A DNA stretch of 64,000 nucleotides from a virus. A program made the translations under genes and the position numbers. The notes beneath the pieces are model-generated. The model searched no databases. It was not told the origin of the DNA and saw nothing but the letters and a program-made list of their open reading frames with translations. Position 1 is the first letter of the stretch. Every line of letters starts with the position of its first letter. Below are positions 1-64,000 of the stretch, one piece after another. The stretch spans positions 91,387 through 155,386 of the IMG/VR virus record IMGVR_UViG_3300017989_000003; one strand, written 5' to 3'.

Positions 1-92
1 CGGAATAGCTAGTGAAGTGGGTTACTTTACAGGGAGCGTAATGTCTCCTATCAGTTATTTTGTTGTTAATCTATTTAACAGGAGGGCTAGAC

Positions 93-560
93 ATGTATCT
101 AGGAGCTTATGCGAAAGTAGTAGTCGGTGATAAAAACACACTAGACACGATTATAAAATCGTGTAACAGCTGTGACTACACAAGTGAAGATAAACTTCAC
201 ATATATTGTCCAAAGTGCGGGGACAAGCTGGTGAAAGATGTACGTAGTACTCCGTTAGACGTAATGGAATTTATAGAAAGCATTGATATAAACGACGTCA
301 CAGAGAAAAACGTATATTTCTTATTTTATGGCGATTCAAACGATGAATACGATGAGGTGTTTTATATCATCAATGATGACGAATCAACTGGTGATGATAT
401 GGATACCACAGATACGTACGAAATAACGCAAGAATTCATGAACATTAAAATGGAAAGATTCAAAGAAATCTATAACAAGTACCTGAAGGATAAGTTAAAG
501 AGATTCTCCGTGGAATTCAAGTTTGGATTTGTAAATACCATAAATGGTGGTATTTCGTAA
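93..560 (+). CDS. hypothetical protein with Zn-ribbon (CxxC...CPKC)
   Basis: ORF; start moved to ATG 93 behind GGAGG. Confidence 0.75.
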   Translation: MYLGAYAKVVVGDKNTLDTIIKSCNSCDYTSEDKLHIYCPKCGDKLVKDVRSTPLDVMEFIESIDINDVTEKNVYFLFYGDSNDEYDEVFYIINDDESTGDDMDTTDTYEITQEFMNIKMERFKEIYNKYLKDKLKRFSVEFKFGFVNTINGGIS

Positions 561-580
561 TTTTAATATGGAGGTGTCTT

Positions 581-1066
581 ATGAAAATTGCTGTGGTTTT
601 AGAATTTAGTGACTTAACTCCTGAAAAAAAAGAGGAGGTCATACAGAGAGTCACTAATGAAATGGTATGTGCTGAGCTTGATATACTTTTCGAGTCAGTT
701 AGGGCAGGCGAAATTTCTGAGGATGAAGCCTACGAGACAATCGGCTGTTCGAAGGAGTATGCTTCTTCTACTCCTTGGTTTGTTCCCAGCGTATACTATG
801 AGAACAACAAGGAAAAAGTCGACAAGGCTGTTAATGGGTTTATTAACAGCCGTGTTTTCGACAAAAACGGAGAGGCTATTGCTGTAGATTTGAACGATGA
901 TTCCATAGTAGATATCTGGGAATCATTGTGCACAGTAGTGTCTAATTTAGACCCAGCTGTATATCACGACAAAGGGATGAGAGAGACTATAAAGAAAGAC
1001 CTAGAGAACGTACTGAGGATATTAAATAAAGAGTTTAATATACCTGAGGTGCCAGATGGAAATTAA
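581..1066 (+). CDS. hypothetical protein
   Basis: ORF with GGAGGT RBS. Confidence 0.8.
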   Translation: MKIAVVLEFSDLTPEKKEEVIQRVTNEMVCAELDILFESVRAGEISEDEAYETIGCSKEYASSTPWFVPSVYYENNKEKVDKAVNGFINSRVFDKNGEAIAVDLNDDSIVDIWESLCTVVSNLDPAVYHDKGMRETIKKDLENVLRILNKEFNIPEVPDGN

Positions 1067-1358
1067 GCAGCTCTCATTCCCTTTTGGTTTAAGGGAAAGT
1101 CTCAGTAATAGACTAATAGGACACTACCCGATAATATCAAAAACCAAACTGTTCGAAGAAATACGGGGTCTGGTTAGGAACTTTTATAAGTTTGGTGGTG
1201 CCTACTATTCACTCCATGCTGCATCTGAGGCGATAGAAGCATATATAGATTACAAAAATGTAAGCGCTCCTTTTGAAGTTGATATGTTGGATGCAGACGA
1301 CGTGCTGTACAACATAATACTCAAGAGAGTCAGGGCATGGAGAGGTAATCCTAAATGA
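1056..1358 (+). CDS. hypothetical protein, N-terminal QLSFPF clamp-binding-like motif
   Basis: ORF with GAGGT RBS, overlaps upstream gene. Confidence 0.75.
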   Translation: MEIKQLSFPFGLRESLSNRLIGHYPIISKTKLFEEIRGLVRNFYKFGGAYYSLHAASEAIEAYIDYKNVSAPFEVDMLDADDVLYNIILKRVRAWRGNPK

Positions 1359-1702
1359 GGGGGTTTGTGATGAAACAACTAGAATTTAAGTTTGTACAGA
1401 CAGGTATGTACAGAGTCGTCTACGAACTCTGTAAAGAGTGGATAGACGGTACGCTATCCTTTCATACAGAGTCGTTTCGATGCCGTATTAAACGTATTAT
1501 TCGTAAGTACTATATAGTTACAAAGTCACAGGAGGAAGCTCTTATTACAATAAGTAAGAGTATCATGAATAGACTAATGAGTTCTAAAGATTTTGTGACT
1601 AACAACATAAGAAAAGTAACTTCAGTTACGGTTGAAACTATAGAGCTATTTGTCACGTTTCAAAAGACAGGAACAACAAATGAAATCAAAAATAAATATT
1701 AA
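1355..1702 (+). CDS. hypothetical protein, N-terminal QLEFKF motif (start may be 1370)
   Basis: ORF in operon context. Confidence 0.7.
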   Translation: MRGFVMKQLEFKFVQTGMYRVVYELCKEWIDGTLSFHTESFRCRIKRIIRKYYIVTKSQEEALITISKSIMNRLMSSKDFVTNNIRKVTSVTVETIELFVTFQKTGTTNEIKNKY

Positions 1703-2039
1703 TATATGTAAAGTCTGTGGTATGCCGTGTTGTAAATTCGATAAGGACAGGACGCGTACGGATTTTATACTGTTGACGCAGAATGAATGTGAAGCGTTGC
1801 GACCTGAGCATAAAACAACAAGGTTTGGTGTTATAGTCAACAGGTGCGGATTCAGGGTGCGTTTACGGATAGTAAACGATGATGGGGATAAGCAATGTCC
1901 CTATTTGTCAGACACAGGTACATGTATGATAGCCTACGCACTTCCTAGTACATGAGTGGATTTTATAGAAAACTGTAGTAAGTACTTGCAGTTAAGTAAG
2001 GAATCAAAAGTAACCCCGTTATTCTTTTGGAGGAGATGA
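1680..2039 (+). CDS. YkgJ-like cysteine-cluster protein with in-frame TGA (1953-1955)
   Basis: CxxCxxxCC and CPYL motifs; colinear with paralog 4579..4926 past the TGA; read-through ends 1 nt before next ATG. Confidence 0.7.
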
Positions 2040-2040
2040 G

Positions 2041-2313
2041 ATGAATTTATTCATAAATACAAAGTACGTATGGAAAAATGGGTTTAATAAAACCAAGTCG
2101 GGTGTGATGGTTAATCCTAGGTTATTCTACTTACTATTGGATTACGTCAGGTATATAATTAATGTTGATATTAGTCATTTAGTGACGTCAGTTGTTTACC
2201 GTTTTTACAGTGATGAGATGAGTTGTCCATCACAGAACTACGTATCATTCCTCAATAGGATTGAGAACATGATTACCAGTATTAAGTACACGACGGGGGT
2301 ATGCTATGGCTAA
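2041..2313 (+). CDS. hypothetical protein
   Basis: ORF with GGAGG RBS. Confidence 0.7.
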   Translation: MNLFINTKYVWKNGFNKTKSGVMVNPRLFYLLLDYVRYIINVDISHLVTSVVYRFYSDEMSCPSQNYVSFLNRIENMITSIKYTTGVCYG

Positions 2314-2572
2314 GATTTCGCAGAAACGAGTAAAGGAGCTACAAGACAAAGAAAATAAAGCAGAAGAAAGGAAACAAACATTTCTAGCGTACTCTAATAA
2401 GTTAGAACGTGAGGGTATAAATATAAAAAATTCACTGCATTTATACTCTGAGGACTTTCCAGAGTCAATAGAAGCGTACGTTAAGATGTTGATTAGTAAA
2501 AAAGTAGCTGAACGTATAATACAGGTAGCTAGGGATATTAGCGCCATTGCCTGTGACATTCCGTTAGAATGA
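2306..2572 (+). CDS. hypothetical protein
   Basis: ORF overlapping upstream stop. Confidence 0.7.
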   Translation: MAKISQKRVKELQDKENKAEERKQTFLAYSNKLEREGINIKNSLHLYSEDFPESIEAYVKMLISKKVAERIIQVARDISAIACDIPLE

Positions 2573-2968
2573 TAAAATGGTGTCCAGTCAGGTATAAGAC
2601 ACCATTAATTAATTAACTGTATAGACACCTCATAAAGCAAAAAATGCGTGTCCAGTCAGGTATATAGGATTAATTCTATGTATTTGGTAAAAGGATACGC
2701 ATTTTTGCGTTACATGCGGGCGGGCGCATTAGGTGCATGTGTGAAACAATTATTTGAACACGCAAGAGTACTCACGTATGTACGTGTGAAACAGTTATTT
2801 GATTTCAGGTACATACGCAGGAAAGCTACGAGTAATTCAAGCTGTTGTTTTCAAACATAATCTCCTTTTAGCATATAGCTATTTGCTCCATATTTCACGC
2901 AGGAACCATTTTATGGCATTAATCCATATGAAAGTATGCTTTTTGACGAAAAAGCTAAAATAATGGCA

Positions 2969-3001
2969 AATTTACAAGATTTACATTTTCTATATAACTA
3001 T
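2969..3001 (+). promoter_or_regulatory. promoter-like 33-mer (TTTACA-N16-TATAAC), near-identical to 6276..6308
   Basis: 29/33 identity between the two copies; both lie upstream of + genes. Confidence 0.6.
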
Positions 3002-3058
3002 GTAGAGCGATAAGGAAGTCGCTTAAATTTCTAAAACTTTTTTCAAAAGAGGTGTACT

Positions 3059-3262
3059 ATGTCAGAAATCATCATCGGTAAGAACGTAAAAGCAAAAATC
3101 GAAAAAAACATTCTTACCATCAAAGTTGATTTATCTCAGGATTTCGGTGACACGAAATCAGGTAAGTCGATTTCGATTGGCACTACTGGTGCCCCAGCTA
3201 CAATCGATAACAATGGAGAGCAGATTTCGGTCGGACTCAATGTCTACAAGCCGAAAAGCTAA
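3059..3262 (+). CDS. small hypothetical protein (SGKS motif)
   Basis: ORF with GAGGT RBS, followed by terminator. Confidence 0.8.
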   Translation: MSEIIIGKNVKAKIEKNILTIKVDLSQDFGDTKSGKSISIGTTGAPATIDNNGEQISVGLNVYKPKS

Positions 3263-3288
3263 ACGAGTAAACTGAACTGCTGAACAAG

Positions 3289-3326
3289 AGTAGCACGAAG
3301 CTGTTTTCGTGCTACTCACTTTTTTT
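3289..3326 (+). terminator. intrinsic terminator
   Basis: GAGTAGCACGAA/TTCGTGCTACTC stem followed by T-run. Confidence 0.8.
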
Positions 3327-3348
3327 GAAATTCTTACATAGGTGTATC

Positions 3349-3717
3349 ATGAAAGAATTAACTTTAACTGAACTATTGGATAAAGAGACAGAATTGATAG
3401 TGTACTTCAGGAAGCACATGCTGGTTCTGATTTCTGAGAATAAGAAGAAAAAATCTCAGAATAACAGAACGACCAGAACTGTGAAAACTAGTTCTGGTAA
3501 ACTGAGAAGGTACAGAGTTTTCTTCGGGGCGAACCGTCGACCTGATTTCGATGTTTCAAACCCGACAGAAAAAGACTTTAGATTCAAAACAGTAAATAGC
3601 AGTTCCAGATTATTTAGCTCAAAAGAGCTAACTGAGGAACTGATAAGAATTCTTACTTACCATTCAACAGAGGTGTATTATGTTAGCATTAAACATATCA
3701 CAGCACGAGCCAACTGA
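3349..3717 (+). CDS. hypothetical basic protein
   Basis: ORF; ATG 3349 behind AGGTG. Confidence 0.65.
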   Translation: MKELTLTELLDKETELIVYFRKHMLVLISENKKKKSQNNRTTRTVKTSSGKLRRYRVFFGANRRPDFDVSNPTEKDFRFKTVNSSSRLFSSKELTEELIRILTYHSTEVYYVSIKHITARAN

Positions 3718-4048
3718 GTTACAGGTGCTCAGTGGCTTAATGGAGCTGAATAAGAGCGACGTCACAAGTATGAAGAAGCTTCTGACGTTTGACGAGGCTC
3801 CAGATATTTCAGAAATGAAAAATCGTGCAGAACAGCTTGTAAAAATTTGCGCCAACAACTACAACTTGAAAGTAGTTATGCTGGCACCAGCCCCGTTCTT
3901 CACATCAATTCTCGAGAATACTTTCAAAGAAAATGGGTACAAAGTTGTGTATTCGTTTTCTCAGCGAAAGTCCGTCGAGAAAAAAATGCCTGATGGAACC
4001 GTCAAAAAAGTAAATGTTTTCGAATTTCAAGATTTCATAGAGGTATAG
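3680..4048 (+). CDS. Csx20/Csx15-like small protein, candidate ring nuclease
   Basis: N-terminal LNISQHxxTxxQ and C-terminal YSFSxRxSxE...DGxVxKxxxF motifs. Confidence 0.5.
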   Translation: MLALNISQHEPTELQVLSGLMELNKSDVTSMKKLLTFDEAPDISEMKNRAEQLVKICANNYNLKVVMLAPAPFFTSILENTFKENGYKVVYSFSQRKSVEKKMPDGTVKKVNVFEFQDFIEV

Positions 4049-4049
4049 T

Positions 4050-4128
4050 ACAACATGTTGTGGTGTGTAGTATACAAAATACTACTACACCGTTACTGGT
4101 TGCAAAATACCCCTTGACAAAATTGACA
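4050..4128 (+). repeat. extended dispersed repeat copy (NrdR-box-like palindrome + GTTACYGGTTGCA + CCCCTTGACA)
   Basis: Colinear with inverted copy 9217..9286. Confidence 0.75.
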
Positions 4129-4129
4129 A

Positions 4130-4501
4130 ATGGAGGGAAAAACAATGGACTTTAACGAGATTTCTGAAAACAATGAACTTGCTCAGAATCACATAAACGA
4201 GCAAAGTTCCACTGAAATAAATGATTTCGTAGATTTCTTGGAAGCTGTTGAGAAAATCATCGAAGGTGAATCTCACAGCTCATTCGTTTTACGAATTCCA
4301 CTGGATGACATTAGATTAAAAAAACTCGAACAGGCACTGAAAGATGTTGATTTGGCGATAAACGCCAATCAACTCTACTGCCACAAAGGATGTGGCAGTA
4401 GAATCCTCTGGTTCGGCACCGCTGTCGGTGCCGAAACGTTTACCTGCGGTAAATGCACCGCCAGAGTAAATGTAAACCCCCCGTTGAGAAGAAAAAATTA
4501 A
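4130..4501 (+). CDS. hypothetical protein, C-terminal Zn-ribbon
   Basis: ORF; CxxxC...CxxC. Confidence 0.7.
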   Translation: MEGKTMDFNEISENNELAQNHINEQSSTEINDFVDFLEAVEKIIEGESHSSFVLRIPLDDIRLKKLEQALKDVDLAINANQLYCHKGCGSRILWFGTAVGAETFTCGKCTARVNVNPPLRRKN

Positions 4502-4527
4502 CATGCAATTGGCATGATACACCTAGT

Positions 4528-4562
4528 GAGAGTCTAGCCCTAGTGGCTAGACTCTCTTGTTG
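4528..4562 (+). terminator. hairpin/terminator
   Basis: GAGAGTCTAGCC/GGCTAGACTCTC stem. Confidence 0.65.
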
Positions 4563-4578
4563 TATTTAAGGAGGAACT

Positions 4579-4926
4579 ATGGATGATATGGATATATGCG
4601 AAGTTTGCGGCATGGAATGCTGTAGATTTAAGGATAGAACCAGAAAGGGGTTCATACACATCCACGGTGAAGTGTATGAGAAGCTACTCCCTGAGCATCA
4701 AGGCGAATACTATGGAGAAACTCGGGACCATGGTTTCAGGGTATTTCTAATAGAAAAGGGCGACTTGTTGGTTTGCCCATATCTATCTGATGATATGAAA
4801 TCTTGTAAAATCAGTTATTGTCCTCCACGGACATGTTTGGAGTTCATAAGGAGCTGCGGGAAAGCTAAGCAGATAGTCGCTGAGTTACCGTTATTTATTA
4901 AACTGAAAGGAAAAAATGAAAAATAG
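4579..4926 (+). CDS. YkgJ-like cysteine-cluster (Fe-S/Zn) protein
   Basis: CxxCxxxCC, CPYL..C.I...PxxCxxF motifs; AGGAGG RBS. Confidence 0.8.
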   Translation: MDDMDICEVCGMECCRFKDRTRKGFIHIHGEVYEKLLPEHQGEYYGETRDHGFRVFLIEKGDLLVCPYLSDDMKSCKISYCPPRTCLEFIRSCGKAKQIVAELPLFIKLKGKNEK

Positions 4927-5143
4927 CCTAATCGTCGTCAACTTCAACGGTAGGAACCGCATTTTAGAAATCCTCCGTGATATATTCCATCAGGTCGTTT
5001 TCGATTATGTATCAGACTACAGAGGTGAACGAGCAAAGTTCACTATATTCTGTGTCGGCGAACCAGCTGAAATCGGGCTGTTAAAATCATATTGTCATAC
5101 TCTAGCCAGATATGACAATGACGTATTGGAGTATGTGGCATAA
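4916..5143 (+). CDS. hypothetical protein
   Basis: ORF. Confidence 0.65.
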   Translation: MKNSLIVVNFNGRNRILEILRDIFHQVVFDYVSDYRGERAKFTIFCVGEPAEIGLLKSYCHTLARYDNDVLEYVA

Positions 5144-5145
5144 CA

Positions 5146-5577
5146 TTGTCCAATCGGGTATATAACATTGTGAGGTTACAAATGACAGAAAAACATAATG
5201 AAGTGAATATGGCGTTGTATCATCTGGCAAAATTGATGCAATACTGCCAGACAACTAAAATAGAGGAAGTACCCTCTGTTTCAGACACTCCATTAAATAT
5301 AAGTATTCACTTAATCAGATGGATAGAGCTATTATTTATTGGAATAAGCTATGAACTGGCTTTTCCAGAACAGGTTAAGAAAAGGAACGGGGGATTATTA
5401 GTACATCTGAAAGATTTGCCGAATATTGAAAAATTTAGAGGGAAAAAGAAAGTCGAAAAGGCAATCTGGATTTATAAGAAGTATAATAATCCCAAACACC
5501 CAATAGCAGTGGATTTATATTATATGGATTGCATCCCTGAGATAAGGGATTTTGAAAAAGAGTATTTCGGTAAATAA
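5146..5577 (+). CDS. hypothetical protein (start may be 5182)
   Basis: ORF. Confidence 0.65.
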   Translation: MSNRVYNIVRLQMTEKHNEVNMALYHLAKLMQYCQTTKIEEVPSVSDTPLNISIHLIRWIELLFIGISYELAFPEQVKKRNGGLLVHLKDLPNIEKFRGKKKVEKAIWIYKKYNNPKHPIAVDLYYMDCIPEIRDFEKEYFGK

Positions 5578-5612
5578 ATACTGTCCAATCGCAAACCTAT
5601 GGAGGTGGTTAT

Positions 5613-5867
5613 ATGAGAATAACTAGACACAAACCTAGCAACTTATATCCTAGAGGTTGCATTACAAAGCGAAATACAATTGTAGTTCGTTCTATGGATG
5701 AACTCTATAAGATACTAATAGGTATCTTTCAAGTTCCAACAATCGCAGTAGATACTTTAGTTCATAAATTAGAAAAGATTGGGATTGTAGAAATACATCA
5801 TTATAATCACAATATGAATACGTGGTTTGATTATATGTTTATCAAATCACATAACTTCAGATACTAA
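5613..5867 (+). CDS. hypothetical protein
   Basis: ORF with GGAGGT RBS. Confidence 0.7.
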   Translation: MRITRHKPSNLYPRGCITKRNTIVVRSMDELYKILIGIFQVPTIAVDTLVHKLEKIGIVEIHHYNHNMNTWFDYMFIKSHNFRY

Positions 5868-6275
5868 TAGTGTCCAGTCGGATACATAATGAAATATAAT
5901 ATACTGTCCAGTCGGACATAATGGGTATAAAGTAGTGTCCAGTCAGGCATTGCTTTATACCCGTTTTGTATATATACACACATGCGTACGTACGTATGTG
6001 AAGAATATAGGTAAAGGGAATCGAACTACGAGCATAGAGAATAGAATTAGTTATTAATCGGATTAGATTATTATTAACTTGCGATATGTATTGGTTTTTA
6101 CTAATCTGATAAAATGAGTATTTTATCAAATACTGGTACGAGTATAGAGTTGTCTGCGCCTATCTCGCAAGGGTTTATTGCCAGTTGTAAAGCAAAAAAA
6201 AACTAGTGGAATTTGTCAAAAAAATACGATTTTTACTTGAATTTTGATTAGTTTTTTACTAATATATTATTAGCT

Positions 6276-6308
6276 AATTTACATGATTTGAAATTTCTAT
6301 ATAACTAT
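6276..6308 (+). promoter_or_regulatory. promoter-like 33-mer upstream of sigma factor
   Basis: Near-identical to 2969..3001. Confidence 0.6.
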
Positions 6309-6347
6309 ATAACAAAAAAGATTTCTTTTAATTAAAAGAGTAAAAAC

Positions 6348-6938
6348 ATGCAAAAAAAGAAATACACTAATAATTATGAAGTATCACTAAAAAACTATGA
6401 CTTGATTTTTAGTGAAAACAAAAATCAAGTGTACAAAGTGATAATAGCTAAATCTAGATTATTCGGATTTAGTTATTTTGAGGATTTTTTACAATTGACT
6501 AGAATTGCTTTATTTGAAGCAATCGAAACATACGATGAAACTAGGTCTGCTTTTAATACTTGGTTTTACATTGTACAATCAAAGCATATTGAAATATATA
6601 TCCGTACATTTATTAAGCGAGAGAAATCATTTTCTAATACTATTAATGATAATAATGAAAGTGATAACGAAAATCCAAGTCAATTTCAAATACCAGTTTT
6701 TGATTTTGATTTAGCGGATTTAGAATATAGGAATTTAAGAATATTAAAGTTTAAGAAATTGTTAAAAGCATCGACCACGCCGTACGAGCGTCGATTGCTT
6801 TATATGAATATTGTCGATGAGTTAAACCAACAAGAGATTGCTAATTCATTAAATGTTTCAAGGCAAACCATTTCAATAAGGATACAACGGGCGATAGCCA
6901 AGATACGAGAGTCCGCTTGGTTATATGATTTAAGATAG
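6348..6938 (+). CDS. sigma-70 family RNA polymerase sigma factor (regions 2 and 4)
   Basis: EDFLQ...ALFEAIETYD...FNTW (region 2); NQQEIANSLNVSRQTI...RAIAKIR HTH (region 4). Confidence 0.85.
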   Translation: MQKKKYTNNYEVSLKNYDLIFSENKNQVYKVIIAKSRLFGFSYFEDFLQLTRIALFEAIETYDETRSAFNTWFYIVQSKHIEIYIRTFIKREKSFSNTINDNNESDNENPSQFQIPVFDFDLADLEYRNLRILKFKKLLKASTTPYERRLLYMNIVDELNQQEIANSLNVSRQTISIRIQRAIAKIRESAWLYDLR

Positions 6939-7051
6939 TGATTCTCAATTTTACAGTAAAGGTTTTTGTTTTTTAAGATTTAAGATTTCTAAATTTAACT
7001 TTTGACAATTGACCATCTGTACAGTTGTCAATACAAAAATGAGGTGTTATC

Positions 7052-8446
7052 ATGCGAAAAAATTCCAAAACCAATTCCAAAACCAATTCCAAAACCAATT
7101 CCAAAACCAATTCCAAAACCAAAACTGACAAACCGAAAACCGAAATCAAAACCGAAAAAACTGAAACAAATGAAATTCAAGTCTTTGAAAACATGATTTC
7201 AGATTTTCGAAAATCTGAAAAGAAAGTGGAAATTGTAAATTTACCGATTACAATTTTTGAGAAAATATCGGGGTTAAAGCCCGATAGTCAATTGTCAAGG
7301 TTTGATAGTTTGAAGAAAAATTCAAAGAAAAAAGACGACTTGAGCCAGTGTACGAGCTCAAGCCAATTGCCTGCAATAACAATTCAAATTTCACAGAATG
7401 ATGTGAAATTGACAGATGGCAATCGTCGGGTTAAATTTTGCTTAAGCAATAAGCAAAATTCTGCTTTTTCACAAATAAAAGCTAGATTAGAAAAGGTAGA
7501 GATATCTGACAGTTGTCTACTTCAGGATTCTAATCTTACTTTTGATTTTCAATCTTTCTTGTACAACTATCTTCTTGCTAGTGAAGAAGATAAAAAATTG
7601 CCAATAGTCAAAAAGCGGATTATTGACATATCTTCCTTTTTAGTCGCTTTTGGATTTATCGAAAGCGTAAAAGACATTGAATCTATGGATTTGCAAAAAG
7701 TCAAATCATTGCCGAAAATCTCAAAATCTTTTCTAGCATTAATGCTGGAAAAGAACTACGAGATAGACGGCAATAAAAAATCTTCCTTAGATTTAATATG
7801 TCGAGTATCGAACGAAAAGAAAACTACAATTCTTAATAGTCTAAAAAAATCAATCAATAAAAAAGACTATTTGTACAGAATTTCATTGCTGTACAATGAA
7901 TTAAAAGAAAAATCGGAAAGTGGTAAAACTGATAAGGAAGATAAAAAATCGGAAAATGGTAAAACTGATAAGGAAGATAAAAAATCAAATAAAAAGAAAG
8001 CTCCTGCCACGAGCAAGAAAGAGTCGAATTACACAAATATCAATAATGATAACTGTGTAACTAATGCTTTGATGCACTCGACTGATACACATATAATATT
8101 TCTGATACTAACGCAATTCGTATTTTGCGAATTGTTCAGAAATAAATATCCTATCCGTACAATTTCAGAAGCAGACATAAGCAACGAGAAAAACATTTTT
8201 GATGATTGTACTGATATAATTAGTGACTATACTGTCACTAATTATAAAGCTGCAATTAAATCATCTAAAAAGAATCTAACTAATATTCGACAGCAATTAA
8301 TCACATGCCAAAAAAATATAGTCGCTAAACAAGATTTAGCGAAAATAGGGTATATTATCAATTATCTAGATGCTTTTATGGAAATAACGACCTTAGATGA
8401 TATTTATGAGTTATTAGGGGTAAAAGAATTAATTTCTAATGAATAA
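7052..8446 (+). CDS. ParB/Srx-like N-terminal domain protein with TNSK repeats
   Basis: PAITI...LTDGNRR motif; 12-nt tandem repeat at 7058-7118; ~33-nt duplication near 7909-7987. Confidence 0.5.
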   Translation: MRKNSKTNSKTNSKTNSKTNSKTKTDKPKTEIKTEKTETNEIQVFENMISDFRKSEKKVEIVNLPITIFEKISGLKPDSQLSRFDSLKKNSKKKDDLSQCTSSSQLPAITIQISQNDVKLTDGNRRVKFCLSNKQNSAFSQIKARLEKVEISDSCLLQDSNLTFDFQSFLYNYLLASEEDKKLPIVKKRIIDISSFLVAFGFIESVKDIESMDLQKVKSLPKISKSFLALMLEKNYEIDGNKKSSLDLICRVSNEKKTTILNSLKKSINKKDYLYRISLLYNELKEKSESGKTDKEDKKSENGKTDKEDKKSNKKKAPATSKKESNYTNINNDNCVTNALMHSTDTHIIFLILTQFVFCELFRNKYPIRTISEADISNEKNIFDDCTDIISDYTVTNYKAAIKSSKKNLTNIRQQLITCQKNIVAKQDLAKIGYIINYLDAFMEITTLDDIYELLGVKELISNE

Positions 8447-8488
8447 TAATAATTTAATGTACAATCGTTAAATTATTTCTCAAAAATA

Positions 8489-8529
8489 AAAAGCGCTAGA
8501 ATCACAAAAAAGATTCTAGCGCTTTTTTT
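8489..8529 (+). terminator. intrinsic terminator (bidirectional-looking)
   Basis: AAAAGCGCTAGAATC/GATTCTAGCGCTTTT. Confidence 0.8.
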
Positions 8530-8577
8530 GTATTTTCACTTTTTGCATTAATCAATCATATATACAATTGATTATAT

Positions 8578-8625
8578 AAAGCTTGTATTTGCTTAGTCTA
8601 TACTTTGCAAATACAAGCTTTTTTT
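8578..8625 (+). terminator. second hairpin/terminator
   Basis: AAAGCTTGTATTTGC/GCAAATACAAGCTTT followed by T-run. Confidence 0.7.
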
Positions 8626-9216
8626 ATTGCTTTCATACTTTAATACTAATAGCATATCTAATAAATTCTAGCGCTAATACAATTAAAATAAAAGTATGTT
8701 GATAAATGAAAAATAAACAATTGTAAATAATTGTATTAGCAAATCTAATGCCAAATATCATATACAATAATACCTAGTCAACTAGTGGATTATCAGCTAA
8801 TCGTATAAATTCACTTGTACAATACAGTATATATTATGATTATGATTTCAACCGATTAGTTAATTATATGATTAGCATTATTGCTTTTTATCAGTATTGA
8901 CAAATGTATGCGCAATGACAAAATAGAAAATAGTAAAATTTCAAATTGACAAAAAGCAATACCGAACCTAAGGCTTAATTGCCAACTGTCAGAGCCACCC
9001 ATACATTTGTCAATTTTGACGGGTGGCGCCCAAGAATGACCACCCCCTCAAGATTTACTGAAAATTCGAATGTCAAGCACTCCACGGTCAAAAATCAGGC
9101 TCACGTCAACCACCTCTCAACACCCGTCCCACAAAGCAGTCACAACAGCCACCATTGCCAAAACAGCCACCCAGGTACTATGGTGAGTAAAAAAATTTTT
9201 GGAAAAAATCTAGGTG

Positions 9217-9286
9217 TGTCAAGGGGTTTTTTGCAACCGGTAACGGCGTAGTATGGTTTTGGGGGTAGTACACCACAACATATAGT
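9217..9286 (-). repeat. extended dispersed repeat copy, inverted relative to 4050..4128
   Basis: Direct comparison. Confidence 0.75.
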
Positions 9287-9448
9287 CTCGATGGAAACAG
9301 CCGTTTCAGGCGTTATTTATCGACTGGACGCCCATTGTACCTGGGTTTATCGTCTCGATGTCATTATTTACTTTTTGGTTCTCATACAAAAATGCTGGAG
9401 TTATCATTTGTTCTAATTCGTAAATCACTTAGTCCATAAACAAGTGAA

Positions 9449-10570
9449 CTACCCTCGCCTAAAGGCGAGAGCTTCCTGTAAAGTTACAGAACACTCTCTT
9501 TCGAGAATGGCTTGTCCCAAGCAAAATATGTTTTTAGCTGCGTTCACGTCTCTATCTTCTTCATAACTACAAGAACACTTATATCGTCGCTTATGCAATG
9601 GCATGTCTTGTTTCTGACCACAATTGTTACAAGTCTTTGAAGTATCTTGTGGATTGATTTTTACAAGCGTTTTAGTTTTGTAAGAAAGATAGGATATGAA
9701 TTTCGCTAATTGAGAATTTCTTAATTCTCTGTTTAATCCTCTTATTTCAGATTCAGACATTTTCTTCAAAGCAAGGTCTTCGCAAATAATTGTATCGTAT
9801 TTGGAGGATAGGTTTTTTGAAACCTTATGCAAAAAATCATTAATTTTACGATTCTTTACATCATACAATCTTTGAATAACCTCGCTCAAAAATCTAAAAT
9901 ATCTTGACCCCTTTTTACATTGCGTATCCCTCCTTGATTTAAGTTTATTGATTTTCTTATCAAAATATTTTGCGTGTGTTTTATTTTTGATAATTTTACT
10001 CTCTGATGTTGCTACAAGATTTGTTATACCGACATCTATCCCAATAATGCCGTTACCTAATTTCTCTTTTTCGTAGTCGGTTGTTATACAAAGAAACCAT
10101 TTATTATTTTCACACTTAATAGTTACTGTTTTGATGTTTCCTTGAATATCCCTGTGTCTATTGAATTTCACATCTCCATAAATTTTTGTATGGAAAATAT
10201 TACCTTGAATCGAATAACCCGATTGAGGATAAATTATACTGAAGAAATTACGACAACTTCTAAATTTAGGAAACCCTGCTTTTTTACCGCACTTAACCCT
10301 ACGGAAAAAATTTTTATATGAAATATCTAATCTGTAGGTTACCTGTTGGACAACCTGACTGTGAATTTCAGCTAAAACGGGGTCTTTAGATTTCAATTCA
10401 GGTATTTGCTTTTGCAAATCATATCTTGATAAACTCGTTTTGTCTTTTTTATATGCTTCGATTTTTTGATTTAGAAAATAATTATACAACCAATTGAGCT
10501 TATTGGCATGAAACCACAACTGGCTTTGCTGTTCTTTTGAAGGATGCAACCTAAACTTATAAGTTATCAT
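9449..10570 (-). CDS. tnpB: RNA-guided endonuclease TnpB
   Basis: HTH_OrfB N-terminus, RuvC GIDVG / CEDL / DRDVNAA, Zn-finger. Confidence 0.95.
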
Positions 10571-10692
10571 TCTTGCAAACTCCTTTGGTTTTCAATATAT
10601 TCTTTCAAAACATCAATAGTTACGTTTCCAGTCGTCGCCAAAAAATAAGAAGGCGACCAAAACGAATCCCCCCATAATTTATCTGATATTTC
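10567..10692 (-). pseudogene. tnpA: C-terminal remnant of IS200 Y1 transposase
   Basis: Translates to [32 protein letters not shown]; no HUH-containing N-terminus. Confidence 0.85.
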
Positions 10693-10703
10693 ATACCAGT
10701 TTG

Positions 10704-10901
10704 TCAATCAACTGATGGGTTGGACTCCCCAAGAGCGATTATTTTGACTGTCCCACATTCAGGACAGGCATACAAATTGGTTTTTAAGCTTCTATCCATC
10801 ATTTTACCGCCAAACACAACACCCTCAATCGGGTCTCCAATAATGAAGAACTTAATTTGGTCTGGGTCTTGGTCGTCATAGCCGCATGCTTTACATTTCA
10901 T
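10704..10901 (-). CDS. small Zn-ribbon protein
   Basis: CxxC...CPEC. Confidence 0.75.
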
Positions 10902-10964
10902 GGTAATCCTTTCAGTTTGTTGTTGTTGTATTACTTCTATTCCCTGTCTTTTTACCTCTTTGGG

Positions 10965-11563
10965 TCAATCACAAAATTCTCTGTCTGCTTCCAATTGCTT
11001 CGCAGTTTCATCAATAGCGTCAAATAGCCCTTCATCTTCGTTTTTACAATATAGTTCTTTCATATAATTGATGATATTTGTGTAGTTAATAGCCTTGGCG
11101 TCCATATCTATGAACGCCGAGTGAATCACGCTTAACCTTTTGCATAAAATCTCGTAGAAAAACTTATAATCAATCGTTTTGTCATAATTCAGGCAGTACT
11201 CAGTAATATAAAATCTATTATTAGAGTACTCTATCAATCCCCAGCCATCAGGTATTTCAGAAGGTTTAGAAGGTTCTTTGGTGTCACAAAATATCTTATA
11301 GCATTAACAGTGCATAATTTCTTTTTCTTCTGGTTAAAGAAATCTGCTCTACTAATTTTTATTTCAATTAACATAGGCAAACTGATGTAATAACACTTTG
11401 GAAAAGCCAGTATATCAATTTTTTCGTTGAACTTTCTTGGTTTATGTAATTGGACTTCAGTAAAAACCATCGAGCAATTTAGTCGTCTAGGCATACCACT
11501 TTTAGGTTTTAACAGCCAAGCTATAGTTCTATCAGTTAGTTCTTTGGTTTTTATATCAGCCAT
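10965..11563 (-). pseudogene. frameshifted PD-(D/E)xK-type (MmcB-like) nuclease, split into 11234..11563 and 10965..11237
   Basis: E...IDILA...IEIKISRADF motif; adding one base near 11265 restores RYFVTPKNLLKPSEIPDGWGLIEY. Confidence 0.7.
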
Positions 11564-11714
11564 TTGCTCCTTCTGTTCCTTTTGTTGCTTTATTTACTTC
11601 CGAATAATCTTTTGCGCTTTTTTCGTTCGCCTCTTTTATTATTTTATCAATATCTTTTTTATTAATTAATTTACGGGCTTTTTTAAGCATTTTTTCCATA
11701 TCTTTCGCTTTCAT
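11556..11714 (-). CDS. small Lys-rich hypothetical protein (52 aa)
   Basis: AAGGAG RBS + ATG; fills gap. Confidence 0.6.
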   Translation of the reverse strand: MKAKDMEKMLKKARKLINKKDIDKIIKEANEKSAKDYSEVNKATKGTEGANG

Positions 11715-11724
11715 CGCTTACTCC

Positions 11725-11997
11725 TTATTTATTAAATTTTAATAACTTCCAACTAATAGTTAAAAAATCACCATCCTCATAAATTTTATATCCTTTTTCT
11801 TCATAATGCTTGACAATTTGTTTTCTTAAATATTTCAGAGTGATTGATAACTCAATCTCATATAAGCCTCATATTGTATAACTTAGAATGATTTTGTCAA
11901 TTTTCTCTATCGCTTCTTCAATAGTATATTCAAAAGAAATTGACAGATAATTAACTCTGTTATTGTCCGATAATTTATAAGCTTCTTCCGCTTTCAT
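11725..11997 (-). CDS. hypothetical protein (GY...ISW type) with in-frame TGA (11871-11869)
   Basis: AAGGAG RBS; frame open on both sides of TGA; ends at next RBS. Confidence 0.65.
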
Positions 11998-12000
11998 CGC

Positions 12001-12351
12001 TTACTCCTTATTTAGTTCGGTATTTTCCACAGCTTTATCTACACTATCCCAATTAATTGTACTTTCTATGTATTCAGTTTCAGAAAGAGAAAACCATTTT
12101 TCCCCCCATGGCAATTTGTTCTCACAAGATTTACAAATAAACTTCTCCCTAAACCTCTTAACCAGCAATTTCAGATTTTTGTTTACAGAGGCGTTCACTT
12201 CGTCTCTTGACTTTGGTAAACCTTGAGAATTCTTATTCCATGGATTAACTGTTTGCATTGAAACAATGGTTCTCTGTCTATTTTTTCCGCATTTTTCGCA
12301 AACACCTTTGATAACTGTTTTTGATACCACTGTTTGAAAATCTGTTTTCAT
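12001..12351 (-). CDS. hypothetical Zn-binding protein
   Basis: CxxC ... QTVNPWN ... CxxC. Confidence 0.75.
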   Translation of the reverse strand: MKTDFQTVVSKTVIKGVCEKCGKNRQRTIVSMQTVNPWNKNSQGLPKSRDEVNASVNKNLKLLVKRFREKFICKSCENKLPWGEKWFSLSETEYIESTINWDSVDKAVENTELNKE

Positions 12352-12560
12352 TTTCCCTCACTTTTCTTTGTTCTAAATTCATAAAAATTGTATCCACTTT
12401 TATCGTCATATTCTGGTACATCTAGTAATTCGGCTAAAATTCTTTCGTGCTCTCTATGAGCATCAACATCTTCTCAGCAGCTACACCCTTCAGAGTGCAT
12501 ATAATTTGCAACCGCTTCTCTTATTTTTTCTAATAATTCTTGTTTTTCCGTTTTACCCAT
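12348..12560 (-). CDS. hypothetical protein with EGCSC(TGA) motif; in-frame TGA at 12476-12474
   Basis: TAATG overlap at start, ATGA overlap at end; fills the gap exactly. Confidence 0.7.
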
Positions 12561-12985
12561 TAATACTCCTCTATAAGTTCAGGGTTATCGTGAACATTGC
12601 CGATAATTTCTTTGAACGCTATACACAAAGAATTTATTGGCTCAATTCTGGAATCGTCTAAATACATTATGTACCATCCGTTGCCCTCAATGATGTATTC
12701 ATCGGTTTTTTCATATTCGCCGAATTTTACTATCATTAATTCATCATTATAGTCGGCAATAATATCATCTTCGTAAATTTCCTTGCCGTTTTCACCGTCT
12801 TTTGACCCTGTGTATTGCCCCACAGTTTTAGGGTCAATAGGAACTTGAACATACGATACACCGCTGTTATCATCAATCTTTACAAGCATCGAATTATTGA
12901 CTGACAACAACCCATAAACCCAGTCACCTTTATCTATTGTATGTATCTGGTCTGTAGCAATTGCTCTAAATTTTATTTCTCGCAT
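12560..12985 (-). CDS. YopX family protein
   Basis: MREIKFRA...GQYTG.KD.NGKEIYEDDI...EIIGNVHDNPEL. Confidence 0.9.
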   Translation of the reverse strand: MREIKFRAIATDQIHTIDKGDWVYGLLSVNNSMLVKIDDNSGVSYVQVPIDPKTVGQYTGSKDGENGKEIYEDDIIADYNDELMIVKFGEYEKTDEYIIEGNGWYIMYLDDSRIEPINSLCIAFKEIIGNVHDNPELIEEY

Positions 12986-12994
12986 GACTACTCC

Positions 12995-13267
12995 TTATTT
13001 AATTTCGTCTTCCCAAAACACCATATCTTTAAGTCGCATAATTTGGTTTTCCAGCGACAAAATCTTACTATCACGCAATTCCGTAGCTCTTTTTACCGCC
13101 TGTTTTTTACTCGCGAAAGCACTGAGTCCTATTTTGAACACCCCATAACTTAGTCCTATTCTTTTTCGTTCTTCTTCAGAGATATGGTAATAATTATCAT
13201 CAACAGGCTTTGCTTCTGCCGTAATAATACCTCTTGTCAGCGCTTTGTCTGTAATATAGATTTTCAT
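12995..13267 (-). CDS. hypothetical protein
   Basis: ORF with AAGGAG RBS. Confidence 0.8.
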   Translation of the reverse strand: MKIYITDKALTRGIITAEAKPVDDNYYHISEEERKRIGLSYGVFKIGLSAFASKKQAVKRATELRDSKILSLENQIMRLKDMVFWEDEIK

Positions 13268-13269
13268 GA

Positions 13270-13578
13270 CTACTCCTTAATTAATTCTTTTAATCTTTTA
13301 TTTTCATCTTCTGCATTACATAATTTAGAAACTATGCTATCAATAATTTTATCTTTTTCTTTTATTATTTCTTCATAGGTTTTACATTCAAATTTCGGAC
13401 AATCATTTTCATTTCCATCATCCCAATCACCGTCTATCTTACAACCATCTATTTCTCCTTCTCCATATCCGCAACCTACAATTATTGCGTGTTTACAAGC
13501 ATAAACTTGTAAATCTTCCCCTGTATAACAATTACCCTCGGCATAAGGTTTGTTATTTACATGCTCTTTTTTGTCCAT
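13270..13578 (-). CDS. hypothetical protein
   Basis: ORF with AAGGAG RBS. Confidence 0.75.
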   Translation of the reverse strand: MDKKEHVNNKPYAEGNCYTGEDLQVYACKHAIIVGCGYGEGEIDGCKIDGDWDDGNENDCPKFECKTYEEIIKEKDKIIDSIVSKLCNAEDENKRLKELIKE

Positions 13579-13580
13579 GA

Positions 13581-14540
13581 CTACTCCTTAAAGTTTTTGT
13601 GTCTATTATTATAATCTATACATACGTCTAAACAATTATTTCTACATATTTCATCTTTGTAACAATTATGTTTTATATAGTAATCAAATCTTTGCGCTCG
13701 CATAAAACATCCTACCTCGCCTATAGGTTCACAACCTTCTCGCATTTTGATTATGCAAGGATAATGATAATTTCCTCGAATAGCCATATCATCAAGTATT
13801 AACGGGCATTTATGATTATCTGTTTTTTGAATGCCTCGAACGTTCCGACCGTTTTTATAATTATTTACTCGATATTTTAATATTGGATGGCTGTTCAATA
13901 TTTCGTCAGGTATTTTTTCGCAAAATTCTAACATTTCATTCGATTGTGCAGAACTTATTATTCTTATATCTGCCACACCTAATTTGTGTGCAAGTTCAAT
14001 TGTTTCTAAAGATTGTTGAATATTGTTTTTATCAAATACACAGCCAACCGTAACATAAGTTAATCTTGATAATATCTGAATGTTATTAATGATTTGTTGA
14101 AAATATCCTGATGTCCCCGACATTTTATCCGCGAAAGATTCACAACAAGCATCTAAAGATATAGAGAAATCGTTAACACCTAATTTTTTTAATTTAATGT
14201 AATAAGAAGTTTTTTGCGAACCATTAGTTGATATTGCAATTCTTTCTATCGAAGGTTTGTTTTTTGTATATTTTATTAATTCAGGTAACCATTTTACAAG
14301 AGTTGGTTCTCCTCCACTAAATCTTATGTTTTTTAATCCTTCATTACACCACAAATCAACAATATATTTTGCATGTTCGTAGGTAATATTTGCATCTTCC
14401 TGTGTTCCACGGCAATATTTGCAATTAAAATTGCATCTATTAGTCAATAATAACTCACATCTCCACAAAGGGCTGTTTATACCTGAATTTTCTGCTCTTT
14501 CGTCAGATAATGTATAAAATCCTATATCTTCCAGTTTCAT
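13581..14540 (-). CDS. radical SAM enzyme (MoaA/PqqE-like fold)
   Basis: CNFNCKYC, FSGGEP, STNG; start at ATG 14540 because the upstream extension lies in the tRNA-like gene. Confidence 0.9.
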   Translation of the reverse strand: MKLEDIGFYTLSDERAENSGINSPLWRCELLLTNRCNFNCKYCRGTQEDANITYEHAKYIVDLWCNEGLKNIRFSGGEPTLVKWLPELIKYTKNKPSIERIAISTNGSQKTSYYIKLKKLGVNDFSISLDACCESFADKMSGTSGYFQQIINNIQILSRLTYVTVGCVFDKNNIQQSLETIELAHKLGVADIRIISSAQSNEMLEFCEKIPDEILNSHPILKYRVNNYKNGRNVRGIQKTDNHKCPLILDDMAIRGNYHYPCIIKMREGCEPIGEVGCFMRAQRFDYYIKHNCYKDEICRNNCLDVCIDYNNRHKNFKE

Positions 14541-14555
14541 AATACTCCTTAAAGT

Positions 14556-14676
14556 TGGTGGGGCGGGCAAGGTTCGATACTTGCACGACAGGTTTACAGC
14601 AACCTTCTTTTACACCTGTCTTACTGCTGTTAGTATTTGCCACAGACTATTAGCGTCTAACTTTCGCCACCGCCCC
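14556..14676 (-). ncRNA. 121-nt tRNA-like RNA with expanded anticodon/variable region
   Basis: 7-bp acceptor GGGGCGG/CCGCCCC + ACCA; D-arm GCG/CGC; T-arm GCAAG/CTTGC; no canonical anticodon arm. Confidence 0.8.
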
Positions 14677-14689
14677 AATAATTTTTATG

Positions 14690-14811
14690 TTACTCTTTGG
14701 CTAAGTTTGGGTTACAGTGAATGTTGTCGATAATTTCAAATGAGAAATCCATCATCATTGCAAATCTAACAGTTGTTAGGTCATAAATGCTCTAAATTTT
14801 ATTTCTTGCAT
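14690..14811 (-). pseudogene. internally deleted YopX remnant
   Basis: Starts MQEIKFRAF and ends FEIIDNIHCNPNLAKE in a different frame. Confidence 0.7.
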
Positions 14812-15008
14812 GTTTTCTCTTTCGTATCCTTATACGTTTGTGTCTGTGTTTGCTGCTCTAACAATTCAATGATTTTTTTGTTTTGCTGTTCGATTGGTGA
14901 TAAAAAACCGTACATAAGTATTGCATAACATATCAATATTAGTGCTGTTAATAAATAATGATTAACCATTAAATCAGAACGCAACTTTTCATAATCACTT
15001 TTGTTCAT
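14799..15008 (-). CDS. small membrane protein
   Basis: One hydrophobic segment; GAGGTG RBS. Confidence 0.7.
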   Translation of the reverse strand: MNKSDYEKLRSDLMVNHYLLTALILICYAILMYGFLSPIEQQNKKIIELLEQQTQTQTYKDTKEKTCKK

Positions 15009-15030
15009 TACTCACCTCTTCAAATAATAT

Positions 15031-15216
15031 TTAATACCCCTCTCCCCAAACAATATGACCAATATCGCTTGTAGAATTTTTATCAAAAGAATAAATAGTA
15101 CTTATCCCGTTATTGCAAGCAGGACATACTTCTGGTCATGTACTATCTATTGGAATATAAATAACATTATCACAAATTCCACAATGACATATTTTGACAG
15201 TGCTTTCTTCCATCAT
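15031..15216 (-). CDS. small Zn-ribbon protein with in-frame TGA (15138-15136)
   Basis: MMEESTVKICHCGICDNVIYIPIDST*PEVCPACNNG...; ATGA overlap with upstream gene. Confidence 0.7.
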
Positions 15217-15794
15217 TCACCTTCTTTCATGCCGTCAGAATCAGCACACCTGAAGTCATCAATAACGGATTGATTATCATTAATAAAATCTTTATCTTGC
15301 ATCGCTTGTTTAAGATTCTCCAATTTTTCTTCTTTTGATTGTGTTTTAAGTCTTTTTCGTGTTTTAAGTCTTTTTCTTTGTTTTGTTCGAACTATTCCAT
15401 CTTCTAATTTATCCATTCTTGCTTTACGTTCATCCTCTATTTTTTCGTTATGCTTAAGAACTTCTTCATAAAGCTCAAGGTCACTAAAAAATTGATGATT
15501 ATAATCAGGAATATCCCTTTGCATAATTTCATCTCCACCCATTCTAAAAGTGTCTAATATGACAACTTCATAACCTTTTTGTTTTAATAATTCAATAAGT
15601 TCGTTGTATACATCTCTATGACCAATAAAATCGTCAGCTATCTTTCCTGACTCTAAAGAATTTTTCTGTGCTTTTGGCAATAATTCTTGGCATAAATCAT
15701 GCCAATCAATCTCATCACCGTAAAATATTATTTTATCATATTCATCAAACCACTGATATTCAAGTAAATAATATTCTTTCGGACTTAAGCGCAT
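15213..15794 (-). CDS. hypothetical protein, paralog of 17826..18269
   Basis: Shared YG...W...CQ.L.PKA, IG..DV...LIE.L...GY.V motifs. Confidence 0.8.
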   Translation of the reverse strand: MRLSPKEYYLLEYQWFDEYDKIIFYGDEIDWHDLCQELLPKAQKNSLESGKIADDFIGHRDVYNELIELLKQKGYEVVILDTFRMGGDEIMQRDIPDYNHQFFSDLELYEEVLKHNEKIEDERKARMDKLEDGIVRTKQRKRLKTRKRLKTQSKEEKLENLKQAMQDKDFINDNQSVIDDFRCADSDGMKEGE

Positions 15795-15796
15795 GA

Positions 15797-17041
15797 CTAC
15801 TCCTTAATTACATCTGATTTATTGCAAACTTCAATTAGCTCGATAACTACTTCGAGACGTGTTTTTCCTGTTTGCTCTGCGACATATTCAATATCACCTT
15901 GGATATTTATCGAATTAAATGTTGGATTGTAGTAGTCTGTGCTGACTAAATAGTTTGTCTCATCGTTAATGCAATACATTTCGAATTTTGTCTGATTCCT
16001 GATATCGAAAAGCAACTCAATCAGTTGGTCGAATTTATACTTATAGTATTCCTCGCTGGTTTCGTAATGTTTTATGATTTTTTCATAAACTTCTACCTGT
16101 GAACATTCCCAATACTTACAATACTCTTCTAATTGAATAATTCGTGAACCGTCTAACAACATGTCGTGAATACTAAAATTATCTTTTAGATACCATTCAG
16201 CTTTTTCTCTTAGTTTTTCTCGGCGTTTTACTTCTGTTTGGCAAGCATCATATCCTCTGTTGTCGTCACATGTTTCACATTCTTTGTGAGGATATTCTCC
16301 GAAATTCTCACATTCTTTCTTGCTTTTTTGCTCTTTCAGTTTCTCAAATTGCTGTTTTGCTGATTCTATTTCTTCAGTGTTTAAGTCGCTAAAACCTTTA
16401 TATATTGTAAATTTTTCTGTAACAGCACTAATATATTTTCCATCTACATAAAAGTGGTATGGAAAATTTTCGTTTTTCTCAGGTTCATACTTGACCTCGA
16501 TTTTGCGAGCTTTAGGCTTTGCCCCATACTCCAGTTTCTCGCAGTTTTCTATTTCTTTTTCTCTATCCTCGACTTCTTCAAGTACTTCAGCCTCTCGCGT
16601 CTTCTCTATCACAGTTTGCTCTTCCTCAACCACTTCCTTTACAGCAATTATCGATATACGCGCTTCAAGGTTTTTAATGCGCTGCGCAAGCGCATCTGTT
16701 TGCGTAGCAAGCGCCTTAACGTGCTCCTCTATTGGCGCGACTTTTAGAGCACAGGGACAGTTTGTCAGGGCGTCAACTATTAAATTTTTGACATGTTTTT
16801 CGTCAATTGGCACTATTACATCGTCAGGACGAAGTTCGTGTGTTTTTGTACACCAATGTTCTGTGTTTACTATTTTTTCAGCTTGCTCAATCGTTATATC
16901 TTTGCCGAAATGCTTTGCTACTCCTTGAAGTACTTCTGCCGCTGTTTTGGTGCCTCTTTTCGGCATAGAGCTATCATCCTCAATTTCTTTGTTTTCGTTA
17001 ACAGAATTTTCCATTTTTTCCTCCATATCTGGGTAACTCAT
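15797..17041 (-). CDS. hypothetical coiled-coil/mosaic protein
   Basis: Long ORF with RBS. Confidence 0.8.
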   Translation of the reverse strand: MSYPDMEEKMENSVNENKEIEDDSSMPKRGTKTAAEVLQGVAKHFGKDITIEQAEKIVNTEHWCTKTHELRPDDVIVPIDEKHVKNLIVDALTNCPCALKVAPIEEHVKALATQTDALAQRIKNLEARISIIAVKEVVEEEQTVIEKTREAEVLEEVEDREKEIENCEKLEYGAKPKARKIEVKYEPEKNENFPYHFYVDGKYISAVTEKFTIYKGFSDLNTEEIESAKQQFEKLKEQKSKKECENFGEYPHKECETCDDNRGYDACQTEVKRREKLREKAEWYLKDNFSIHDMLLDGSRIIQLEEYCKYWECSQVEVYEKIIKHYETSEEYYKYKFDQLIELLFDIRNQTKFEMYCINDETNYLVSTDYYNPTFNSINIQGDIEYVAEQTGKTRLEVVIELIEVCNKSDVIKE

Positions 17042-17044
17042 ACG

Positions 17045-17290
17045 TTACTCCTTTATTGGTTTATAGTTTTCTTTATCTTGAGCCTGCGCTAGTGCAATGT
17101 CAATTTGCTTCTGTATACACGTAGGGCTTCTTCGTACCCTTCCTGTATTAGTTGTTAATAACAACTCGTTGTACACCATACAATAGTAACTACCGTGAAT
17201 AGGTTTATAGTACAACCTACAATTTCCACAAGTTATTTTCCCTACTTCCTGAATAGTTCGAATTTCAATTTTGTGCACTGGTTCCTCCAA
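17045..17290 (-). CDS. small Cys-rich hypothetical protein
   Basis: ORF; start uncertain. Confidence 0.6.
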   Translation of the reverse strand: MEEPVHKIEIRTIQEVGKITCGNCRLYYKPIHGSYYCMVYNELLLTTNTGRVRRSPTCIQKQIDIALAQAQDKENYKPIKE

Positions 17291-17326
17291 TTTTAGTATT
17301 TAATAAAACAAACCAAACCAACAATC

Positions 17327-17794
17327 CTAACCATAAAGCGCACTAAGCAGCCATGTTGGTTGTTTTTTTATTTTATATTTTTTCAGAAACTCTCTGAATT
17401 TTTCTTTGGCTTGGTTACTAACTTTGATTTTTGATATGTTTAATTTCTCGCAGCCGTCAGCACATATAATACTCGAAGGAACACATAGAATAAAGTTGTC
17501 GGTATTATCATAGCTCCAAAAATATAATAATTCGAAAGGCATCGGATATCTTTTGTCCCACTGATGAATATAATCGTAATACCTTTCTTCATCTTCATCA
17601 GTAATACCGGGTTTTTTATTATCAGCATCTTCCCATATTTCATAAGGATTTTTGTAGCCGTTTATTTCACGCCACCAATCTTCCTCGCTTTCGTAGATAT
17701 TTTCACCAGTTTCTGGGTCGTATTTTTTCCAAGGCAAATCTCCAGAATCGACAACGACTCCAAAACATATTGTTGCATCAACACTAATTCCCAT
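17327..17794 (-). CDS. hypothetical protein
   Basis: ORF with GGAGGT RBS. Confidence 0.8.
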   Translation of the reverse strand: MGISVDATICFGVVVDSGDLPWKKYDPETGENIYESEEDWWREINGYKNPYEIWEDADNKKPGITDEDEERYYDYIHQWDKRYPMPFELLYFWSYDNTDNFILCVPSSIICADGCEKLNISKIKVSNQAKEKFREFLKKYKIKKQPTWLLSALYG

Positions 17795-17825
17795 TTTTCA
17801 CCTCCATTAACAAAAACTACACTTA

Positions 17826-18269
17826 CTACGGCTCGTCTAGCGAGTCAGCAACAGTATTATGTTCCATTAGATTGCACACGGCTTCTTCGTGTGCTCGGAT
17901 TTCGTCCGCATTAAGGGATTCTATCAACTCTGGCGTTACAATCACACTCCAGCTGCTATTGCGCAGCTCCCTGTCTAACAAGCTAAACTCTTCTAGCTCG
18001 ATTACTTTGTACCCTTCAAGTACTAGTACTTCGATGAGTCCCGTGATAACGTCGTCTGTACCTATATAGTACTCTTTGCCGATACGCTCTAGTAAGTGTT
18101 TAACAGCTTTCGGAACTAATCTTTGACAGTACTTTTTCCAATTTTCTCTTTGCTTACCGTACACAATTACAGGACTATACGATTCGTTGTCATACGTAGA
18201 CACGTAATAATACGCATTGTCTCCAATTGCACCTATCTTACCTGGATTAAACTGACAATTTTTACACAT
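17826..18269 (-). CDS. hypothetical protein, paralog of 15213..15794
   Basis: Shared motifs; start moved behind AAGGA. Confidence 0.75.
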   Translation of the reverse strand: MCKNCQFNPGKIGAIGDNAYYYVSTYDNESYSPVIVYGKQRENWKKYCQRLVPKAVKHLLERIGKEYYIGTDDVITGLIEVLVLEGYKVIELEEFSLLDRELRNSSWSVIVTPELIESLNADEIRAHEEAVCNLMEHNTVADSLDEP

Positions 18270-18271
18270 AA

Positions 18272-18580
18272 TCACATTCCTTTCAGTACGTAAGAAAATG
18301 CCAATAATAGCATAGAGATAGCAAAGGATATAATGATAATCCATACAATTGTGGACTTGCTACATGTTTGCTTTTCTTCAAGTAACTTCTTAATTTTAGG
18401 ATTAGTGAATAATTCATCGTAACTTTCATTTCGATGTTCAGGGATACTTTGGATTGTTACGTCCCTAATCATATTGAATAGTAATGATAGTACTCTTTTA
18501 TCAATGTTATCTTTGTTACTTTTATTCTTCATTTTGCCACTCCACATCAAGTAGGTTATCCACTGGTATATCAAATGCAC
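18272..18580 (-). CDS. membrane-anchored hypothetical protein
   Basis: C-terminal hydrophobic helix; start uncertain. Confidence 0.6.
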   Translation of the reverse strand: MHLIYQWITYLMWSGKMKNKSNKDNIDKRVLSLLFNMIRDVTIQSIPEHRNESYDELFTNPKIKKLLEEKQTCSKSTIVWIIIISFAISMLLLAFSYVLKGM

Positions 18581-19055
18581 TAGCTATCGATTTTAATTCA
18601 CCAAACGTTAAAAACGCAGAGTCGCGAGTAACATGCCAGTATTTACCTGAATTTATCCCACATTTTTCACAGAACTTCTTTGGCAGCAATCCTGAGGAAG
18701 CGCGAAGTTCCTTAACATTAAAAGTTACCCCACTATGTCTAACTTCTTCGTCATCACTGTAATATTCTTTTAGAACATCTTCAGTTTCGGCATCTTCAGT
18801 TTCGGCAGTGTTTTCAAGTACTGTAATATCACCATCTGCGTTACGAACATACTCTGAAGCGTCATTCGGTAGCTTTACAGAATATACCAATGTTGCTATA
18901 AAACTTTCATTTACTTTGGATACATTGTGTGATATGTATTTAGAACACGGTATTCCTGCGTTTTCTAACCATACCTCCATGTTTTTATCAAGGTCACTAA
19001 GTGTTTCCCCCCAAAATAGTTTTACACGTAGTGCGTCCATTAATTTTCCTCTCAT
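18522..19055 (-). CDS. protein with C-terminal XRE-type HTH
   Basis: VKELRASSGL..KKFCEKCGI...LKSIASAFDIPVDNLL. Confidence 0.7.
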   Translation of the reverse strand: MRGKLMDALRVKLFWGETLSDLDKNMEVWLENAGIPCSKYISHNVSKVNESFIATLVYSVKLPNDASEYVRNADGDITVLENTAETEDAETEDVLKEYYSDDEEVRHSGVTFNVKELRASSGLLPKKFCEKCGINSGKYWHVTRDSAFLTFGELKSIASAFDIPVDNLLDVEWQNEE

Positions 19056-19066
19056 TGTTGGATGAA

Positions 19067-19100
19067 AAGGTGACCCCTTGGCTCAAGGGTCACCTCTTTT
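19067..19100 (-). terminator. intrinsic terminator
   Basis: AGGTGACCC/GGGTCACCT stem. Confidence 0.7.
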
Positions 19101-19107
19101 GTAGTAG

Positions 19108-19359
19108 TTACTCCTTGACGGTATTTCTAATTTCTAATACCGTCTTTCGGATTCCATCCGCTTTTTTCTTTACGTCCATCATAGCGCTTCGTACCCGTGT
19201 TCCTGCTGCTTTGTTTCCATTGTCGGTTTTTGTTACATCATCCTCGAGAGCAACAAGTTGTTCCATCATTTCATTGTAGAGTACGGAAATTGACAGTTGC
19301 GCTTTTTTTACTGTCTTCTTTTTCTTCGAGCTTTTAGCCATAGACATTACTCCTTTCAT
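19108..19359 (-). CDS. histone H1-like Hc1 family protein
   Basis: GNKAAGTRVRSAM motif. Confidence 0.75.
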   Translation of the reverse strand: MKGVMSMAKSSKKKKTVKKAQLSISVLYNEMMEQLVALEDDVTKTDNGNKAAGTRVRSAMMDVKKKADGIRKTVLEIRNTVKE

Positions 19360-19400
19360 AAAGTAGTTATTGGCTAAACCTGACTCTCAGGTTTATAAAA

Positions 19401-19685
19401 TCAAAAAATACCACCAAACATATTGTTATTTTTGTCAGTATCGACACTTTTGGATTTTTTATTTGTAGTTCTATTATTTTCAGAATCTATTAGTTTACTA
19501 AGTATCAAATATGTTACGAATAATACTACAGTAAAGGGGGATATAACTATTAGCAGTATAATGGTACATATAGTGCTAATTTCCCACTCTCTCGGATGCC
19601 CAGGTGGATTATGTAGTAAAACCATTGTTATCCCACCAACGACAAGACCATACGAAAATGTCAAGAAGATTATTGTAAGTATCAT
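19401..19685 (-). CDS. membrane protein
   Basis: Two hydrophobic segments. Confidence 0.65.
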   Translation of the reverse strand: MILTIIFLTFSYGLVVGGITMVLLHNPPGHPREWEISTICTIILLIVISPFTVVLFVTYLILSKLIDSENNRTTNKKSKSVDTDKNNNMFGGIF

Positions 19686-19703
19686 ATTATCCCCCAGAGT
19701 GTA

Positions 19704-19853
19704 AACATGGGGGTGTTTTACCCGTTGATAAAGAGCACAATAAGAAAAAGTTCCTTATAATCAGGAGTTGGGCTATTTTAGTATTGAATGCTCATCTTTC
19801 AGTTCCCTAAAACGGGTATCTATAAGGGTAAAACACCTATGTTAAGCTACTGC
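19704..19853. ncRNA. candidate structured RNA (long irregular hairpin)
   Basis: 12-bp closing stem GGTGTTTTACCC/GGGTAAAACACC with nested helices; no ORF. Confidence 0.4.
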
Positions 19854-19863
19854 TTAGCCATGT

Positions 19864-20469
19864 TTACAATTTTATATTTTCAAATAACAAAGCTGTATTT
19901 CTAAAAATACACGTAATATCTTCTGAGATATTGAACCGGGTTTTATTATGCTCTATGGACTTCATAATATCCCCATCTGCATGTCTTCTGGTGGCGGCTA
20001 CCCAGTCACAGAACATCTCAACAATATCTACTATAGTCATACTTCGGAGCGTAAATCGTTTCACAATAATTCCATCGCATACTTTACTATTATCAAAATT
20101 TTTACCAATGTGTGTAAGCACCAATCTTTGGCATTTTTCTCCATCTGTAAATAGTTCAACCTCTCGTCCGCATTTATCACACACTCCTACACAATTTTCG
20201 TAGTATTCTGGATGATGTCTATTGTGTGAATAATGGTGGCTTAGGGCTTCCTGCATATTACCCAGACATTCTTTGTATTCGTCACTTCCATAAGTAAGGG
20301 TTTTTAGTTTCGGAGTATACTCTGCGAAGACAGATAATTCGGGTTCTTCTAGTTTACTAGAATCATGGTATTCCCCACGTAATTCTAGCATTTTTATTAC
20401 CTGTGATAGAAGCTGCTTAACCGCTTCTATGTGTTTTTTAGTCTCTTGGATTGTCTCATTCTTGTCCAT
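19864..20469 (-). CDS. DUF5662-like HD-type protein with Cys-containing insert
   Basis: HDSSK, HHYSHNRHHPEY, EMFCDW motifs. Confidence 0.75.
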   Translation of the reverse strand: MDKNETIQETKKHIEAVKQLLSQVIKMLELRGEYHDSSKLEEPELSVFAEYTPKLKTLTYGSDEYKECLGNMQEALSHHYSHNRHHPEYYENCVGVCDKCGREVELFTDGEKCQRLVLTHIGKNFDNSKVCDGIIVKRFTLRSMTIVDIVEMFCDWVAATRRHADGDIMKSIEHNKTRFNISEDITCIFRNTALLFENIKL

Positions 20470-20530
20470 TTTATTCCTTAGTTAAGGTTTACTTACCCAT
20501 GTAAACTTTTGTCTTTGCTTCACAAATCCA

Positions 20531-20938
20531 TTAAAGCCATCTGCGACAGCATCTGGAACCTCCTTCTGTCTTTGATTTAATGTTACCGCAGTATGAAAGC
20601 TCTTTCCAGTCGCTTTTCGATATATGGAAAAGTGGGGTAGTTTGCTCTGGTGAGTCTTCGAATGTAAAACACCAGCAACTTAAGATACTATCCCATACTA
20701 TGTAAGCTCCAGATTCGTTAATTATATCTCCATCAAATATTTCGTCTCCATTATCATAAAACTTATTGATGCCTATAGCTACAGGGACGTTAAAGTTGTA
20801 GTCGTCAGAAAGAACGTTATTTTCGACAAACAACGTACGTGTTGTATCGTTACGACTTAACAAGTCTTTTAGTGTTACGAGGTGCCATCGGTTCTCAATA
20901 AATACTTTGAACCTAAAGTTAAAGATTCTGGGAGTCAT
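20531..20938 (-). CDS. YopX-like protein
   Basis: FRF...NGDEIFDGDII...GNI. Confidence 0.6.
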   Translation of the reverse strand: MTPRIFNFRFKVFIENRWHLVTLKDLLSRNDTTRTLFVENNVLSDDYNFNVPVAIGINKFYDNGDEIFDGDIINESGAYIVWDSILSCWCFTFEDSPEQTTPLFHISKSDWKELSYCGNIKSKTEGGSRCCRRWL

Positions 20939-21846
20939 TACTTGCTACTCCTTTTTATAGATTTGTAGTCTACATACTCTGGGCTTACAGGTAGTTCAAA
21001 ATATTGTTTCAGGTTATTCCAATCCATGTCCCTGATAGTATATATTTTACTTGCGTTAAAGCTGGCGTATGAATTTCCTATTTTTGATACTCCTCTTTGC
21101 TCAGCACGAAGTTTATTTAGTGTGATGTCAATGTATTTCTCACTAATGTCGATTCCTATATAGTTGCGGTTAAGTCGTTTTGCGGCTATAACTGACGTGC
21201 CCGTTCCAACAAATGGGTCTAACACTATGTCATTTTCGTCTGATGTTAGTAGGATAATCCTTTCTAGCAAATGCAACGGAAGTTGACAAGGGTGTTTATC
21301 GCGGTATTTATTATGTTTTATTCTATGAATGTCAGTCCATACATCTGAAATAAGGGGTCCAAAAGGATGTATTGTATCCTTTTTTCCGCCATAGTCTTTT
21401 AGGAGATAATGACACTTACGACATCTCTTGTGCGGGTGTCTTAGTTCGTATAATTTCTGGTTATGAGGCTCTTTAGCGTATAGCAGAATGCCATAGTGGG
21501 CAGGTTGTAGGGTTTTACCCATTGGTCTTGTTGGTGCATCCCAAGAAATCCAGTTTCTGAATGTTGCGTGCTTATTAAGATACCGAGTGTAAAAAGTAAG
21601 CCACTTTGGGATATTATGTACAATTATAGACCCTGTTGGCTTAGTAACTCGAACCATTTCCATAATCCATTTTTTACACCAACGCATATATCTGTCGAAG
21701 TCTTTACAATCTTTGTACGTATCGTACTTCTTTTGTAAATTAAATGGCGGGTCTGCGAATGAGACGTCAATACAGTTATCTGGCAATTCTTTAAGCGCCA
21801 TTAAACAATCCCCGGTTATAAGTGTATTAATAATACTATTATCCAT
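20938..21846 (-). CDS. N4/N6 DNA methyltransferase (beta class)
   Basis: DPPF catalytic motif precedes HP..P and LDPFVGTGT SAM-binding motif. Confidence 0.92.
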   Translation of the reverse strand: MDNSIINTLITGDCLMALKELPDNCIDVSFADPPFNLQKKYDTYKDCKDFDRYMRWCKKWIMEMVRVTKPTGSIIVHNIPKWLTFYTRYLNKHATFRNWISWDAPTRPMGKTLQPAHYGILLYAKEPHNQKLYELRHPHKRCRKCHYLLKDYGGKKDTIHPFGPLISDVWTDIHRIKHNKYRDKHPCQLPLHLLERIILLTSDENDIVLDPFVGTGTSVIAAKRLNRNYIGIDISEKYIDITLNKLRAEQRGVSKIGNSYASFNASKIYTIRDMDWNNLKQYFELPVSPEYVDYKSIKRSSK

Positions 21847-22042
21847 AACTGTAAGTATAGCTGTTGTCTTCGTACATTATTACTCTTGATGAACATACTG
21901 TAACGTCGTCACTCGTTGAGTAAAACGTTACGTATGAACTAACCATTGGAATTGCAAACTTACGTTTGTTGTTCTCGAATGGTAGTTCCAGCTGCTTTAC
22001 GTTGAAGTTTTTTATACTATCATGGTTTGTTTTATTTCCCAT
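21839..22042 (-). CDS. small protein with QLELPF motif
   Basis: ORF abutting both neighbours. Confidence 0.6.
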   Translation of the reverse strand: MGNKTNHDSIKNFNVKQLELPFENNKRKFAIPMVSSYVTFYSTSDDVTVCSSRVIMYEDNSYTYSYG

Positions 22043-22636
22043 TTATACACCTAAGTATTTCGCTAAAGATTCACTTATGATACGACCTATGTCACTCATA
22101 AGTCGTTTGTATTCGTCGTCATTTCTGTCTTTGGATATTATACAGCATAATGACGCAATATTACGGTTTAGTAAAATTTCTCTTATAGTATACGACGCAA
22201 ACTCACTCCCTAAATGGGCTTCAATGAAAGTAATTCTATTATCGCAGTCAACTGTTTTGGGTATAGTATCGTGAAAACAGAATAATAGTTTGGATTCTCC
22301 TATTTTGTGCATGATGCTGTGTACATAAATCATGGTGTTAACGTATATTACACTCAGTAACATTTTAAGTGCTATTGTATCGTGTTTATACTGTGTAATT
22401 TCCTTGAATCTCAACAAATAAGTCTCTCTTATGTTAATATCCTCTGAGTTAATGATGTTATTACAAATCCATTTAGCTATTGAAAGCTCAAGGTGTTCTG
22501 TAATATCATTAATAATTTCTTCTAAATCAGAGAGTATACCGTCAATTGGCATGGTTGTTTTGAACAAAATGGGTATAGAGGCGTACACTCCATCTTTTGC
22601 GTTATTATTCTTCTTGTTATCTGGTATATCAGACAT
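22043..22636 (-). CDS. hypothetical protein, paralog of 22652..23365
   Basis: Shared L.L.IA...C..II, T.LLR..E.T, T.R.IL...IA.LC. Confidence 0.75.
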   Translation of the reverse strand: MSDIPDNKKNNNAKDGVYASIPILFKTTMPIDGILSDLEEIINDITEHLELSIAKWICNNIINSEDINIRETYLLRFKEITQYKHDTIALKMLLSVIYVNTMIYVHSIMHKIGESKLLFCFHDTIPKTVDCDNRITFIEAHLGSEFASYTIREILLNRNIASLCCIISKDRNDDEYKRLMSDIGRIISESLAKYLGV

Positions 22637-22651
22637 ATTGTATTATCCTGA

Positions 22652-23365
22652 TTAGACAAAAAATTCTAAAATAAGTCTCTTTATGGTAGACAAAATCCCT
22701 GAAACTTTTCTATTTTTTTGTTCTTGCACGAATAGTTCACATAACTCGGCAATGCTGTGTTCAATTAGAATATTCCGTAGCGTGTTTAGGGCTACAACAC
22801 CTCCGACAGTAACTGTAAGTGCATTCATATACATATCTTCATCATTTTTTAGTGCATCAGGAATACTACTAATGCTGCCATATTTTTTTATGAAGTTGTC
22901 TTTACCTTCTATTCGAGTGATGTTCTTGCACATAAGTACACTATTTAGTAGTAACGTTTCAATAATGGCTCCCATAATAACTTGGTTGTATTGCTGTCTA
23001 GTACATTCTACGTAACGTAGAAGTAATGTATCTATATCAACAGAGTTTTTATCTTGTATGATTTTGTCACAAGCAAATCTAGCAATGTGTAGAGCCAATG
23101 TAGTAAATATCGACACTGCTATTTCAGTACAATCGTTGTGTAATTCTGTAAGGTCATCGTGTTGGAATAAAGACGGTATCCCTATGATATTTTCTACATC
23201 GTCCTCATTACTCCTATTATAGTCACTAGTAACATCGTTCATAGATTGTGTGTGCTCTACGTGTTCGACTTTACCCTCGAACCCCTCGAACATACTAAAA
23301 TCGATATTTTTTCGAGGTTCGTCATTATCACCAAATTTTTGTTTATCAGTTTCGTTGTTAGGCAT
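22652..23365 (-). CDS. hypothetical protein, paralog of 22043..22636
   Basis: Shared motifs; AAGGA RBS. Confidence 0.8.
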   Translation of the reverse strand: MPNNETDKQKFGDNDEPRKNIDFSMFEGFEGKVEHVEHTQSMNDVTSDYNRSNEDDVENIIGIPSLFQHDDLTELHNDCTEIAVSIFTTLALHIARFACDKIIQDKNSVDIDTLLLRYVECTRQQYNQVIMGAIIETLLLNSVLMCKNITRIEGKDNFIKKYGSISSIPDALKNDEDMYMNALTVTVGGVVALNTLRNILIEHSIAELCELFVQEQKNRKVSGILSTIKRLILEFFV

Positions 23366-23399
23366 ATTTTATTCCTTTGTGGGTTGTTTGTGTATATAG

Positions 23400-23428
23400 T
23401 AGTTTAATCAATTTTTTTAGTTTGTCAA
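23400..23428 (-). promoter_or_regulatory. sigma70-type promoter TTGACA-N17-TAAACT
   Basis: Consensus match; upstream flank identical to the promoter at 28485..28512. Confidence 0.7.
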
Positions 23429-23605
23429 GTACTTTTTACCAAAAAAGTACAAAATATTTAATTTTTACCTTTTATCAATTGTGTTAATATATACATAGGA
23501 CTTACCTCCTTTCTAGGGTTGTTGTGGTCTGAGGTACGACGTGTGGGTGGTGTTTTCGGTTAGACGCCACCCTACAATTAACTTCAAAGGAAACTTAGGG
23601 GATAA

Positions 23606-25261
23606 ATGGCGCAATTACTTCTTATCTACAAAGCTTTAACCATTACATATTGCGATAAGTGTGGAATGGAATTACCGTCAGAATATACCCAAATTGAGCC
23701 AGACACTAAAAGAGTCCATAAATTTCTTACTTTGAGTGTAAGGTGTAGTATATGTGGTTCGTTTACAGATGTAAAATGTAAAAATGTTTATAATGAAGTA
23801 TACGCACCACCTGTTCCACCCACTACTGAAAATCTTAGTATTTGGGATTTTAACGAAATAATCGGAACTAATGTTCCTGACTCTAGTGTTAACCCCGATA
23901 AATTTGGAAATGGCACTATTAATAATGGCGCATTTACGTTGTGGAATCCAGTTTATAATGGTGATACTGCTTTGTTTACGTTTGGTGTCTTGCCTGGTCA
24001 ACAGTATCTCCCCTACATTGATTTTCCTCAACTTTCGACAGGGCTAAATTGGATTGGGTTTACAATGTGCGGGTGGCTATATAACTATAGTGTTCCTGCC
24101 GACGATATGTACTGTATGTGGAATATGGCATTTGCAGGAAAAACTGAGATTCTTGTAGCTTCAGGAACCAACGTAGCAGGGGATTTGACACTTCGCATAC
24201 ACATTGGCTCAAAAACGTTAGAAGTTATAATTCCAGCAGCTGAACTAGCTTTTGATTTTAGCCTTGTATTCTGGCAAATAACGGTGGATGCCTTAGGTAA
24301 CGCGACGTTAAAAGCTAGAACAAAAGACACTAATCCTACTCATACTGACACTGACGTCGGTGTGCCATTGCCAGATAATGTAAAATACTACCTTAGAGCA
24401 TGGGAACAACGACCCGAGTCATCGTTTGCGTATCTCCCAGGTGGTGGTATTTTAGGCAGGCATAAAATATATAACGGGGCACTTGACGCAGTTGATTTGG
24501 ACGCCATATATGCTAGCGAGTATGATTACTACTATTCTGTAGTACCTCCTATACCAGACCAACAAGGATTATGGGAGATTAATGAGGGTATAGACGTAAT
24601 TATTAATAATACAAGTATTACTCCACCTCCTAAATTTAATGATGGTATTATTGTTCCAGCTGGCATATTTAATTGGACACAAGTTAACCCCCCAATACTG
24701 CCTCGAAACGTACTTGATATATCAGGTGGTTCGTTTATAGATTTTAGCGGTACTACCCCTAATTTTGATTTTTCGTTAGGATTTACGATAACTGGATGGA
24801 TAGCTACTAAGAAACTAGCATGGATGCCTGACCAAGTTATATTAAGCATTACTAACCCTATGACAGCATTAGAAATATACACATCGATGGTATGGGTAAA
24901 TCCACCAGGTGAATGGCGGTGTTCAATAGCTGTTTTTGACGGAGTACTTGATATTAACTTACCTGAGCATAATCTTACTGATGATTTTGTTTTTTATGCT
25001 TATACTCAGGGAGCTTTGGGTTTATCGTCGTTTTACGTATTCACTAGTACTGTAGTAAGTTATGGCGGGTTTGCCATGTTAACACCGTTAGTTCCATTAA
25101 CTGACTACGATATGTACTTAGGCGCTCCTACTCCGAATTCAATGCTACCGTTCCCACTTGATGGCAGAGCTGGAAAACACACATTTTATGTTGGCGGAGA
25201 GTTGTCTTACCCACAAATCGAACAGATAGTTTTGGATGAAGCAAGTAACTACTGGGTGTGA
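23606..25261 (+). CDS. Zn-ribbon + two LamG/ConA-like domain structural protein
   Basis: N-terminal 2x CxxC; two repeats W..NE..G...D....NG...FT..GW. Confidence 0.7.
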   Translation: MAQLLLIYKALTITYCDKCGMELPSEYTQIEPDTKRVHKFLTLSVRCSICGSFTDVKCKNVYNEVYAPPVPPTTENLSIWDFNEIIGTNVPDSSVNPDKFGNGTINNGAFTLWNPVYNGDTALFTFGVLPGQQYLPYIDFPQLSTGLNWIGFTMCGWLYNYSVPADDMYCMWNMAFAGKTEILVASGTNVAGDLTLRIHIGSKTLEVIIPAAELAFDFSLVFWQITVDALGNATLKARTKDTNPTHTDTDVGVPLPDNVKYYLRAWEQRPESSFAYLPGGGILGRHKIYNGALDAVDLDAIYASEYDYYYSVVPPIPDQQGLWEINEGIDVIINNTSITPPPKFNDGIIVPAGIFNWTQVNPPILPRNVLDISGGSFIDFSGTTPNFDFSLGFTITGWIATKKLAWMPDQVILSITNPMTALEIYTSMVWVNPPGEWRCSIAVFDGVLDINLPEHNLTDDFVFYAYTQGALGLSSFYVFTSTVVSYGGFAMLTPLVPLTDYDMYLGAPTPNSMLPFPLDGRAGKHTFYVGGELSYPQIEQIVLDEASNYWV

Positions 25262-26503
25262 ACTACCCTCGCCTAAAGGCGAGAGCTTCTCGGAATAGTT
25301 AGTGAGAGTTTCCGAAGGGCTGTACCAGCCCTGAGTATATTTAGAGCAGCATTTTCGTCTCTGTCTAGAACTAAACCACAGAAAGGACAATCGTGGACAC
25401 GGACAGACAAATCTTTTTTGACAATCTCACCACATTGAGCACACATTTGAGAAGTGTTCTTGGGATTTACTTTGATTATCTCTCGACCAGCTTCTGCCGC
25501 TTTGTTTTTGAGAATGTCAAAGAATTGAAACCAAGACACATCTCTCATAGATTTGTTCAGAGACCGAAAACTATTCCAGTTTTTCATATCTTCGTGAATT
25601 ATTATTCCGTAATTATCAACATAGTGCTTTGCAACTCTATATTGAAAGTCTTTACGTTGATTAGCAACTTTTTCGTGTGCTTTAGCAAGTCTTTGTTTAG
25701 TCTTTTTTCTGCGGTTAGAACCTTTGACTTGTTTAGACAACCTTTGTTGTATTTTAGCAATTTTATCTTGCGACCGTTTCATATATCGAGGATTCTCAAC
25801 TTTAAGCCCGTTAGAGTCAGTCAAAAAGGATTCGCAACCAACATCAAGTCCGATTGCTTCGTTGTTTTTAGGCAGGATATTTGGAGTAATATTATCACAA
25901 CTGAAAGACACAAACCACTTTTTAGTAAGAGTTCTGCGGATAGTAACCATTTTGATTTTAGCTTCATTAGGAATGTCTCGATGAAATTTGACCTTGAAAC
26001 GACCAAATTTCTTAATGATAAGATAACTTCCTTCAATCTTCCAGCCAGCTTGAGTCAGAGTAATGGAATCGTAACGACCGTAACCACGAAATCTCGGAAA
26101 GCCATTGCTTTTGCCAGCTTTCAGGCGTCTAAAGAAATTTTTGAATGCTCTGTCAACTCTTTGGCAAACATCCTGCAAAGATTGAGAAGGCACTTGATTG
26201 TATTCTGGAAATTCTTTTTTGAGTTCTGGAAGCTGGTTTTGTTGGTCATAAAAAGAAAGCGAAACTTTGCGTTGCCTATAAGCATAAATTCTTTGTTCGA
26301 GAGCAAGATTATATACTTGCCTGCAAAGCTCCAAAGCAATAAGAGTTTTGTTAGCTGTGTCTTTTTTAGGATATATGCGATATTGGTATGTTCTTTTCAT
26401 TATTTGTTCTCACTAACTTATTATATTATACACAAAATTTTAGGGGAGGGTTCACTTTTTTATTTTTTACCCCCAGCTAAAGCAGGGGGATTTCTTTTTC
26501 AGG
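25258..26503 (-). mobile_element. IS605/IS1341-type tnpB-only element
   Basis: Right end identical (32 nt) to the first element; left-end hairpin CCCCCTGCTTTAGCTGGGGG preceded by AAAT; TTAA flank. Confidence 0.85.
25273..26400 (-). CDS. tnpB: RNA-guided endonuclease TnpB
   Basis: RuvC GLDVG / HEDM / DRDENAA; Zn-finger. Confidence 0.95.
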   Translation of the reverse strand: MKRTYQYRIYPKKDTANKTLIALELCRQVYNLALEQRIYAYRQRKVSLSFYDQQNQLPELKKEFPEYNQVPSQSLQDVCQRVDRAFKNFFRRLKAGKSNGFPRFRGYGRYDSITLTQAGWKIEGSYLIIKKFGRFKVKFHRDIPNEAKIKMVTIRRTLTKKWFVSFSCDNITPNILPKNNEAIGLDVGCESFLTDSNGLKVENPRYMKRSQDKIAKIQQRLSKQVKGSNRRKKTKQRLAKAHEKVANQRKDFQYRVAKHYVDNYGIIIHEDMKNWNSFRSLNKSMRDVSWFQFFDILKNKAAEAGREIIKVNPKNTSQMCAQCGEIVKKDLSVRVHDCPFCGLVLDRDENAALNILRAGTALRKLSLTIPRSSRL

Positions 26504-26519
26504 TTAACGAAAGGGATAT

Positions 26520-26750
26520 GTGATGTTAGAGATAATGACTTTATACCGTACTGTTTCAAAAAAACCGCAATGTAAAAATGGACACACGCTTAAAACTAAG
26601 TATTATATTAAATTTGTCTACGGAAACCCACCAGAACAAAATAAAATTATTAGCGTAGAGTGCCAAGAATGCCATGAAGTAGTGGAACTTCAATGTTATA
26701 GGACTAATGTTAATACACAGGTAAGACGTAAGAGATGGTTTCCAGCTTAA
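26520..26750 (+). CDS. small Zn-ribbon protein related to N-terminus of 23606 and to 43349..43612
   Basis: CxxxH...V.CxxC.....L.CY. Confidence 0.65.
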   Translation: MMLEIMTLYRTVSKKPQCKNGHTLKTKYYIKFVYGNPPEQNKIISVECQECHEVVELQCYRTNVNTQVRRKRWFPA

Positions 26751-27397
26751 CGTTTTTTACGTTTTTGTGGACTCATCGCCCTTATTACGGCATCTGTGCT
26801 TTTACCAAGATTTTTAGCTACGCTAATAGCTACATCTAATTTTCTAGCAATTGTACCAGCAGCTTTAGCTCTTTTGCCGCCTTTTGCAGATAGCGCTGCA
26901 TTCTTTTTATAGGCACTATCTAAGTCGATAAGGTTTTTAGCTTTTACGCCTATTTTATTAGCATACTTTAGTAGCACTTTACCTCGAGGATGTGTTACAG
27001 CTTTATTTTTCTCTATTTTCACAAAATGTTTCATTAAGTCTACTTTTTCAGGGTCATTTAGAAATTTTCCTAGTTTCTTTCTTTTGCGGGGTTTACCTGA
27101 CTTTGCGGCTAAAAATGCGTCGGCAGCTTTGCTGACTTCGTCTGACACATACTTGTCGATATAGGCATCCACTTCTGAACCAAATCCTGTCTTTCCAACA
27201 CTCTTCATTAGTTCTTCATCTTGCGCAAGCTTGGTCATATCCTTAAAGATACTCACTATCTCTTTACCCATATTCTTAAACTCTTTTATTGCAGTACGCG
27301 TTGGCGTTTTCGCGGCGTCTTTTACGATGTCGTCAAACTTATTCCATACCACGTCTCTAGTTGCATAGGATACGGACTCGCCGATTTTATTTGTCAT
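26747..27397 (-). CDS. Lys/Ala-rich basic protein
   Basis: ORF with RBS. Confidence 0.8.
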   Translation of the reverse strand: MTNKIGESVSYATRDVVWNKFDDIVKDAAKTPTRTAIKEFKNMGKEIVSIFKDMTKLAQDEELMKSVGKTGFGSEVDAYIDKYVSDEVSKAADAFLAAKSGKPRKRKKLGKFLNDPEKVDLMKHFVKIEKNKAVTHPRGKVLLKYANKIGVKAKNLIDLDSAYKKNAALSAKGGKRAKAAGTIARKLDVAISVAKNLGKSTDAVIRAMSPQKRKKR

Positions 27398-27402
27398 GTT
27401 AG

Positions 27403-27738
27403 TTACCTTTCGGCTATAGTTGTTTCGTTAATGTTTTTAATTATACCAAACATGTCAATAATTTCGAATAATGAATAGTACTTCCCATTTATCTCTTTGG
27501 TCATGACGTACTCTACTTGAATCAAGTTATTGGATTCGAGCATAACATCCTCTTTTACTTGTTTAACATTTACGTTTATACCTAAAGCCATATAGCGCTT
27601 AGTTGTGTTTTTGTACTTATCGGTGCTTTTAGACAGTATTTGTATGTTACCTGATGTTAGGTCAACAATCTTAAAATCAAGTATTTTGGAGTCTACATAA
27701 TCCAACACATAAAATTTTATGAGTTTATTAAGTACCAT
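27403..27738 (-). CDS. hypothetical protein
   Basis: ORF. Confidence 0.7.
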   Translation of the reverse strand: MVLNKLIKFYVLDYVDSKILDFKIVDLTSGNIQILSKSTDKYKNTTKRYMALGINVNVKQVKEDVMLESNNLIQVEYVMTKEINGKYYSLFEIIDMFGIIKNINETTIAER

Positions 27739-28159
27739 GTAACACCTTTTGTATTGCTTTTTTAATATTTATTACAGCTTTCTCTTGCTTAGCTGTGTAT
27801 GTTTGGTTTCTTTGGGTATAGTCTTTTATTCCTAATAGAATTTTAACATTATTTTCTGCAAAGTCCGCCATATTTTTTGGGATTCTATCGACGTCAGATA
27901 TAGTCTCATCAATAGTATCGATGAATTCTGGTATTCCTAGTTTTTGATACACTTTCTTGTCTACTGTACTCTCTTGGATACACTCTTCGTAAAAATGCAA
28001 AACTGTGTTATAGGACAAGCCTGTGCTCCATCCACACTCACAAGTCGTTCTGTATCTTGTTGTTTTTTGCGGTCTAACAACTTTACCATTTTTATTCTTT
28101 GTGGCTTCTACAATATCAATTACCTCACCACATTTTGGGCATTTGAAGTACCTTTCCAT
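27728..28159 (-). CDS. hypothetical Zn-finger protein
   Basis: CPKC...CEC. Confidence 0.75.
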   Translation of the reverse strand: MERYFKCPKCGEVIDIVEATKNKNGKVVRPQKTTRYRTTCECGWSTGLSYNTVLHFYEECIQESTVDKKVYQKLGIPEFIDTIDETISDVDRIPKNMADFAENNVKILLGIKDYTQRNQTYTAKQEKAVINIKKAIQKVLHGT

Positions 28160-28179
28160 TTTTCCTCTTGTTGTTTAAT

Positions 28180-28240
28180 GACAGTTGTCGTCAAGGGGTA
28201 ATTCGTTACCGGTTGCAAAATACCCCTTGACAAAATTGAC
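28180..28240. repeat. dispersed palindromic repeat, full copy
   Basis: GTCAAGGGGTA/TACCCCTTGAC stem; near-identical to the 46956 and 57830 copies. Confidence 0.9.
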
Positions 28241-28467
28241 TAGCGTCTATTCTTTTTTCTTGACGCTTTTTGGGACTTTCGTGTGTTCTTTCTCCTGGTA
28301 TTATACTTTGGAGATACTATCCTACCTTTTTTGTGTTTACTCTGTTTAGCCATAGGAGGTGATTTAGGTAAAGAAATAATCTTCACACCAGAATTTTGTT
28401 TCTTATGGTCTGTAAGTTCTTCTTTGTTTTCTTCTTTGTTTTCTTCGTCCATAGTGCTACCTTTCAA
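28240..28467 (-). CDS. small protein with basic C-terminus (start likely 28452)
   Basis: ORF downstream of promoter. Confidence 0.65.
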   Translation of the reverse strand: MKGSTMDEENKEENKEELTDHKKQNSGVKIISLPKSPPMAKQSKHKKGRIVSPKYNTRRKNTRKSQKASRKKNRR

Positions 28468-28484
28468 CTTTTACTTATTTTAAT

Positions 28485-28512
28485 ATTATAGACATTAATT
28501 TGAGTTTGTCAA
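28485..28512 (-). promoter_or_regulatory. sigma70-type promoter TTGACA-N16-TATAAT
   Basis: Consensus match. Confidence 0.75.
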
Positions 28513-28591
28513 GTACTTTTTACCAAAAAATTCCAAAATTATCTGCATGTTTTTATGATATAATTAGTTTAACAGCTTCGAGGAACTTACT

Positions 28592-28981
28592 ATGATGCTA
28601 TTCATTATGACTGAAAGTATTAGTATTACGCTTATAGCGCCAGTTCTAAGTGCGCTAGTTCTAGCTGTTGGTATTCTTTTTAGACAGTTGTTAAAAGAAC
28701 GAAAAGAAAAAAGTAAGTTGGAAAAAGAATTTCGAGGTAAACAGCATGAGCTAGACAAGACATTTACAAAGACTATTCATGAGATGGAGGAAGAGTTTAG
28801 AAAAGAAATAAAAAAACTATTGGAAGAAAACTACAAAAATGACGTTAAAATTGTGGAAGCTCTCACTAGAATAAACGAAAATAATACGTATGTAATCAAA
28901 GAAATCAGTGAGCTACGTGTAGCTCTTAACGATATTTACATTAACAATAGTACAAACCGTTCTCGTAAAACGACTAAATAG
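28592..28981 (+). CDS. single-TM coiled-coil protein (possibly holin-like)
   Basis: N-terminal TM + coiled coil. Confidence 0.6.
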   Translation: MMLFIMTESISITLIAPVLSALVLAVGILFRQLLKERKEKSKLEKEFRGKQHELDKTFTKTIHEMEEEFRKEIKKLLEENYKNDVKIVEALTRINENNTYVIKEISELRVALNDIYINNSTNRSRKTTK

Positions 28982-28988
28982 GTGGAAC

Positions 28989-29417
28989 ATGGAAAGAAAG
29001 TTTATTGATGACACAGACTGGACTAAGTTTAGTCAAGTATCCGAAGAAATAAGTGATATAGTCAGTAATCTTAGGATACAGCATGTTACCAACCCTGACT
29101 ATATATTTTTAGTCGGTATTGATGAGTGTACTAACGACGATGACTCTAAGTTTCTGGATGTAGAAGGCGTAGATATCATAGGGCATAAAGAGGGTACTGT
29201 AATACTCGAATTAATGTCGAAAATTAAGGGTAATATCTTGGGTATAATTGTCGGAAGCTCAATATCTGATATGACGATTAGTCAGTTTGTTAAAAAAGCT
29301 GGGGGAGTGTTATCACGTAAGTTTATTTATATCCAAAAATCAAACACAACTACAGCTAAGTTATTACGTGATATAATACCTAAAAAGAATAGCACGGGGG
29401 AAAACAATGCCCAATGA
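28989..29417 (+). CDS. hypothetical protein
   Basis: ORF. Confidence 0.75.
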   Translation: MERKFIDDTDWTKFSQVSEEISDIVSNLRIQHVTNPDYIFLVGIDECTNDDDSKFLDVEGVDIIGHKEGTVILELMSKIKGNILGIIVGSSISDMTISQFVKKAGGVLSRKFIYIQKSNTTTAKLLRDIIPKKNSTGENNAQ

Positions 29418-29916
29418 ACGTACACAGTTTCATAATAACTATGTGGTTTACACTAAAGTGACTAGAGATGGTATTTACTCATTTCCAGAAAATGCCATAA
29501 AAGTTTGGAATCCAGTTACGGAAAATGAGATTCTAATTGTGCATGACATTGCAGTTCCAGTAGGTGACTTAAACCTAAAACAAGTTCTGGCGTTCATGAA
29601 CAAAATCGAAATGCTTCCTGTATACAGGAATACATTTGATGATGTCCTTAACGCTACAATCATAGGAGCTAAAAATTTAATTGTAGAGCTATCTAAAGAT
29701 TTTGCTGTAATAGTAAAAGATGGCTCAGATGAACTGTTTACAGGGTCTAGAAACAAAGAAACTGGAATGTACGACGTAAATTTGTTTTCAAAAGAGTCTC
29801 ATATAGAAATCGTAGCTGAGAATGTGTATTTCAAATTGTTGTCAATAATAATACGCGTGTGGTCAGAAAGTAAATTACGTATAAACCACAAACGACGGAA
29901 AAGATATGCCAACTAG
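29407..29916 (+). CDS. hypothetical protein, paralog group with 37892 and 41319
   Basis: Shared motifs. Confidence 0.75.
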   Translation: MPNERTQFHNNYVVYTKVTRDGIYSFPENAIKVWNPVTENEILIVHDIAVPVGDLNLKQVLAFMNKIEMLPVYRNTFDDVLNATIIGAKNLIVELSKDFAVIVKDGSDELFTGSRNKETGMYDVNLFSKESHIEIVAENVYFKLLSIIIRVWSESKLRINHKRRKRYAN

Positions 29917-30250
29917 ACCATTAGAAGTAACATATATTCCCGCTGAAATCATAGGTTTACCATTTATGGTTAACATTGCTGCAAATGTAGTAACACCAGT
30001 AGGTGGTATCGAATTTGATGATGCTGTAGGAATATGGGTTGTTAGTAATAAAGCGTTTTATTTTACTTTTGCTGATAATGACATAGATGCTACTGCACAA
30101 CTGAACAACGATGCGACTAGAGGTTGGAGAGGTGCAGGGTCGTGGTCTTTTACGTATTATGCGGAGGAACGTAAGTTATACTGCAAGAGTATCGATAACG
30201 GTACAATAATATCGTTTGAGAGGCTTAAAGCTTTCTCCCCAATCGAGTAA
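29906..30250 (+). CDS. hypothetical (possibly structural) protein
   Basis: ORF. Confidence 0.7.
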   Translation: MPTRPLEVTYIPAEIIGLPFMVNIAANVVTPVGGIEFDDAVGIWVVSNKAFYFTFADNDIDATAQLNNDATRGWRGAGSWSFTYYAEERKLYCKSIDNGTIISFERLKAFSPIE

Positions 30251-30290
30251 TTTACGTAATTTTTGTTACTGACAGCGAAACAGGTGATAT

Positions 30291-32549
30291 ATGACAGATT
30301 TTGGTTGGAATCCAGGATACCCATTAGGTGATGGTGGTGGCGGTGGCACTGGAAGTTTTGTAATAAAGGGCACCATTGATTGCTCATTAAATCCGAATTA
30401 TCCACCTGCTGTACAATGGGACACATACGTTGTTAGTGTAGCTGGTAAGATAGGCGGTATTGCAGGAAAACCAGTTGAAGCTGGAGATTGGATTGTGGCA
30501 TTAGCTGCTAATCCAGGAGGTACAGAAGCTGCTGTAGGTACTATGTGGACTGTGATACAAGTAAACGTGTACCAAGCTACTGAGACATCTATGGGAATAG
30601 CTGAGCTAGCTACTAACGCTGAGGCGTTAGCTGGTGGTGACGATGAAAGAATTGTCACTCCTGCTAAACTTAAAAATTCTTTTGATTCAGCTATAACAAC
30701 AGTTGTATTTGTGGATGGTAACAGGGTAGATGCATATCCTGAAAGTGGTTCATGGTTACATCCGTATAAAACAATTCAGGCAGCTTTTAACGCTGTTGGA
30801 AATGGCACTAAAATAAGTATTAAACCCAAGTCTACGATATATAATGAGGATTTAGTCCTAGTAGACAAAACAGATATATTGATGGAAGGGCAAGAGACAA
30901 AGACAGGAGATGTCGTTCGAGTTAAATCTGTTACTATTAACCAAACTACTACGACTAAAGTTTATCTTAAAGACATTAAGATAGAAACTGACGACATTAC
31001 TGTAACTGGCTTAACTTACAATGATGGTACAGACTGTTTGTTTGAAAATGTGGTGTTTAGAAATCACTCCGGTGGCGGCGGAGTTGTTCCTGTTGTAAAT
31101 ATTGCTGGAAGTACTGACTATCCACCATTATTCCATAAGTGCACTATATTTAATGATGGTTCTGGTGTTGTAGTAGGTGGTACTAGTTCTAACGGTTGGG
31201 TGAAGTTTATTAGCTGTTTAGACGGTGCTGATTTTGTAATGAACGGCTTGTACAATGTTCTCATTGATAAATCTACTGGATGGAAAACTATTACGCATCA
31301 CGCCGGTATACTACACTTTCTTACGTCACAGGCAGACGATATAGTATCTGATGCGCCAGATGTTCCCACAAACTATCTGTATTGTGATAATTTCTCTCTT
31401 CGTAGAGCAAATATGTCACAAGGCGGTTTTAATAAAACGGGTTTATGCCAGCATATTATTGGATTTGGGGATTATGATACAACAGCTGGCGCGATTAATG
31501 GCGTACGTCAGGACTACACTAGAAATTTTGTTGATTTGTTTATACCAGCTTCGAAAGTATTATGGGTAGACCAAAGCCGAACAGACTTGTATCATGAGGA
31601 TGGTACAATAGCTCGACCTTACCGTTCACTAACCGCTGCTAATGCAGTCGCGGCTGCTGGTGATACGATATTTTTGTATGCTAATACGTTTAACGAAAAC
31701 ATCACGATGGTTCCAGGAGTTGAATACACAAGTTTTGACCGCGAGAATACCATTATTACAAGTAACCAGGATACACTAGTTGTGCCTGCTGCTGGTGATG
31801 TAACTTTGAGGAACATAACTGTGGCGACTATTGGCGCTGGTAAAGCTGCCATTAAAGCTACAACTGTGGTCGGAAATTACATAAAAATGGAAAATGTAAT
31901 AGTTGAATCATCTAGTCCAGACTATACATTTTACTTTAATGATGTAACTGCTGATATATCACTCATAAACGTTGATAGTCGAGACGGGCAATCGTACTTC
32001 GAGAAGACCTCTCAACTTACAGGTGAGAACTTTAATGGGTTTACTACATCAAATATTGTTCCTTTATATCTTAAAGATTGTGATAAACCGATGCCTGCTC
32101 TAGATTGCGGCGTAAGACTTATAGACTGTGGATTTTTGAATATGGACAATATCGTAGGAGATAATGCTGTTATATTCGATGATTCTGATGTAATGGTACA
32201 TGCTTGTCTTTTTAAGAGCTTATTGGATGACGCTCTTGTCGTTTCAAACAATTCGTATGTTAACCTAATAAGTGTTTTACTACAAGCTGACAATGCCGCG
32301 AAATACGACGTAAATTTGGATTCTACGTCAACACTGATACTAAGTGGCGTAGACTTTACAAAATGGTTATTTGCTGGGGGTTGTACTGTAATTTTCAAAA
32401 TTGACCCTGTGACAGTTAAACACGCAGGTAATCCTAATTCTGCGCCAGCATTGAAGGGGCTATTCTCCCAGGAATGCTTTGATACAGTTGCGTCTGTGTG
32501 GTACAAGTGTATTGGTGACCCAGATGGAACTAGTTGGGTAGTCATTTAA
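30291..32549 (+). CDS. fibre/spike protein with beta-helix-like regions
   Basis: ATE...GIAELAT..E fibre motif; two GS/GT...PY.(T/S)..A modules. Confidence 0.75.
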   Translation: MTDFGWNPGYPLGDGGGGGTGSFVIKGTIDCSLNPNYPPAVQWDTYVVSVAGKIGGIAGKPVEAGDWIVALAANPGGTEAAVGTMWTVIQVNVYQATETSMGIAELATNAEALAGGDDERIVTPAKLKNSFDSAITTVVFVDGNRVDAYPESGSWLHPYKTIQAAFNAVGNGTKISIKPKSTIYNEDLVLVDKTDILMEGQETKTGDVVRVKSVTINQTTTTKVYLKDIKIETDDITVTGLTYNDGTDCLFENVVFRNHSGGGGVVPVVNIAGSTDYPPLFHKCTIFNDGSGVVVGGTSSNGWVKFISCLDGADFVMNGLYNVLIDKSTGWKTITHHAGILHFLTSQADDIVSDAPDVPTNYLYCDNFSLRRANMSQGGFNKTGLCQHIIGFGDYDTTAGAINGVRQDYTRNFVDLFIPASKVLWVDQSRTDLYHEDGTIARPYRSLTAANAVAAAGDTIFLYANTFNENITMVPGVEYTSFDRENTIITSNQDTLVVPAAGDVTLRNITVATIGAGKAAIKATTVVGNYIKMENVIVESSSPDYTFYFNDVTADISLINVDSRDGQSYFEKTSQLTGENFNGFTTSNIVPLYLKDCDKPMPALDCGVRLIDCGFLNMDNIVGDNAVIFDDSDVMVHACLFKSLLDDALVVSNNSYVNLISVLLQADNAAKYDVNLDSTSTLILSGVDFTKWLFAGGCTVIFKIDPVTVKHAGNPNSAPALKGLFSQECFDTVASVWYKCIGDPDGTSWVVI

Positions 32550-32620
32550 TAGTTTTGAATGGTGGTCAATTACTTAAAGTATAATTTTATTTTACTATGT
32601 AACTACTTGGAGATTACAAA

Positions 32621-34273
32621 ATGGCTTGGACTAAACCTTACCAATACGCGCACTATATGGGAGAACATGCTAATGACTCTACAGCTTTAGCTTTCATTCA
32701 GGCGCTAAAATGGGATTCTGACGGAGATGGAACTGGTGACCCTCAAGAGGGTATGGTGTATCAAGATAGCACGCTTCATATTATGAAAGTGTACAATGGT
32801 ACTTCATGGACAGCTATTGGCGCTGACCAGAATTTGTGGGAAACAATCTCGTCAGATTCAGGAAGCACATCGGCTGATAGCCCAACTGACACTCTTACAA
32901 TCGCTGGTGGAGAAGGTATTGACACGTCTATCACAGACGATACGCTTACAATCGCTGGTGAAAATGCTGATGACGCTGGAAACAAAGGTATTGCATCATT
33001 TGCGTCTGACGACTTCGACGTGACAGACGGAGATGTGGCTCTTGAAGATACTGTCGTAAAAACTGTAGCTAGTGACAGTGGTTCTGCAACACCATCTACT
33101 CATGGATTTGGTATTAAGGGCGGGGAAGGTATCGACACATCAGGTGCTGGTACAGATATTACAATTGCTGGTGAAAATGCAACTGACACCAACAAAGGTA
33201 TTGCATCTTTTGATGCAACGGACTTCACTGTTACAGATGGAGATGTAACAATCAATGATGGTGGTATTGACCATGGTAATTTGGAAGCAACTTCACTGTT
33301 AGACGATGACCATACGCAGTATATTCTTGTTACAGGTGGTCGTGCATTTACTGGAAACCAGGCAATGGGTGGAAACAAAATCACTGGTCTTGGAACGCCA
33401 ACAGCCAATGCTGATGCAGCTACAAAAGAATACGTTGACCAACACCGTGATTGGCAAACTTCTGTTAAAGATAAAGACCTTGCTGTTCCACCAGTTGGAC
33501 CCAGTGAAGGTGACAGATATATTGTCGGTAAACACTCATATGCAATTGTAGCTGTTGACACAGGAAATGAAACTTTCTCAATTGCTGGTGACCATTCTTC
33601 TGAATTGAGTGCAACTGAGAAGTTTGATGTTGTTGGCTCTACTGGTAATGACGGACAGTGGACTGTGCAATCTATCGTGTACAGTGACCCAAATACTGTA
33701 ATTACAGTAACTGGTGATATCACAGACGCTACAGTTGACGGTGACATCGAATTTGCAGAAGACGCTTGGAACACACACGAAAATGATATCGCAGAGTGGG
33801 ACGGCGTATCTGCGTGGGATATGTATGAGCCAGACGAAGGTTGTACAACTCGTGTTGAGGACGAGGATAAATTTTATGTCTTTGATGGAACAAATTGGGG
33901 TAGTTGGGATGCGGCAACTGACCATGGGTTACTCCTGGGTTTAGAAGACGATGACCACGAACAATACCACAATGATACCAGAGGTGACGCTCGTTATTAC
34001 ACGCAAACACAGATTGGTGGAACCGGTGCTGGGACTGAAGGAGCATTACTTGTCGGAACGGACAGTAAGGGCAATCTTGGTTCTTCAACTACAGTCGAAG
34101 CATGCCTGGAAAATTTGAACACGAAGAACCCCCCAAAACGTGCGTCTAATGCAGGGAATCCAAATGCAGGCGCTGGAATAGCTGGTGCAGTTGGGGACAT
34201 TATTGTCGATACAGACAATGATGTGCCATACATGAATATAGATGGCACCGCCACTGGTTGGATTGTTATATAA
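32621..34273 (+). CDS. fibre-like structural protein with shared MAWTKPYQY N-module
   Basis: Internal repeats (DSGS...GGEGIDTS...KGIASF), DDH.QY, PT...DAATK.YVD motifs. Confidence 0.8.
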   Translation: MAWTKPYQYAHYMGEHANDSTALAFIQALKWDSDGDGTGDPQEGMVYQDSTLHIMKVYNGTSWTAIGADQNLWETISSDSGSTSADSPTDTLTIAGGEGIDTSITDDTLTIAGENADDAGNKGIASFASDDFDVTDGDVALEDTVVKTVASDSGSATPSTHGFGIKGGEGIDTSGAGTDITIAGENATDTNKGIASFDATDFTVTDGDVTINDGGIDHGNLEATSLLDDDHTQYILVTGGRAFTGNQAMGGNKITGLGTPTANADAATKEYVDQHRDWQTSVKDKDLAVPPVGPSEGDRYIVGKHSYAIVAVDTGNETFSIAGDHSSELSATEKFDVVGSTGNDGQWTVQSIVYSDPNTVITVTGDITDATVDGDIEFAEDAWNTHENDIAEWDGVSAWDMYEPDEGCTTRVEDEDKFYVFDGTNWGSWDAATDHGLLLGLEDDDHEQYHNDTRGDARYYTQTQIGGTGAGTEGALLVGTDSKGNLGSSTTVEACLENLNTKNPPKRASNAGNPNAGAGIAGAVGDIIVDTDNDVPYMNIDGTATGWIVI

Positions 34274-34285
34274 TTGATATTACAA

Positions 34286-34317
34286 GGGGCTGGTATTTAC
34301 GTAATACCGCCCCTTTT
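34286..34317 (+). terminator. probable terminator
   Basis: GGGGC.GGTATT/AATACCGCCCC stem followed by Ts. Confidence 0.6.
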
Positions 34318-34340
34318 ACTAATTTTAATCGAGGCGTGGA

Positions 34341-36080
34341 ATGGCTTGGACTAAACCTTATCAATATGCAAACTATGTGGGTGAACATGCTGATGATGCT
34401 ACGGCGCTAGCTTTTATTAAATCTATAAAGTGGGATTCAAATGGCGATGGAACAGGAAATGCGCAAGCAGGCATGTTGTACTATAACACTACTTCCAATA
34501 GGGTTAGGTGGTATAATGGCTCAGGCTGGGTAGAAATAGTTCCAGGTGGCTACACTGGAGTTCAAGTTTACTTTTTCGGAAAACACGGGGACGACGCAAA
34601 TGATGGAAAGAGCCCTGAAAACGCAAAAGAAACAATCGGTTCTGCGTGTACGGCGGCTGGTTCCCCGTTAGAAACAGCAAAAGTAATCATTAGAGGTTTA
34701 GACGGAGGAACATATTCTGAGAACGTTACAATACCTCAAAATACCATGCTCTACGCTCCAGCAGCAACAATAGCTGGATACCTTACATTTGGAACTAATT
34801 CTAACGCAAATATTTATAGATTTTCTGGGCAATCTAGTGTCGACTACACACTGCAATTTAATAGCGGTACAGCCGCAAGCTGCAACTATTGCAAAATTCA
34901 AGAAGTGTACCATCCAAATAGAAATGTGTGCCTTGTCAATACAGCAGGAAGCGTATATTTTGATGTCGACAAATGGACTAGTGCAGGAAGCACATCATAT
35001 TCTGCAATTGTCCACCAGGCAGGAACTATATATGGACAGATTAAGAATTTCACTACAGGCGGACATAGCATTTACGCATATGGTTCTACAGCAAAAAAGA
35101 TGTACCTTACATTTGAGTATATTAATGTATCAAGCTATGGTGGTAGATTCATAAAAACAAATTCAGATGCTAAATTTAACGGATATATAAAGGCGAATTA
35201 TTTGTATTGTTATGATTGGTTTATTGATAATGATAGCAGCGAGGGGAGCGACAATTTCTCAGTCGAAATTGACATAAATCATGCGTACATAGGAACTGGA
35301 TGGACTGCTGTGGATATTAAGTATGGAAAATTATCCGGAAGAATTGGCGAACTCACGTCGATAGGAACTTTATTTACAGGCGGCGCTGGAAGTATTATAG
35401 ATTTAACTGTTGGAACGATGATATCAACTGGTGCAGGGTCTTACATAGCAAATCTAGCTTACGGTTCTGAATTTAAGCTTTCAGCAAATAAAATTAAGTA
35501 CTCTAAGTATTTCGTGAATTCCACGCATGCAAACAACAAAATAGACATATCAACAAATTATTTGGAAGCAACTGACACAGGAGCCGCTATAGTCGGCGTA
35601 ACAGCAAGCGCTGGAGAAGTAAGACTTAATGTCCATAATAATTGGAATTTACACAGTTCTGGCTCCACACCGTGGTCTATCAGTAGCACTGCGGTCTTTA
35701 AGGCGAATATAACTGAGTTGTCAAATTACAATACATCTTATCCGCCAACCTCTAACAGCAACACAGAAGTATACTACAATAAAGGCAACTCGACAATAAG
35801 CAGTGCGACTCACTACGACGACCTAAATGTTGTGGGAATAAAAACAATTTTTGTCGATACTACTTCTAATGATGTGACTATCGGTGGTTTTTCTGGCGGG
35901 ACAAAAGGACAAACAATAGAGATTATTAAAACCGTTACAGCGAATAATTTGATTATTGAATACGCAGAAGACTCAGGAACTCAGCAAATTTATATAGAGG
36001 GTAGTGGTGATAAATCTATAACAGATTGGGGAATCGCGCAATTAGTATGCGATGGCTCAAATTGGTTCTATTCACCATAA
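34341..36080 (+). CDS. spike-like structural protein with shared MAWTKPYQY N-module
   Basis: GDDANDGKSPENAKETI motif followed by beta-rich body. Confidence 0.8.
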   Translation: MAWTKPYQYANYVGEHADDATALAFIKSIKWDSNGDGTGNAQAGMLYYNTTSNRVRWYNGSGWVEIVPGGYTGVQVYFFGKHGDDANDGKSPENAKETIGSACTAAGSPLETAKVIIRGLDGGTYSENVTIPQNTMLYAPAATIAGYLTFGTNSNANIYRFSGQSSVDYTLQFNSGTAASCNYCKIQEVYHPNRNVCLVNTAGSVYFDVDKWTSAGSTSYSAIVHQAGTIYGQIKNFTTGGHSIYAYGSTAKKMYLTFEYINVSSYGGRFIKTNSDAKFNGYIKANYLYCYDWFIDNDSSEGSDNFSVEIDINHAYIGTGWTAVDIKYGKLSGRIGELTSIGTLFTGGAGSIIDLTVGTMISTGAGSYIANLAYGSEFKLSANKIKYSKYFVNSTHANNKIDISTNYLEATDTGAAIVGVTASAGEVRLNVHNNWNLHSSGSTPWSISSTAVFKANITELSNYNTSYPPTSNSNTEVYYNKGNSTISSATHYDDLNVVGIKTIFVDTTSNDVTIGGFSGGTKGQTIEIIKTVTANNLIIEYAEDSGTQQIYIEGSGDKSITDWGIAQLVCDGSNWFYSP

Positions 36081-36094
36081 ATAAATGGAGACTT

Positions 36095-36826
36095 ATGGAA
36101 AAAGTTATATCAAGTAATTTCAATAATTTTATTGGAGAGTTTGAGAGCGACACTACTGCCATTAATTATATAAAGTCGGGAAAATGGGACTCTAACGGTG
36201 ATGGAACTGGAGGAGTTGATTACGGAGTAGTGTATTACAACTCCACAACCAAGAAACTAAGATGTTTTGATGGCACAAATTGGGGTAATTGCATCAATAT
36301 GATTGTGTCACTAGAAGATAACTCAACAAGCTGGGAACTTAAAGTGGACGCAAACGGTAAGTTGAAATCTAAAAATACCGCAACTGGTGTCGAAGTAGTC
36401 CATATTGCAGAAAATTTACCATCATCTCCCAATAGTACATTGTATATACACAAAATACTTCGTGATGACGGACTAGAGCAATCACCCTCAGGTATGTTGC
36501 TAAAATGGACTAATGTTGGGAGAACACAAAACAAATGGTTAAAAGGGGGTGAGGGTATACCGTCTAATATAACTGGAGAATTAATATTTAAGGATGCTTA
36601 CCTTGTTTCAGTGTCTGTAATATCTAAACAAGAAGCTTCGTATGATATAAAAATATGTGCAGATAATGACTACAATAATTGGCTCGCAGAATTGGCAATC
36701 GAATCTGCACGAAAAGCGTCATTTACAGGACTGAATATAGCTGTTGATGCAGGTTCGGAGTTACAGTGTTTTTTAAGTGGTGCAGCTACATACCCTACTG
36801 TAGTTGCTGAGTTGTTGTGGAGGTAA
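36095..36826 (+). CDS. structural protein with shared WDSNGDGTG N-module
   Basis: Start moved to ATG behind GGAG. Confidence 0.75.
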   Translation: MEKVISSNFNNFIGEFESDTTAINYIKSGKWDSNGDGTGGVDYGVVYYNSTTKKLRCFDGTNWGNCINMIVSLEDNSTSWELKVDANGKLKSKNTATGVEVVHIAENLPSSPNSTLYIHKILRDDGLEQSPSGMLLKWTNVGRTQNKWLKGGEGIPSNITGELIFKDAYLVSVSVISKQEASYDIKICADNDYNNWLAELAIESARKASFTGLNIAVDAGSELQCFLSGAATYPTVVAELLWR

Positions 36827-36827
36827 G

Positions 36828-37880
36828 ATGACTAACCGTATTATTAAAAATTTAACTGGTTCTGATGAGATGATTGCTGACCTGGGCGTTACTGTCCCTT
36901 CGGAATCATCGATAGACTTATGTGACTCATGCCAACTTGAGGAAATAGCGAACTCTGATGACTTAATTGAGCTTCTAGGACAAGGAGTCTCTAATTTTGT
37001 AATTAATGATGGCGTTCGAGATTATACAATAGGAGAAGGGATAGACTTAGTTAGACGTATAGTACAGAAATTTCCTACTGACACTGTTAGCCAGACTCCC
37101 CGGTTTTCTGTAATTCCACCAGAAGGAAATGAAGTAATTATAATATCACACAACTGGTGTGACAAATGTACTTGGTATACGAATAGTACTCGAATTGCCG
37201 AAGAAGAAGCTGAGGTACTTTCCGATAGTGGAGATGGTCTTACGTTTAATTCACAACATGAGTTTTGGATAGACTTGAACCACGGTAGACTTTCGAAAGA
37301 AGAATACATAAAAACTGCGTACTTACCAATTATAAAAGTTAATGGGGTTACAGTTACAGAACGGACACCATTTTCAGACGAAGGTGGTGACTTTGTAATA
37401 GATTATGAAAGCGGGAGTGTAACTTTTAGTAGTAGCCAGTCAGGAAAAACTGTAACGGCTATTTATAGCTATGCTAGTGATAGTGTATTTAGTGTGGTTC
37501 CTTCTGGCAGTGAAATTCTTAGGGTTGAGCGGGCTGAAGTTCAGTTCTCTAAGAACATAGAAATGAATGACTCAGTTGCATTTCAAATTTGGGCTTATAA
37601 TCCACTGGACTTACCTAATAAAGTACAGGTACAAGATTCAGATGTGTTTAAGACAGTCAGAGATTTCGTAGATGACGCAACTGGCTGTTATCCTGAAATA
37701 CCAGCTTTTGGGGGTACTAAAAGAGGATTGTCGTATCCTCATATAGTCTTACCCTTTAATTACAGAACTGTTCGCGACTTAAAAGGAAGTGATGGACTGG
37801 AGATTAGAATTAAGCTAGAAAACGATATCCCATTTGGGGGAGAATTTGCTACAATAACATTTTATTGTACGTCTATGTAG
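36828..37880 (+). CDS. hypothetical structural protein
   Basis: GGAGG RBS; DYESGSVTF...Y.Y Ig-like motif. Confidence 0.75.
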   Translation: MTNRIIKNLTGSDEMIADLGVTVPSESSIDLCDSCQLEEIANSDDLIELLGQGVSNFVINDGVRDYTIGEGIDLVRRIVQKFPTDTVSQTPRFSVIPPEGNEVIIISHNWCDKCTWYTNSTRIAEEEAEVLSDSGDGLTFNSQHEFWIDLNHGRLSKEEYIKTAYLPIIKVNGVTVTERTPFSDEGGDFVIDYESGSVTFSSSQSGKTVTAIYSYASDSVFSVVPSGSEILRVERAEVQFSKNIEMNDSVAFQIWAYNPLDLPNKVQVQDSDVFKTVRDFVDDATGCYPEIPAFGGTKRGLSYPHIVLPFNYRTVRDLKGSDGLEIRIKLENDIPFGGEFATITFYCTSM

Positions 37881-37891
37881 GAGAAAATATC

Positions 37892-38365
37892 ATGCGGAAG
37901 CAACTGCCAAATAATTACGTGATTAACTTCACAGCTAAAGAAAATGACTTGTATGAGGTAGACAGTGTAAAATACTGGGACGTAGAGTTACAAATCGACA
38001 AAGATTACCTTGGTTACATAGAAATACCAGAAGGTGATTTAACTTTCGACGAGCTTTATGTGTTCATACAAGAAATTCAACGTCGTGAAGAATACCTGAA
38101 CACTAATAGAAATGTATTAGATGAACTTCTGTCGAATTTTAGTAGTGTCAAAGTTATGCTGTCGTATGATATGTCAGGTTCATTATTTATAGACAATGAG
38201 GGTGAAGATTACGAACTGATAACAGCGACTAAAGTAGAAAAAAACTTTTACGTAGTTGCTAATATGACTCTATTTGGAGTTGATGATTTTGACGAGACGC
38301 TTAATCTGCATGAATACATGGACTTAATTACAGTAGTTTTACAAAAGTGGTATAAAAACACATAA
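37892..38365 (+). CDS. hypothetical protein, paralog group with 29407 and 41319
   Basis: AGGAG RBS; shared motifs. Confidence 0.75.
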   Translation: MRKQLPNNYVINFTAKENDLYEVDSVKYWDVELQIDKDYLGYIEIPEGDLTFDELYVFIQEIQRREEYLNTNRNVLDELLSNFSSVKVMLSYDMSGSLFIDNEGEDYELITATKVEKNFYVVANMTLFGVDDFDETLNLHEYMDLITVVLQKWYKNT

Positions 38366-38374
38366 GGATACGTA

Positions 38375-40051
38375 ATGCTAGCAACGACCTATAAAAATTT
38401 TGTGGGAGATTACGCAACTGACGCAGGAGCACTAGTATTTATTCAAACTGCTAATTGGGACGATGCAGGCGATGGTACTGGGAATCCACGTATAGGAATG
38501 TTGTATTTTAATACTACAAGTGAGTTAGTAAGGAGATACACATCGTCAGGTTGGGTTGACGTAGGGACAGACTTACCCCATAATACAATTTATGTCGATG
38601 TGAATAACACAAGAACTGGACAAGATGGCTCATTTAGAAACCCTTTTAGTTTAGCCCAGGATGCTATCGACTTAGTGGACGCCAGGGCAGATAACAGTCT
38701 AGCAAATCCTTACGTAATCGAACTATTTGTAGGGGATTACACTGCTCAGGGAGCTTTAGATTTAAGTAAGCCTAATTTGGTTAATTTAATTATTAAGGGT
38801 CAGGGCGACGGAACGGCTATGCCAGCGAATAGTGTTCAGGTAGCTGGATTATCATGCACGACTAATAACGATGGATTTTTATCTCTAAGTGTTATAGACG
38901 TGTACTTTACTGAATTATTCCATATGGAAGGGGCATCTAATAGTACTTTATTTATGTCGTGGATTGCTACTATAGAGAGATGCTCTTTCAACGCCTCATC
39001 AGGAAATTGTCTATATCTTTACAATATGTGGGGGATAAGATTTCGTAATTGTTACATGGATAGTAAAGACACAGATATACTAAATGTTTATTCAGTGTAC
39101 TTTGACCATACCATAAATAATTCAGACACTACGTTTAATGCTGACAATGCTTCTAAATCACCAATAGCTCCAGGTTTTGGAGTTTGTAACAGTCAGGCGT
39201 TCTCTACACAATTAGGTAATAACCTGACATTTCTAAATACAGCTTTGTTTGCTACACATTGCGAGTTTTTTACGTGTACTATAGGTTCGACTGCTTTTGT
39301 GTCTGCTATGAGTTTGCCAAATGCGAATACCACTGTAGTTATCAACAACTCTGAGGTTATAGAGAACATTAATGTTAATGGCGGGTCTATGGTGGTTAAT
39401 GGTACATGGTATGACCCAGCGAAATTAACTGTACTAGCTGGTACATTTACTAATAATAATCTCAGTCAGGCAGTTGCTTATACTCCAGCTGTTCCAGGGG
39501 ATTGGTCTGTCGTACCAGACGATGTAAAAGAGGCGCTAGATACACTAGCTGCTAACTTTGCAGCAACTATTACCGTATTAGCAAAGTTTACAGCCAATGA
39601 CTCCTTATTGCCCGCAGTAAATCCAGCTAGTATTTCTGGTAGAAACGGCATTCCAGTAGCTGAGTTTGATGACACAATTAACGAAAATATTGTATTTAGC
39701 GATATTGTACAAAAAGGGTATAGTGGTTCAAACATCGAAGTAAAAATTTATTGGGTAGCTGCCTCAGCTATACTTGGGGACGTTAAATGGAATGCGGCAT
39801 TTGAAAGGAAACAGGATGGTGGAAGCTCAATAGATGTAGATTCATTTGCGGCAGCTAGAAGTGTAACTGACACGACTAGCGCAGTTCTTGGTAGTATAAA
39901 AGTATCTACAATTACATTTACCCAAGCTCAGGCAGATGGAATTGTGTCTGAAGATAAATTTCGTGTAAAATTTACAAGAGATGCGTCAGATGTTGCTGAT
40001 ACTTTGATTGGTGACGCCCAAATAGTAGCTGTAGAGATTGGAGTGGCATAA
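38375..40051 (+). CDS. spike/fibre protein with shared WDDAGDGTG N-module
   Basis: N-module; DGS..NPF...Q.A; beta-helix-like body. Confidence 0.8.
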   Translation: MLATTYKNFVGDYATDAGALVFIQTANWDDAGDGTGNPRIGMLYFNTTSELVRRYTSSGWVDVGTDLPHNTIYVDVNNTRTGQDGSFRNPFSLAQDAIDLVDARADNSLANPYVIELFVGDYTAQGALDLSKPNLVNLIIKGQGDGTAMPANSVQVAGLSCTTNNDGFLSLSVIDVYFTELFHMEGASNSTLFMSWIATIERCSFNASSGNCLYLYNMWGIRFRNCYMDSKDTDILNVYSVYFDHTINNSDTTFNADNASKSPIAPGFGVCNSQAFSTQLGNNLTFLNTALFATHCEFFTCTIGSTAFVSAMSLPNANTTVVINNSEVIENINVNGGSMVVNGTWYDPAKLTVLAGTFTNNNLSQAVAYTPAVPGDWSVVPDDVKEALDTLAANFAATITVLAKFTANDSLLPAVNPASISGRNGIPVAEFDDTINENIVFSDIVQKGYSGSNIEVKIYWVAASAILGDVKWNAAFERKQDGGSSIDVDSFAAARSVTDTTSAVLGSIKVSTITFTQAQADGIVSEDKFRVKFTRDASDVADTLIGDAQIVAVEIGVA

Positions 40052-40734
40052 TGGCTAGGAACTTTAATGGAACAACACAACGGCTTGTAAACGTCACTGG
40101 AGTTCCTGTATCAGTTGCTCCACTTACGGTATCTGCGTGGGTTAATCCGTCTACAGCTGCACCATTAGACGATATGGTTATTATAAGTCTTTGTCGTACT
40201 GATAGTGCCCAACATTGGTTTAGGCTACTTATCGAAGGAAATACAATAGCCGACCGTGGTTATCCCAGATGGGCAGTAACAGCTGGTGGAGTAGCTGGAA
40301 AAGCTCAGGCTACAAGTCTTATTTTAGCGAATACATGGCAGCATTTATGTGGCGTGGAATACTCAAGTAGTAATCGCTCTGTATTTCTAAATGCTGGAAG
40401 CCAGGGAAGTAATTTTGACCTAAGAGTACCTGCTGGTGTTAATCGAATAGACATAGCGCATTGTAACTGGATAGGAAACCCAGACTGGTTTTCTGGAAGT
40501 ATCGCACATGTTGCAATTTGGAATGTAGCGTTATTAACTAATGAAATAAAAGCACTCTCTTCTGGATTATCCCCACTTCAAATACGACCTGATAAATTGG
40601 TGGCGTATTATCCGCTAAATGGAAGACCTACAGAGCCTGATGTTGTCAGAAAGTTAAATCTAACGGTAGTTAATGCACCGTTGGTAGTTACTGAACCAAA
40701 AAATTTATTGGGTAAATTTATAATTGCTGCGTAG
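40051..40734 (+). CDS. LamG/ConA-like domain protein
   Basis: TVSAWV, WQHL, F.G.I..VAIWN.AL...EI motifs. Confidence 0.85.
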   Translation: MARNFNGTTQRLVNVTGVPVSVAPLTVSAWVNPSTAAPLDDMVIISLCRTDSAQHWFRLLIEGNTIADRGYPRWAVTAGGVAGKAQATSLILANTWQHLCGVEYSSSNRSVFLNAGSQGSNFDLRVPAGVNRIDIAHCNWIGNPDWFSGSIAHVAIWNVALLTNEIKALSSGLSPLQIRPDKLVAYYPLNGRPTEPDVVRKLNLTVVNAPLVVTEPKNLLGKFIIAA

Positions 40735-40742
40735 AGGTAAAT

Positions 40743-41291
40743 ATGGCGACAGTTATCCATAGGGAAACGAAACAGATTCTGTATAGCGTTAATACCCCCG
40801 ACTATACTGAAGAAATATGGGTGATTAACCCAGATTTTAGTAATGTCGATGGAGTTCCTCAAAAGTATTGGAAAATATCTGGTGATTCTATAGTGGAGAT
40901 GACGCAAGAAGAAAAAAGCGTAGTTGATGCAGCTGAACTTGTAGAATATAAAAATTTAATGCTTACTGAAATCTCAAATAACTCACCTGTCGTACTAGAA
41001 CGCGACGGATTTGAATTTGACTCCTACGTATTTCCTCTCACTAAAGAATCTCGAGAACAATACCTAATGCTAGCTTCTATGAAAAGTGTTTTACAGTATC
41101 CATTGTTACTCGACAAAAAAGACGAGACGTTACCCCAGTATTCTATATTAGACGAGCAGGTGTTAGATTCATTTTTACTTACTGTAATGGGGTATGCCAA
41201 TTCAGTTATTGATGCAGGTGAGGCATTAAAAGCTGATATTAGAGCGGCTACGTCAAAAGAAGAAGTTGACGCAGTAATAGATAACCGTTAA
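40743..41291 (+). CDS. tail-fibre assembly-like (DUF4376-like) protein
   Basis: KYWKI.GD.IVEM..EEK..VD; C-terminal LK..I.AA.S.EEV.AV. Confidence 0.6.
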   Translation: MATVIHRETKQILYSVNTPDYTEEIWVINPDFSNVDGVPQKYWKISGDSIVEMTQEEKSVVDAAELVEYKNLMLTEISNNSPVVLERDGFEFDSYVFPLTKESREQYLMLASMKSVLQYPLLLDKKDETLPQYSILDEQVLDSFLLTVMGYANSVIDAGEALKADIRAATSKEEVDAVIDNR

Positions 41292-41318
41292 AATTGAATT
41301 AACTAACGAGGGTCAGGT

Positions 41319-41858
41319 ATGTCGAAACTTATTAAATATACGCTAGACAACAAATTAGGTGTGAATGTTACCTTGAACGACGATTTAACTTATCGTGTGG
41401 AGTCAGTTTACTATATTAGCTCTGATGGATTCGAAACTTTATATCGTGGTGACATAGTTAAACCAGCAAGTAACATCTCATTCAAAGAGCTTCAAGCTTT
41501 TCTTGACATACTACGGGCTAGACCCACTTACACAGATAGTCCACTAGATGTACTGCTTACGCGAATTATTCCCCATATAGACACAATTTTCCTCAATTTA
41601 GGTGATAATTTGTCCGGAAGTATAAGAGTAGGTAGCGCAGATGGTGATGAAATAGTGACAGCTACTTACGATTCTGACACTAGAAAGTACTTACTGCGTG
41701 CGGATTTATCTTCGATAACAGGAGCACCAGAAATTTTGGAAGATTCGGCGTCTTTGTCTGAGTACGTGGTATTACTTCAGAAAGTACTTGAAAAGTGGTC
41801 AATTGGTTTATTGAATGTGTCTGTTTCTCCTGCAAAACTAAAATTTATGAGTCAATAA
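41319..41858 (+). CDS. hypothetical protein, paralog group with 29407 and 37892
   Basis: Shared motifs. Confidence 0.75.
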   Translation: MSKLIKYTLDNKLGVNVTLNDDLTYRVESVYYISSDGFETLYRGDIVKPASNISFKELQAFLDILRARPTYTDSPLDVLLTRIIPHIDTIFLNLGDNLSGSIRVGSADGDEIVTATYDSDTRKYLLRADLSSITGAPEILEDSASLSEYVVLLQKVLEKWSIGLLNVSVSPAKLKFMSQ

Positions 41859-42094
41859 AAATAGAAGAAGACAAGAAAAAACACGCTATAGTCGGTGGTC
41901 TAATGGGATTAATTTTTGGATTCCTAGGCATCTGGGGTTGGGTATTAGGATTTGTTATAATTGTTGGGTGGGAAATACAACAATATGTATTTGACACCGG
42001 TACTCCAGAGGTAGCAGATGTTATATACGGAATAGTTCCGTTTACAATTTTGTGGTTAATAGGTTATCTGAATTATTACACTCGAAATAAATAA
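41795..42094 (+). CDS. small membrane protein (DK..H...G...E...D type); start uncertain
   Basis: Hydrophobic segments and motif. Confidence 0.65.
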   Translation: MVNWFIECVCFSCKTKIYESIKIEEDKKKHAIVGGLMGLIFGFLGIWGWVLGFVIIVGWEIQQYVFDTGTPEVADVIYGIVPFTILWLIGYLNYYTRNK

Positions 42095-42109
42095 ACTGAA
42101 AGGTTAATC

Positions 42110-43300
42110 ATGGCAGAATTAAACACATTAGCACCAAAAAAATGGGTGCAAAATTTTGGCGGTGTAGCTCCAACTTTGGATTCTTCAAATACCGTCAGTA
42201 ATGGTGATATTGCTATTGACACGTCTACTACTCCAAATGCCTATTGGAGATGTCTGGCTAATACACTTGGAAGTCCAACGTGGGTTAATATTGTGGCTAA
42301 GTCTTCAAAGACTATTTATGTTAATGGTGCTGTTGGAGCTGGCGATTATATGAATGGCTCGTTTGAGTACCCTTACAAAACCATTCAAGCTGCAATTAAC
42401 GTAGCTAGTGCAGGTGATGTTATCGTAATATCTTCTGGTGTGTACACAGAGAATTTAACGTTAAACAAACTTGTTTACATCAAAAGTATGTTTAACAGTT
42501 CATTCTATGACGTTACTATCATCGGAAAACACACTTTTGACGTTGGAGGTGGTACCTTATCACTCAGTGGATTACATTTTTATAACACTACCGACACAGC
42601 ATTTGTATTTGGTGGAGCACTTTCTCAAAAATTACGTGCATATAAGTGTAAGTTTGAGACAAATGGTGCAGGTGCTTACCATGGTATTGATGTTACTAAC
42701 ACACATGCTGGTAGTGAAATTCTGCTCAATGACAGTATGGTTCAAGTTCTAGACTCATCGGCAGGCGCAAAATGTATTAACACTCTTAATACTTGTCAGT
42801 GCCAAATAGGACTTATGGACACTACAGTTAAAGTCGATGACGACGATGACAACGTAGCAGTGGATATCAATGGTTCGATTGCTTACTGGCATACACAAGA
42901 CACTGTTCATGGAACTGTTCAGGTAGCTGATACAGCAACTTGTTCTATTAGTTTTGTGGCTATGTACAGCACAACCCAGCCTAATATAACTACTAATAGT
43001 ACTGGATTTACGACTACTATTGGTGTTGTGTTAAATACGGGTGCTTCACCAGCTATAACTGGCGCTGGTGCGTTTGCTTATAGCATGGTAAGCTATTCGG
43101 GAGCTGGTTCAGGATTTGCAGGAACATTAAATGGTGGTGGTGGCGCAGACCCGGGAGCTATTTTGACTGAATCTGGAAAGAACATGGTGTATACAGCTAA
43201 TGCACCAGACTGGGTTATGCCGTTACCGACTAATCTTCAGGATGCTGTAACTAGAATTGCAACACAAGTTGCTATACTATTAGGTGCGCCAATTCCGTAG
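42110..43300 (+). CDS. beta-helix spike-like protein
   Basis: GS...PYKTIQAAI...GD.I.I..G.Y.E motif. Confidence 0.8.
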   Translation: MAELNTLAPKKWVQNFGGVAPTLDSSNTVSNGDIAIDTSTTPNAYWRCLANTLGSPTWVNIVAKSSKTIYVNGAVGAGDYMNGSFEYPYKTIQAAINVASAGDVIVISSGVYTENLTLNKLVYIKSMFNSSFYDVTIIGKHTFDVGGGTLSLSGLHFYNTTDTAFVFGGALSQKLRAYKCKFETNGAGAYHGIDVTNTHAGSEILLNDSMVQVLDSSAGAKCINTLNTCQCQIGLMDTTVKVDDDDDNVAVDINGSIAYWHTQDTVHGTVQVADTATCSISFVAMYSTTQPNITTNSTGFTTTIGVVLNTGASPAITGAGAFAYSMVSYSGAGSGFAGTLNGGGGADPGAILTESGKNMVYTANAPDWVMPLPTNLQDAVTRIATQVAILLGAPIP

Positions 43301-43348
43301 TCACACGTTGTCCTAAGTTAACCATAAAAATTACGAAGAGGGACTAAA

Positions 43349-43612
43349 ATGGAATATGTACGCGATAATAGCGTCCTTGTGACTGACGGTGGTATACCTG
43401 TTCTTTACGCTCCATTAAACTACGCAGTTCGGTATAGAGCTAAAAGTACACCAAAGTGTGTTTCTTGCGGCACTTTACTACCTGTGGAATACGATAGGGT
43501 AATTTCTGAAGTTGCTACTGTTCACGAGGAGTTAACACTTCGGGTTATTTGCCCAACATGTGGTAAGACAACACTTGTGAAATGTTACTGGGTCGCACAA
43601 AAATTACAGTAG
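43349..43612 (+). CDS. Zn-ribbon protein homologous to N-terminus of 23606
   Basis: CxxCG..LP.EY.......VH..LTL.V.CxxCG..T.VKC. Confidence 0.8.
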   Translation: MEYVRDNSVLVTDGGIPVLYAPLNYAVRYRAKSTPKCVSCGTLLPVEYDRVISEVATVHEELTLRVICPTCGKTTLVKCYWVAQKLQ

Positions 43613-43619
43613 GAATTCA

Positions 43620-44204
43620 ATGAGTTTCTTATGGACATTAACTACTAGTCGTCTATCTAGTGATATATCAGCTTACTCCATATTCTTAGCTGACATGTTA
43701 GATTCTGTTATTAATCGAATATTGACATGGACTATAACTGCGAATCCTTTACTGAGAAAAGCGATTCTGTCTAAGATTACGGAAATGGTTATTCTAGACT
43801 TACGTGCGTTTGAAGAAACTGGGACTACAGCATATTTGTTTAAGGACTTCATAATACGTAAGACCGATATAGCTCATAATGCCGAAGTAGTTACAGACGT
43901 TGGGGTAGAAGTCACTGATAACAGTGTCGAAGTCACAAACACTCCTTCAGATACAGAAGTTTACAGTGAGTCTACAATATACCCAGAAGATTATCTTGTA
44001 AAAGTATCTGCTAAGGTCTATGAAAGTGCTCCAAATGTCGTACTATACATTACTTACGATGAGTATGATGCTTCTGGAGTAGTTGTGTATTCTGATAGTT
44101 TTTCGTTTAATATGTTTACGCAACCAGCGTACCCTGATGATTTTGACGTCACGATTGACGACTCTGAGTGGTTAAATTCTAAAGTAGATGGTGTTTTCTG
44201 CTAG
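43620..44204 (+). CDS. hypothetical protein
   Basis: ORF. Confidence 0.75.
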   Translation: MSFLWTLTTSRLSSDISAYSIFLADMLDSVINRILTWTITANPLLRKAILSKITEMVILDLRAFEETGTTAYLFKDFIIRKTDIAHNAEVVTDVGVEVTDNSVEVTNTPSDTEVYSESTIYPEDYLVKVSAKVYESAPNVVLYITYDEYDASGVVVYSDSFSFNMFTQPAYPDDFDVTIDDSEWLNSKVDGVFC

Positions 44205-44254
44205 TTTATGGTATCTTCCCCGTATTTTTATAATGTCGGGTGGAATCTAAATAA

Positions 44255-44281
44255 AAAGGGGGGACAAATGTCCCCCCTTTG
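44255..44281. terminator. bidirectional terminator
   Basis: AAAGGGGGGACA/TGTCCCCCCTTT. Confidence 0.8.
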
Positions 44282-44317
44282 GTTTACTGTTTAATTTCTA
44301 TGAAAGGCAGGTGGACA

Positions 44318-44764
44318 ATGTCTAATAGCGTGGATATAGTAACTGTCGGTGACTCTCCTAATATAAAACTAGGTGAGCACTTAATCTTGGATTTTAATGA
44401 ATGCAAAGCTGTTGACGAGAACGGAAAGAGTGTGTTGTGTAACATAGAGTACATAGAAGAAATTCTGCTAAGAGCTGCTGAAATTGGTGGAATGACTTAT
44501 ATGGCTCATAAAATGGTGAAGTACCCTCCTAATGGAAGCGTTAGTGGAGTTGTAATAGTATCTGAGTCGCATATTTCGATACACACATGGGATGAATACT
44601 ACTACGCTATGGTGGACATTAATAGCTGTGGTGATGTAAATGGGGTAATGGCAGCAATGAACCACCTGATGCGAACACTAGGGTCAACTTACCCAAAAAT
44701 AACCCGTGTCGAACGGGGTGTGTATAAACAAAAATATTTTCGCGATAAGTCTAACTGTCTATAG
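44318..44764 (+). CDS. speD: S-adenosylmethionine decarboxylase proenzyme
   Basis: G.HLILD, GVVIVSESHISIHTW self-cleavage motif, D..SCG. Confidence 0.92.
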   Translation: MSNSVDIVTVGDSPNIKLGEHLILDFNECKAVDENGKSVLCNIEYIEEILLRAAEIGGMTYMAHKMVKYPPNGSVSGVVIVSESHISIHTWDEYYYAMVDINSCGDVNGVMAAMNHLMRTLGSTYPKITRVERGVYKQKYFRDKSNCL

Positions 44765-45101
44765 TGTCATACCGTATTTCTACTTGTTCTGATATGTAGT
44801 TTACAAGATTTCCGAGTGTGTAGTCTTTTTTATCTTTCCATTCAGTATCTGGAATATAAATTTCAAATGTGTCTTCGACAAACAATATTAGCATTAGAGT
44901 GTCTAGACTATCCATACCAAGGTCAGATATAAAATTAGATTCTAATGTGACCTCTTCCACAAAATTATTCTGTTCTTTTATTTCTTTGACTAAACATTGT
45001 AGTATGGTGCTATTTTTCCATTCTTTGTAGTCGCTACAAGCGCTAAGTCCGTTGGAAGTGTCCGAGCCTTTTAATCTGCAATATTGCTTACGTAGATTCA
45101 T
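44751..45101 (-). CDS. acpP: acyl carrier protein with N-terminal extension
   Basis: DLGMDSLD...E..F.I.IPD phosphopantetheine site. Confidence 0.85.
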   Translation of the reverse strand: MNLRKQYCRLKGSDTSNGLSACSDYKEWKNSTILQCLVKEIKEQNNFVEEVTLESNFISDLGMDSLDTLMLILFVEDTFEIYIPDTEWKDKKDYTLGNLVNYISEQVEIRYDTIDS

Positions 45102-45124
45102 GTCATGTCCTATCTGTTATTATC

Positions 45125-45244
45125 CCCGCTTCGAGCCGCTAATTTATTACTTCTCACCCCTTTCACGTCTTCCAGTATACGTTAACGAAAGAGATTACTT
45201 TCTTCACAAATTAAACGGCTCGCGCTATCTGGAACTACCGCGGG
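45125..45244 (-). ncRNA. candidate structured RNA with loop-E-like motifs and pseudoknot
   Basis: Four nested helices with G-U pairs on the - strand, GAA/AGUA internal loop, 6-bp TTCCAG/CTGGAA pseudoknot. Confidence 0.65.
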
Positions 45245-45251
45245 TTCGTAG

Positions 45252-45488
45252 TTAGCCAATTCTTGTTACGTTTAATGCTAGTTGTCCCTTATTGTTCTCA
45301 GCAATATCAAACTCTACTTTATCGCCAGCACATAGGGATTTATACTCGCTATCTGTTCTAATTTCAGTGTAATGCACAAAACAGTCCGGATTTCCGGTAC
45401 GTTCAATGAAACCGTATCCTTTATCTCCATCAAACCATTTTACAACACCAGTTACGTTGTACGCTAAGATATTAACTTCTTTTGCCAT
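45252..45488 (-). CDS. csp: cold-shock domain protein
   Basis: GVVKWF...KGYGFI, FVHY RNP motifs. Confidence 0.92.
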   Translation of the reverse strand: MAKEVNILAYNVTGVVKWFDGDKGYGFIERTGNPDCFVHYTEIRTDSEYKSLCAGDKVEFDIAENNKGQLALNVTRIG

Positions 45489-45507
45489 CTGACCACTATA
45501 CCTTTCA

Positions 45508-46116
45508 TTATGTTCTAGCTACGGTAATCTCAGTGTCAAAACTATTAGCTCCGCCGTTAATAGCCCCCTGAACTCCAGCAGCGTTGTTTACAAAATCATG
45601 GGAATCGGCAGCTGCTATTCCAAACTTAGCTGCTTCTACATCTGCTACCTGGTTTGTACCCCAGTACCTGAACTCCCACGAATATTCAGTTTCTTGCCAG
45701 TCTAACCTATCTTTAAGATAGTCACTACATCTGAATGTTAGGCTTATTTCGTCAACTCCAAACGACATAATACAGAATATTGTTATGCCAGGTTGTGCCA
45801 AATAATCCAATGTAGCATATTTATCGAATACATCGACAATGCCTCTACCTATGGCGTCTTGTACAGCCATTCTACCTCGATTAGCGAAATCGTCGGCAGT
45901 CAAAGTTGGAACATCATCTAAGGGAATATGCTTCCACACATATTCAAACAAATCGTCGTATTTTACAAGAGTTACTACTGCATCTTTTAGTCCTGGAGCA
46001 GCTTTCTGTGCAGTTATAAGAGCATTTATCTCAGTGATAATGTTAGCTTCTACTGCGGCTATATTAACTGACCTATCGAGAACTAACACGATGTTAACTA
46101 GATTTGGGTTTGCCAT
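45508..46116 (-). CDS. VWA-domain protein with degenerate MIDAS
   Basis: IVLVLDRS..., RG..A..DAIG; DxSxS and TDG motifs altered. Confidence 0.7.
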   Translation of the reverse strand: MANPNLVNIVLVLDRSVNIAAVEANIITEINALITAQKAAPGLKDAVVTLVKYDDLFEYVWKHIPLDDVPTLTADDFANRGRMAVQDAIGRGIVDVFDKYATLDYLAQPGITIFCIMSFGVDEISLTFRCSDYLKDRLDWQETEYSWEFRYWGTNQVADVEAAKFGIAAADSHDFVNNAAGVQGAINGGANSFDTEITVART

Positions 46117-46200
46117 AATGTCTCCTTTGGCGTAAAATAAGTAATAAGTGTATTATATAGTACTATCCCAAATTTAACCAACAACTTTTTAGGGGGAATC

Positions 46201-46314
46201 ATGAAAGGTATACCAAAAAGAGACGGCACTGGTGGAGGAAAACGGAAAAATCGAGGAAGAGGAGGATGTAGTTCTACACGCAAAACTGGTAAAAATAAAC
46301 GTGGTGGAAAGTAA
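46201..46314 (+). CDS. 37-aa Gly/Arg/Lys-rich basic peptide
   Basis: AGGGGG RBS; MKGIPKRDGTGGGKRKNRGRGGC... Confidence 0.6.
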   Translation: MKGIPKRDGTGGGKRKNRGRGGCSSTRKTGKNKRGGK

Positions 46315-46322
46315 CTCATTTA

Positions 46323-46598
46323 CTACGCGTACCTTTCAAAAATATGCTTCACTCCCATAGGCGTATGTACAGTTGATAGATATTTTAACATCCGACCATT
46401 TGATAGAATTTCGGCATAATCGTCTAGTAACATCAGCACCATAGTAGTAGCTGGTGACTCAGTATCAACTATTGCTCTTATTTGTATGCAGGCTGCAATG
46501 GTGTCATATGATATATCTACTATTCTAGCCCCTTTTTGAATATCTAACGTACTTTCATACTGTGAATACGGTATTGAAAACACTGCAATATATACCAT
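46323..46598 (-). CDS. hypothetical protein
   Basis: ORF with RBS and promoter. Confidence 0.7.
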   Translation of the reverse strand: MVYIAVFSIPYSQYESTLDIQKGARIVDISYDTIAACIQIRAIVDTESPATTMVLMLLDDYAEILSNGRMLKYLSTVHTPMGVKHIFERYA

Positions 46599-46630
46599 GC
46601 TTCTTTTCCTTAATGTCGATTAATACTTTA

Positions 46631-46659
46631 AGTATAGTCTACTTTTCTAGATTTGTCAA
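46631..46659 (-). promoter_or_regulatory. sigma70-type promoter TTGACA-N17-TATACT
   Basis: Consensus match. Confidence 0.75.
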
Positions 46660-46693
46660 GTAAAATTATTCGAAATTTTTGAAAAAAGTTGCT

Positions 46694-46945
46694 TTACTTT
46701 GGGAACATGTTTAGATTATATCCTGTTACTCCCCATCTATATGTTGAGTTTACGCGAGCTAATTTAACTAACGTATATCCTGTAACCCTGGCTACTAATG
46801 TAGCTTCTTCTTGTGTATCAAACCATTCTATTGTAATTGCGATAAAATGAGCTAATGTAATTTTCACCCTGGTCTCGAAGTCAGTGTCATAGACAAAAAC
46901 TCTAACACCATGCCCTACACCATGTCTTGTAAATTTTCTGCGCAT
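46694..46945 (-). CDS. hypothetical protein
   Basis: ORF with AAGGA RBS. Confidence 0.65.
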   Translation of the reverse strand: MRRKFTRHGVGHGVRVFVYDTDFETRVKITLAHFIAITIEWFDTQEEATLVARVTGYTLVKLARVNSTYRWGVTGYNLNMFPK

Positions 46946-46955
46946 AGTATCCTTT

Positions 46956-47008
46956 GACAGTTGTCGTCAAGGGGTAATTCGTTACTGGTTGCAAATTACC
47001 CCTTGACA
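46956..47008. repeat. dispersed palindromic repeat, full copy
   Basis: 14-bp stem GTCAAGGGGTAATT/AATTACCCCTTGAC. Confidence 0.9.
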
Positions 47009-47013
47009 TTAAA

Positions 47014-50000
47014 TTACCCACAACCACCAGCACCACCACAATTTCGGCATGTTTTACATGACCCTGTTATTTCTAAGTCAGGCGACCCACAATATGGGCA
47101 TACATCCCCACTCTTTAATAGCTTTGTAGTCTTTTTGCCAACTTTAGGTGATTGATTTGGGTTTTTATTAACTATTTTGTCGTCGGTTATTTCTTTGATA
47201 TGTTGCAATGCTTCTTCGATTGTAAACTCCCTAGTGTCGTTGTCTGAGTCATCTGACACGAATTCCTGCTCTAGATAAGTGAATATGTAGTCTATAATCG
47301 ACCCAGCAAACCTTATCTTAGGATTGTTGGTAATTCCAGACGGTTCAAATCTAGTATGCCTAAACTTATCCACTAGAACTTCTAGTGGAACACCATATTG
47401 TAAGGCAATAGAGGTCAATGTAGCTATAACATCTAATAAACCGTTTATTGTAGAACCAGTTCTAGCAGCATTGATAAAAATCTCCCCTACATCTCCATTT
47501 TCGTATAAACCAATGGATAGATACGCTTCTTGCTGTCCTACTGATAGTTTATGGATTATAGCAGGTCGTGTCGCGGGCATTCTATTTCTGTTAAGTTGTT
47601 TAGGTGTATTCGGTATCACTGGCTCTTTATCGTCTGAAGTTGAGCTAGTCGATAGTGGTTGTACACCTTTTGAGCCATCTCGGTAAATAGATATGTCTTT
47701 CAATCCTAGTCTGTGAGCTTTTATGACAACATTCTCAATGTCTTCAATGGTAGCTTCGTTCGGTAAAGATACTGTTTTTGATATTGCACCTGACAAGAAT
47801 GGTTGTGTAGCCGCAAGCATCATCAAGTGTCCGTCTGACGATATATACCGTTTATTCCCTTTCGTTTTATAAGCACAATCAAATACAGCTAATGTCTCGT
47901 CATCAATGTAAGGCGCACCTTCCATGGTATCGTTATCTTCTATGTATTCGAGTATTTCTGCTATTTGTTCATCTGTGTACTCTCGGGCTTCTAACCCTTT
48001 TCGTACTATGGTAGTTGCCATCTTTAGATGACCACCGCCTGATAATTTTTTATATACCACTAATCCCATTAGTGGTTCAACTCCTGTTGATTCGAAGTCC
48101 ATTGCAAACCCAATAGTGCCTGTAGGAGCAAGTAGTGTAACTTGTGCGTTTCTTAAAGGTGGCTTTTCAGATAGTATATTACATAATTGCTGAATTTCGT
48201 CTGTGAATAACTGCTTTGGTAGTTTTTTCCATGCGTTAATATGCTGGTCTATTACTTTATAGTGTGTATCAGGGTTATAGTGTTTGTAGGGACTAAGTAT
48301 ACTAGCTATTGCTGCACTTACTGTATAAGACGTAAGAGTCATTAGCATTGTGATTGAAGACGCTATTGTCCTTCCGTTGTCAGAGTCATACGGAATGCCT
48401 AGTGACGCAAGTAAACCTCCAAGATTACCATATCCCAGTCCAATTGGGCGATAATCACGACTATTATCGGTTATTTCTTTTGTTGGGTAACCTGATAAAT
48501 TTATTAGTATGTCTTGTGTTATAGTCATAATTTTTACAGCTGCAATAAAACCTTGAACATCAAAATCTAAGTCGTCCTCTCGAAATTTCATGAGATTAAT
48601 ACTAGCTAGATTACAGGCTGAGTCATCGCAAAAAATAAATTCCCCGCAGTTGTGTACATGGATACCATTTGCCCATCCTGCTGGCTCACTTTCACCTAAA
48701 ACTGTAAAATCATAAACACACCCATTGCCTATACATTCAAATGATTTCACCTTAGTAGTGTATGGTTTACCAGATGAATTAGTAGATTCTAAAATTTTGA
48801 TTAAAGCATCAGTTTTGTACTTTTGGATAAATCCGATATGCTCTGCAAATTTTTTCAAACTTCTTACGTTAGCTATGTTTAGGTCATAACTTTCTTTACA
48901 TTCATATACTCCATTCCTAAATTCCACTTCTTTTTGTTTATTTGTTGTTATGTATGAAAATACGCCGTACAGTGTGAGTAATTTCTGAATTGTAGTACAC
49001 ACATTTCTATTAGTTGTTTTTAGTGCTACTCTTGTGTTTTCTGGAGTAGAGCCATTTGCTGAAAATAAGCCTTTTAAGAACGCGGCTATTTCTTTTTTCG
49101 AAGCTGATAGCAGTGTTTTAGGAAAAGTTCTTTGTGGGATTTTTTCTTTGTCTATGTTAAGAAAATCCCACAAATGGTTAAAATAACTTCGGTATATTAC
49201 TCTTTTTTCACAACGGTCATCTCTTTCTGTTAATAAACTAAGTAATGGGTCTTTGTTTTCGTTTAATTTTAATGACACAAAATGTATTACGTCGTCATCT
49301 TCGCCGTCCTTCGAAAAATACATTGCAGCGTATTTATGATGTTCATCTGCGTAAGTACCATCCCCGAATAAAAATCCAGCGATTGTGAAGTCAGATTCAT
49401 CTAAATCATTATTTTGGTTTATTTCGCTGTTCCAATCAGGAACATCGTCTACCACTAAAGATATTCTTCTATTAACACAATCATGAGCCGCCACATAACC
49501 ATCTTCTCCACAAAATATTTTATGGTCGCTAGTGCATTTTAATTCAAATCCGGATGTTGTTTCGAGTTTGAACACCGGTTTTACACCAGTTTTGAACACT
49601 TTAACTTTTTTTAATCCATCTGGCGTTAGTATATCCACAGTACTACCGTCTAATTCCATTATTTCTTTTATGCCGTCTCGTGTATGCAATAATGTATCAG
49701 CTGATAGACAAGGATTACTGCTTTTAATCTTAAATTTATCGGAACAGGTGTTCCAATTGTTAATATTGTCTATATAGAAATAACCTGGGTCTCCACATCT
49801 ATGGGTAGCTTTAGCTGCTTCATGCAGTAATTCTCGCGCTTTGAACGTCGGCGCTTTGTGTGCATTTAGGTCAGGACGTACAAACTTAGTGTCCCATTGA
49901 AGGTCATTTTCTACAGCGTCCATAAAATCATCTGTTATGGCAATAGACGTGTTAACATTTTGGAAAGCTACAGTGTCATATGCTTCATTTGGGTATGTAT

Positions 50001-51387
50001 TTGGGTCACCATATCCTGCGTTCATAAGAGCGACAGCTTTCTCTTCTTCGTTTGCCTTACACGTGATAAAGTCTACGATTTCTGGATGGTCTACATTTAG
50101 TATTTCCATTTTTGCTGACCTTCTGCTGTTAAAAACAGCAATACCATTTCCTGAGTATATGTCGCTAGTTTCAGACCATATTACGTAGTTATGTCCACTT
50201 TCTGGTGATTTGTCGTCAGCCGTTGGGCAGTCAACTTCCACAGAATAGACATCCATAATGCCAACTTTGCTAACTGACACTACACGGTGGTTTTCTTCTG
50301 ATACAGTTTCTACTAATTTATCCGCGTGCATTTGGGAATGTGTAGATAAAGATGTCAAGTCTTTAGCAATTAGTCTATGCAAGAGTTCTTTTCCTTTATT
50401 TCCATCGTGTAGGTTAAGAGATAAGTAGTTTTCTTTGTCCCTACTTACACTACAACTAAATAAAGAATTACCTGGTTTCAAATCACCTGCTTTACGTACT
50501 GTATTGTCAGATAATCTAACAGGATGGTCATCGGACATGTCGAATACGCCTTTATCAGTTGTTATTCTAACAACTTGTTTTTTGCCAGACTTCCACGCTC
50601 TAGCCCATTTAGCTTTATACCTACCAGCTGGTGGGTCGTAACTTAATACTATAAACTCCTCATTAGACTCAGCTAAATCTTTTACAGGAATAGCGCCTTT
50701 TGCTGTGTATACCCGCTGGTATGGAGCTAAACACTTGCCTCCAGACTTTACTATGTGAGCAATTGAGTCATATATACGCATGAATGATAGTACTCCAGAC
50801 GCTTTTCCACCTCCAGTTAAATTTTCGTCTTTTGCTCTTAGACTACTAAGGTTCTTTCCAGTGCCAGAACCCTCTTTGAAGATAAAAGCTTCTTTATTAG
50901 CTACATCCATGATACTATCCATTGTATCGTCTAGCGCTAGTATGAAACAAGCTGAGCATTGGTTAGAACTATTCTCGACACCTAGATTAAACCACACTGG
51001 TGAATTGAGCCATGCTATTTGCATAATAATTATCCACATTAGCTCATCGCGAAAAACATGTGAGTCGTCAGCATTGAAATAACCTGCTGTTACCCCATAG
51101 TCTGTTATTGTATTAACTACTCTTGCTGCTAAGTGCCGCAAAGAACTTTCTCGGTTCTCGCCTGCTCCCTTAAAAAATTTAGACGCTATAATAGTCATAG
51201 CGTTCAAACTGTAGAAATCTGGGAATTCTACATCCTTTTGTTCGAATATAGTATTGCCAGCATTGTCAATAATGTTTACATCTTCAGTAACCCAATGTAA
51301 GTGGTCTTTTTTTGCCATTACATCATGGTAAAAAGAGCTACTATTTTCTTTATAGTAGCCCTCGGTGAAAAAACGACGTATATTCAC
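47014..51387 (-). CDS. nrdJ: class II (B12-dependent) ribonucleotide reductase with two inteins and C-terminal TSCPD-like domain
   Basis: NSPVWFN, QCSACFI, NP|CGE, APTGTI, AISKTV, YRDG; terminal CPxC/CxxC. Confidence 0.95.
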   Translation of the reverse strand: MNIRRFFTEGYYKENSSSFYHDVMAKKDHLHWVTEDVNIIDNAGNTIFEQKDVEFPDFYSLNAMTIIASKFFKGAGENRESSLRHLAARVVNTITDYGVTAGYFNADDSHVFRDELMWIIIMQIAWLNSPVWFNLGVENSSNQCSACFILALDDTMDSIMDVANKEAFIFKEGSGTGKNLSSLRAKDENLTGGGKASGVLSFMRIYDSIAHIVKSGGKCLAPYQRVYTAKGAIPVKDLAESNEEFIVLSYDPPAGRYKAKWARAWKSGKKQVVRITTDKGVFDMSDDHPVRLSDNTVRKAGDLKPGNSLFSCSVSRDKENYLSLNLHDGNKGKELLHRLIAKDLTSLSTHSQMHADKLVETVSEENHRVVSVSKVGIMDVYSVEVDCPTADDKSPESGHNYVIWSETSDIYSGNGIAVFNSRRSAKMEILNVDHPEIVDFITCKANEEEKAVALMNAGYGDPNTYPNEAYDTVAFQNVNTSIAITDDFMDAVENDLQWDTKFVRPDLNAHKAPTFKARELLHEAAKATHRCGDPGYFYIDNINNWNTCSDKFKIKSSNPCLSADTLLHTRDGIKEIMELDGSTVDILTPDGLKKVKVFKTGVKPVFKLETTSGFELKCTSDHKIFCGEDGYVAAHDCVNRRISLVVDDVPDWNSEINQNNDLDESDFTIAGFLFGDGTYADEHHKYAAMYFSKDGEDDDVIHFVSLKLNENKDPLLSLLTERDDRCEKRVIYRSYFNHLWDFLNIDKEKIPQRTFPKTLLSASKKEIAAFLKGLFSANGSTPENTRVALKTTNRNVCTTIQKLLTLYGVFSYITTNKQKEVEFRNGVYECKESYDLNIANVRSLKKFAEHIGFIQKYKTDALIKILESTNSSGKPYTTKVKSFECIGNGCVYDFTVLGESEPAGWANGIHVHNCGEFIFCDDSACNLASINLMKFREDDLDFDVQGFIAAVKIMTITQDILINLSGYPTKEITDNSRDYRPIGLGYGNLGGLLASLGIPYDSDNGRTIASSITMLMTLTSYTVSAAIASILSPYKHYNPDTHYKVIDQHINAWKKLPKQLFTDEIQQLCNILSEKPPLRNAQVTLLAPTGTIGFAMDFESTGVEPLMGLVVYKKLSGGGHLKMATTIVRKGLEAREYTDEQIAEILEYIEDNDTMEGAPYIDDETLAVFDCAYKTKGNKRYISSDGHLMMLAATQPFLSGAISKTVSLPNEATIEDIENVVIKAHRLGLKDISIYRDGSKGVQPLSTSSTSDDKEPVIPNTPKQLNRNRMPATRPAIIHKLSVGQQEAYLSIGLYENGDVGEIFINAARTGSTINGLLDVIATLTSIALQYGVPLEVLVDKFRHTRFEPSGITNNPKIRFAGSIIDYIFTYLEQEFVSDDSDNDTREFTIEEALQHIKEITDDKIVNKNPNQSPKVGKKTTKLLKSGDVCPYCGSPDLEITGSCKTCRNCGGAGGCG
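48649..49710 (-). mobile_element. intein (354 aa) with LAGLIDADG endonuclease at the catalytic NP|C site
   Basis: CLSADT...IAGFLFGDG...FLKGLFSANG...VHN|C. Confidence 0.92.
50128..50733 (-). mobile_element. intein (202 aa) with eroded endonuclease region
   Basis: GGK|CLAPYQ...SDDHP...AVFN|SRR. Confidence 0.88.
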
Positions 51388-51413
51388 GAAATACCTCCAG
51401 ATTGAATTTAATT

Positions 51414-52334
51414 TTACTTAAGAAGTTGATTTACTTCTTTAGCTTTTTGTATGCCTAGTTCGTATGCTAATTTCATTTCTTCTGGTACAAATTTAACTGA
51501 ACTTGTTATTGGCAATGGTGTGTCGGGTTGAACAAGAATAAACTTTTTGTCTTTTAATGCTTGTTTAACTAATAGGCATTCTTTTTCTAGTGAGTTAGCA
51601 TCATTTGAGTCTGATAGTCCCATAAGTGTAGTTATTATGGTCTCTATCATTTTTGGATTTTTGGTTTTTGGTTTGATGTTGTTTACTGGCGCTGTCGCTA
51701 TAAACATAACTACGTCCGCCTCGTTAAATCTTTTCGCTTTAAGTACTTCAACTCCTGGTAGATGTTTGCATAGACCACCATCGACATACCTTCCCGCTCT
51801 ACTTCCTATTTTAACTGAAGGCATATATATTGGCATCGATACACTAGCTTGAAGCGCGCTTCTTAAAATTTTTGCTGAAGCTCTAGATTTACTGCTTATG
51901 AATAAAGGCTGACTCGAGCAAAATTCAGCGCATAGATACCCAACTTCGCAACTTGCCTCTTTTAGTTCGTTAAAGTCGACATTGTCATCCACAATTTTCA
52001 TTAGAGGGTCAATGTTGTAAATGTTAGGTTTACCAGATAAGATAGCAGCTGATAGTAACGCTTCCTCAGACATATCTGGAGCGTCTACTATATCTGGAAG
52101 TAACGGTATGTCTCCCCAGATTATGGGCTCGATTAAGTTACCAGTTTTAACATTTGTGTAAAGCCTGGTCATAAGATTCCAGTTTTGCTGAGCTACAAGA
52201 GTTGAAATCAGTGCTCCTGTACTATTACCAAAAGCACATATGAACTCATCTACTTTACGCAGTATTCCTTTAATTACTCCTGCTTGGTAAGCCCCTCTTG
52301 GACCCCCACCAGCTAATACTAAAGCTATTTTCAT
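51414..52334 (-). CDS. patatin-like phospholipase
   Basis: GGGPRG, GNSTG, DGG motifs. Confidence 0.92.
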   Translation of the reverse strand: MKIALVLAGGGPRGAYQAGVIKGILRKVDEFICAFGNSTGALISTLVAQQNWNLMTRLYTNVKTGNLIEPIIWGDIPLLPDIVDAPDMSEEALLSAAILSGKPNIYNIDPLMKIVDDNVDFNELKEASCEVGYLCAEFCSSQPLFISSKSRASAKILRSALQASVSMPIYMPSVKIGSRAGRYVDGGLCKHLPGVEVLKAKRFNEADVVMFIATAPVNNIKPKTKNPKMIETIITTLMGLSDSNDANSLEKECLLVKQALKDKKFILVQPDTPLPITSSVKFVPEEMKLAYELGIQKAKEVNQLLK

Positions 52335-52349
52335 TTTAACCTCCCTGTG

Positions 52350-52880
52350 TTATGGTAAAATTAAACGTTTTTGATTTGGGTTACGGTCGTCGTCTTCATT
52401 GTTGTCAACAGAGTCCTCCGGTTTGTCATCAGGTTTAGATTTCTCAATTTCTTTCATTATACTATTCCTAAAACTGGTAAGCTCGTCTCCTGTCATATCT
52501 AGCTTTGATGGGCATCCTTGTTCTTTCCAGTATAGTAATACTATTGGATGCGGAGACAAGTTTAACCCTGAGAATCCTACTATACCCTCTTTTGTTGGGG
52601 GCTCGCTGACTGACATGTTGACGTCTAACATTACAGAGAATGGTGGTTTGCTATCTTTTGCTGCAACACTGACTTCTCTAAGTCCGTTTGGCGGGATTAT
52701 CACTGATAGTTGCGCCACCATAGCTTCTGTGATTGCATAGGTTATACTATATATCGGAAATTCTGGTGTAGAAGATTCATTCACAAGTACTCTTAGTGTA
52801 AACAATGGTACATTAGGCGTTACTGACTTGAAGACTACTACGCCAACTATAGCGTTTGCGTTATATGGGTTGTCTTGCAT
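52350..52880 (-). CDS. hypothetical protein
   Basis: ORF with AAGGAG RBS. Confidence 0.75.
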   Translation of the reverse strand: MQDNPYNANAIVGVVVFKSVTPNVPLFTLRVLVNESSTPEFPIYSITYAITEAMVAQLSVIIPPNGLREVSVAAKDSKPPFSVMLDVNMSVSEPPTKEGIVGFSGLNLSPHPIVLLYWKEQGCPSKLDMTGDELTSFRNSIMKEIEKSKPDDKPEDSVDNNEDDDRNPNQKRLILP

Positions 52881-52886
52881 AATGAC

Positions 52887-53297
52887 TTACTCCTTTGCTG
52901 TAGTCCAGTTGTCTTTAATTATTTCCGCTATTTGGTCATAAAAAGTCTTCCCTGGATTAAACTTTAGGTATGCCTTTCTAGCGTCGCTATAATTGACCCA
53001 TGACTTATCGTTTATTAGCATTCGAGTTACAAATTCAGTTTTTATGTCGACGTCATTTTCTTCAAAATTTAATTGCATAGCCTCGAAGCTGACCCACCTA
53101 TCAACATCAATTCCTTTTTTCTCGGAGTCATCGAGAACATCCCAGAAATCTTTGTAACCTTCCAGAATAAATGATACATACTCCTTTGGTGGCTTTAAGT
53201 CTTCTGGTGGTGCTTTCTCCAAGCATTGACAGCCCATTAGGATGCCGAATACGACCATAAGCGTGAATGTACGCAGAATTTTCGAGTTTTTTAGCAT
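52887..53297 (-). CDS. putative lipoprotein
   Basis: Signal peptide with LMGC lipobox. Confidence 0.7.
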   Translation of the reverse strand: MLKNSKILRTFTLMVVFGILMGCQCLEKAPPEDLKPPKEYVSFILEGYKDFWDVLDDSEKKGIDVDRWVSFEAMQLNFEENDVDIKTEFVTRMLINDKSWVNYSDARKAYLKFNPGKTFYDQIAEIIKDNWTTAKE

Positions 53298-53306
53298 TTT
53301 TACCTC

Positions 53307-53540
53307 CTATGCTATGGATATGCTGTGTAAATCAGCACTACTAACCGTGTGCTTTTCGTTATTAGCGACAAATTGCAAACTAAAATCATTACTTCCAAAA
53401 GTAGCTGATATTGTGTCAGCTGGAACTTTGTAACATACGCCATTTTTAAGAAAAATTACTATCGGCTTATTAGATTTTAGGGAATGTAATAAGTCAGTAG
53501 CTAAGTCTCCGATTTTTACCATTTCTTTCCTAACTCCCAT
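53307..53540 (-). CDS. hypothetical protein
   Basis: ORF. Confidence 0.65.
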   Translation of the reverse strand: MGVRKEMVKIGDLATDLLHSLKSNKPIVIFLKNGVCYKVPADTISATFGSNDFSLQFVANNEKHTVSSADLHSISIA

Positions 53541-53986
53541 ACTTTAATTTTGATACCTGGTGTCTCCCAGATACCATTTTTCATTTTTACAAACCTTTTA
53601 ACGACAATACTATGCGCTACTTGAGCATCGTCCTTCCAGATTATTTTGTTAAAAGCATCTGATACTACTTTGCCTATATTGTCCCAGTCTGGAACTTTTC
53701 CTACAAGTAAGTTAGATGTAACATTTTTTTTAAGTAAACGCACAGGGCGTGGGAATAGGGCTACAACTTTAAGCTTATAGACACTATCACTATCTGGATT
53801 GTCAAATAGACGTATTACTTGTTTCTGAATCGTGTCTACAGCCTTTGTTGTTTTTTTTGGAGTAGTTCTCCATTTTTTAATAACCTTATTCCCACGCATT
53901 AACGTGTGTTCAACCTCTCGTTCTTTTGTCGGAGGATGGTCAAATTCCACAAATAAATTACATAAAGGTTTCTTTTTTTTACTCAT
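53516..53986 (-). CDS. rusA: RusA-family Holliday junction resolvase
   Basis: PDWDNIGK.VSDA......W.DDAQV. Confidence 0.9.
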   Translation of the reverse strand: MSKKKKPLCNLFVEFDHPPTKEREVEHTLMRGNKVIKKWRTTPKKTTKAVDTIQKQVIRLFDNPDSDSVYKLKVVALFPRPVRLLKKNVTSNLLVGKVPDWDNIGKVVSDAFNKIIWKDDAQVAHSIVVKRFVKMKNGIWETPGIKIKVWELGKKW

Positions 53987-54170
53987 TGGTTTTGATTGAT
54001 TTTACAATACCAAAAGTAGCGGCTAGTGTTACAACACCTGAAATTATAACCTGAATCCAATGTTCGGCATTTCCGGTTGTTATAGCTGTTATCACTGCGA
54101 TTACAGCTATAGCAATCATTGCAATACCAAATAGCACGATTTTAATGACGTCATTAGTTGTTAAAGCCAT
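53979..54170 (-). CDS. small two-TM membrane protein
   Basis: Hydropathy. Confidence 0.65.
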   Translation of the reverse strand: MALTTNDVIKIVLFGIAMIAIAVIAVITAITTGNAEHWIQVIISGVVTLAATFGIVKSIKTNE

Positions 54171-54224
54171 ATTAATCCTTTCGAAAACATATTACATTAT
54201 ACAAAGTTGCTCCCAGTGAGCGAA

Positions 54225-54878
54225 CTATTCGTAGTCGAAATGTTTAGGAAGTTCTCTTTTATGTTTCTTCCTGAGTAAGAATATATCGAAACTATGCGCA
54301 AATGCTAAAAAAAATACATCTCCGTCTTTCTTATTAAGTTTTGAGTCTATGATTCTACTAATTTTCCCAACTAGGTTATGTATTATGGAACTCATGGAAT
54401 CATCGTCTATGTGTTTATCTAACAGACTGCTATAATTTTCGCGAATTATCGATATTAGGTAGTCTCGTTCTTTAATATTTAAGGGCAATGTGTCAACTAT
54501 GTACCTAAATATCTCAAAGTCTGGGTCGTACTGTTCCTTGTAAATCTCGGGAAGTATCACGTGTAGCTCACTTGTACTAGCATCTAATAGTGCATAACAT
54601 AACGTGTCAGAAAATGAAAAAGTAACGCGTAAATTATCGACAAATCTGCCATCTTCAGAAAATAAGGTTATATGCTTAACCAGGTTATGCGCGTCGTAGT
54701 TATTAAGCCCAAATCCTTGGGTTAAAAAGTTAATATCATTTGATGTTAAGTCGAACGTCCCCGCCACTAATTGGGGCATATATCCGTCTGTTCCCTCAAT
54801 AGGCTTGTTCTCGATAAGATTTTGAAGTTCTTTGTAAAGACGTAACTCATCGTCATACAATTCCTTGATGAATGTCAT
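54225..54878 (-). CDS. hypothetical protein
   Basis: ORF. Confidence 0.75.
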   Translation of the reverse strand: MTFIKELYDDELRLYKELQNLIENKPIEGTDGYMPQLVAGTFDLTSNDINFLTQGFGLNNYDAHNLVKHITLFSEDGRFVDNLRVTFSFSDTLCYALLDASTSELHVILPEIYKEQYDPDFEIFRYIVDTLPLNIKERDYLISIIRENYSSLLDKHIDDDSMSSIIHNLVGKISRIIDSKLNKKDGDVFFLAFAHSFDIFLLRKKHKRELPKHFDYE

Positions 54879-54891
54879 CTGTGTCCTTTCA

Positions 54892-55389
54892 TTACTTACT
54901 TTTGACTATACTTGACCAATCTACTAAGATGTCTTTGTGTCTTAGTTTTATATACTTATTTAGAAATTCGAAGCTATATGGGTAAAACGCTGTATACACA
55001 AGAAACAATGGTGGCTCATCCTCTTCCCCAACTGCCCATACGTTATATTTAATTTTTTTGTGTACTTCCTCCTGTAGTCTATAAAATTTAATACCATCCG
55101 GTAATCTAGAGTGAGTAAACTTTACAAAGTATAAAGCTTCAGACTCGCTTTTTTTGTAGTCTGGGGGTTTAAGAATATCTATATCCACACTATAAAGAGT
55201 AAAGTCTATCCATGGTACACCGTGTAGCTTTATTAGTACTTTACCACCAGTTAATACTTTCTTTAAGTCGGACAATATCTTTGAATCTGGGTATGCTCTA
55301 CACACCTCCTCAATAGAAGGTATTGTTTGAAACGGGTTAGATGTTGTGGCTTCATCTTCCCATATTTTTATGGTTGTATCCTGGGACAT
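54892..55389 (-). CDS. hypothetical protein
   Basis: ORF. Confidence 0.75.
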   Translation of the reverse strand: MSQDTTIKIWEDEATTSNPFQTIPSIEEVCRAYPDSKILSDLKKVLTGGKVLIKLHGVPWIDFTLYSVDIDILKPPDYKKSESEALYFVKFTHSRLPDGIKFYRLQEEVHKKIKYNVWAVGEEDEPPLFLVYTAFYPYSFEFLNKYIKLRHKDILVDWSSIVKSK

Positions 55390-55700
55390 TAAATAAGCTC
55401 CACAGGCAACATCCTTGTTAATGTTGCGTTAATAAAATCTGAGATGGAGATAGATTCACCTGCATATATTGGTATATTTTGCCGTCTTAAGTTATTCTTA
55501 ACGTAAGAATAAGAATTTATTGAGTATCCCCACAAAACTACAACGTCTACTAGTGGTATATAATCACTGTCTTTGTATTTCTCCGAGAAATATCTGTAAA
55601 TCAATGTTTTCAGTTTACTAATAAACTCTTCTTTTTTCATAGTTCTCTCACCGTGCTCAGCGTAAATTCGTATTACTTCGCATATTACTCTTGAAAACAC
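55389..55700 (-). CDS. hypothetical protein (start may be 55640)
   Basis: ORF. Confidence 0.6.
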   Translation of the reverse strand: MFSRVICEVIRIYAEHGERTMKKEEFISKLKTLIYRYFSEKYKDSDYIPLVDVVVLWGYSINSYSYVKNNLRRQNIPIYAGESISISDFINATLTRMLPVELI

Positions 55701-55758
55701 TAGTAATATAGTTCAAAATATAAAGTGTGTCAAGTAAAATTTACTGAAAAATTACAAA

Positions 55759-56250
55759 ATGAAGAAATATTATGACGAAGCTTTTCCTGTGTACGGAATA
55801 CCTAAGTCTACAGATTGGATTGGATGGACTGACGGTGTTAGTTTAATAACCGGAGTCAATATCCCGTTTAGGACGCTACGTTACGCCACGAAGAAAAAAA
55901 TAACTGCAAGAGATGTTATTTTCGAATTAAGGAGAGAATTTGTTCCGTATGGCAAAGAAGCACAAATAACATTTATACCAACTCCAATGGCTTCAGCAAT
56001 TGTGGATTTAGACGGTATTGTTCAGTCTTATGTAAGTCTAGACTATTACGACATAATGTTTAATTTTGGACTTAATCGCACACATTACATAACATTCGGG
56101 GATAGCGCACGGGTCCACGTATACAATTTGGATTACAAATTCGTTGGGTTCTTTTCGATTCTAAAGCATAGGATTTGGAGTGAGTTATTGGAACTTAACA
56201 TAGATGTAAACACAGTTTCTACGAAGTTTCGCAGAGGTATTGATGATTAA
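55759..56250 (+). CDS. hypothetical protein (WxGWTDG), paralog of next gene
   Basis: Shared motif. Confidence 0.7.
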   Translation: MKKYYDEAFPVYGIPKSTDWIGWTDGVSLITGVNIPFRTLRYATKKKITARDVIFELRREFVPYGKEAQITFIPTPMASAIVDLDGIVQSYVSLDYYDIMFNFGLNRTHYITFGDSARVHVYNLDYKFVGFFSILKHRIWSELLELNIDVNTVSTKFRRGIDD

Positions 56251-56923
56251 AATGTACAAAAATAAAATACCGCGGGTTTCACCATTTAGGCGTACTGGTG
56301 ATTTACACCTTAGGTATATTGTTATCCACAGAAAATGGGATAAAGCGCAGGATGAGCGACTTTTTGGAGCAATTTCTTATCGATGGGAAGGTTGGACTGA
56401 TGGAGCTGTATGGGTTGTTAACAGAAAACCAGTAGTGCCAGGAAGCACGATTGTATTTACTAGCATTGTTATTATACGTGACGAATTTATTGATAATTAC
56501 AGGAAGTACACGTACATAAGTGCTGTGCCAGCGTTATTTTATTCGTCGGTTAGTGTGCGAATGTCCGTGAGTAAAATGAATAGGGACATGCTTGTATTTT
56601 CTGACACTAAAAAATCTATAGCTATTTGGCGACCGCATATTAGAATTTTTTATACCACGTTTGGAAAGAATGAATTTACTCTGTGGATACATCCTGTTCT
56701 TAACAGTTATACAGTTACTGTAGGGGATTCAATAGTAGGATTTGGACTAGGAATACCTGAAGAAAATATATTACTTGGAGCAAAAACACTCGAGAAAAAT
56801 AAACGTGATGCGATTATACAAGTTAGAAGATGGTGGAGGTCTAAAGCTGAAAATACGGGTACGGATTCGTGTGAGGAACCCGAGTTGTTATTTCAGCGTA
56901 GAATTGCGAATTACAGACCATAA
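56240..56923 (+). CDS. hypothetical protein (WxGWTDG)
   Basis: Shared motif. Confidence 0.7.
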   Translation: MMIKMYKNKIPRVSPFRRTGDLHLRYIVIHRKWDKAQDERLFGAISYRWEGWTDGAVWVVNRKPVVPGSTIVFTSIVIIRDEFIDNYRKYTYISAVPALFYSSVSVRMSVSKMNRDMLVFSDTKKSIAIWRPHIRIFYTTFGKNEFTLWIHPVLNSYTVTVGDSIVGFGLGIPEENILLGAKTLEKNKRDAIIQVRRWWRSKAENTGTDSCEEPELLFQRRIANYRP

Positions 56924-57285
56924 TCTTCTTCAAGTAACCCATTTTTAATACTTACGTCTGCTTCGTAAATTTCTTTGTTCCACAAAAATACGTAAATACA
57001 GCTCTTATGTTTTTTTCTGTCCTTTCCTTTCGGTTTTATTATTTTGATTAATTCAAGTTCTCGAAGTTGCTTAAGCGTTCTTTGTAACTGACGAATTGAC
57101 GTGGCTAATTCCGAGCATAACACTTCGTTTGACGGGTAACATACTCCGTCTTCTCCAGCGAATTGAAACAAACGGGCTAGACATAATTTCGATAAGTGGG
57201 TAAGTTTGTCGCTTCTCATAATACAGTTTGGAACAATTGCTCCTAGAAATGCCTTAAACGGGTTAAACGGTTGTTTATTCTTCAT
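56911..57285 (-). CDS. winged-HTH protein resembling replication-initiator N-termini
   Basis: L...SKL..ARL..FAG..G.CYPS...L..EL..S.RQ.QR.L..L....LI. Confidence 0.8.
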   Translation of the reverse strand: MKNKQPFNPFKAFLGAIVPNCIMRSDKLTHLSKLCLARLFQFAGEDGVCYPSNEVLCSELATSIRQLQRTLKQLRELELIKIIKPKGKDRKKHKSCIYVFLWNKEIYEADVSIKNGLLEEDYGL

Positions 57286-57457
57286 TTACATGCTCAATAA
57301 AAAAAGCTCAGAACAGGTTGTAGTCATTACCATTTTTTGCGTAATGCTGTTCGAGCTTTATGTAATTAATTATATAATTTTTTGGTAATGACTACAGTAA
57401 TTTTTTTAACAAATACGGGATAAAAATCCAAGAAAATTTTGATTTTTTCACCACTTC

Positions 57458-57503
57458 TGCGACATATATGGCGTGTCACTTGCGACATATATGGCATGTC
57501 ACT
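57458..57503. repeat. two tandem 23-bp iteron-like repeats TGCGACATATATGGCRTGTCACT
   Basis: 22/23 identity. Confidence 0.85.
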
Positions 57504-57829
57504 TTGGGGTAAAAAACGTTATAAGTTATTGAGAACAAATAACTTATAAAGACGAAAAGTGCTCCTAAGAGAATCAATGAAGAGAATCATCAAAAATGGA
57601 CAATTGGTCAGCTAGCGGACTGGCTATTTTGTTCTCGTAAACTCGAACAAAATAGCTAGCGATTTTTGAACTAAATTTTGAAAATGAATTAGAATTTAAT
57701 TTTATTAAAGTTTGTAAAAGTATAAAGATTTAATTTTATTAAATCTTTATTAGTTCCTCGACTATCGTCTTCGTCACATTGTCTTTTGCATAGTACCAGT
57801 ACGAATGCTATATTATACTGTAATAATTT

Positions 57830-57890
57830 ACAGTTGTCGTCAAGGGGTAATTCGTTACCGGTTGCAAAATACCCCTTGACAAAATTGACA
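57830..57890. repeat. dispersed palindromic repeat, full copy
   Basis: Matches the 28180 copy. Confidence 0.9.
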
Positions 57891-58030
57891 ATAATAAATT
57901 TACTATAATACCATAAAAATAATTTTTTGAATTAAATCTATTGACTTGTTACAAGATTTGTGCGACTATGAATTGAAAGTAGGGTGGTCGTATCGTGGAT
58001 TTATTTTACTAGAACAAAAGGAATGCTGAG

Positions 58031-59467
58031 ATGACTGCACTACTATTGAAAGAGCTTCAAAGTGATTTTGTCGATTTTAGCGAGTCCATATCCAAGACTA
58101 TATCTGAGTCTATCGCTGAATCTGCAAAAAATTTAGAAGAAGCTAGAAAAAAAAGAAAAGCGTTTGTAGTATCCTGGACTAAAATTGCTAAGCAGCGTCG
58201 AAAAGGTGGTTTAACCACTAGACTGTTGCGTGCCCAAATTATGAAGCAGCGAAGGCGTTATAGAGGAAGAACTGGTAGGCGTGGTTTCTTTTTACGTATG
58301 CGTCCAAAGCTAATTCGTAATTTGCGTAAGGCTATGCGTGCGTCAGCACGTATAAAAGCTGTACGTCACAGGCGGTGGACTATGCGCAGAGCTGGCTCTA
58401 TTATAAAACGCTTTCAGAAGATGGGCGGTATCGAAAAGTTCACGGGTAGAGCTAGAATTCGCCGTAAGAAAGTAGTTGCTGCCACACCTAAAACGCCTAA
58501 AACTCCAACTGCCCCAATTAGGAAAATAAGTATTGCATCTTATCGTCCTAAGAAGAAAAAGAAACGACTCGCTGCTAGTCACTTTTACGGCATATCGCCA
58601 ATCGTGTCAGAGGCATTTATTTCTGATTCTTCAAGGGGTGATGTCAGCAAAGAGGATATGCTAACGTTTGTTACGATTGAATCTGAGACTGTTGAGAATC
58701 CACTGTTTCCAATAGCATTTACTGTAGCTAGCATGATTGAAGAGTCGGACTGTCAGGATAAATTCTTTGATGCTGATATTATCGACGATTCTATCTATCT
58801 GTATTTTGACGAGATGTCAGAATCTGAGTTAGAAACTACAGAAGAAGTTCTGAAGAACATCGGTGACTATGACTTACTAGTTAAGCATGGCGACAAGATG
58901 GATGACGTTACAGTTTCTGATTTTAATGTGTTCTCAATTGTTCCGTCTGAGGATGTTACTGGTTCTGTTATCGAAGATATAGTTGGCTCGGAGGAAGAGT
59001 ATGTTGAAGAAGCTGAGAGAGACGCTAACACAGATGACTACTCTATGTTACTTGTTCTCGAAAAAGCTTTGGATGAATGCTTGTACGACGAAGATATTGA
59101 TGATAAAATAGAACAGAACGGATTAAAGACGATTGAGGAAAGTGTACCAGATGACTTCGTTGACGAGGGTATTTTAGACTTGGACGTAAGTGAGGTTACT
59201 GGTCTTGAGGATGTCGAGCTTGTTGTTGACGAAAAGTACTGGAGTGCTGCTGTTACCGACAAAGCTAAATGGCATCCACCTGCGGGGTTGTTTGCGAAAG
59301 GTTCTTCTGATAAAATAGCTTCGGTGTTGAAGAAGGCTAGCAAGAACCTAAAACAGGCTATGTCGCGGCTCAACTTTATGGTTAATAGAGCAGACCCCAA
59401 AGAATCTAGGGATTCTGTTTGGAATGACGCTAAAAGTAAGTTGAGGAAACTTTTTAAGAAAGATTAA
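58031..59467 (+). CDS. putative internal head protein: Arg-rich, acidic and C-terminal DUF3175-like regions
   Basis: Composition; WS..V......P.GLF....IA..L....AMSRLNF.VNRA. Confidence 0.65.
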   Translation: MTALLLKELQSDFVDFSESISKTISESIAESAKNLEEARKKRKAFVVSWTKIAKQRRKGGLTTRLLRAQIMKQRRRYRGRTGRRGFFLRMRPKLIRNLRKAMRASARIKAVRHRRWTMRRAGSIIKRFQKMGGIEKFTGRARIRRKKVVAATPKTPKTPTAPIRKISIASYRPKKKKKRLAASHFYGISPIVSEAFISDSSRGDVSKEDMLTFVTIESETVENPLFPIAFTVASMIEESDCQDKFFDADIIDDSIYLYFDEMSESELETTEEVLKNIGDYDLLVKHGDKMDDVTVSDFNVFSIVPSEDVTGSVIEDIVGSEEEYVEEAERDANTDDYSMLLVLEKALDECLYDEDIDDKIEQNGLKTIEESVPDDFVDEGILDLDVSEVTGLEDVELVVDEKYWSAAVTDKAKWHPPAGLFAKGSSDKIASVLKKASKNLKQAMSRLNFMVNRADPKESRDSVWNDAKSKLRKLFKKD

Positions 59468-59624
59468 ATTTCCAAATATCTGAAGAAGATGAATGTTTAA
59501 GCTAGATTGTAGCTCTGGCGAATAAGTTGATTGATTGTTGGTTTTGTGGCTTGGTAGCCGAGGAGTATACGCCTAATTGTGAGGCTTACTCTGACGAAAA
59601 ATATGAGCATGTAGAGGTTACAAT

Positions 59625-60002
59625 ATGTCAACGAACTTCACAAAAAAAGACACATACGCGTTTAACGGTGCTGGTTCAGCCTATCCTGTAGTGCCCTCAC
59701 TTTCGTTTAAGATGAACGATACTGGTTTACTCAGCGGTAAGGTAATAAACTACGGACGTGAGAATTATTACCCTACACCTGTTACTGGTAATGACTTGTT
59801 CTTCAAGATTCAGGACAGTGCAGATGGCGTAGCATGGGCTGATGTGACTTTGAACGGCACTGTAAACTTCCAGGTTAAGCCAAAGGGAGAGGTTAACTTC
59901 TTTGGTAATGTTAGACAATACTGGCGTGTTCTTGCCTACGGTAATGCCGAAGGTGAGATGGAAGTTGGTATTGACGAAACTCTGGACTTGGTTAAAATTT
60001 AG
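59625..60002 (+). CDS. hypothetical beta-rich structural protein
   Basis: ORF with GAGGT RBS; IQDS.DG..W.D motif. Confidence 0.7.
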   Translation: MSTNFTKKDTYAFNGAGSAYPVVPSLSFKMNDTGLLSGKVINYGRENYYPTPVTGNDLFFKIQDSADGVAWADVTLNGTVNFQVKPKGEVNFFGNVRQYWRVLAYGNAEGEMEVGIDETLDLVKI

Positions 60003-60017
60003 TAGGAGGAAACGTAA

Positions 60018-60314
60018 ATGTCTAACGGACAGACTGACGCTAGACTACAACAATTACGCAATAAACAGTACCCAGCTTATGTTAATAAAATGGCTGAAAT
60101 TATGAAAGTTCCGCCATATAGATTAATGCCTTTATGGGAAACTGTTTCAAGGGAGGTAGATGCAGCTCAGGAAGAGCAGTCCGTTTCTCATTTAACAGTC
60201 TATATTAAGACTTGTAAGGCGTTTAGGGAATTACTTATTACAAACAATCTTGTTAGCGCAAGAGCTGTGGAGAAGTATATAGATGCGCACCTTAAGACTA
60301 CCAGCGAATCTTAA
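60018..60314 (+). CDS. hypothetical protein
   Basis: AGGAGG RBS. Confidence 0.75.
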   Translation: MSNGQTDARLQQLRNKQYPAYVNKMAEIMKVPPYRLMPLWETVSREVDAAQEEQSVSHLTVYIKTCKAFRELLITNNLVSARAVEKYIDAHLKTTSES

Positions 60315-60576
60315 AAAATTCTTGTATGTAATACTTGAAGGTGATTTTGAGGATGTGCGTATCATTATCCCTAAAATGCTGAAAGAAGTCGATACATATG
60401 TTGAAGACAGTGTGGTCATGTTTGACTATCTACTAGCGCAGTTTGACGATGACGAAGAATTCGTAAATCACTTACTGGCTGGGGTAGCAAACTTTAGAAG
60501 AGTACAACTCTTCCCAACAAAAAAGTGGTTCATACATATACCAGAAAATAACTATGGCAAAAACAACATTATGTGA
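60283..60576 (+). CDS. hypothetical protein
   Basis: ORF. Confidence 0.65.
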   Translation: MRTLRLPANLKKFLYVILEGDFEDVRIIIPKMLKEVDTYVEDSVVMFDYLLAQFDDDEEFVNHLLAGVANFRRVQLFPTKKWFIHIPENNYGKNNIM

Positions 60577-61960
60577 TACGTTTCCAACTACGTTCGAGCC
60601 TATACTTACAGAAGGTGAAAACTCACCAAAAAAATGGCGCGGTAAATTTGCGAAGGCTGGAGAGCCTACAAAGAATGGACGTGTCTATAGTCGTAAGCTA
60701 TGGGAGAACATAGTTAAAAGCGAAAATGTGCAGAGTAGGCTCTCTGGTGGTATGGTTGGTGTTATAAACCATCCATCTGATGGTGAAACTGATTTATTTA
60801 GGTCTGCTATTTCAACCTTTAAGTTGGATATAGACGCAGATGACTATGTGGTCGGTGAAGCTGTCATACTACCGACTCCAGGTGGCGCTTTGCTCGAAGG
60901 ATTATTGCGTTCTGGTACTAAAGTTGGAGTATCATCAAGAGGCAGGGGAACTGTTGACGATAACGGTAATGTCAACGAAGACTACGTATTAGTTGCATTT
61001 GATGTCGTCGATAACCCAGCTGTTCCTGACGCTATCCCAGCGGTTTCTGAATCAACTAAAGTAAATAACGATAATACTCATAGGAGGAAACCAATGTCCG
61101 GAGCTTACGAGACACTTCTCCGAATTGAGAGTAGCATCGATGCGACCCTTTTTCTGATTGAGAGTGGGGAGTTTACACAGGAAACTGTTAACCCGCTATC
61201 CCAATTACTTGAGGGGACATTGAAGGAGCTTGGTGGTTTGCTTTCTGAAGACGATAAGAATTCGCTGGTATCGCCTCTTGTCGTCAATCTTTATAACCGA
61301 ATTACCGAAGCTCGTTCTATTCTCAAAAGAGGACCCAAACCAAAAGCGACTAAAGACAAAACCACTGGAGATGCTACTGTAGCTGAAGGTGACGTGCCGC
61401 ATGTTGATTTAGCATCTCTTAAGAAACCTGACGGTGCTAAAACGACAAGCGAGGATGACTCAACTGCTGCTAACAGTGATACTACTGGTGGTGACACGAA
61501 GCTTTCAGAGATGGAGCATGACAGCCTTGTCGCTTATTGCGAAGAGCTTGAAGAAGCTAATAAGTCTCTTGAAAAGAAGTACCAGGATTCCGTGTGGGCT
61601 CTCGAGGAGTTCAAGAATCGAAGCGCTAAGTCAGATGTTGACGAAGCGGTCGAAAAAGCTGTTAAAGATAATCCTTTCCTTGACGAATACAAAGATTTGC
61701 TTGGCGAATCTAGTTCCATTGAGGAAGTCAATAAGCTCGTTGAGCGGTTTATTAAATTGGCTAGCACTAACAAACCTGATGAAAATACTCAGAAACCTAA
61801 GCCAAACAGTGAACCGCTTCCAGGCTCTAAAACCTCAGTAACTGAGGATACAAATGTTGTCGAGAATGTGGATTCAGAAGGAACTGATGGTGATTCAGTG
61901 CTTGATTACGCCGACTTTTTTGTGGCTCTTGATGAAAGCACCAAACCAAAAGATAATTAA
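60554..61960 (+). CDS. T4 gp21-like prohead protease fused to scaffold-like C-terminal region
   Basis: NGRVY, G...HP, TP.G, GVSSRGRG, FDVVDNP motifs. Confidence 0.92.
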   Translation: MAKTTLCDTFPTTFEPILTEGENSPKKWRGKFAKAGEPTKNGRVYSRKLWENIVKSENVQSRLSGGMVGVINHPSDGETDLFRSAISTFKLDIDADDYVVGEAVILPTPGGALLEGLLRSGTKVGVSSRGRGTVDDNGNVNEDYVLVAFDVVDNPAVPDAIPAVSESTKVNNDNTHRRKPMSGAYETLLRIESSIDATLFLIESGEFTQETVNPLSQLLEGTLKELGGLLSEDDKNSLVSPLVVNLYNRITEARSILKRGPKPKATKDKTTGDATVAEGDVPHVDLASLKKPDGAKTTSEDDSTAANSDTTGGDTKLSEMEHDSLVAYCEELEEANKSLEKKYQDSVWALEEFKNRSAKSDVDEAVEKAVKDNPFLDEYKDLLGESSSIEEVNKLVERFIKLASTNKPDENTQKPKPNSEPLPGSKTSVTEDTNVVENVDSEGTDGDSVLDYADFFVALDESTKPKDN

Positions 61961-62022
61961 TCGCAGTTTATCTTCTGATTTACTTAATTAAAATGATTCT
62001 TACGATTAATTTCGGAGGAAGT

Positions 62023-63453
62023 ATGAAGCCTAAAGACATTGTAGAAGAAGGGCTAGAGCTAATTGAACTTCCAGTAAGTGAGGGTGGTTGGCGAGAATAC
62101 TTTGTAAGCGAAAACAAAGATGTCCAGAAGAAAATCCACATTCCTAACGAGCGCGTAAGAGCTTTGACAGCAATTATGTTGGAAAACCAACGTAATTTTA
62201 TTGAGGCTCTTGACGAGTCTACCAGACTTGCTAGAGTAGGTGGATTTATTGACTACATTTACCCGATGATTCGCGCGATATTCCCCAATCTTATAGCTCA
62301 CAGGTTGTGCTCTGTTCAGCCGTTACGTCAGGAAAATGGGCAGGTATTGTACCTGAATTTCGTGTACGGCTCGACGAAAGGCTCTGATTTTGTCAAGGGT
62401 CAACGTATGTTTGACACCATGACTGGTTATCCAAACTCTGCTGGTACGTATTCAAGTGAGCTTATTAACAATGAGCTCGTCGGTTCTGGTAATGGTATTC
62501 TTCTTGCATTCACCAACACGCTGATTTTCTATCCGCTCCGTCGTTCCAAAATTAGGGTTACACACACAGTTGGTGCTGTTGTTGTAACTGACGGTCGTGA
62601 TAATGGTAACGGTGTTATTTCTGGAACTAATATTGCTGCTGGTTCAACCATCAATTATGAAACAGGGGCTATTGTTCTTAATTTCACTGTTGCTCCAGAT
62701 AACTTGACTAACATATTGGTATCGTACGAATATGAGTCAGAAGTATCACCTACTTCTCCTCTTATCGATGTCAGTATTACGTCATCATCTATCCATGCAC
62801 AACGTCATGCGATTCGATTCCGTTACTCTATGGACGCTGGTTACGAGTATCGTGCTCAGTTTGGCGGCGATATTTCTGGTATCTTGCGTTCTGGAATGGC
62901 GGCTATAGTTGCTGCGGAAATTGACAGACGCTTAATCGAGAAAATGTGGACGGCGGCTGGTGCTGCTGTAGCTACATTCTCTAAAACTGTTCCTGGTGCT
63001 ATTAGTAGGGTTGAACATTACGGAGACGTAAAAGTTCCTATTAACGAAGCGGCAGAACAGATTTACGAGGATACACATCGCGGTGAGGTATCGTGGGCAA
63101 TTGTCGACTCTCAAGCAGCTGCTATTATTGAGTCTATCAAAGGTTTCGAAAAAATGGCTATGCCTAGGGGAGCCGTCGGTGCTTATCAAATGGGTACACT
63201 TAACGGCGTGCCGATTTACAAGGAACGTTACTTAGCTGCTCTGCCAGGTGCTTCTGCAAATGGTAATATCCTTGTTGGGTATAAAGGCGGAGATTTTATC
63301 GAAGCTGGCTTGATTTATGCTCCTTACCGTATGTTCTACTTTACACCAGAATATACGTTTGAGGATTTCTTGACTAGACGTGCTATGGCGTCGAAGTTTG
63401 GAATGAAGTTAGTAAACGGAAGAATGTTTAAGCGAATTAACATTACTCCGTAG
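62023..63453 (+). CDS. T4 gp23-like major capsid protein
   Basis: LENQ, FP.LIA...SVQP, EIDR, GYKG.....AG.IYAPY motifs; start behind GGAGG. Confidence 0.93.
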   Translation: MKPKDIVEEGLELIELPVSEGGWREYFVSENKDVQKKIHIPNERVRALTAIMLENQRNFIEALDESTRLARVGGFIDYIYPMIRAIFPNLIAHRLCSVQPLRQENGQVLYLNFVYGSTKGSDFVKGQRMFDTMTGYPNSAGTYSSELINNELVGSGNGILLAFTNTLIFYPLRRSKIRVTHTVGAVVVTDGRDNGNGVISGTNIAAGSTINYETGAIVLNFTVAPDNLTNILVSYEYESEVSPTSPLIDVSITSSSIHAQRHAIRFRYSMDAGYEYRAQFGGDISGILRSGMAAIVAAEIDRRLIEKMWTAAGAAVATFSKTVPGAISRVEHYGDVKVPINEAAEQIYEDTHRGEVSWAIVDSQAAAIIESIKGFEKMAMPRGAVGAYQMGTLNGVPIYKERYLAALPGASANGNILVGYKGGDFIEAGLIYAPYRMFYFTPEYTFEDFLTRRAMASKFGMKLVNGRMFKRINITP

Positions 63454-63467
63454 TAAAATTATGGTAT

Positions 63468-63501
63468 AAAGGGGTTGGGATTATGGTTTTCAACCCCTTT
63501 T
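63468..63501 (+). terminator. intrinsic terminator
   Basis: AAAGGGGTTG/CAACCCCTTT stem. Confidence 0.8.
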
Positions 63502-63539
63502 ACCTAAATATTTAACTTGTTGAAACAGGAGGTCTTAGT

Positions 63540-64000
63540 ATGCTTCTTTACAACCCTACACCACATGCGGTTAATTTTCATGAGGGTCTTAAATCTCTGC
63601 GTGTCGAACCAATCGCAAAGATGTTTGACACTGCCACAGGCGCTATTAACGTCGGTATATTTATCGTGGATGTGCCTGACAATAACGCGAGGTTTAAGGA
63701 ATACGTCAAAATGCAGATGCTTGATAAGTTTCTTGTTAGTTCCTATAAGGGCAACAAGCCTTTACCTGTGTATTCAGTCGAAAGAGACGTGTTTTACGAA
63801 GTAGGAGCAGATAGCGGTAATGCACCTGTTCCGAAAAAAGTTAAAACGCGAAAGAAAGATGTTGCTGTAAAAGAGGAAGAAGAAGAAGTCGAGTTGGATG
63901 GAACTGATGAAGAAGTTGACGCTGATGGTGTGGACGATGAGGACGAGGATGAAGGCGCTGACGATGTTGATGATGAAGACGAAGGTGAAGAAGACGAAGA
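63540..64000 (+). CDS. partial protein with very acidic C-terminal region (runs off window)
   Basis: GGAGG RBS, ATG 63540, open to the end. Confidence 0.8.
   Translation, partial: MLLYNPTPHAVNFHEGLKSLRVEPIAKMFDTATGAINVGIFIVDVPDNNARFKEYVKMQMLDKFLVSSYKGNKPLPVYSVERDVFYEVGADSGNAPVPKKVKTRKKDVAVKEEEEEVELDGTDEEVDADGVDDEDEDEGADDVDDEDEGEEDE

Follow-up and report, generated by a model that had tools for sequence, protein, structure and literature searches.

The DNA analysed here is a stretch of 64,000 nucleotides (the window; positions 91,387 to 155,386 of IMG/VR record IMGVR_UViG_3300017989_000003) from the complete 155 kb genome of an uncultured bacteriophage. Genome-wide, we found five small, otherwise intact genes that are each interrupted by a single in-frame TGA, four of them in the window and the fifth outside it; all five are no longer than 125 aa, and no second lesion was seen in any of them. 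The genes and associated features are as follows (window coordinates, except for gene 5).

Gene 1: 1680..2039 (+), 119-aa YkgJ/CxxCxxCC-like protein, in-frame TGA at codon 92
Gene 1 TGA: 1953..1955 (+), at the position of the final conserved YkgJ-type Cys
Gene 1 hairpin: 1971..1993 (+), stem of 9 bp with a single bulged U; the loop, AAGU, lies 24 nt past the UGA
Paralogue of gene 1: 4579..4926 (+), intact, TGT at the aligned codon
Gene 2: 11725..11997 (-), 90-aa protein, in-frame TGA at codon 43
Gene 2 TGA: 11869..11871 (-), in frame
Gene 2 hairpin: 11842..11857 (-), stem of 6 bp that begins 11 nt downstream, with a GUUA loop at 17 nt
Gene 3: 12348..12560 (-), 70-aa protein, in-frame TGA at codon 29
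Gene 3 TGA: 12474..12476 (-), replaces the invariant third Cys of the family motif
Gene 3 hairpin: 12445..12466 (-), stem of 8 bp with an AUAGA loop at 16 nt
tRNA-like RNA: 14556-14676 (-), 121 nt, between genes 4 and 3, in the operon of genes 2-4
Gene 4: 15031..15216 (-), 61-aa zinc-ribbon-like protein with two CxxC motifs; codon 27 is an in-frame TGA
Gene 4 TGA: 15136..15138 (-), between the Cys pairs
Gene 4 hairpin: 15097..15130 (-), 11 bp, 10-nt loop at 16 nt
Gene 5: C1:48534-48878, outside the window, single in-frame TGA followed by a hairpin

As described in a first-pass annotation of this DNA, the translations of genes 1 to 4 each contain one internal TGA, and each of these genes, preceded by an RBS or coupled at its start, lies tightly between its neighbours (gaps of 22 nt or less). 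The 3' halves of genes 2, 3 and 4 cannot be separate genes, as they contain no downstream start codon; databases list such genes as stubs of 28 and 42 aa. The TGAs were unchanged in Logan contigs from four runs, with no other letter and no indel over positions 1500-17100, a verification that rests on contigs, not raw reads, and covers genes 1 to 4. One run that is not flagged as a possible source of the record (X4) spans genes 2-4, while the listed contig pieces over gene 1 come from runs X2 and X3, which may be its source. The TGAs of genes 2-4 are retained as well in an independent JGI assembly that differs by 1-2 SNPs over 14.6-20.9 kb. Assembly error as the origin of the TGAs of genes 1 to 4 was rejected, as contigs of several assemblies agree. 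The runs are labelled as sediment and seawater metagenomes; the nearest assemblies diverge by just 1-2 SNPs, and there is no diverged strain that would reveal selection or allow dN/dS analysis.

A tiling scan in which one read-through was allowed returned four genes with TGA and none with TAG or TAA, and a gap-filling scan combined with manual gap review yielded the identical five genes and no credible TAA or TAG case. Planted TGA, TAA and TAG were recovered equally well (23-25 of 65); as both scans recover only approx. 36-38% of planted stops, additional interrupted genes, whatever their stop, may have escaped detection. TAA and TAG candidates that appeared under relaxed settings were rejected, being either neighbouring genes in the same frame that have a start of their own or short extensions that run into the following gene. 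The gene-specific chance that five nonsense hits would all be TGA is 0.0028 (0.0009 for all TAG). TGA also remains an ordinary stop in this genome, as previously noted, with approx. 24 terminal TGAs, many of which overlap the start of the next gene.

Comparison of the TGA positions with aligned residues in homologues revealed Cys/TGA pairs in genes 3 and 1. Gene 3 is a member of a widespread, uncharacterised phage family with the motif EGCSCC, and its TGA column is Cys in all 89 distinct homologues; downstream of the TGA, all columns with at least 80% conservation are kept. No gene 3 homologue carries TGA (0/89, a count biased by one of the two search patterns, which demanded Cys-Cys), and a TGA-specific pattern scan of IMG/VR gave four matches, all attributable to chance. 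Searches for a function of gene 3 gave atlas feature scores of at most 0.79 and an AF2 model (pLDDT 78) that matched no PDB fold. For gene 1, alignment bore out the proposal that the TGA lies opposite a Cys of the paralogue at 4579-4926: the column is Cys in 2 of 2 homologues, and seven Cys columns are invariant in the three-sequence alignment if the TGA is counted in. This paralogue matched PF03692 clusters (0.94 by features, TM 0.64). Gene 1 itself matched no Pfam or NCBIfam HMM (including YkgJ/CxxCxxCC, PF03692), and its alignment found no homologue in IMG/VR. P(Cys given TGA) for the two testable genes was 0.45 and 0.23.

The sites in genes 2 and 4 are of a different kind. The surroundings of the gene 2 TGA are not Cys-like; this gene showed a weak match to PHROG 5321 (E 0.008; residues 2-74, spanning the TGA), and no homologue was found when this PHROG was sought in 25 viral records. 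The gene 4 TGA is 4 residues ahead of the second CxxC and does not occupy a ligand position. A PDB sequence search with gene 4 gave non-significant matches only, among them a rubrerythrin with Ala at the TGA column (E 0.42). Searches of IMG/VR, of the protein database and of GenBank phages gave no homologue of genes 2, 4 or 5. A local tblastn search of selected loci gave no homologues.

Hairpins downstream of the TGAs had been reported for three of the four genes in the window; these were found again, and gene 1 has one too, beginning 15 nt downstream. Under criteria chosen partly post hoc, after data inspection (loop at 16-37 nt, stem of at least 5 bp, -4.5 kcal or better, G in the loop), a hairpin with a G-containing loop follows 5 of 5 TGAs, compared to a background of 16-17% (P = 1.4e-4; P = 1e-5 to 2e-2 over varied windows and thresholds). 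The joint pass rate under synonymous shuffling was 8e-6, and among the terminal TGAs used as controls 1 of 24 passed. An energy-only test gave P of approx. 0.04. When suboptimal folds were allowed on both sides, P was 0.09 for the strict test and 0.17 for the looser test (Fisher's exact test).

The loops lie 16, 16, 16, 17 and 24 nt after the UGA in the five genes, as compared to 18-19 nt in the E. coli controls fdhF, fdnG and fdoG. A check for bacterial SECIS elements was positive for spacing in all five genes, each of which shows the bSECIS stem/loop geometry (stem of 4-16 bp, apical loop 16-37 nt after the UGA), but positive for the strict loop rule in just two, genes 2 and 5; genes 1 and 4 conform in near-optimal folds only (a loop starting with GU at 22 nt and a UGCAAU loop at 18 nt, respectively), and gene 3, whose loop has no G in its first two positions, fails. 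The gene 2 hairpin is weak (-4.5), with the same energy as the fdnG upper stem. Energies over 51-nt windows were -10.6, -6.0, -7.2, -8.9 and -9.5, so that 3 of 5 reach -7.5 kcal/mol, although with an energy model unlike that of the original method. No sequence is common to the five hairpins, and a comparable hairpin is present in 1 of 88 homologues of gene 3 that have a Cys codon.

SelA, SelB, selC, SelD, a UCA tRNA, a release factor and selC*/tRNA-Cys(UCA) were not found in the complete phage genome, in which tRNA-Ile(GAT) is the only standard tRNA; a UGA suppressor encoded by the phage, one branch of the earlier suggestion, is thus unsupported. In an attempt to place the host, matches to the phage TnpB were distant (29% in GTDB, up to 46% in plasmids), and clusters contained no members with a name. 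The frameshifted gene and the YopX remnant reported from this region are real: near the interrupted genes there is an MmcB-like gene with a 1-nt frameshift, plus the YopX remnant. This nearby decay speaks against a selenocysteine reading, as do the lack of any homologue with TGA and the sites of genes 2 and 4, which are not evidently Cys.

We consider selenocysteine insertion guided by host SelB and SECIS-like hairpins, after recent, lineage-specific changes from Cys to UGA, to be the best and a somewhat probable explanation, as the interruptions are TGA only, both testable genes show Cys/TGA pairs, and hairpins are enriched at SECIS spacing. The proposal of UGA recoding made in the first-pass annotation is partly supported by these three lines of evidence; it is weakened by the UGA being unconserved and by the 2/5 result under strict bSECIS rules. 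The phage host would be a bacterium with a selenocysteine system (SelABCD presumably present), in which SelB:Sec-tRNA would act on the hairpin just downstream of each UGA and decode it as Sec in competition with RF2; the hairpins would bind SelB and the inserted residue would be Sec. In this lineage, unrelated accessory genes may each have undergone their own change of TGY, or another codon, to TGA, with TGA being retained where a SECIS-competent hairpin already lay or arose downstream. Such a history fits the singleton nature of the sites, the imperfect hairpins, the gene lengths, and the lack of interruptions in essential genes, which would pay a high price for incomplete decoding. Full-length products would then require selenium and a host that uses Sec.

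Among the alternatives, nonsense decay fares best, although we regard it as unlikely. Five dispensable genes would each have been hit recently and would yield truncated products only; consistent with this, all five are small accessory genes, the MmcB-like and YopX lesions lie in the same region, the TGAs are unique to this lineage with no diverged strain to reveal selection, and gene 1 has an intact paralogue. Decay would, however, need TGA in 5 of 5 cases (P = 0.003), Cys in both testable cases (approx. 0.1) and a hairpin after each TGA (approx. 1e-4 to 0.09, depending on the test), and it would have left all five genes free of a second lesion and the conserved downstream residues of gene 3 intact. 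Only slightly less credible is leakiness independent of SECIS elements, in which a near-cognate tRNA, a suppressor tRNA or weak RF2 in the host leads to UGA being decoded in part as Cys or Trp, and TGA is tolerated in non-essential genes. Near-cognate UGA read-through by a tRNA-Trp with a 4-bp stem has been demonstrated in bacteria (PMC13092985), and leakiness would account for the restriction to TGA, the non-conservation and the sites in genes 2 and 4 that do not look like Cys. On the other hand, hairpin enrichment would not be expected from it, an invariant Cys is unlikely to be replaceable by Trp, and the approx. 24 genes that end on a plain TGA, many overlapped by the next gene, argue against it.

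It is improbable that the hairpins direct the insertion of Cys in place of Sec through a host selC* tRNA-Cys(UCA) and SelB*, as in some Desulfobacterales and Syntrophobacterales. This route would restore the native Cys at Cys columns, selC* tRNA-Cys(UCA) has been found to translate opal codons as Cys (PMC5389517), and the runs bear sediment and seawater labels; its distribution is restricted, however, and such genomes also have the full Sec system (PMC5389517). We give very little credence to a UGA reader of the phage's own in the form of the tRNA-like RNA, despite its position within the operon of genes 2-4, its intact acceptor stem and CCA, and an 11-nt loop that holds GCA, a near-cognate of UGA. 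That loop has no UCA triplet, the body is one that we take to resemble tRNA-Leu (A73, Leu-type D arm) rather than tRNA-Cys (U73) or tRNA-Sec, Rfam gave no match to tRNA or tRNA-Sec, and the 11-nt loop and pseudoknotted variable region make decoding unlikely. Finally, a genome-wide or late-gene code 4/25, with TGA read as Trp or Gly, can practically be dismissed, as the first-pass annotation had concluded for the genome-wide case: TGA is indeed the rarest stop in the genome, but no internal TGA was seen in its long or structural genes, TGG usage is normal (404 of 34,213 codons), alignment places Cys and not Trp or Gly opposite the TGA, and neither a suppressor tRNA nor a release factor is present.

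If selenocysteine insertion is taken further, it is possible, though we advance this tentatively, that a single phage has a selenoproteome made up of five or more small, unrelated proteins, new to its lineage through changes from Cys (possibly from other residues) to UGA together with local SECIS-like hairpins, which would make accessory genes conditional on selenium and a Sec-using host; Sec codons would here be born in dispensable phage genes, not in redox enzymes. Should the UGAs be decoded, genes of this kind are cut short or overlooked by gene callers, an in-frame UGA with a hairpin could serve as a predictor of a Sec-using bacterial host, and the five independent, non-conserved sites would provide a testable case for the origin of Sec codons and for the laxity of SelB's SECIS requirement.

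No report of phage-encoded selenoproteins was found in a literature search that left most subscription journals outside its scope; phages go unmentioned in a 2026 review of the prokaryotic selenoproteome, one paper describes a tRNA-Sec, and nothing more, from a phage, and the viral selenoproteins found were poxvirus peroxidases. The latter (the glutathione peroxidases of molluscum contagiosum and fowlpox; PMC8310308) likewise depend on host Sec machinery, but they are captured host enzymes with eukaryotic SECIS elements, whereas the phage shows bacterial-type geometry in phage-specific genes. Alternatively coded phages (code 4/15/25; Borges et al., bioRxiv 10.1101/2021.08.26.457843) share in-frame TGA in some genes and the standard code in others; there, TGA encodes Trp or Gly, mostly in structural and lysis genes and often with a suppressor tRNA (a suppressor tRNA or phage release factor being present in a minority of these phages), and cysteine or selenocysteine is never mentioned, as opposed to the five small accessory genes, Cys columns and hairpins found here. 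The selC* tRNA-Cys(UCA)/SelB* system of anaerobes (PMC5389517) would similarly place Cys at UGA, but is host-encoded, and the phage has no such gene. The single-sequence candidates from the Olavius symbionts, Sec-rich deltaproteobacteria (PMC1976440), also comprise singleton TGA/Cys pairs with candidate SECIS elements, and under that scheme genes 1 and 3 would rank as candidates and not as new selenoproteins; those are cellular genes, from organisms with known Sec systems, for which sequencing error was possible, while several assemblies agree on the phage TGAs. A parallel in mechanism is provided by bacterial SelB/SECIS selenoproteins (E. coli fdhF, fdnG and fdoG; bSECIS model in PMC13188914), with which the phage genes share an in-frame UGA in an intact ORF, the use of UGA for termination as well, homologues with Cys (for genes 1 and 3), a hairpin loop 16-24 nt downstream and, in gene 2, an upper stem that begins at +11 as in E. 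coli. Unlike these, the phage genes are encoded without Sec machinery, do not specify oxidoreductases, have UGA in no homologue, conform to the strict loop rule in 2 of 5 cases and include two sites that are not evident Cys columns. The distinctive point of this phage is the presence of five unrelated candidates within one genome.

The first-pass annotation had described four genes, each with a single internal TGA; all four were found with this structure, and a fifth TGA-interrupted gene was identified outside the window.

Genes with one in-frame TGA (genes 1-4 in window positions, gene 5 in record coordinates, C1)
1680-2039 (+): gene 1, YkgJ-like protein, TGA at codon 92 of 119
11725-11997 (-): gene 2, TGA at codon 43 of 90
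12348-12560 (-): gene 3, TGA at codon 29 of 70
15031-15216 (-): gene 4, TGA at codon 27 of 61
C1:48534-48878, L007:2535-2879 (+): gene 5, 114 aa, TGA at codon 18 within a Cys-rich stretch, from scan 1

Scan 1, a whole-genome tiling in which the codon model tolerated a single stop of a specified type, picked four TGA genes (genes 2, 3, 4 and 5), zero TAG genes and zero TAA genes, and scan 2 (gap filling) recovered all five, including gene 1; the TAA and TAG rows of scan 2 were rejected as ordinary in-frame neighbours or short extensions. Manual gap review yielded nothing further except a YopX remnant. As planted stops were recovered equally for all three stop codons (23-25 of 65), the scans were unbiased but incomplete. 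Gaps of 12 nt and 1 nt separate gene 5 from the genes on either side. Its alternative start, a TTG 7 codons past the TGA, has no RBS. The probability that five random nonsense mutations would all be TGA, calculated from each gene's own codons, was 0.0028. Contigs of four sequencing runs showed zero substitutions or indels in window 1500-17100 at contig level, where minor alleles are invisible; genes 2-4 were covered by contigs of run X4, which is not flagged as a source, and the same TGAs were kept in a separate JGI contig differing by 1-2 SNPs. The feature is real and statistically non-random. Contigs of runs X1 and X4 also link window 1572 to 6247, omitting 4.7 kb with gene 1 and its paralogue; this junction, with a short side of only 23 nt, may mark either a variant with a deletion or a repeat that is unrelated.

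Scoring of the residue aligned to each TGA, as had been proposed, gave Cys for genes 1 and 3, while searches for homologues of genes 2, 4 and 5 found none. Gene 3 is one of a widespread, unnamed family of phage genes in which the TGA column is Cys in 89 of 89 distinct homologues (58 TGC, 31 TGT; motif EGCSCC), and downstream of its TGA every column conserved at ≥80% is kept. Gene 1, YkgJ-like as judged from its intact paralogue (4579-4926 (+)), carries its TGA at the last conserved Cys position in both homologues, in agreement with the earlier alignment. For a mutation to TGA, the probability that the original codon was Cys was 0.45 in gene 3 and 0.23 in gene 1. The gene 4 TGA lies four residues ahead of the second CxxC and is thus not a ligand; that of gene 5 would be the first Cys in a C-x3-C-P pattern. 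TGA was shared by none of the homologues (one of the search patterns demanded Cys-Cys), so that the UGAs are lineage-specific, and a TGA-specific scan of IMG/VR gave chance matches only.

Hairpins had also been reported after internal TGAs, and a coding-strand stem-loop indeed follows all five, gene 5 included. Loops start 24, 17, 16, 16 and 16 nt past the TGA in genes 1-5, respectively, and at 18, 19 and 19 nt in the controls E. coli fdhF, fdnG and fdoG (same script); published spacing for bSECIS, the bacterial hairpin read by SelB, is 16-37 nt (PMC13188914). Our hairpin test used partly post hoc criteria: a loop at 16-37 nt with a G at any position, a stem of ≥5 bp, and -4.5 kcal, the value of the weakest hairpin among the phage sites and also of the upper stem in fdnG. 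It was passed by 5 of 5 sites, while codons of small genes, or Cys codons, passed at a rate of 16-17% (p 1.4e-4; range 1e-5 to 2e-2 over window sizes and thresholds) and terminal TGAs in 1 of 24 cases; under synonymous shuffling, pass rates at the five sites were 6, 3, 27, 7 and 23% (joint 8e-6). Among the 88 homologues of gene 3 with a Cys codon, just 1 had a hairpin at 15-20 nt. An energy-only test gave p about 0.04; a strict loop rule was satisfied in the best fold by genes 2 and 5 only, and with suboptimal folds for sites and background alike gave p 0.09 (Fisher). According to a review, the bSECIS model misses some genuine elements (PMC13188914). The most bSECIS-like of the five is the gene 5 hairpin, with 7 bp, -8.5 kcal and the loop GUUU at 16 nt. 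Another gene end, C1:86836-86850 (+), reads Cys-TGA-Gly-Leu-Lys-TAA, which may encode a Cys-selenocysteine (Sec) C-terminus, and has 126 nt of free sequence after it; a qualifying hairpin was looked for at this TGA and none was found.

In bacterial selenoprotein genes, SelB binds the hairpin and brings Sec-tRNA, competing with RF2. Of all the readings weighed, use of the host Sec machinery, as suggested earlier, is the most likely, with the five UGAs as candidate Sec codons guided by host SelB and the hairpins. Host SelB would bind the hairpin 3' of the UGA and bring Sec-tRNA against RF2; the TGA alleles may have originated independently in genes that are dispensable, being retained where a usable hairpin lay downstream. 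Partial decoding would predict such small genes: all five are ≤125 aa, a class that accounts for 108 of 613 Cys codons. Support differs by gene, with Cys evidence for genes 3 and 1 and the best loops in genes 5 and 2.

Nonsense decay, the alternative raised in the first-pass annotation, is unlikely, even though regional decay is real and raises the prior for nonsense mutation. An MmcB-like DNA-repair gene (11234-11563 (-)) continues in 10965-11237 (-) after a one-base frameshift, apparently the loss of an A from a short stretch of As, and the contigs examined show no change here. A YopX N-terminal remnant (~14700-14812 (-); a start, then several stops) lies directly upstream of a tRNA-like RNA, with an intact YopX gene at 12560-12985. 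Decay does not, however, account for the use of TGA in all five cases, the two Cys matches and the hairpin after every TGA. Leakiness of the UGAs independent of the hairpins seems rather improbable, and selC*-type insertion of Cys at UGA quite improbable.

None of tRNA-Sec, SelA, SelB, SelD or a release factor was found in the complete phage genome, and any decoding must be host-supplied; the one ordinary tRNA is Ile(GAT). A phage-made UGA reader is very improbable, as the anticodon loop of the tRNA-like RNA has no UCA, making this RNA an unlikely reader.

14556-14676 (-): 121-nt tRNA-Leu-like RNA, 7-bp acceptor, A73, CCA end

Its anticodon loop has 11 nt and its T loop 8 nt, the D and T arms are Leu-like, and the variable region may hold an H-type pseudoknot; it had no Rfam match and no relative among GenBank phages.

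Recoding under code 4/25 can be dismissed almost entirely, as the earlier reading had held: TGA terminates 29 of 194 called genes (TAA 105, TAG 60), TGG and TGY codon use is normal genome-wide, and the genetic code is standard. The record is complete (155,386 bp, direct terminal repeats; the window is its final 64 kb) and, judged from its sequence, the virus is a bacterial phage; it encodes a T4-like major head protein and maturation protease as well as sigma-70-type factor, Hc1 and YopX genes, and the runs in which it occurs carry sediment and seawater metagenome labels. The window also holds:

3680-4048 (+): Csx20-like protein (NF040559, E 4.9e-8, under the curated cut-off)
6348-6938 (+): sigma-70-type factor, host-like
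7052-7130 (+): short tandem repeat coding SKTN units, at the beginning of a 464-aa ORF
9449-10707 (-): IS200/IS605 TnpB, with a 46-aa TnpA fragment
13581-14540 (-): MoaA-like radical SAM enzyme, host-like
19108-19359 (-): histone H1-like Hc1, host-like
25273-26400 (-): second IS200/IS605 TnpB (closest relatives of both TnpB genes at only ≤46% identity)
45252-45488 (-): cold-shock protein, host-like
47014-51387 (-): ribonucleotide reductase large subunit with intein and LAGLIDADG domain (precomputed Pfam matches)

No description of a phage-encoded selenoprotein was found in the literature searched, the coverage of which was limited. The phage UGAs are not of the kind seen in code 4/25 phage recoding. 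Unlike those of bacterial selenoprotein families, they are not conserved as UGA in homologues, and under the scheme of PMC1976440 the genes are thus selenoprotein candidates rather than a selenoprotein family. In how the candidate UGA decoding would work, they resemble E. coli fdhF-type recoding.

Follow-up and report, generated by a model that had tools for sequence, protein, structure and literature searches.

Genes and features at the locus

The gene considered here, g1, lies in the final 64 kb of a 155,386-bp contig held as an IMG/VR virus record, with direct terminal repeats and a rating of 100% complete. These 64,000 nucleotides are called the window below, and positions are those of the window unless the whole genome is named. 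The features in and around g1 are the following:

1680..2039, plus strand: g1, 119 codons if the UGA at 1953-1955 is decoded, with an N-terminal CxxCxxCC motif, eight family-invariant cysteines and a terminal TGA at 2037-2039
1953-1955, plus strand: in-frame TGA, codon 92 of g1, aligned with Cys86 of the paralog and with the Cys of 'PSVC' in the homolog P0004
1959-2005, plus strand: candidate SECIS of g1, an imperfect 47-nt hairpin whose upper stem (1971-1993) carries a bulged U
2041..2313, plus strand: next gene, 90 aa, its ATG placed 1 nt past the final stop of g1
4579..4926, plus strand: intact paralog of g1, 115 aa, with TGT (Cys86) at 4834-4836

The frame opened by the ATG at 1680 holds a single internal stop, the TGA at 1953-1955, and then runs on to 1 nt before the ATG of the next gene, a layout described in the original prediction and confirmed here. 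The ribosome-binding site of that next gene (GGAGGAG, 2030-2036) lies inside the post-UGA extension of g1. The gene-caller products for g1 are 77 and 91 aa long, and both end at 1955. Read-through of the UGA gives a product with 44% identity to that of the paralog (BLASTP, E=2e-24), and the alignment runs to the ...PLF at the end. The similarity had been said to continue past the TGA, and this stands up on the tail taken by itself, since the 27 post-TGA residues alone match the tail of the paralog (E=0.002); their identity to it is 39% as against 44% overall, and they keep the Cys at column 93 and the PLF motif. The TGA aligns with Cys86 of the paralog, as had been claimed, and the third, distant homolog P0004 also has a Cys at this position. 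The codon-usage score of g1 is weak, with 0.11 bits/codon before the stop and 0.04 after it.

It had been set beforehand that a TGA unique to one assembly would speak against the prediction. The same TGA is present in a JGI contig (3300017987, 100% identity over 5.7 kb) and in an ENA contig (ERZ27256778, a single mismatch in 3973 nt, at 5623). All the assembly copies of the phage are near-clonal and offer no usable diversity, and every sequence cluster that was looked up held identical copies only, one of them also with a start-site variant of the same gene. These copies thus carry no evolutionary information on the g1 TGA, and their identity does not demonstrate that it persists under selection.

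The g1 family resembles YkgJ at the level of motifs

When 1.84 billion representative proteins were searched with a profile, one relative of g1 beyond the paralog came up, the 154-aa protein P0004 from short ENA contigs, and the searches run gave no further homolog. Eight Cys columns are invariant across g1, the paralog and P0004, and the UGA column is one of them. A family alignment had been proposed as a way of finding other UGA-containing members, and no g1 homolog was found to carry a TGA.

The original prediction had called g1 "YkgJ-like". This label holds for the motifs, as the family shows a CxxCGxxCC followed by C..LS, C.I.Y and (S/R)TC.(E/D)F, which resembles both the N-terminal CxxCGxxCC and the C-terminal Cys motifs of YkgJ/UPF0153 (Pfam PF03692, putative zinc- or iron-chelating). 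It does not hold for family membership. Pfam hmmscan gave no match for g1, the paralog or P0004 at E<=1, and PF03692 (CxxCxxCC/YkgJ) was absent from the phage genome at E<=10, whereas 11 of the 14 control genomes matched. Comparison with E. coli YkgJ by hhalign gave a single local match of 16 columns with a probability of 2.8%, in which the UGA aligns with the Cys of 'SSTCREF'. Judged from these alignments, g1 is YkgJ-like at the motif level only, and its family has three known members, which profile methods do not join to YkgJ/UPF0153. Nothing usable was found in Pfam, PHROGs or NCBIfam for g1, its paralog or the four genes g2-g5 described below, and the AlphaFold2 model of the paralog was unusable (pLDDT 42.8).

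A hairpin downstream of the g1 UGA

The minimal SECIS of E. coli is given, in the passage of PMC8659212 that cites Liu et al. 1998 for it, as a 17-nt stem-loop 11 nt from the UGA. The bSECIS consensus places an apical loop of 3-9 nt at 16-37 nt from the UGA, with a G in its first two positions and a minimum free energy (MFE) of -7.5 kcal/mol or below (PMC13188914). The weak hairpin originally noted downstream of the g1 UGA, TTATAG-AAAA-CTGTAG, does exist at 1963-1978 with 6 bp including two G-U pairs, and the hairpin at 1959-2005 is a better fold. The latter has an apical loop AAGU, or GUAAGUACU in a 7-bp variant, and reaches -10.6 kcal/mol, with z=-2.07 against dinucleotide shuffles; a first fold of 106 nt around the UGA had given z=+0.53. 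The upper stem begins 15 nt past the UGA, outside the interval of 9-12 nt used below. In our approximation of the bSECIS model the g1 hairpin passes (9-nt loop starting with GU, 22 nt from the UGA, -8.1 kcal/mol), as do 15% of random codons, and it is not significant under synonymous-codon resampling (P=0.19). No SECIS or other Rfam family was found near g1 or across the window. Among the five UGA genes of this phage, g1 is the weakest in hairpin position.

Four further phage genes are interrupted by a single TGA

The genome was scanned, blind to the type of stop, for an ORF followed by one stop and by an open extension in which no other gene lies and which lacks its own start codon. Strong cases were obtained for TGA only, namely g2, g3 and g4, all on the minus strand and with 0.32-0.55 bits/codon after the stop, while TAA and TAG gave only short, weak tails (at most 0.19 bits/codon). 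Together with g1 and with g5, which is located beyond the window, the candidates number five. The additional candidates are the following:

11725..11997, minus strand: g2, 90 codons, protein without Cys; in-frame TGA at 11869-11871; coding score after the stop 0.32 bits/codon
12348..12560, minus strand: g3, 70 codons, reading GCSC-UGA-EDVDAHREH; in-frame TGA at 12474-12476; coding score after the stop 0.55 bits/codon
15031..15216, minus strand: g4, 61 codons, zinc-ribbon-like with CxCxxC...U...CxxC; in-frame TGA at 15136-15138; coding score after the stop 0.38 bits/codon
genome 48534..48878 (positions 1034-1378 of locus L057), outside the window: g5, reading NKNM-U-ASNCPC

Each of the five small genes g1-g5 contains one in-frame stop, which is a TGA in all of them, and in four of the five candidate proteins the UGA falls in a Cys-rich motif. 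Gene-caller output for the UGA genes consists of fragments of 77, 91, 42 and 28 aa, or no call is made. The genes g2, g3 and g4 are each tightly packed or translationally coupled with their neighbours, g3 with both of them (TAATG and ATGA) and g4 with the upstream gene through an ATGA. A weak PHROG match (PHROG 5321, E=0.009) spans the g2 UGA, and the context of the g4 UGA, AGTACATGA, is identical to that of g1.

Hairpins follow these UGAs at a short distance. Downstream of the g2 UGA a perfect 6-bp stem (GAUUGA-GUUA-UCAAUC, 11842-11857) begins 11 nt past the codon, and the same distance separates the UGA from UGCUC-AUAGA-GAGCA (12448-12462) in g3 and from UCCUG-(10 nt)-CGGGA (15105-15124) in g4, the last having a probability of 0.014 given the protein sequence. 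In g5 a GC-rich stem GUCCGU/GCGGGC with the loop GUUU starts 9-10 nt past the UGA (-16.3 kcal/mol, z=-2.1). The hairpins of g3 and g4 are without the loop G of the bSECIS consensus.

Homologs of g3 have a cysteine codon at the UGA position

No homologs of g2, g4 or g5 could be retrieved, and g3 proved to have many. In all 35 distinct g3 homologs from IMG/VR and metagenome contigs, the codon at the UGA position is a Cys codon, TGT or TGC (EGC.C-Cys). The UGA therefore replaces an invariant Cys at both sites where this could be tested, g1 and g3. Two search patterns were used in each scan for g3 homologs, one including the Cys and the other lying upstream of it; since the upstream pattern did not contain that Cys, TGA forms of g3 homologs were findable, and none of the 35 homologs has one. 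The downstream hairpin of the g3 type is likewise absent from all 35 Cys-form homologs. Across the g1 and g3 homologs, which are free of TGA at this position, we found neither Sec/Cys alternation between lineages nor conservation or covariation of the UGA and hairpin. Loci L006-L009 were rejected as g3 relatives, as their matches are chance matches inside a longer unrelated ORF.

Apart from the UGA question, the loci L005 and L010-L048 make up a widespread, uncatalogued family of phage proteins of about 70 aa with the invariant pattern ADYMxSEGCSCCE...H..H...LL.VP.Y.D.SGY.F, which has no Pfam, PHROG or NCBIfam match.

Hairpin position and mutation statistics across the set

A hairpin was counted when a contiguous stem of at least 5 bp, with at most one G-U pair and a loop of 4-10 nt, started 9-12 nt after the codon. 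The rates obtained were the following:

All in-frame codons (n=40,646): 9.9%
Cys codons: 10.2%
All TGA triplets: 10.0%
TAA/TAG read-through candidates: 6/60
In-frame UGAs of g1-g5: 4/5 (P about 4e-4)

Stems starting exactly 11 nt past the UGA are found in three of the five genes (g2-g4), against a background of 3.2% (P about 3e-4), and with the broadest setting, a start at 7-16 nt, all five genes score as against 24% (P about 9e-4); the hairpin parameters were picked after seeing the data, and all these P values are optimistic. When the encoded protein was controlled for by synonymous resampling, the hairpin position gave P of about 0.002 in our calculation from the per-gene frequencies. What is enriched is the position: the MFE of the 48 nt past the five UGAs is not unusual for the set (P=0.33).

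We also considered what random nonsense mutation would give. With the codon usage of this phage, TGA accounts for 24-26% of the possible nonsense mutations and Cys>TGA for about 3%. Gene by gene, this model gives a chance of about 0.009 that TGA is the stop in all four of the in-window genes, and it puts a nonsense hit on Cys at 0.16 in g1 and 0.065 in g3. Independent random pseudogenisation hence fits the set poorly, and for g1 alone it may apply.

The phage uses the standard code and lacks machinery for selenocysteine

The source is an uncultured tailed phage of 38% GC, which encodes a ribonucleotide reductase, tail-fibre and baseplate proteins, a head protease and a major head protein. The large subunit of the ribonucleotide reductase (47014-51387, minus strand, 1457 aa) has a family match split into two stretches, which may reflect the insertion of one or more elements, perhaps inteins. 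Elsewhere in the genome, a repeat of about 39 nt occurs in three intergenic copies at 97-100% identity (4091-4129, 28204-28240 and 57853-57891). In the first copy, TTGACA-like boxes stand directly before the gene at 4130, and the repeat probably serves as a common promoter or regulatory site.

With code 11, ORFs of at least 100 aa cover 88% of the genome and long genes are free of TGA; reading any of the stop codons as sense brings little gain in coverage. Among 187 confidently called genes the terminal stop is TAA in 103, TAG in 60 and TGA in 24, and several of the TGA-terminated genes are coupled to the next through an ATGA. This stop usage is unusual for a genome of 38% GC, TGA being much rarer than TAG. 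Extensions past terminal TGA did not differ from those past TAA or TAG in the phage genes, and the +4 base did not separate in-frame from terminal TGAs.

The sole tRNA found by ARAGORN with default settings is a tRNA-Ile (GAT). These settings gave no suppressor tRNA and no tRNA-Sec in the phage, relaxed settings returned noise only, and the Rfam model of tRNA-Sec (RF01852) had no match. SelA, the SelB wing domain and an AIRS domain of the SelD type are not encoded in the phage either. A 121-nt tRNA-like RNA at 14556-14676 (minus strand) contains no TCA triplet by our reading and was for this reason rejected as a reader of UGA by normal pairing. Next to it (13581-14540, minus strand) lies a MoaA-like radical SAM gene, Cys-rich in its C-terminal region, which begins 16 nt past the CCA end of the RNA; with a ribosome-binding site between them, the two are probably co-transcribed.

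An IS605-type TnpB with OrfB_IS605 and Cas12f1-like TNB domains is encoded inside the phage at 9449-10570 (minus strand). It was used in an attempt to link the phage to a host, and its closest genome match, in a cyanobacterial MAG, is only 29% identical. Short coding-like ORFs just downstream of TnpB, at about 9048-9170, probably overlap its guide-RNA region.

Decoding of the UGAs and its alternatives

The UGA of g1 is more likely read through than the result of a simple gene-killing mutation, and for the pattern seen across the genome UGA decoding, taken in all its forms, is the probable explanation. Of these forms, selenocysteine (Sec) insertion dependent on the host is the one that we favour for the UGA at 1953-1955, tentatively, at somewhat short of an even chance. 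The codon would then not be the end of the gene: during infection, the Sec machinery of the host (tRNA-Sec, SelB, SelA and SelD) would insert selenocysteine at the invariant-Cys position, with the mRNA hairpin at 1959-2005, just downstream of the UGA, serving as the anchor for SelB. When selenium is short, cysteine could be inserted instead. The full-length product would be a CxxCxxCC protein of 119 residues with eight Cys positions, probably metal-binding or redox-active, and ribosomes that fail to recode would release a 91-residue fragment. Since the phage has no Sec machinery of its own, any insertion of Sec must use that of the host; TGA being an ordinary stop elsewhere in a genome that follows the standard code, the situation is the one expected for Sec.

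By the same reasoning, g1 would be one of at least five such phage genes that together form a small, host-dependent "selenoproteome". In its full form this proposal has a phage with at least five unrelated small proteins, in each of which one Cys has given way to a UGA-encoded Sec read through host SelB and a minimal hairpin about 11 nt downstream; we regard it as possible and hold it with more reserve than the reading of g1. A plausible origin would be near-neutral drift, in which, in a Sec-active host, Cys codons that happen to be followed by a suitably placed hairpin drift to UGA. Such a route would explain the weak and heterogeneous hairpins as well as the absence of TGA in other lineages.

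In bacterial selenoprotein genes, such as E. coli fdhF, a SECIS within the ORF is bound by SelB, and the phage genes are like them in that the UGA stands at a Cys of the homologs, the frame after the UGA is conserved and TGA is a normal stop elsewhere. The stem-loop lies at exactly 11 nt in g2-g4, and the g1 loop, 22 nt away, falls inside the interval of 16-37 nt. The phage genes differ in that their carrier has no Sec machinery, that Sec-containing homologs were not found, that the hairpins are shorter and weaker, two of them without the loop G, and that several unrelated genes of one genome are concerned rather than one family across genomes. A point against Sec is that the UGA site resembles a ligand in a metal-site-like Cys cluster and not the CxxU redox pair of bacterial selenoproteins.

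For g1 the original prediction had left the choice between a selenoprotein and a single TGY>TGA mutation undecided. The genome context now favours recoding, and g1 taken alone stays ambiguous, because its hairpin is off the 11-nt spacing and reaches only P=0.19, no homolog has the TGA and the paralog could cover a loss. A recent nonsense mutation would have cut g1 down to 91 residues, at the cost of two of its eight invariant Cys, with the paralog taking over the function and the downstream frame not yet decayed. For g1 in particular this is a serious alternative, if an unlikely one. The paralog at 4579..4926 is intact, Cys>TGA makes up 16% of the possible nonsense mutations in so Cys-rich a gene, and in a clonal population a hitch-hiking defect could be fixed; the codon-usage score, weak on either side of the stop, the hairpin that is not significant under the synonymous control and the lack of TGA-bearing homologs speak for it too. 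Against it, the tail of g1 is conserved like the rest of the protein and its frame is open exactly up to the next gene. Extended to the set, the same explanation would need a single complete phage, intact in all else, to carry four or five pseudogenes of independent origin, every one through a TGA, with Cys as the position at both sites open to testing and a hairpin at the SECIS distance in four of them; the joint probabilities of this are about 1e-3 or lower.

Leaky termination that is independent of a SECIS appears less probable still. Here a near-cognate tRNA (Cys or Trp) or a host suppressor would read the UGA at low frequency, perhaps helped by the hairpins, which would hold the small proteins at a low dose or tie them to the translation state of the host. 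Only UGAs at Cys (or Trp) codons would then give a working product, and this would explain where they are placed. Several observations suit such leakiness: the hairpins are short and differ from one another, their stability is not out of the ordinary and two of them are without the SECIS loop G; positions in a Cys cluster are unusual places for Sec; g2 is entirely without Cys; and the rarity of TGA among the terminal stops of the phage (24 as against 60 TAG and 103 TAA) would fit a host with poor UGA termination. Bacterial near-cognate reading of UGA inserts mostly Trp, which would destroy a Cys ligand. The phage encodes no suppressor tRNA by ARAGORN (tRNA-Ile only, and a tRNA-like RNA without TCA), and the 11-nt spacing is specifically the SelB/SECIS geometry, as described for the minimal element in PMC8659212.

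Genome-wide reassignment of TGA, under code 4 or 25 or through a suppressor system of the phage, or else an error of sequencing or assembly, has in its favour only that the in-frame stops are all TGA, and is very improbable: genome-wide recoding is effectively refuted by the 88% ORF coverage under code 11 with long genes free of TGA, by the 24 genes that end normally in TGA, several with ATGA coupling, and by the lack of a suppressor tRNA, while these sites read identically in every retrieved JGI, ENA and Logan assembly that spans them.

Stop codons are known to be recoded in phages by suppressor tRNAs, TAG to Gln or TGA to Trp, in the late genes of crAss-like and other phages. As in those phages, in-frame stops stand here in phage genes that need read-through. 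The present case differs in having five sites only, in small genes of an early type, with no suppressor tRNA and with structural genes in the standard code.

Implications

Selenocysteine insertion is currently regarded as a trait of cells. Neither phages nor viruses come up in a 2026 review of the prokaryotic selenoproteome, and a full-text literature search found no phage-encoded selenoprotein, only cases from eukaryotic viruses. If the five genes are merely decaying, the finding is an ordinary one, though five losses that are all TGA, with positioned hairpins and at Cys where this can be tested, would be odd. If the UGAs are decoded, the gene callers used on phages systematically truncate or miss such genes, and the Sec trait of the host becomes a clue to host range. 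Phage gene expression could then depend on the selenium metabolism or status of the host and on its Sec machinery. Should the mini-selenoproteome be true, the conversion of Cys to Sec would have taken place at the level of a whole genome and not within one protein family.

What the first reader, a model, noticed from the sequence alone, without database searches (positions are those of the whole stretch)
45125..45244. Compact pseudoknotted RNA with loop-E-like motifs between csp and acyl carrier protein genes
Seen on the - strand: P1 CCCGC/GCGGG; long P2 CGAGCCG(U)UUAAUUUGU/AUAAAUUAGCGGCUCG; internal loop GAAGAAAGUAA/UGAGAAGUA with a GAA/AGUA sarcin-ricin (loop E) signature and a second similar one; P3 UCUCUUUC/GAAAGGGG; P4 ACGU/ACGU whose loop CUGGAA is complementary to UUCCAG in the P1-P2 junction. 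G-U pairs fix the strand. It ends ~23 nt before the ACP start. I do not recognise it as a known riboswitch or ribozyme. Inference: new cis-regulatory RNA, ribozyme or sRNA.
Basis: partly seen in the sequence, partly recalled or inferred. Interest (0 to 1): 0.72.

Follow-up and report, generated by a model that had tools for sequence, protein, structure and literature searches.

The report
Double-knotted RNA between phage genes
An uncultured marine-sediment phage carries a real, previously uncatalogued folded RNA of about 130 bases with two knots between its cold-shock and acyl-carrier genes; related and unrelated phages keep the same knot, so it does something, most likely tuning the mRNA it sits in, but its job is untested.

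Summary
The structure is real. A related phage (L073), whose csp gene is saturated at silent sites (4/21 identical), keeps all 33 comparable base pairs: 9 compensatory, 4 one-sided, none broken. This includes the loop-to-junction pseudoknot, and both loop-E-like strands are nearly invariant. A third, apparently unrelated phage (L163, with near-identical L176) has a 55-nt form: the same knot without the loop-E arm, and no csp or ACP nearby. The knot is therefore the core and the arm an add-on. There is no Rfam hit, no genuine copy was found in GTDB genomes, and this scan has not noted it on other DNA. In the window and L163 it lies between co-oriented genes, ending 23 and 19 nt before the next start codon with the ribosome-binding site outside the fold. 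Best reading: a cis-acting mRNA junction element (stability or translation; 0.4). Rivals: a processed stand-alone RNA, a new self-cleaving ribozyme (HDV-like helix order but no P3/L3), or a riboswitch. Only three independent sequences; function untested.

The parts
45125..45253 (-). Whole RNA element, long form (129 nt, 46% GC against 37% for the window)
45233..45253 (-). Its 9-nt loop is GAA + the P1 5' strand + G. It begins inside the csp stop codon (45254-45252).
   Evidence: 6/6 pairs in window and L073 (one compensatory, one wobble change); the central 4 bp are identical in L163, where they were part of the search pattern
45240..45244 (-). P1 5' strand; lies in the P0 loop and pairs with 45129-45125, forming pseudoknot 1 (H-type)
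   Evidence: 15/15 cells paired in three sequences, one compensatory (C-G/U-A) and one G-C/G-U change; P1 was not part of the model used to align
45229..45232 (-). 5' strand of pseudoknot 2; directly follows P0 and could stack on it (inferred)
   Evidence: Pairs with 45175-45172; two compensatory changes in L073. In L163 the same bases can pair with the 5' flank instead.
45206..45222 (-). P2 5' strand (proximal 9 bp conserved, distal AU-rich part variable); reduced to a 4-bp hairpin in the short form
45195..45205 (-). Internal loop 5' strand (GAA ... AGUA), half of two back-to-back loop-E-like motifs
   Evidence: 10 of 11 nt identical in L073; non-canonical pairing inferred from the loop-E consensus, not shown
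45157..45194 (-). P3, a 4-nt bulge (GUUA; GUAA in L073), P4 and loop L4, which carries the 3' strand of pseudoknot 2 at 45175-45172
   Evidence: Sequence largely replaced in L073 but all pairs kept
45148..45156 (-). Internal loop 3' strand (GAG ... AGUA)
   Evidence: 9 of 9 nt identical in L073
45125..45147 (-). P2 3' strand, invariant AA joiner (45131-45130) and P1 3' strand (45129-45125)
45252..45488 (-). Upstream gene: cold-shock domain protein, 78 aa
   Evidence: Pfam CSD E=1e-22
44751..45101 (-). Downstream gene: acyl-carrier-like protein, 116 aa; SD-like AGGA at 45111-45108, 13 nt after the RNA
   Evidence: Pfam PP-binding E=5e-5; Atlas look-alikes are ACPs
46631..46659 (-). Sigma-70-like promoter (11/12), likely start of the transcript that carries the RNA
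   Evidence: consensus match only
44703..44717 (-). Terminator-like hairpin just after the ACP gene, likely end of that transcript
   Evidence: consensus match only

Best explanation
A selected, self-folding RNA module at a gene junction inside a polycistronic phage mRNA, acting in cis. Shown by comparison: a conserved H-type pseudoknot (P0 + P1) whose last loop holds a hairpin (P2) and an invariant AA joiner. In the long form P2 is extended by a double loop-E-like internal loop, and its tip pairs back beside P0 as a second pseudoknot. Inferred: P1, P0 and pseudoknot 2 stack into one rigid column, and the arm folds back and braces it. Inferred function: this stable knot marks a boundary in the mRNA. 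It shields the downstream cistron from decay and/or serves as a landing or protein-binding site just outside an open ribosome-binding site, and so sets how much downstream protein is made. In the two csp-linked copies a ribosome stopping on csp would melt P0, which could tie folding to csp translation (speculative).
For: Structure under selection: 13 of 13 changed pairs still pair in L073 (9 compensatory; P about 9e-6 if the same sites mutated at random) while csp 4-fold sites are 4/21 identical. Three-sequence count: 98% of cells paired against 25-50% when slid. The window and L163 copies lie between co-oriented genes downstream of an 11/12 sigma-70-like promoter, with no strong promoter-like site or terminator of their own. 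They end 23 and 19 nt before the next ATG and 13 and 10 nt before the SD (one search prints these 1 nt too long). In the window the SD is predicted about 0.9 unpaired in all states modelled. The L163/L176 spacer is almost invariant while the upstream gene diverges. No ORF runs through the window copy.
Against: No functional or expression data. The downstream genes differ (ACP versus an unknown 131-aa protein; unknown for L073, whose contig ends at the RNA), so no common regulatory logic is visible. Core bases are conserved in sequence even inside helices between window and L073, more than a mere stabiliser needs, which fits a catalytic or binding pocket. Relatives with 70-72% identical neighbour genes lack it after csp, so it is dispensable or mobile.
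Confidence: 0.4

Rival explanations
1. A stable non-coding RNA trimmed out of the operon transcript that acts in trans, for example as a decoy or scaffold for a host RNA-binding, defence or translation protein.
For: Self-contained fold with both ends in helices; independent of the identity of neighbouring genes; the long form has exposed purine-rich loop-E faces. In raiA RNA an E-loop docks on a pseudoknot (PMC12968392).
Against: No promoter or terminator of its own; similar distance to the next start codon in two lineages; the short form is only about 55 nt.
Confidence: 0.2
2. A self-cleaving ribozyme of a new class that cuts the polycistronic mRNA at the gene junction; the arm and second pseudoknot are a peripheral brace that speeds folding.
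For: Small knotted core with conserved bases and an optional peripheral arm. The helix order equals that of HDV-like ribozymes without P3/L3, and a CGAA run precedes the last strand (direct reading; HDV layout from my knowledge). Self-cleaving ribozymes are enriched near phage genes (PMC4604425, PMC10085705).
Against: It lacks the defining parts of every class checked: no P3/L3/P1.1 of HDV-like ribozymes, and the C of CGAA is in a C-G pair kept in all three sequences; no CUGANGA/GAAA hammerhead core; no Rfam ribozyme hit at E up to 10. An HDV-type cut 5' of P0 would fall in the csp stop codon.
Confidence: 0.17
3. A riboswitch aptamer or protein-sensing operator of a new class controlling the downstream gene.
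For: Topology like fluoride and preQ1-II aptamers (H-type knot with a hairpin in the last loop; from my knowledge). In L163 an upstream segment can pair with the SD (SD about 0.4-0.6 unpaired) and another upstream 8-mer is complementary to the P0 loop.
Against: No expression platform in the window copy (SD open in all modelled states, no terminator); unrelated downstream genes; no copy found in cellular genomes; phages rarely carry known riboswitches (PMC5473149).
Confidence: 0.13
4. The loop-junction pairing (pseudoknot 2) forms between molecules, giving dimers or rings as phi29 pRNA does.
For: The arm is long (about 16 bp, the loop, then 12 bp) and must reverse direction to reach its partner; loop-E motifs are not known to me as sharp hinges.
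Against: Arm lengths on the two sides of the internal loop are roughly matched for a fold-back in both long copies; the short form closes the same helix in cis; the site is inside an mRNA and far from the packaging genes.
Confidence: 0.06
5. The L163/L176 short form is not a complete homolog but a truncated long form or a chance look-alike, leaving a two-member csp-linked motif.
For: It was found with a pattern fixing 17 of its bases. Its 3' end resembles the long form's internal-loop strand about as well as the P1 strand, and MAFFT aligns it there.
Against: Only one viral hit to the pattern, and it is intergenic. The unsearched 3' half (CG-closed hairpin, AA, P1 complement) occurs in 36 of 200,000 random stretches and in none of 7 chance hits in genomes.
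Confidence: 0.1

Closest known systems
HDV-like (delta-like, theta) ribozymes (PMC10879173)
   Same: Two pseudoknots; order of helices 5' stem, 3-nt joiner, second stem, long variable arm, short A-rich joiner, closing strand; found in phage genomes
   Different: No P3/L3 or P1.1; a single G lies where P3/L3 would be; the candidate C is base-paired; the second knot is made by the tip of the arm; not next to a tRNA
Fluoride (crcB, RF01734) and preQ1-II riboswitch aptamers
   Same: H-type pseudoknot with a hairpin inserted in the last loop, upstream of a gene (topology from my knowledge)
   Different: No sequence match in Rfam; no matching regulated genes; no expression platform in the window copy; added loop-E arm and second pseudoknot
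raiA motif RNA (RF03072; PMC12968392)
   Same: An arm bent at an internal loop whose tip pairs with a linker; two pseudoknots; an E-loop
   Different: raiA is a larger stand-alone RNA of bacteria with P1-P8 (one example 253 nt); different strand order; no Rfam similarity at E up to 10
Translation-control pseudoknots upstream of ribosome-binding sites (tisB standby pseudoknot, PMC7708055; T4 gene 32 operator, from my knowledge)
   Same: Pseudoknot upstream of a start site, outside the SD, acting in cis
   Different: No shared sequence; the SD here is not predicted to be occluded in the window copy; much more elaborate fold

Membership tests
Any Rfam 15 family | Covariance-model score at or near the gathering threshold | tested here: not met
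   No hit over the element at E up to 10 in window or L073; L163 only a 15.8-bit SD-driven freshwater-2 match against a cut-off of 49.9
HDV-like ribozymes | Nested double pseudoknot with P3/L3 and P1.1 | tested here: not met
   One G separates the P1 5' strand from the P0 3' strand in all three sequences
HDV-like ribozymes | Unpaired catalytic C at the start of J4/2 | tested here: inconclusive
   CGAA precedes the last strand in all three, but C and G pair with the invariant CG opening P2
HDV-like ribozymes | Self-cleavage 5' of P1 | not testable with these tools
   Needs an in vitro assay
Hammerhead ribozymes (including non-circular permutations) | CUGANGA and GAAA core elements | tested here: not met
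   Absent from the conserved columns; permutations described in PMC10085705
Pistol ribozymes | Pseudoknot between the P1 loop and the P2-P3 junction, with P2 and P3 joined by the 2-nt cleavage junction | tested here: not met
   Here the first loop pairs with the 3' end; no Rfam hit (consensus as described in PMC4604425)
Fluoride / preQ1-II riboswitches | H-type knot with a hairpin in the last loop | tested here: met
   P0, P1, P2 in three sequences; the family topology is from my knowledge
Fluoride / preQ1-II riboswitches | Conserved ligand-pocket bases and cognate downstream genes | tested here: not met
   No Rfam match; downstream genes are an ACP and an unknown protein
raiA motif | P1-P6 with PK1/PK2 core, stand-alone bacterial gene | tested here: not met
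   129 nt, other topology, no CM hit
Loop E / bulged-G module | AGUA opposite GAA (or GAG) between helices | tested here: met
   Two such strand pairs, conserved 19 of 20 nt in L073; one of the two uses GAG
Loop E / bulged-G module | Non-canonical pairs and S-turn in 3D | not testable with these tools
   Needs probing or a structure

The most novel reading that the evidence does not exclude
The core is the catalytic centre of an undescribed class of small self-cleaving ribozyme (or the pocket of a phage-specific riboswitch), an HDV-like layout without P3/L3, and the double loop-E arm with its second pseudoknot is a natural folding brace.
Probability: 0.2. Interest if true: 0.9.

Novelty: new variant of a known kind. 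Interest (0 to 1): 0.58.

Why it matters
It is a compact, covariation-supported RNA fold that matches no Rfam family. Nature supplies both a minimal 55-nt core and a braced 130-nt version, which makes it cheap to test by a cleavage assay, probing and structure. New ribozyme or riboswitch classes are rare, and phage gene junctions are where several ribozyme classes were found. Even as a stability or translation element it would be a new phage way of tuning single genes within long mRNAs, and a useful blind target for RNA structure prediction.

Tried and rejected
Rfam scans: nothing relevant. BLAST of all three forms against cultured phages, and of the short form against plasmids: chance fragments only; the Arthrobacter hit lies inside an HNH gene. 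Loop-motif and P2 patterns in IMG/VR and JGI metagenomes gave only chance hits. GTDB patterns: zero hits, then seven hits that lie in long ORFs and lack the 3' half. Covariance-model searches of 437 genomes from three phyla and 47 unrelated virus records: none found in those searched. No second copy in G000 or G001. Phage relatives L074/L177, L075, L160 and L162 lack it in the parts held. The search for related loci with csp and the 202-aa neighbour found no useful relative; the ACP has no close relative. No RNA holder listed; this says nothing about expression. A three-way-junction alternative (a small hairpin at 45238-45222 instead of P0) was considered: it is possible in L073 but broken by a bulge in the window, whereas P0 is perfect in both. 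Read-through from csp into ACP was rejected: stops in all frames. The supplement of the 10,000 viral structured-RNA candidates (PMC10690425) is not held, so overlap with that list is untested; no match in the one supplementary file held for PMC11109978. The host could not be identified.

Full report
Setting. The window is the last 64 kb of a complete 155,386-nt virus record with direct terminal repeats, present in marine sediment and seawater metagenomes. The element lies on the - strand between a cold-shock-domain gene (45488-45252) and an acyl-carrier-like gene (45101-44751). The best promoter-like site nearby is an 11/12 sigma-70 match at 46659-46631, and a terminator-like hairpin follows the ACP gene at 44717-44703. 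The RNA therefore most likely sits inside one polycistronic transcript (inference). The stretch is identical and in one piece in three laid runs, and it is single-copy in the genome.

Observation. The - strand folds at -39.4 kcal/mol (z = -2.56) and the + strand at z = -0.69. G-U pairs in the window, L073 and L163 agree on the - strand. Rfam gives nothing over the element, even at E up to 10.

First homolog. A search with the 202-aa gene upstream of csp found relatives at 92, 72 and 70% identity. The closest one (L073) has the RNA directly after its own csp. A covariance model built from the window alone scores it at 66.7 bits, E = 5e-15. The two phages are far apart at silent sites: 4 of 21 four-fold sites are identical in csp and 33 of 75 in the neighbour gene. 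Of 33 comparable pairs, 20 are unchanged, 4 changed on one side, 9 on both sides, and none is broken. If the same sites had mutated at random the chance would be about 9e-6. I chose the register of P3 and P4 by hand, but the 6 changed pairs in P0, P1, pseudoknot 2 and P2 need no such choice and are all kept. The two internal-loop strands are identical at 19 of 20 positions. The distal AU-rich part of P2 is not kept.

The bases just upstream of its P1 pair with the start of its 'P1-P2 junction': a perfect 6-bp helix P0 in both phages, with one compensatory and one wobble change. The P1 5' strand lies in the loop of P0, so P0 and P1 form an H-type pseudoknot. The strand that pairs with the distal loop follows P0 without a gap. 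The RNA is thus a double pseudoknot starting at 45253, inside the csp stop codon (2 nt after the stop in L073). Stacking of P1, P0 and pseudoknot 2, and a fold-back at the middle of the internal loop or at the conserved 4-nt bulge, are my inferences from geometry.

Short form. A pattern for the P0 hairpin gave one hit in IMG/VR (L163), in a tRNA-rich phage with no evident link to the window's phage. It is intergenic, 19 nt before a start codon. It has P0, P1, a 4-bp P2 hairpin and the AA joiner, but no loop-E arm; the bases that form pseudoknot 2 in the long form can pair with its 5' flank instead. The 5' half was fixed by the pattern, but the 3' half was not: it occurs in 36 of 200,000 random stretches and in none of seven chance hits in GTDB genomes. 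A near-identical strain (L176) keeps the spacer almost unchanged while the upstream gene diverges. Across the three sequences 98% of 55 cells pair, against 25-50% for slid controls. P1, which was not in the aligning model, pairs in 15 of 15 cells with one compensatory and one G-U change. One caveat: the 3' end of L163 also resembles the long form's internal-loop strand, so a truncated or duplicated history cannot be excluded.

Distribution. No further members came from seven other pattern scans or from model searches of 437 prokaryote genomes and 47 virus records. More distant relatives of this phage lack it after csp. It looks rare and phage-borne, but exact-pattern scans miss diverged members.

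How it most likely works. Shown: a selected fold and a conserved core; in the window and L163, a position between co-oriented genes, ending 23 and 19 nt before the next ATG and 13 and 10 nt before the SD (one search prints these one base too long); no strong promoter-like site or terminator of its own; an SD predicted open in the window copy; no reading frame through the window copy. The L073 contig ends at the RNA, so its downstream gene is unknown. Inferred: the knot is a cis-acting boundary element that protects the downstream cistron or recruits ribosomes or a protein next to an open start site (0.4). The sequence-level conservation of the core argues for something more specific, so I keep a trimmed trans-acting RNA (0.2), a new self-cleaving ribozyme (0.17) and a new riboswitch or operator (0.13) as real rivals. 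Intermolecular pairing (0.06) and a non-homologous short form (0.1) are side alternatives, not exclusive of the others.

Comparison with known RNAs. The helix order matches HDV-like ribozymes without P3/L3, and the H-type-plus-hairpin layout of fluoride and preQ1-II aptamers (layouts from my knowledge; HDV catalytic C as described in PMC10879173), but the defining elements of each are missing. raiA RNA also has an arm bent at an internal loop whose tip forms a pseudoknot, and an E-loop docking on it (PMC12968392); this is an analogy only. Hammerhead and pistol cores are absent. Earlier notes of this scan hold no look-alike sequence. The large viral candidate list of PMC10690425 could not be checked.

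Verdict. A real, apparently undescribed phage RNA motif with good structural support from only three independent sequences and no functional data. Novelty: a new variant of a known kind (compact pseudoknotted phage RNA element). Interest 0.58; about 0.9 if it proves catalytic or ligand-binding.

Noticed in passing
window 14556-14676 (-): tRNA-like RNA with an acceptor-like stem and T-arm-like hairpin but an expanded middle; ARAGORN does not call it and Rfam gives no hit at E up to 1. Noted earlier as e1-5625184.
   Followed up: partly
window 47014-51387 (-): Class II ribonucleotide reductase of 1457 aa with intein and LAGLIDADG hits; the ortholog in relative L074 is 1056 aa with no intein hit on record.
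   Followed up: no
window 45508-46116 (-); P0014 (L160), P0015 (L162): The 202-aa gene upstream of csp has no Pfam hit and looks vWA-like by my reading; in other contigs the same domain is the N-terminus of 903-1050-aa proteins (faint Ig-like hits in P0014), followed by csp in L160.
   Followed up: no
window 44751-45101 (-) and 44279-44764 (+): Phage-borne ACP-like gene with an N-terminal extension and no close relative in the protein search; it overlaps tail-to-tail with an S-adenosylmethionine decarboxylase gene.
   Followed up: no
window 44255-44280: Perfect 11-bp hairpin called terminator-like on both strands, just before the SAM decarboxylase gene.
   Followed up: no
L075 3480-3560 and 4090-4245: In this 70%-identical relative, tRNA-like genes flank csp instead of the RNA motif (read by eye).
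   Followed up: no
L163 1868-1932: The spacer upstream of the short form is nearly invariant in L176 and holds an 11-bp hairpin, a segment able to pair with the SD, and an 8-mer complementary to the P0 loop; it may be an expression platform or a larger RNA.
   Followed up: partly
G001 (L174/L175): The 30-kb phage fragment carrying the short form encodes 16 tRNAs.
   Followed up: no
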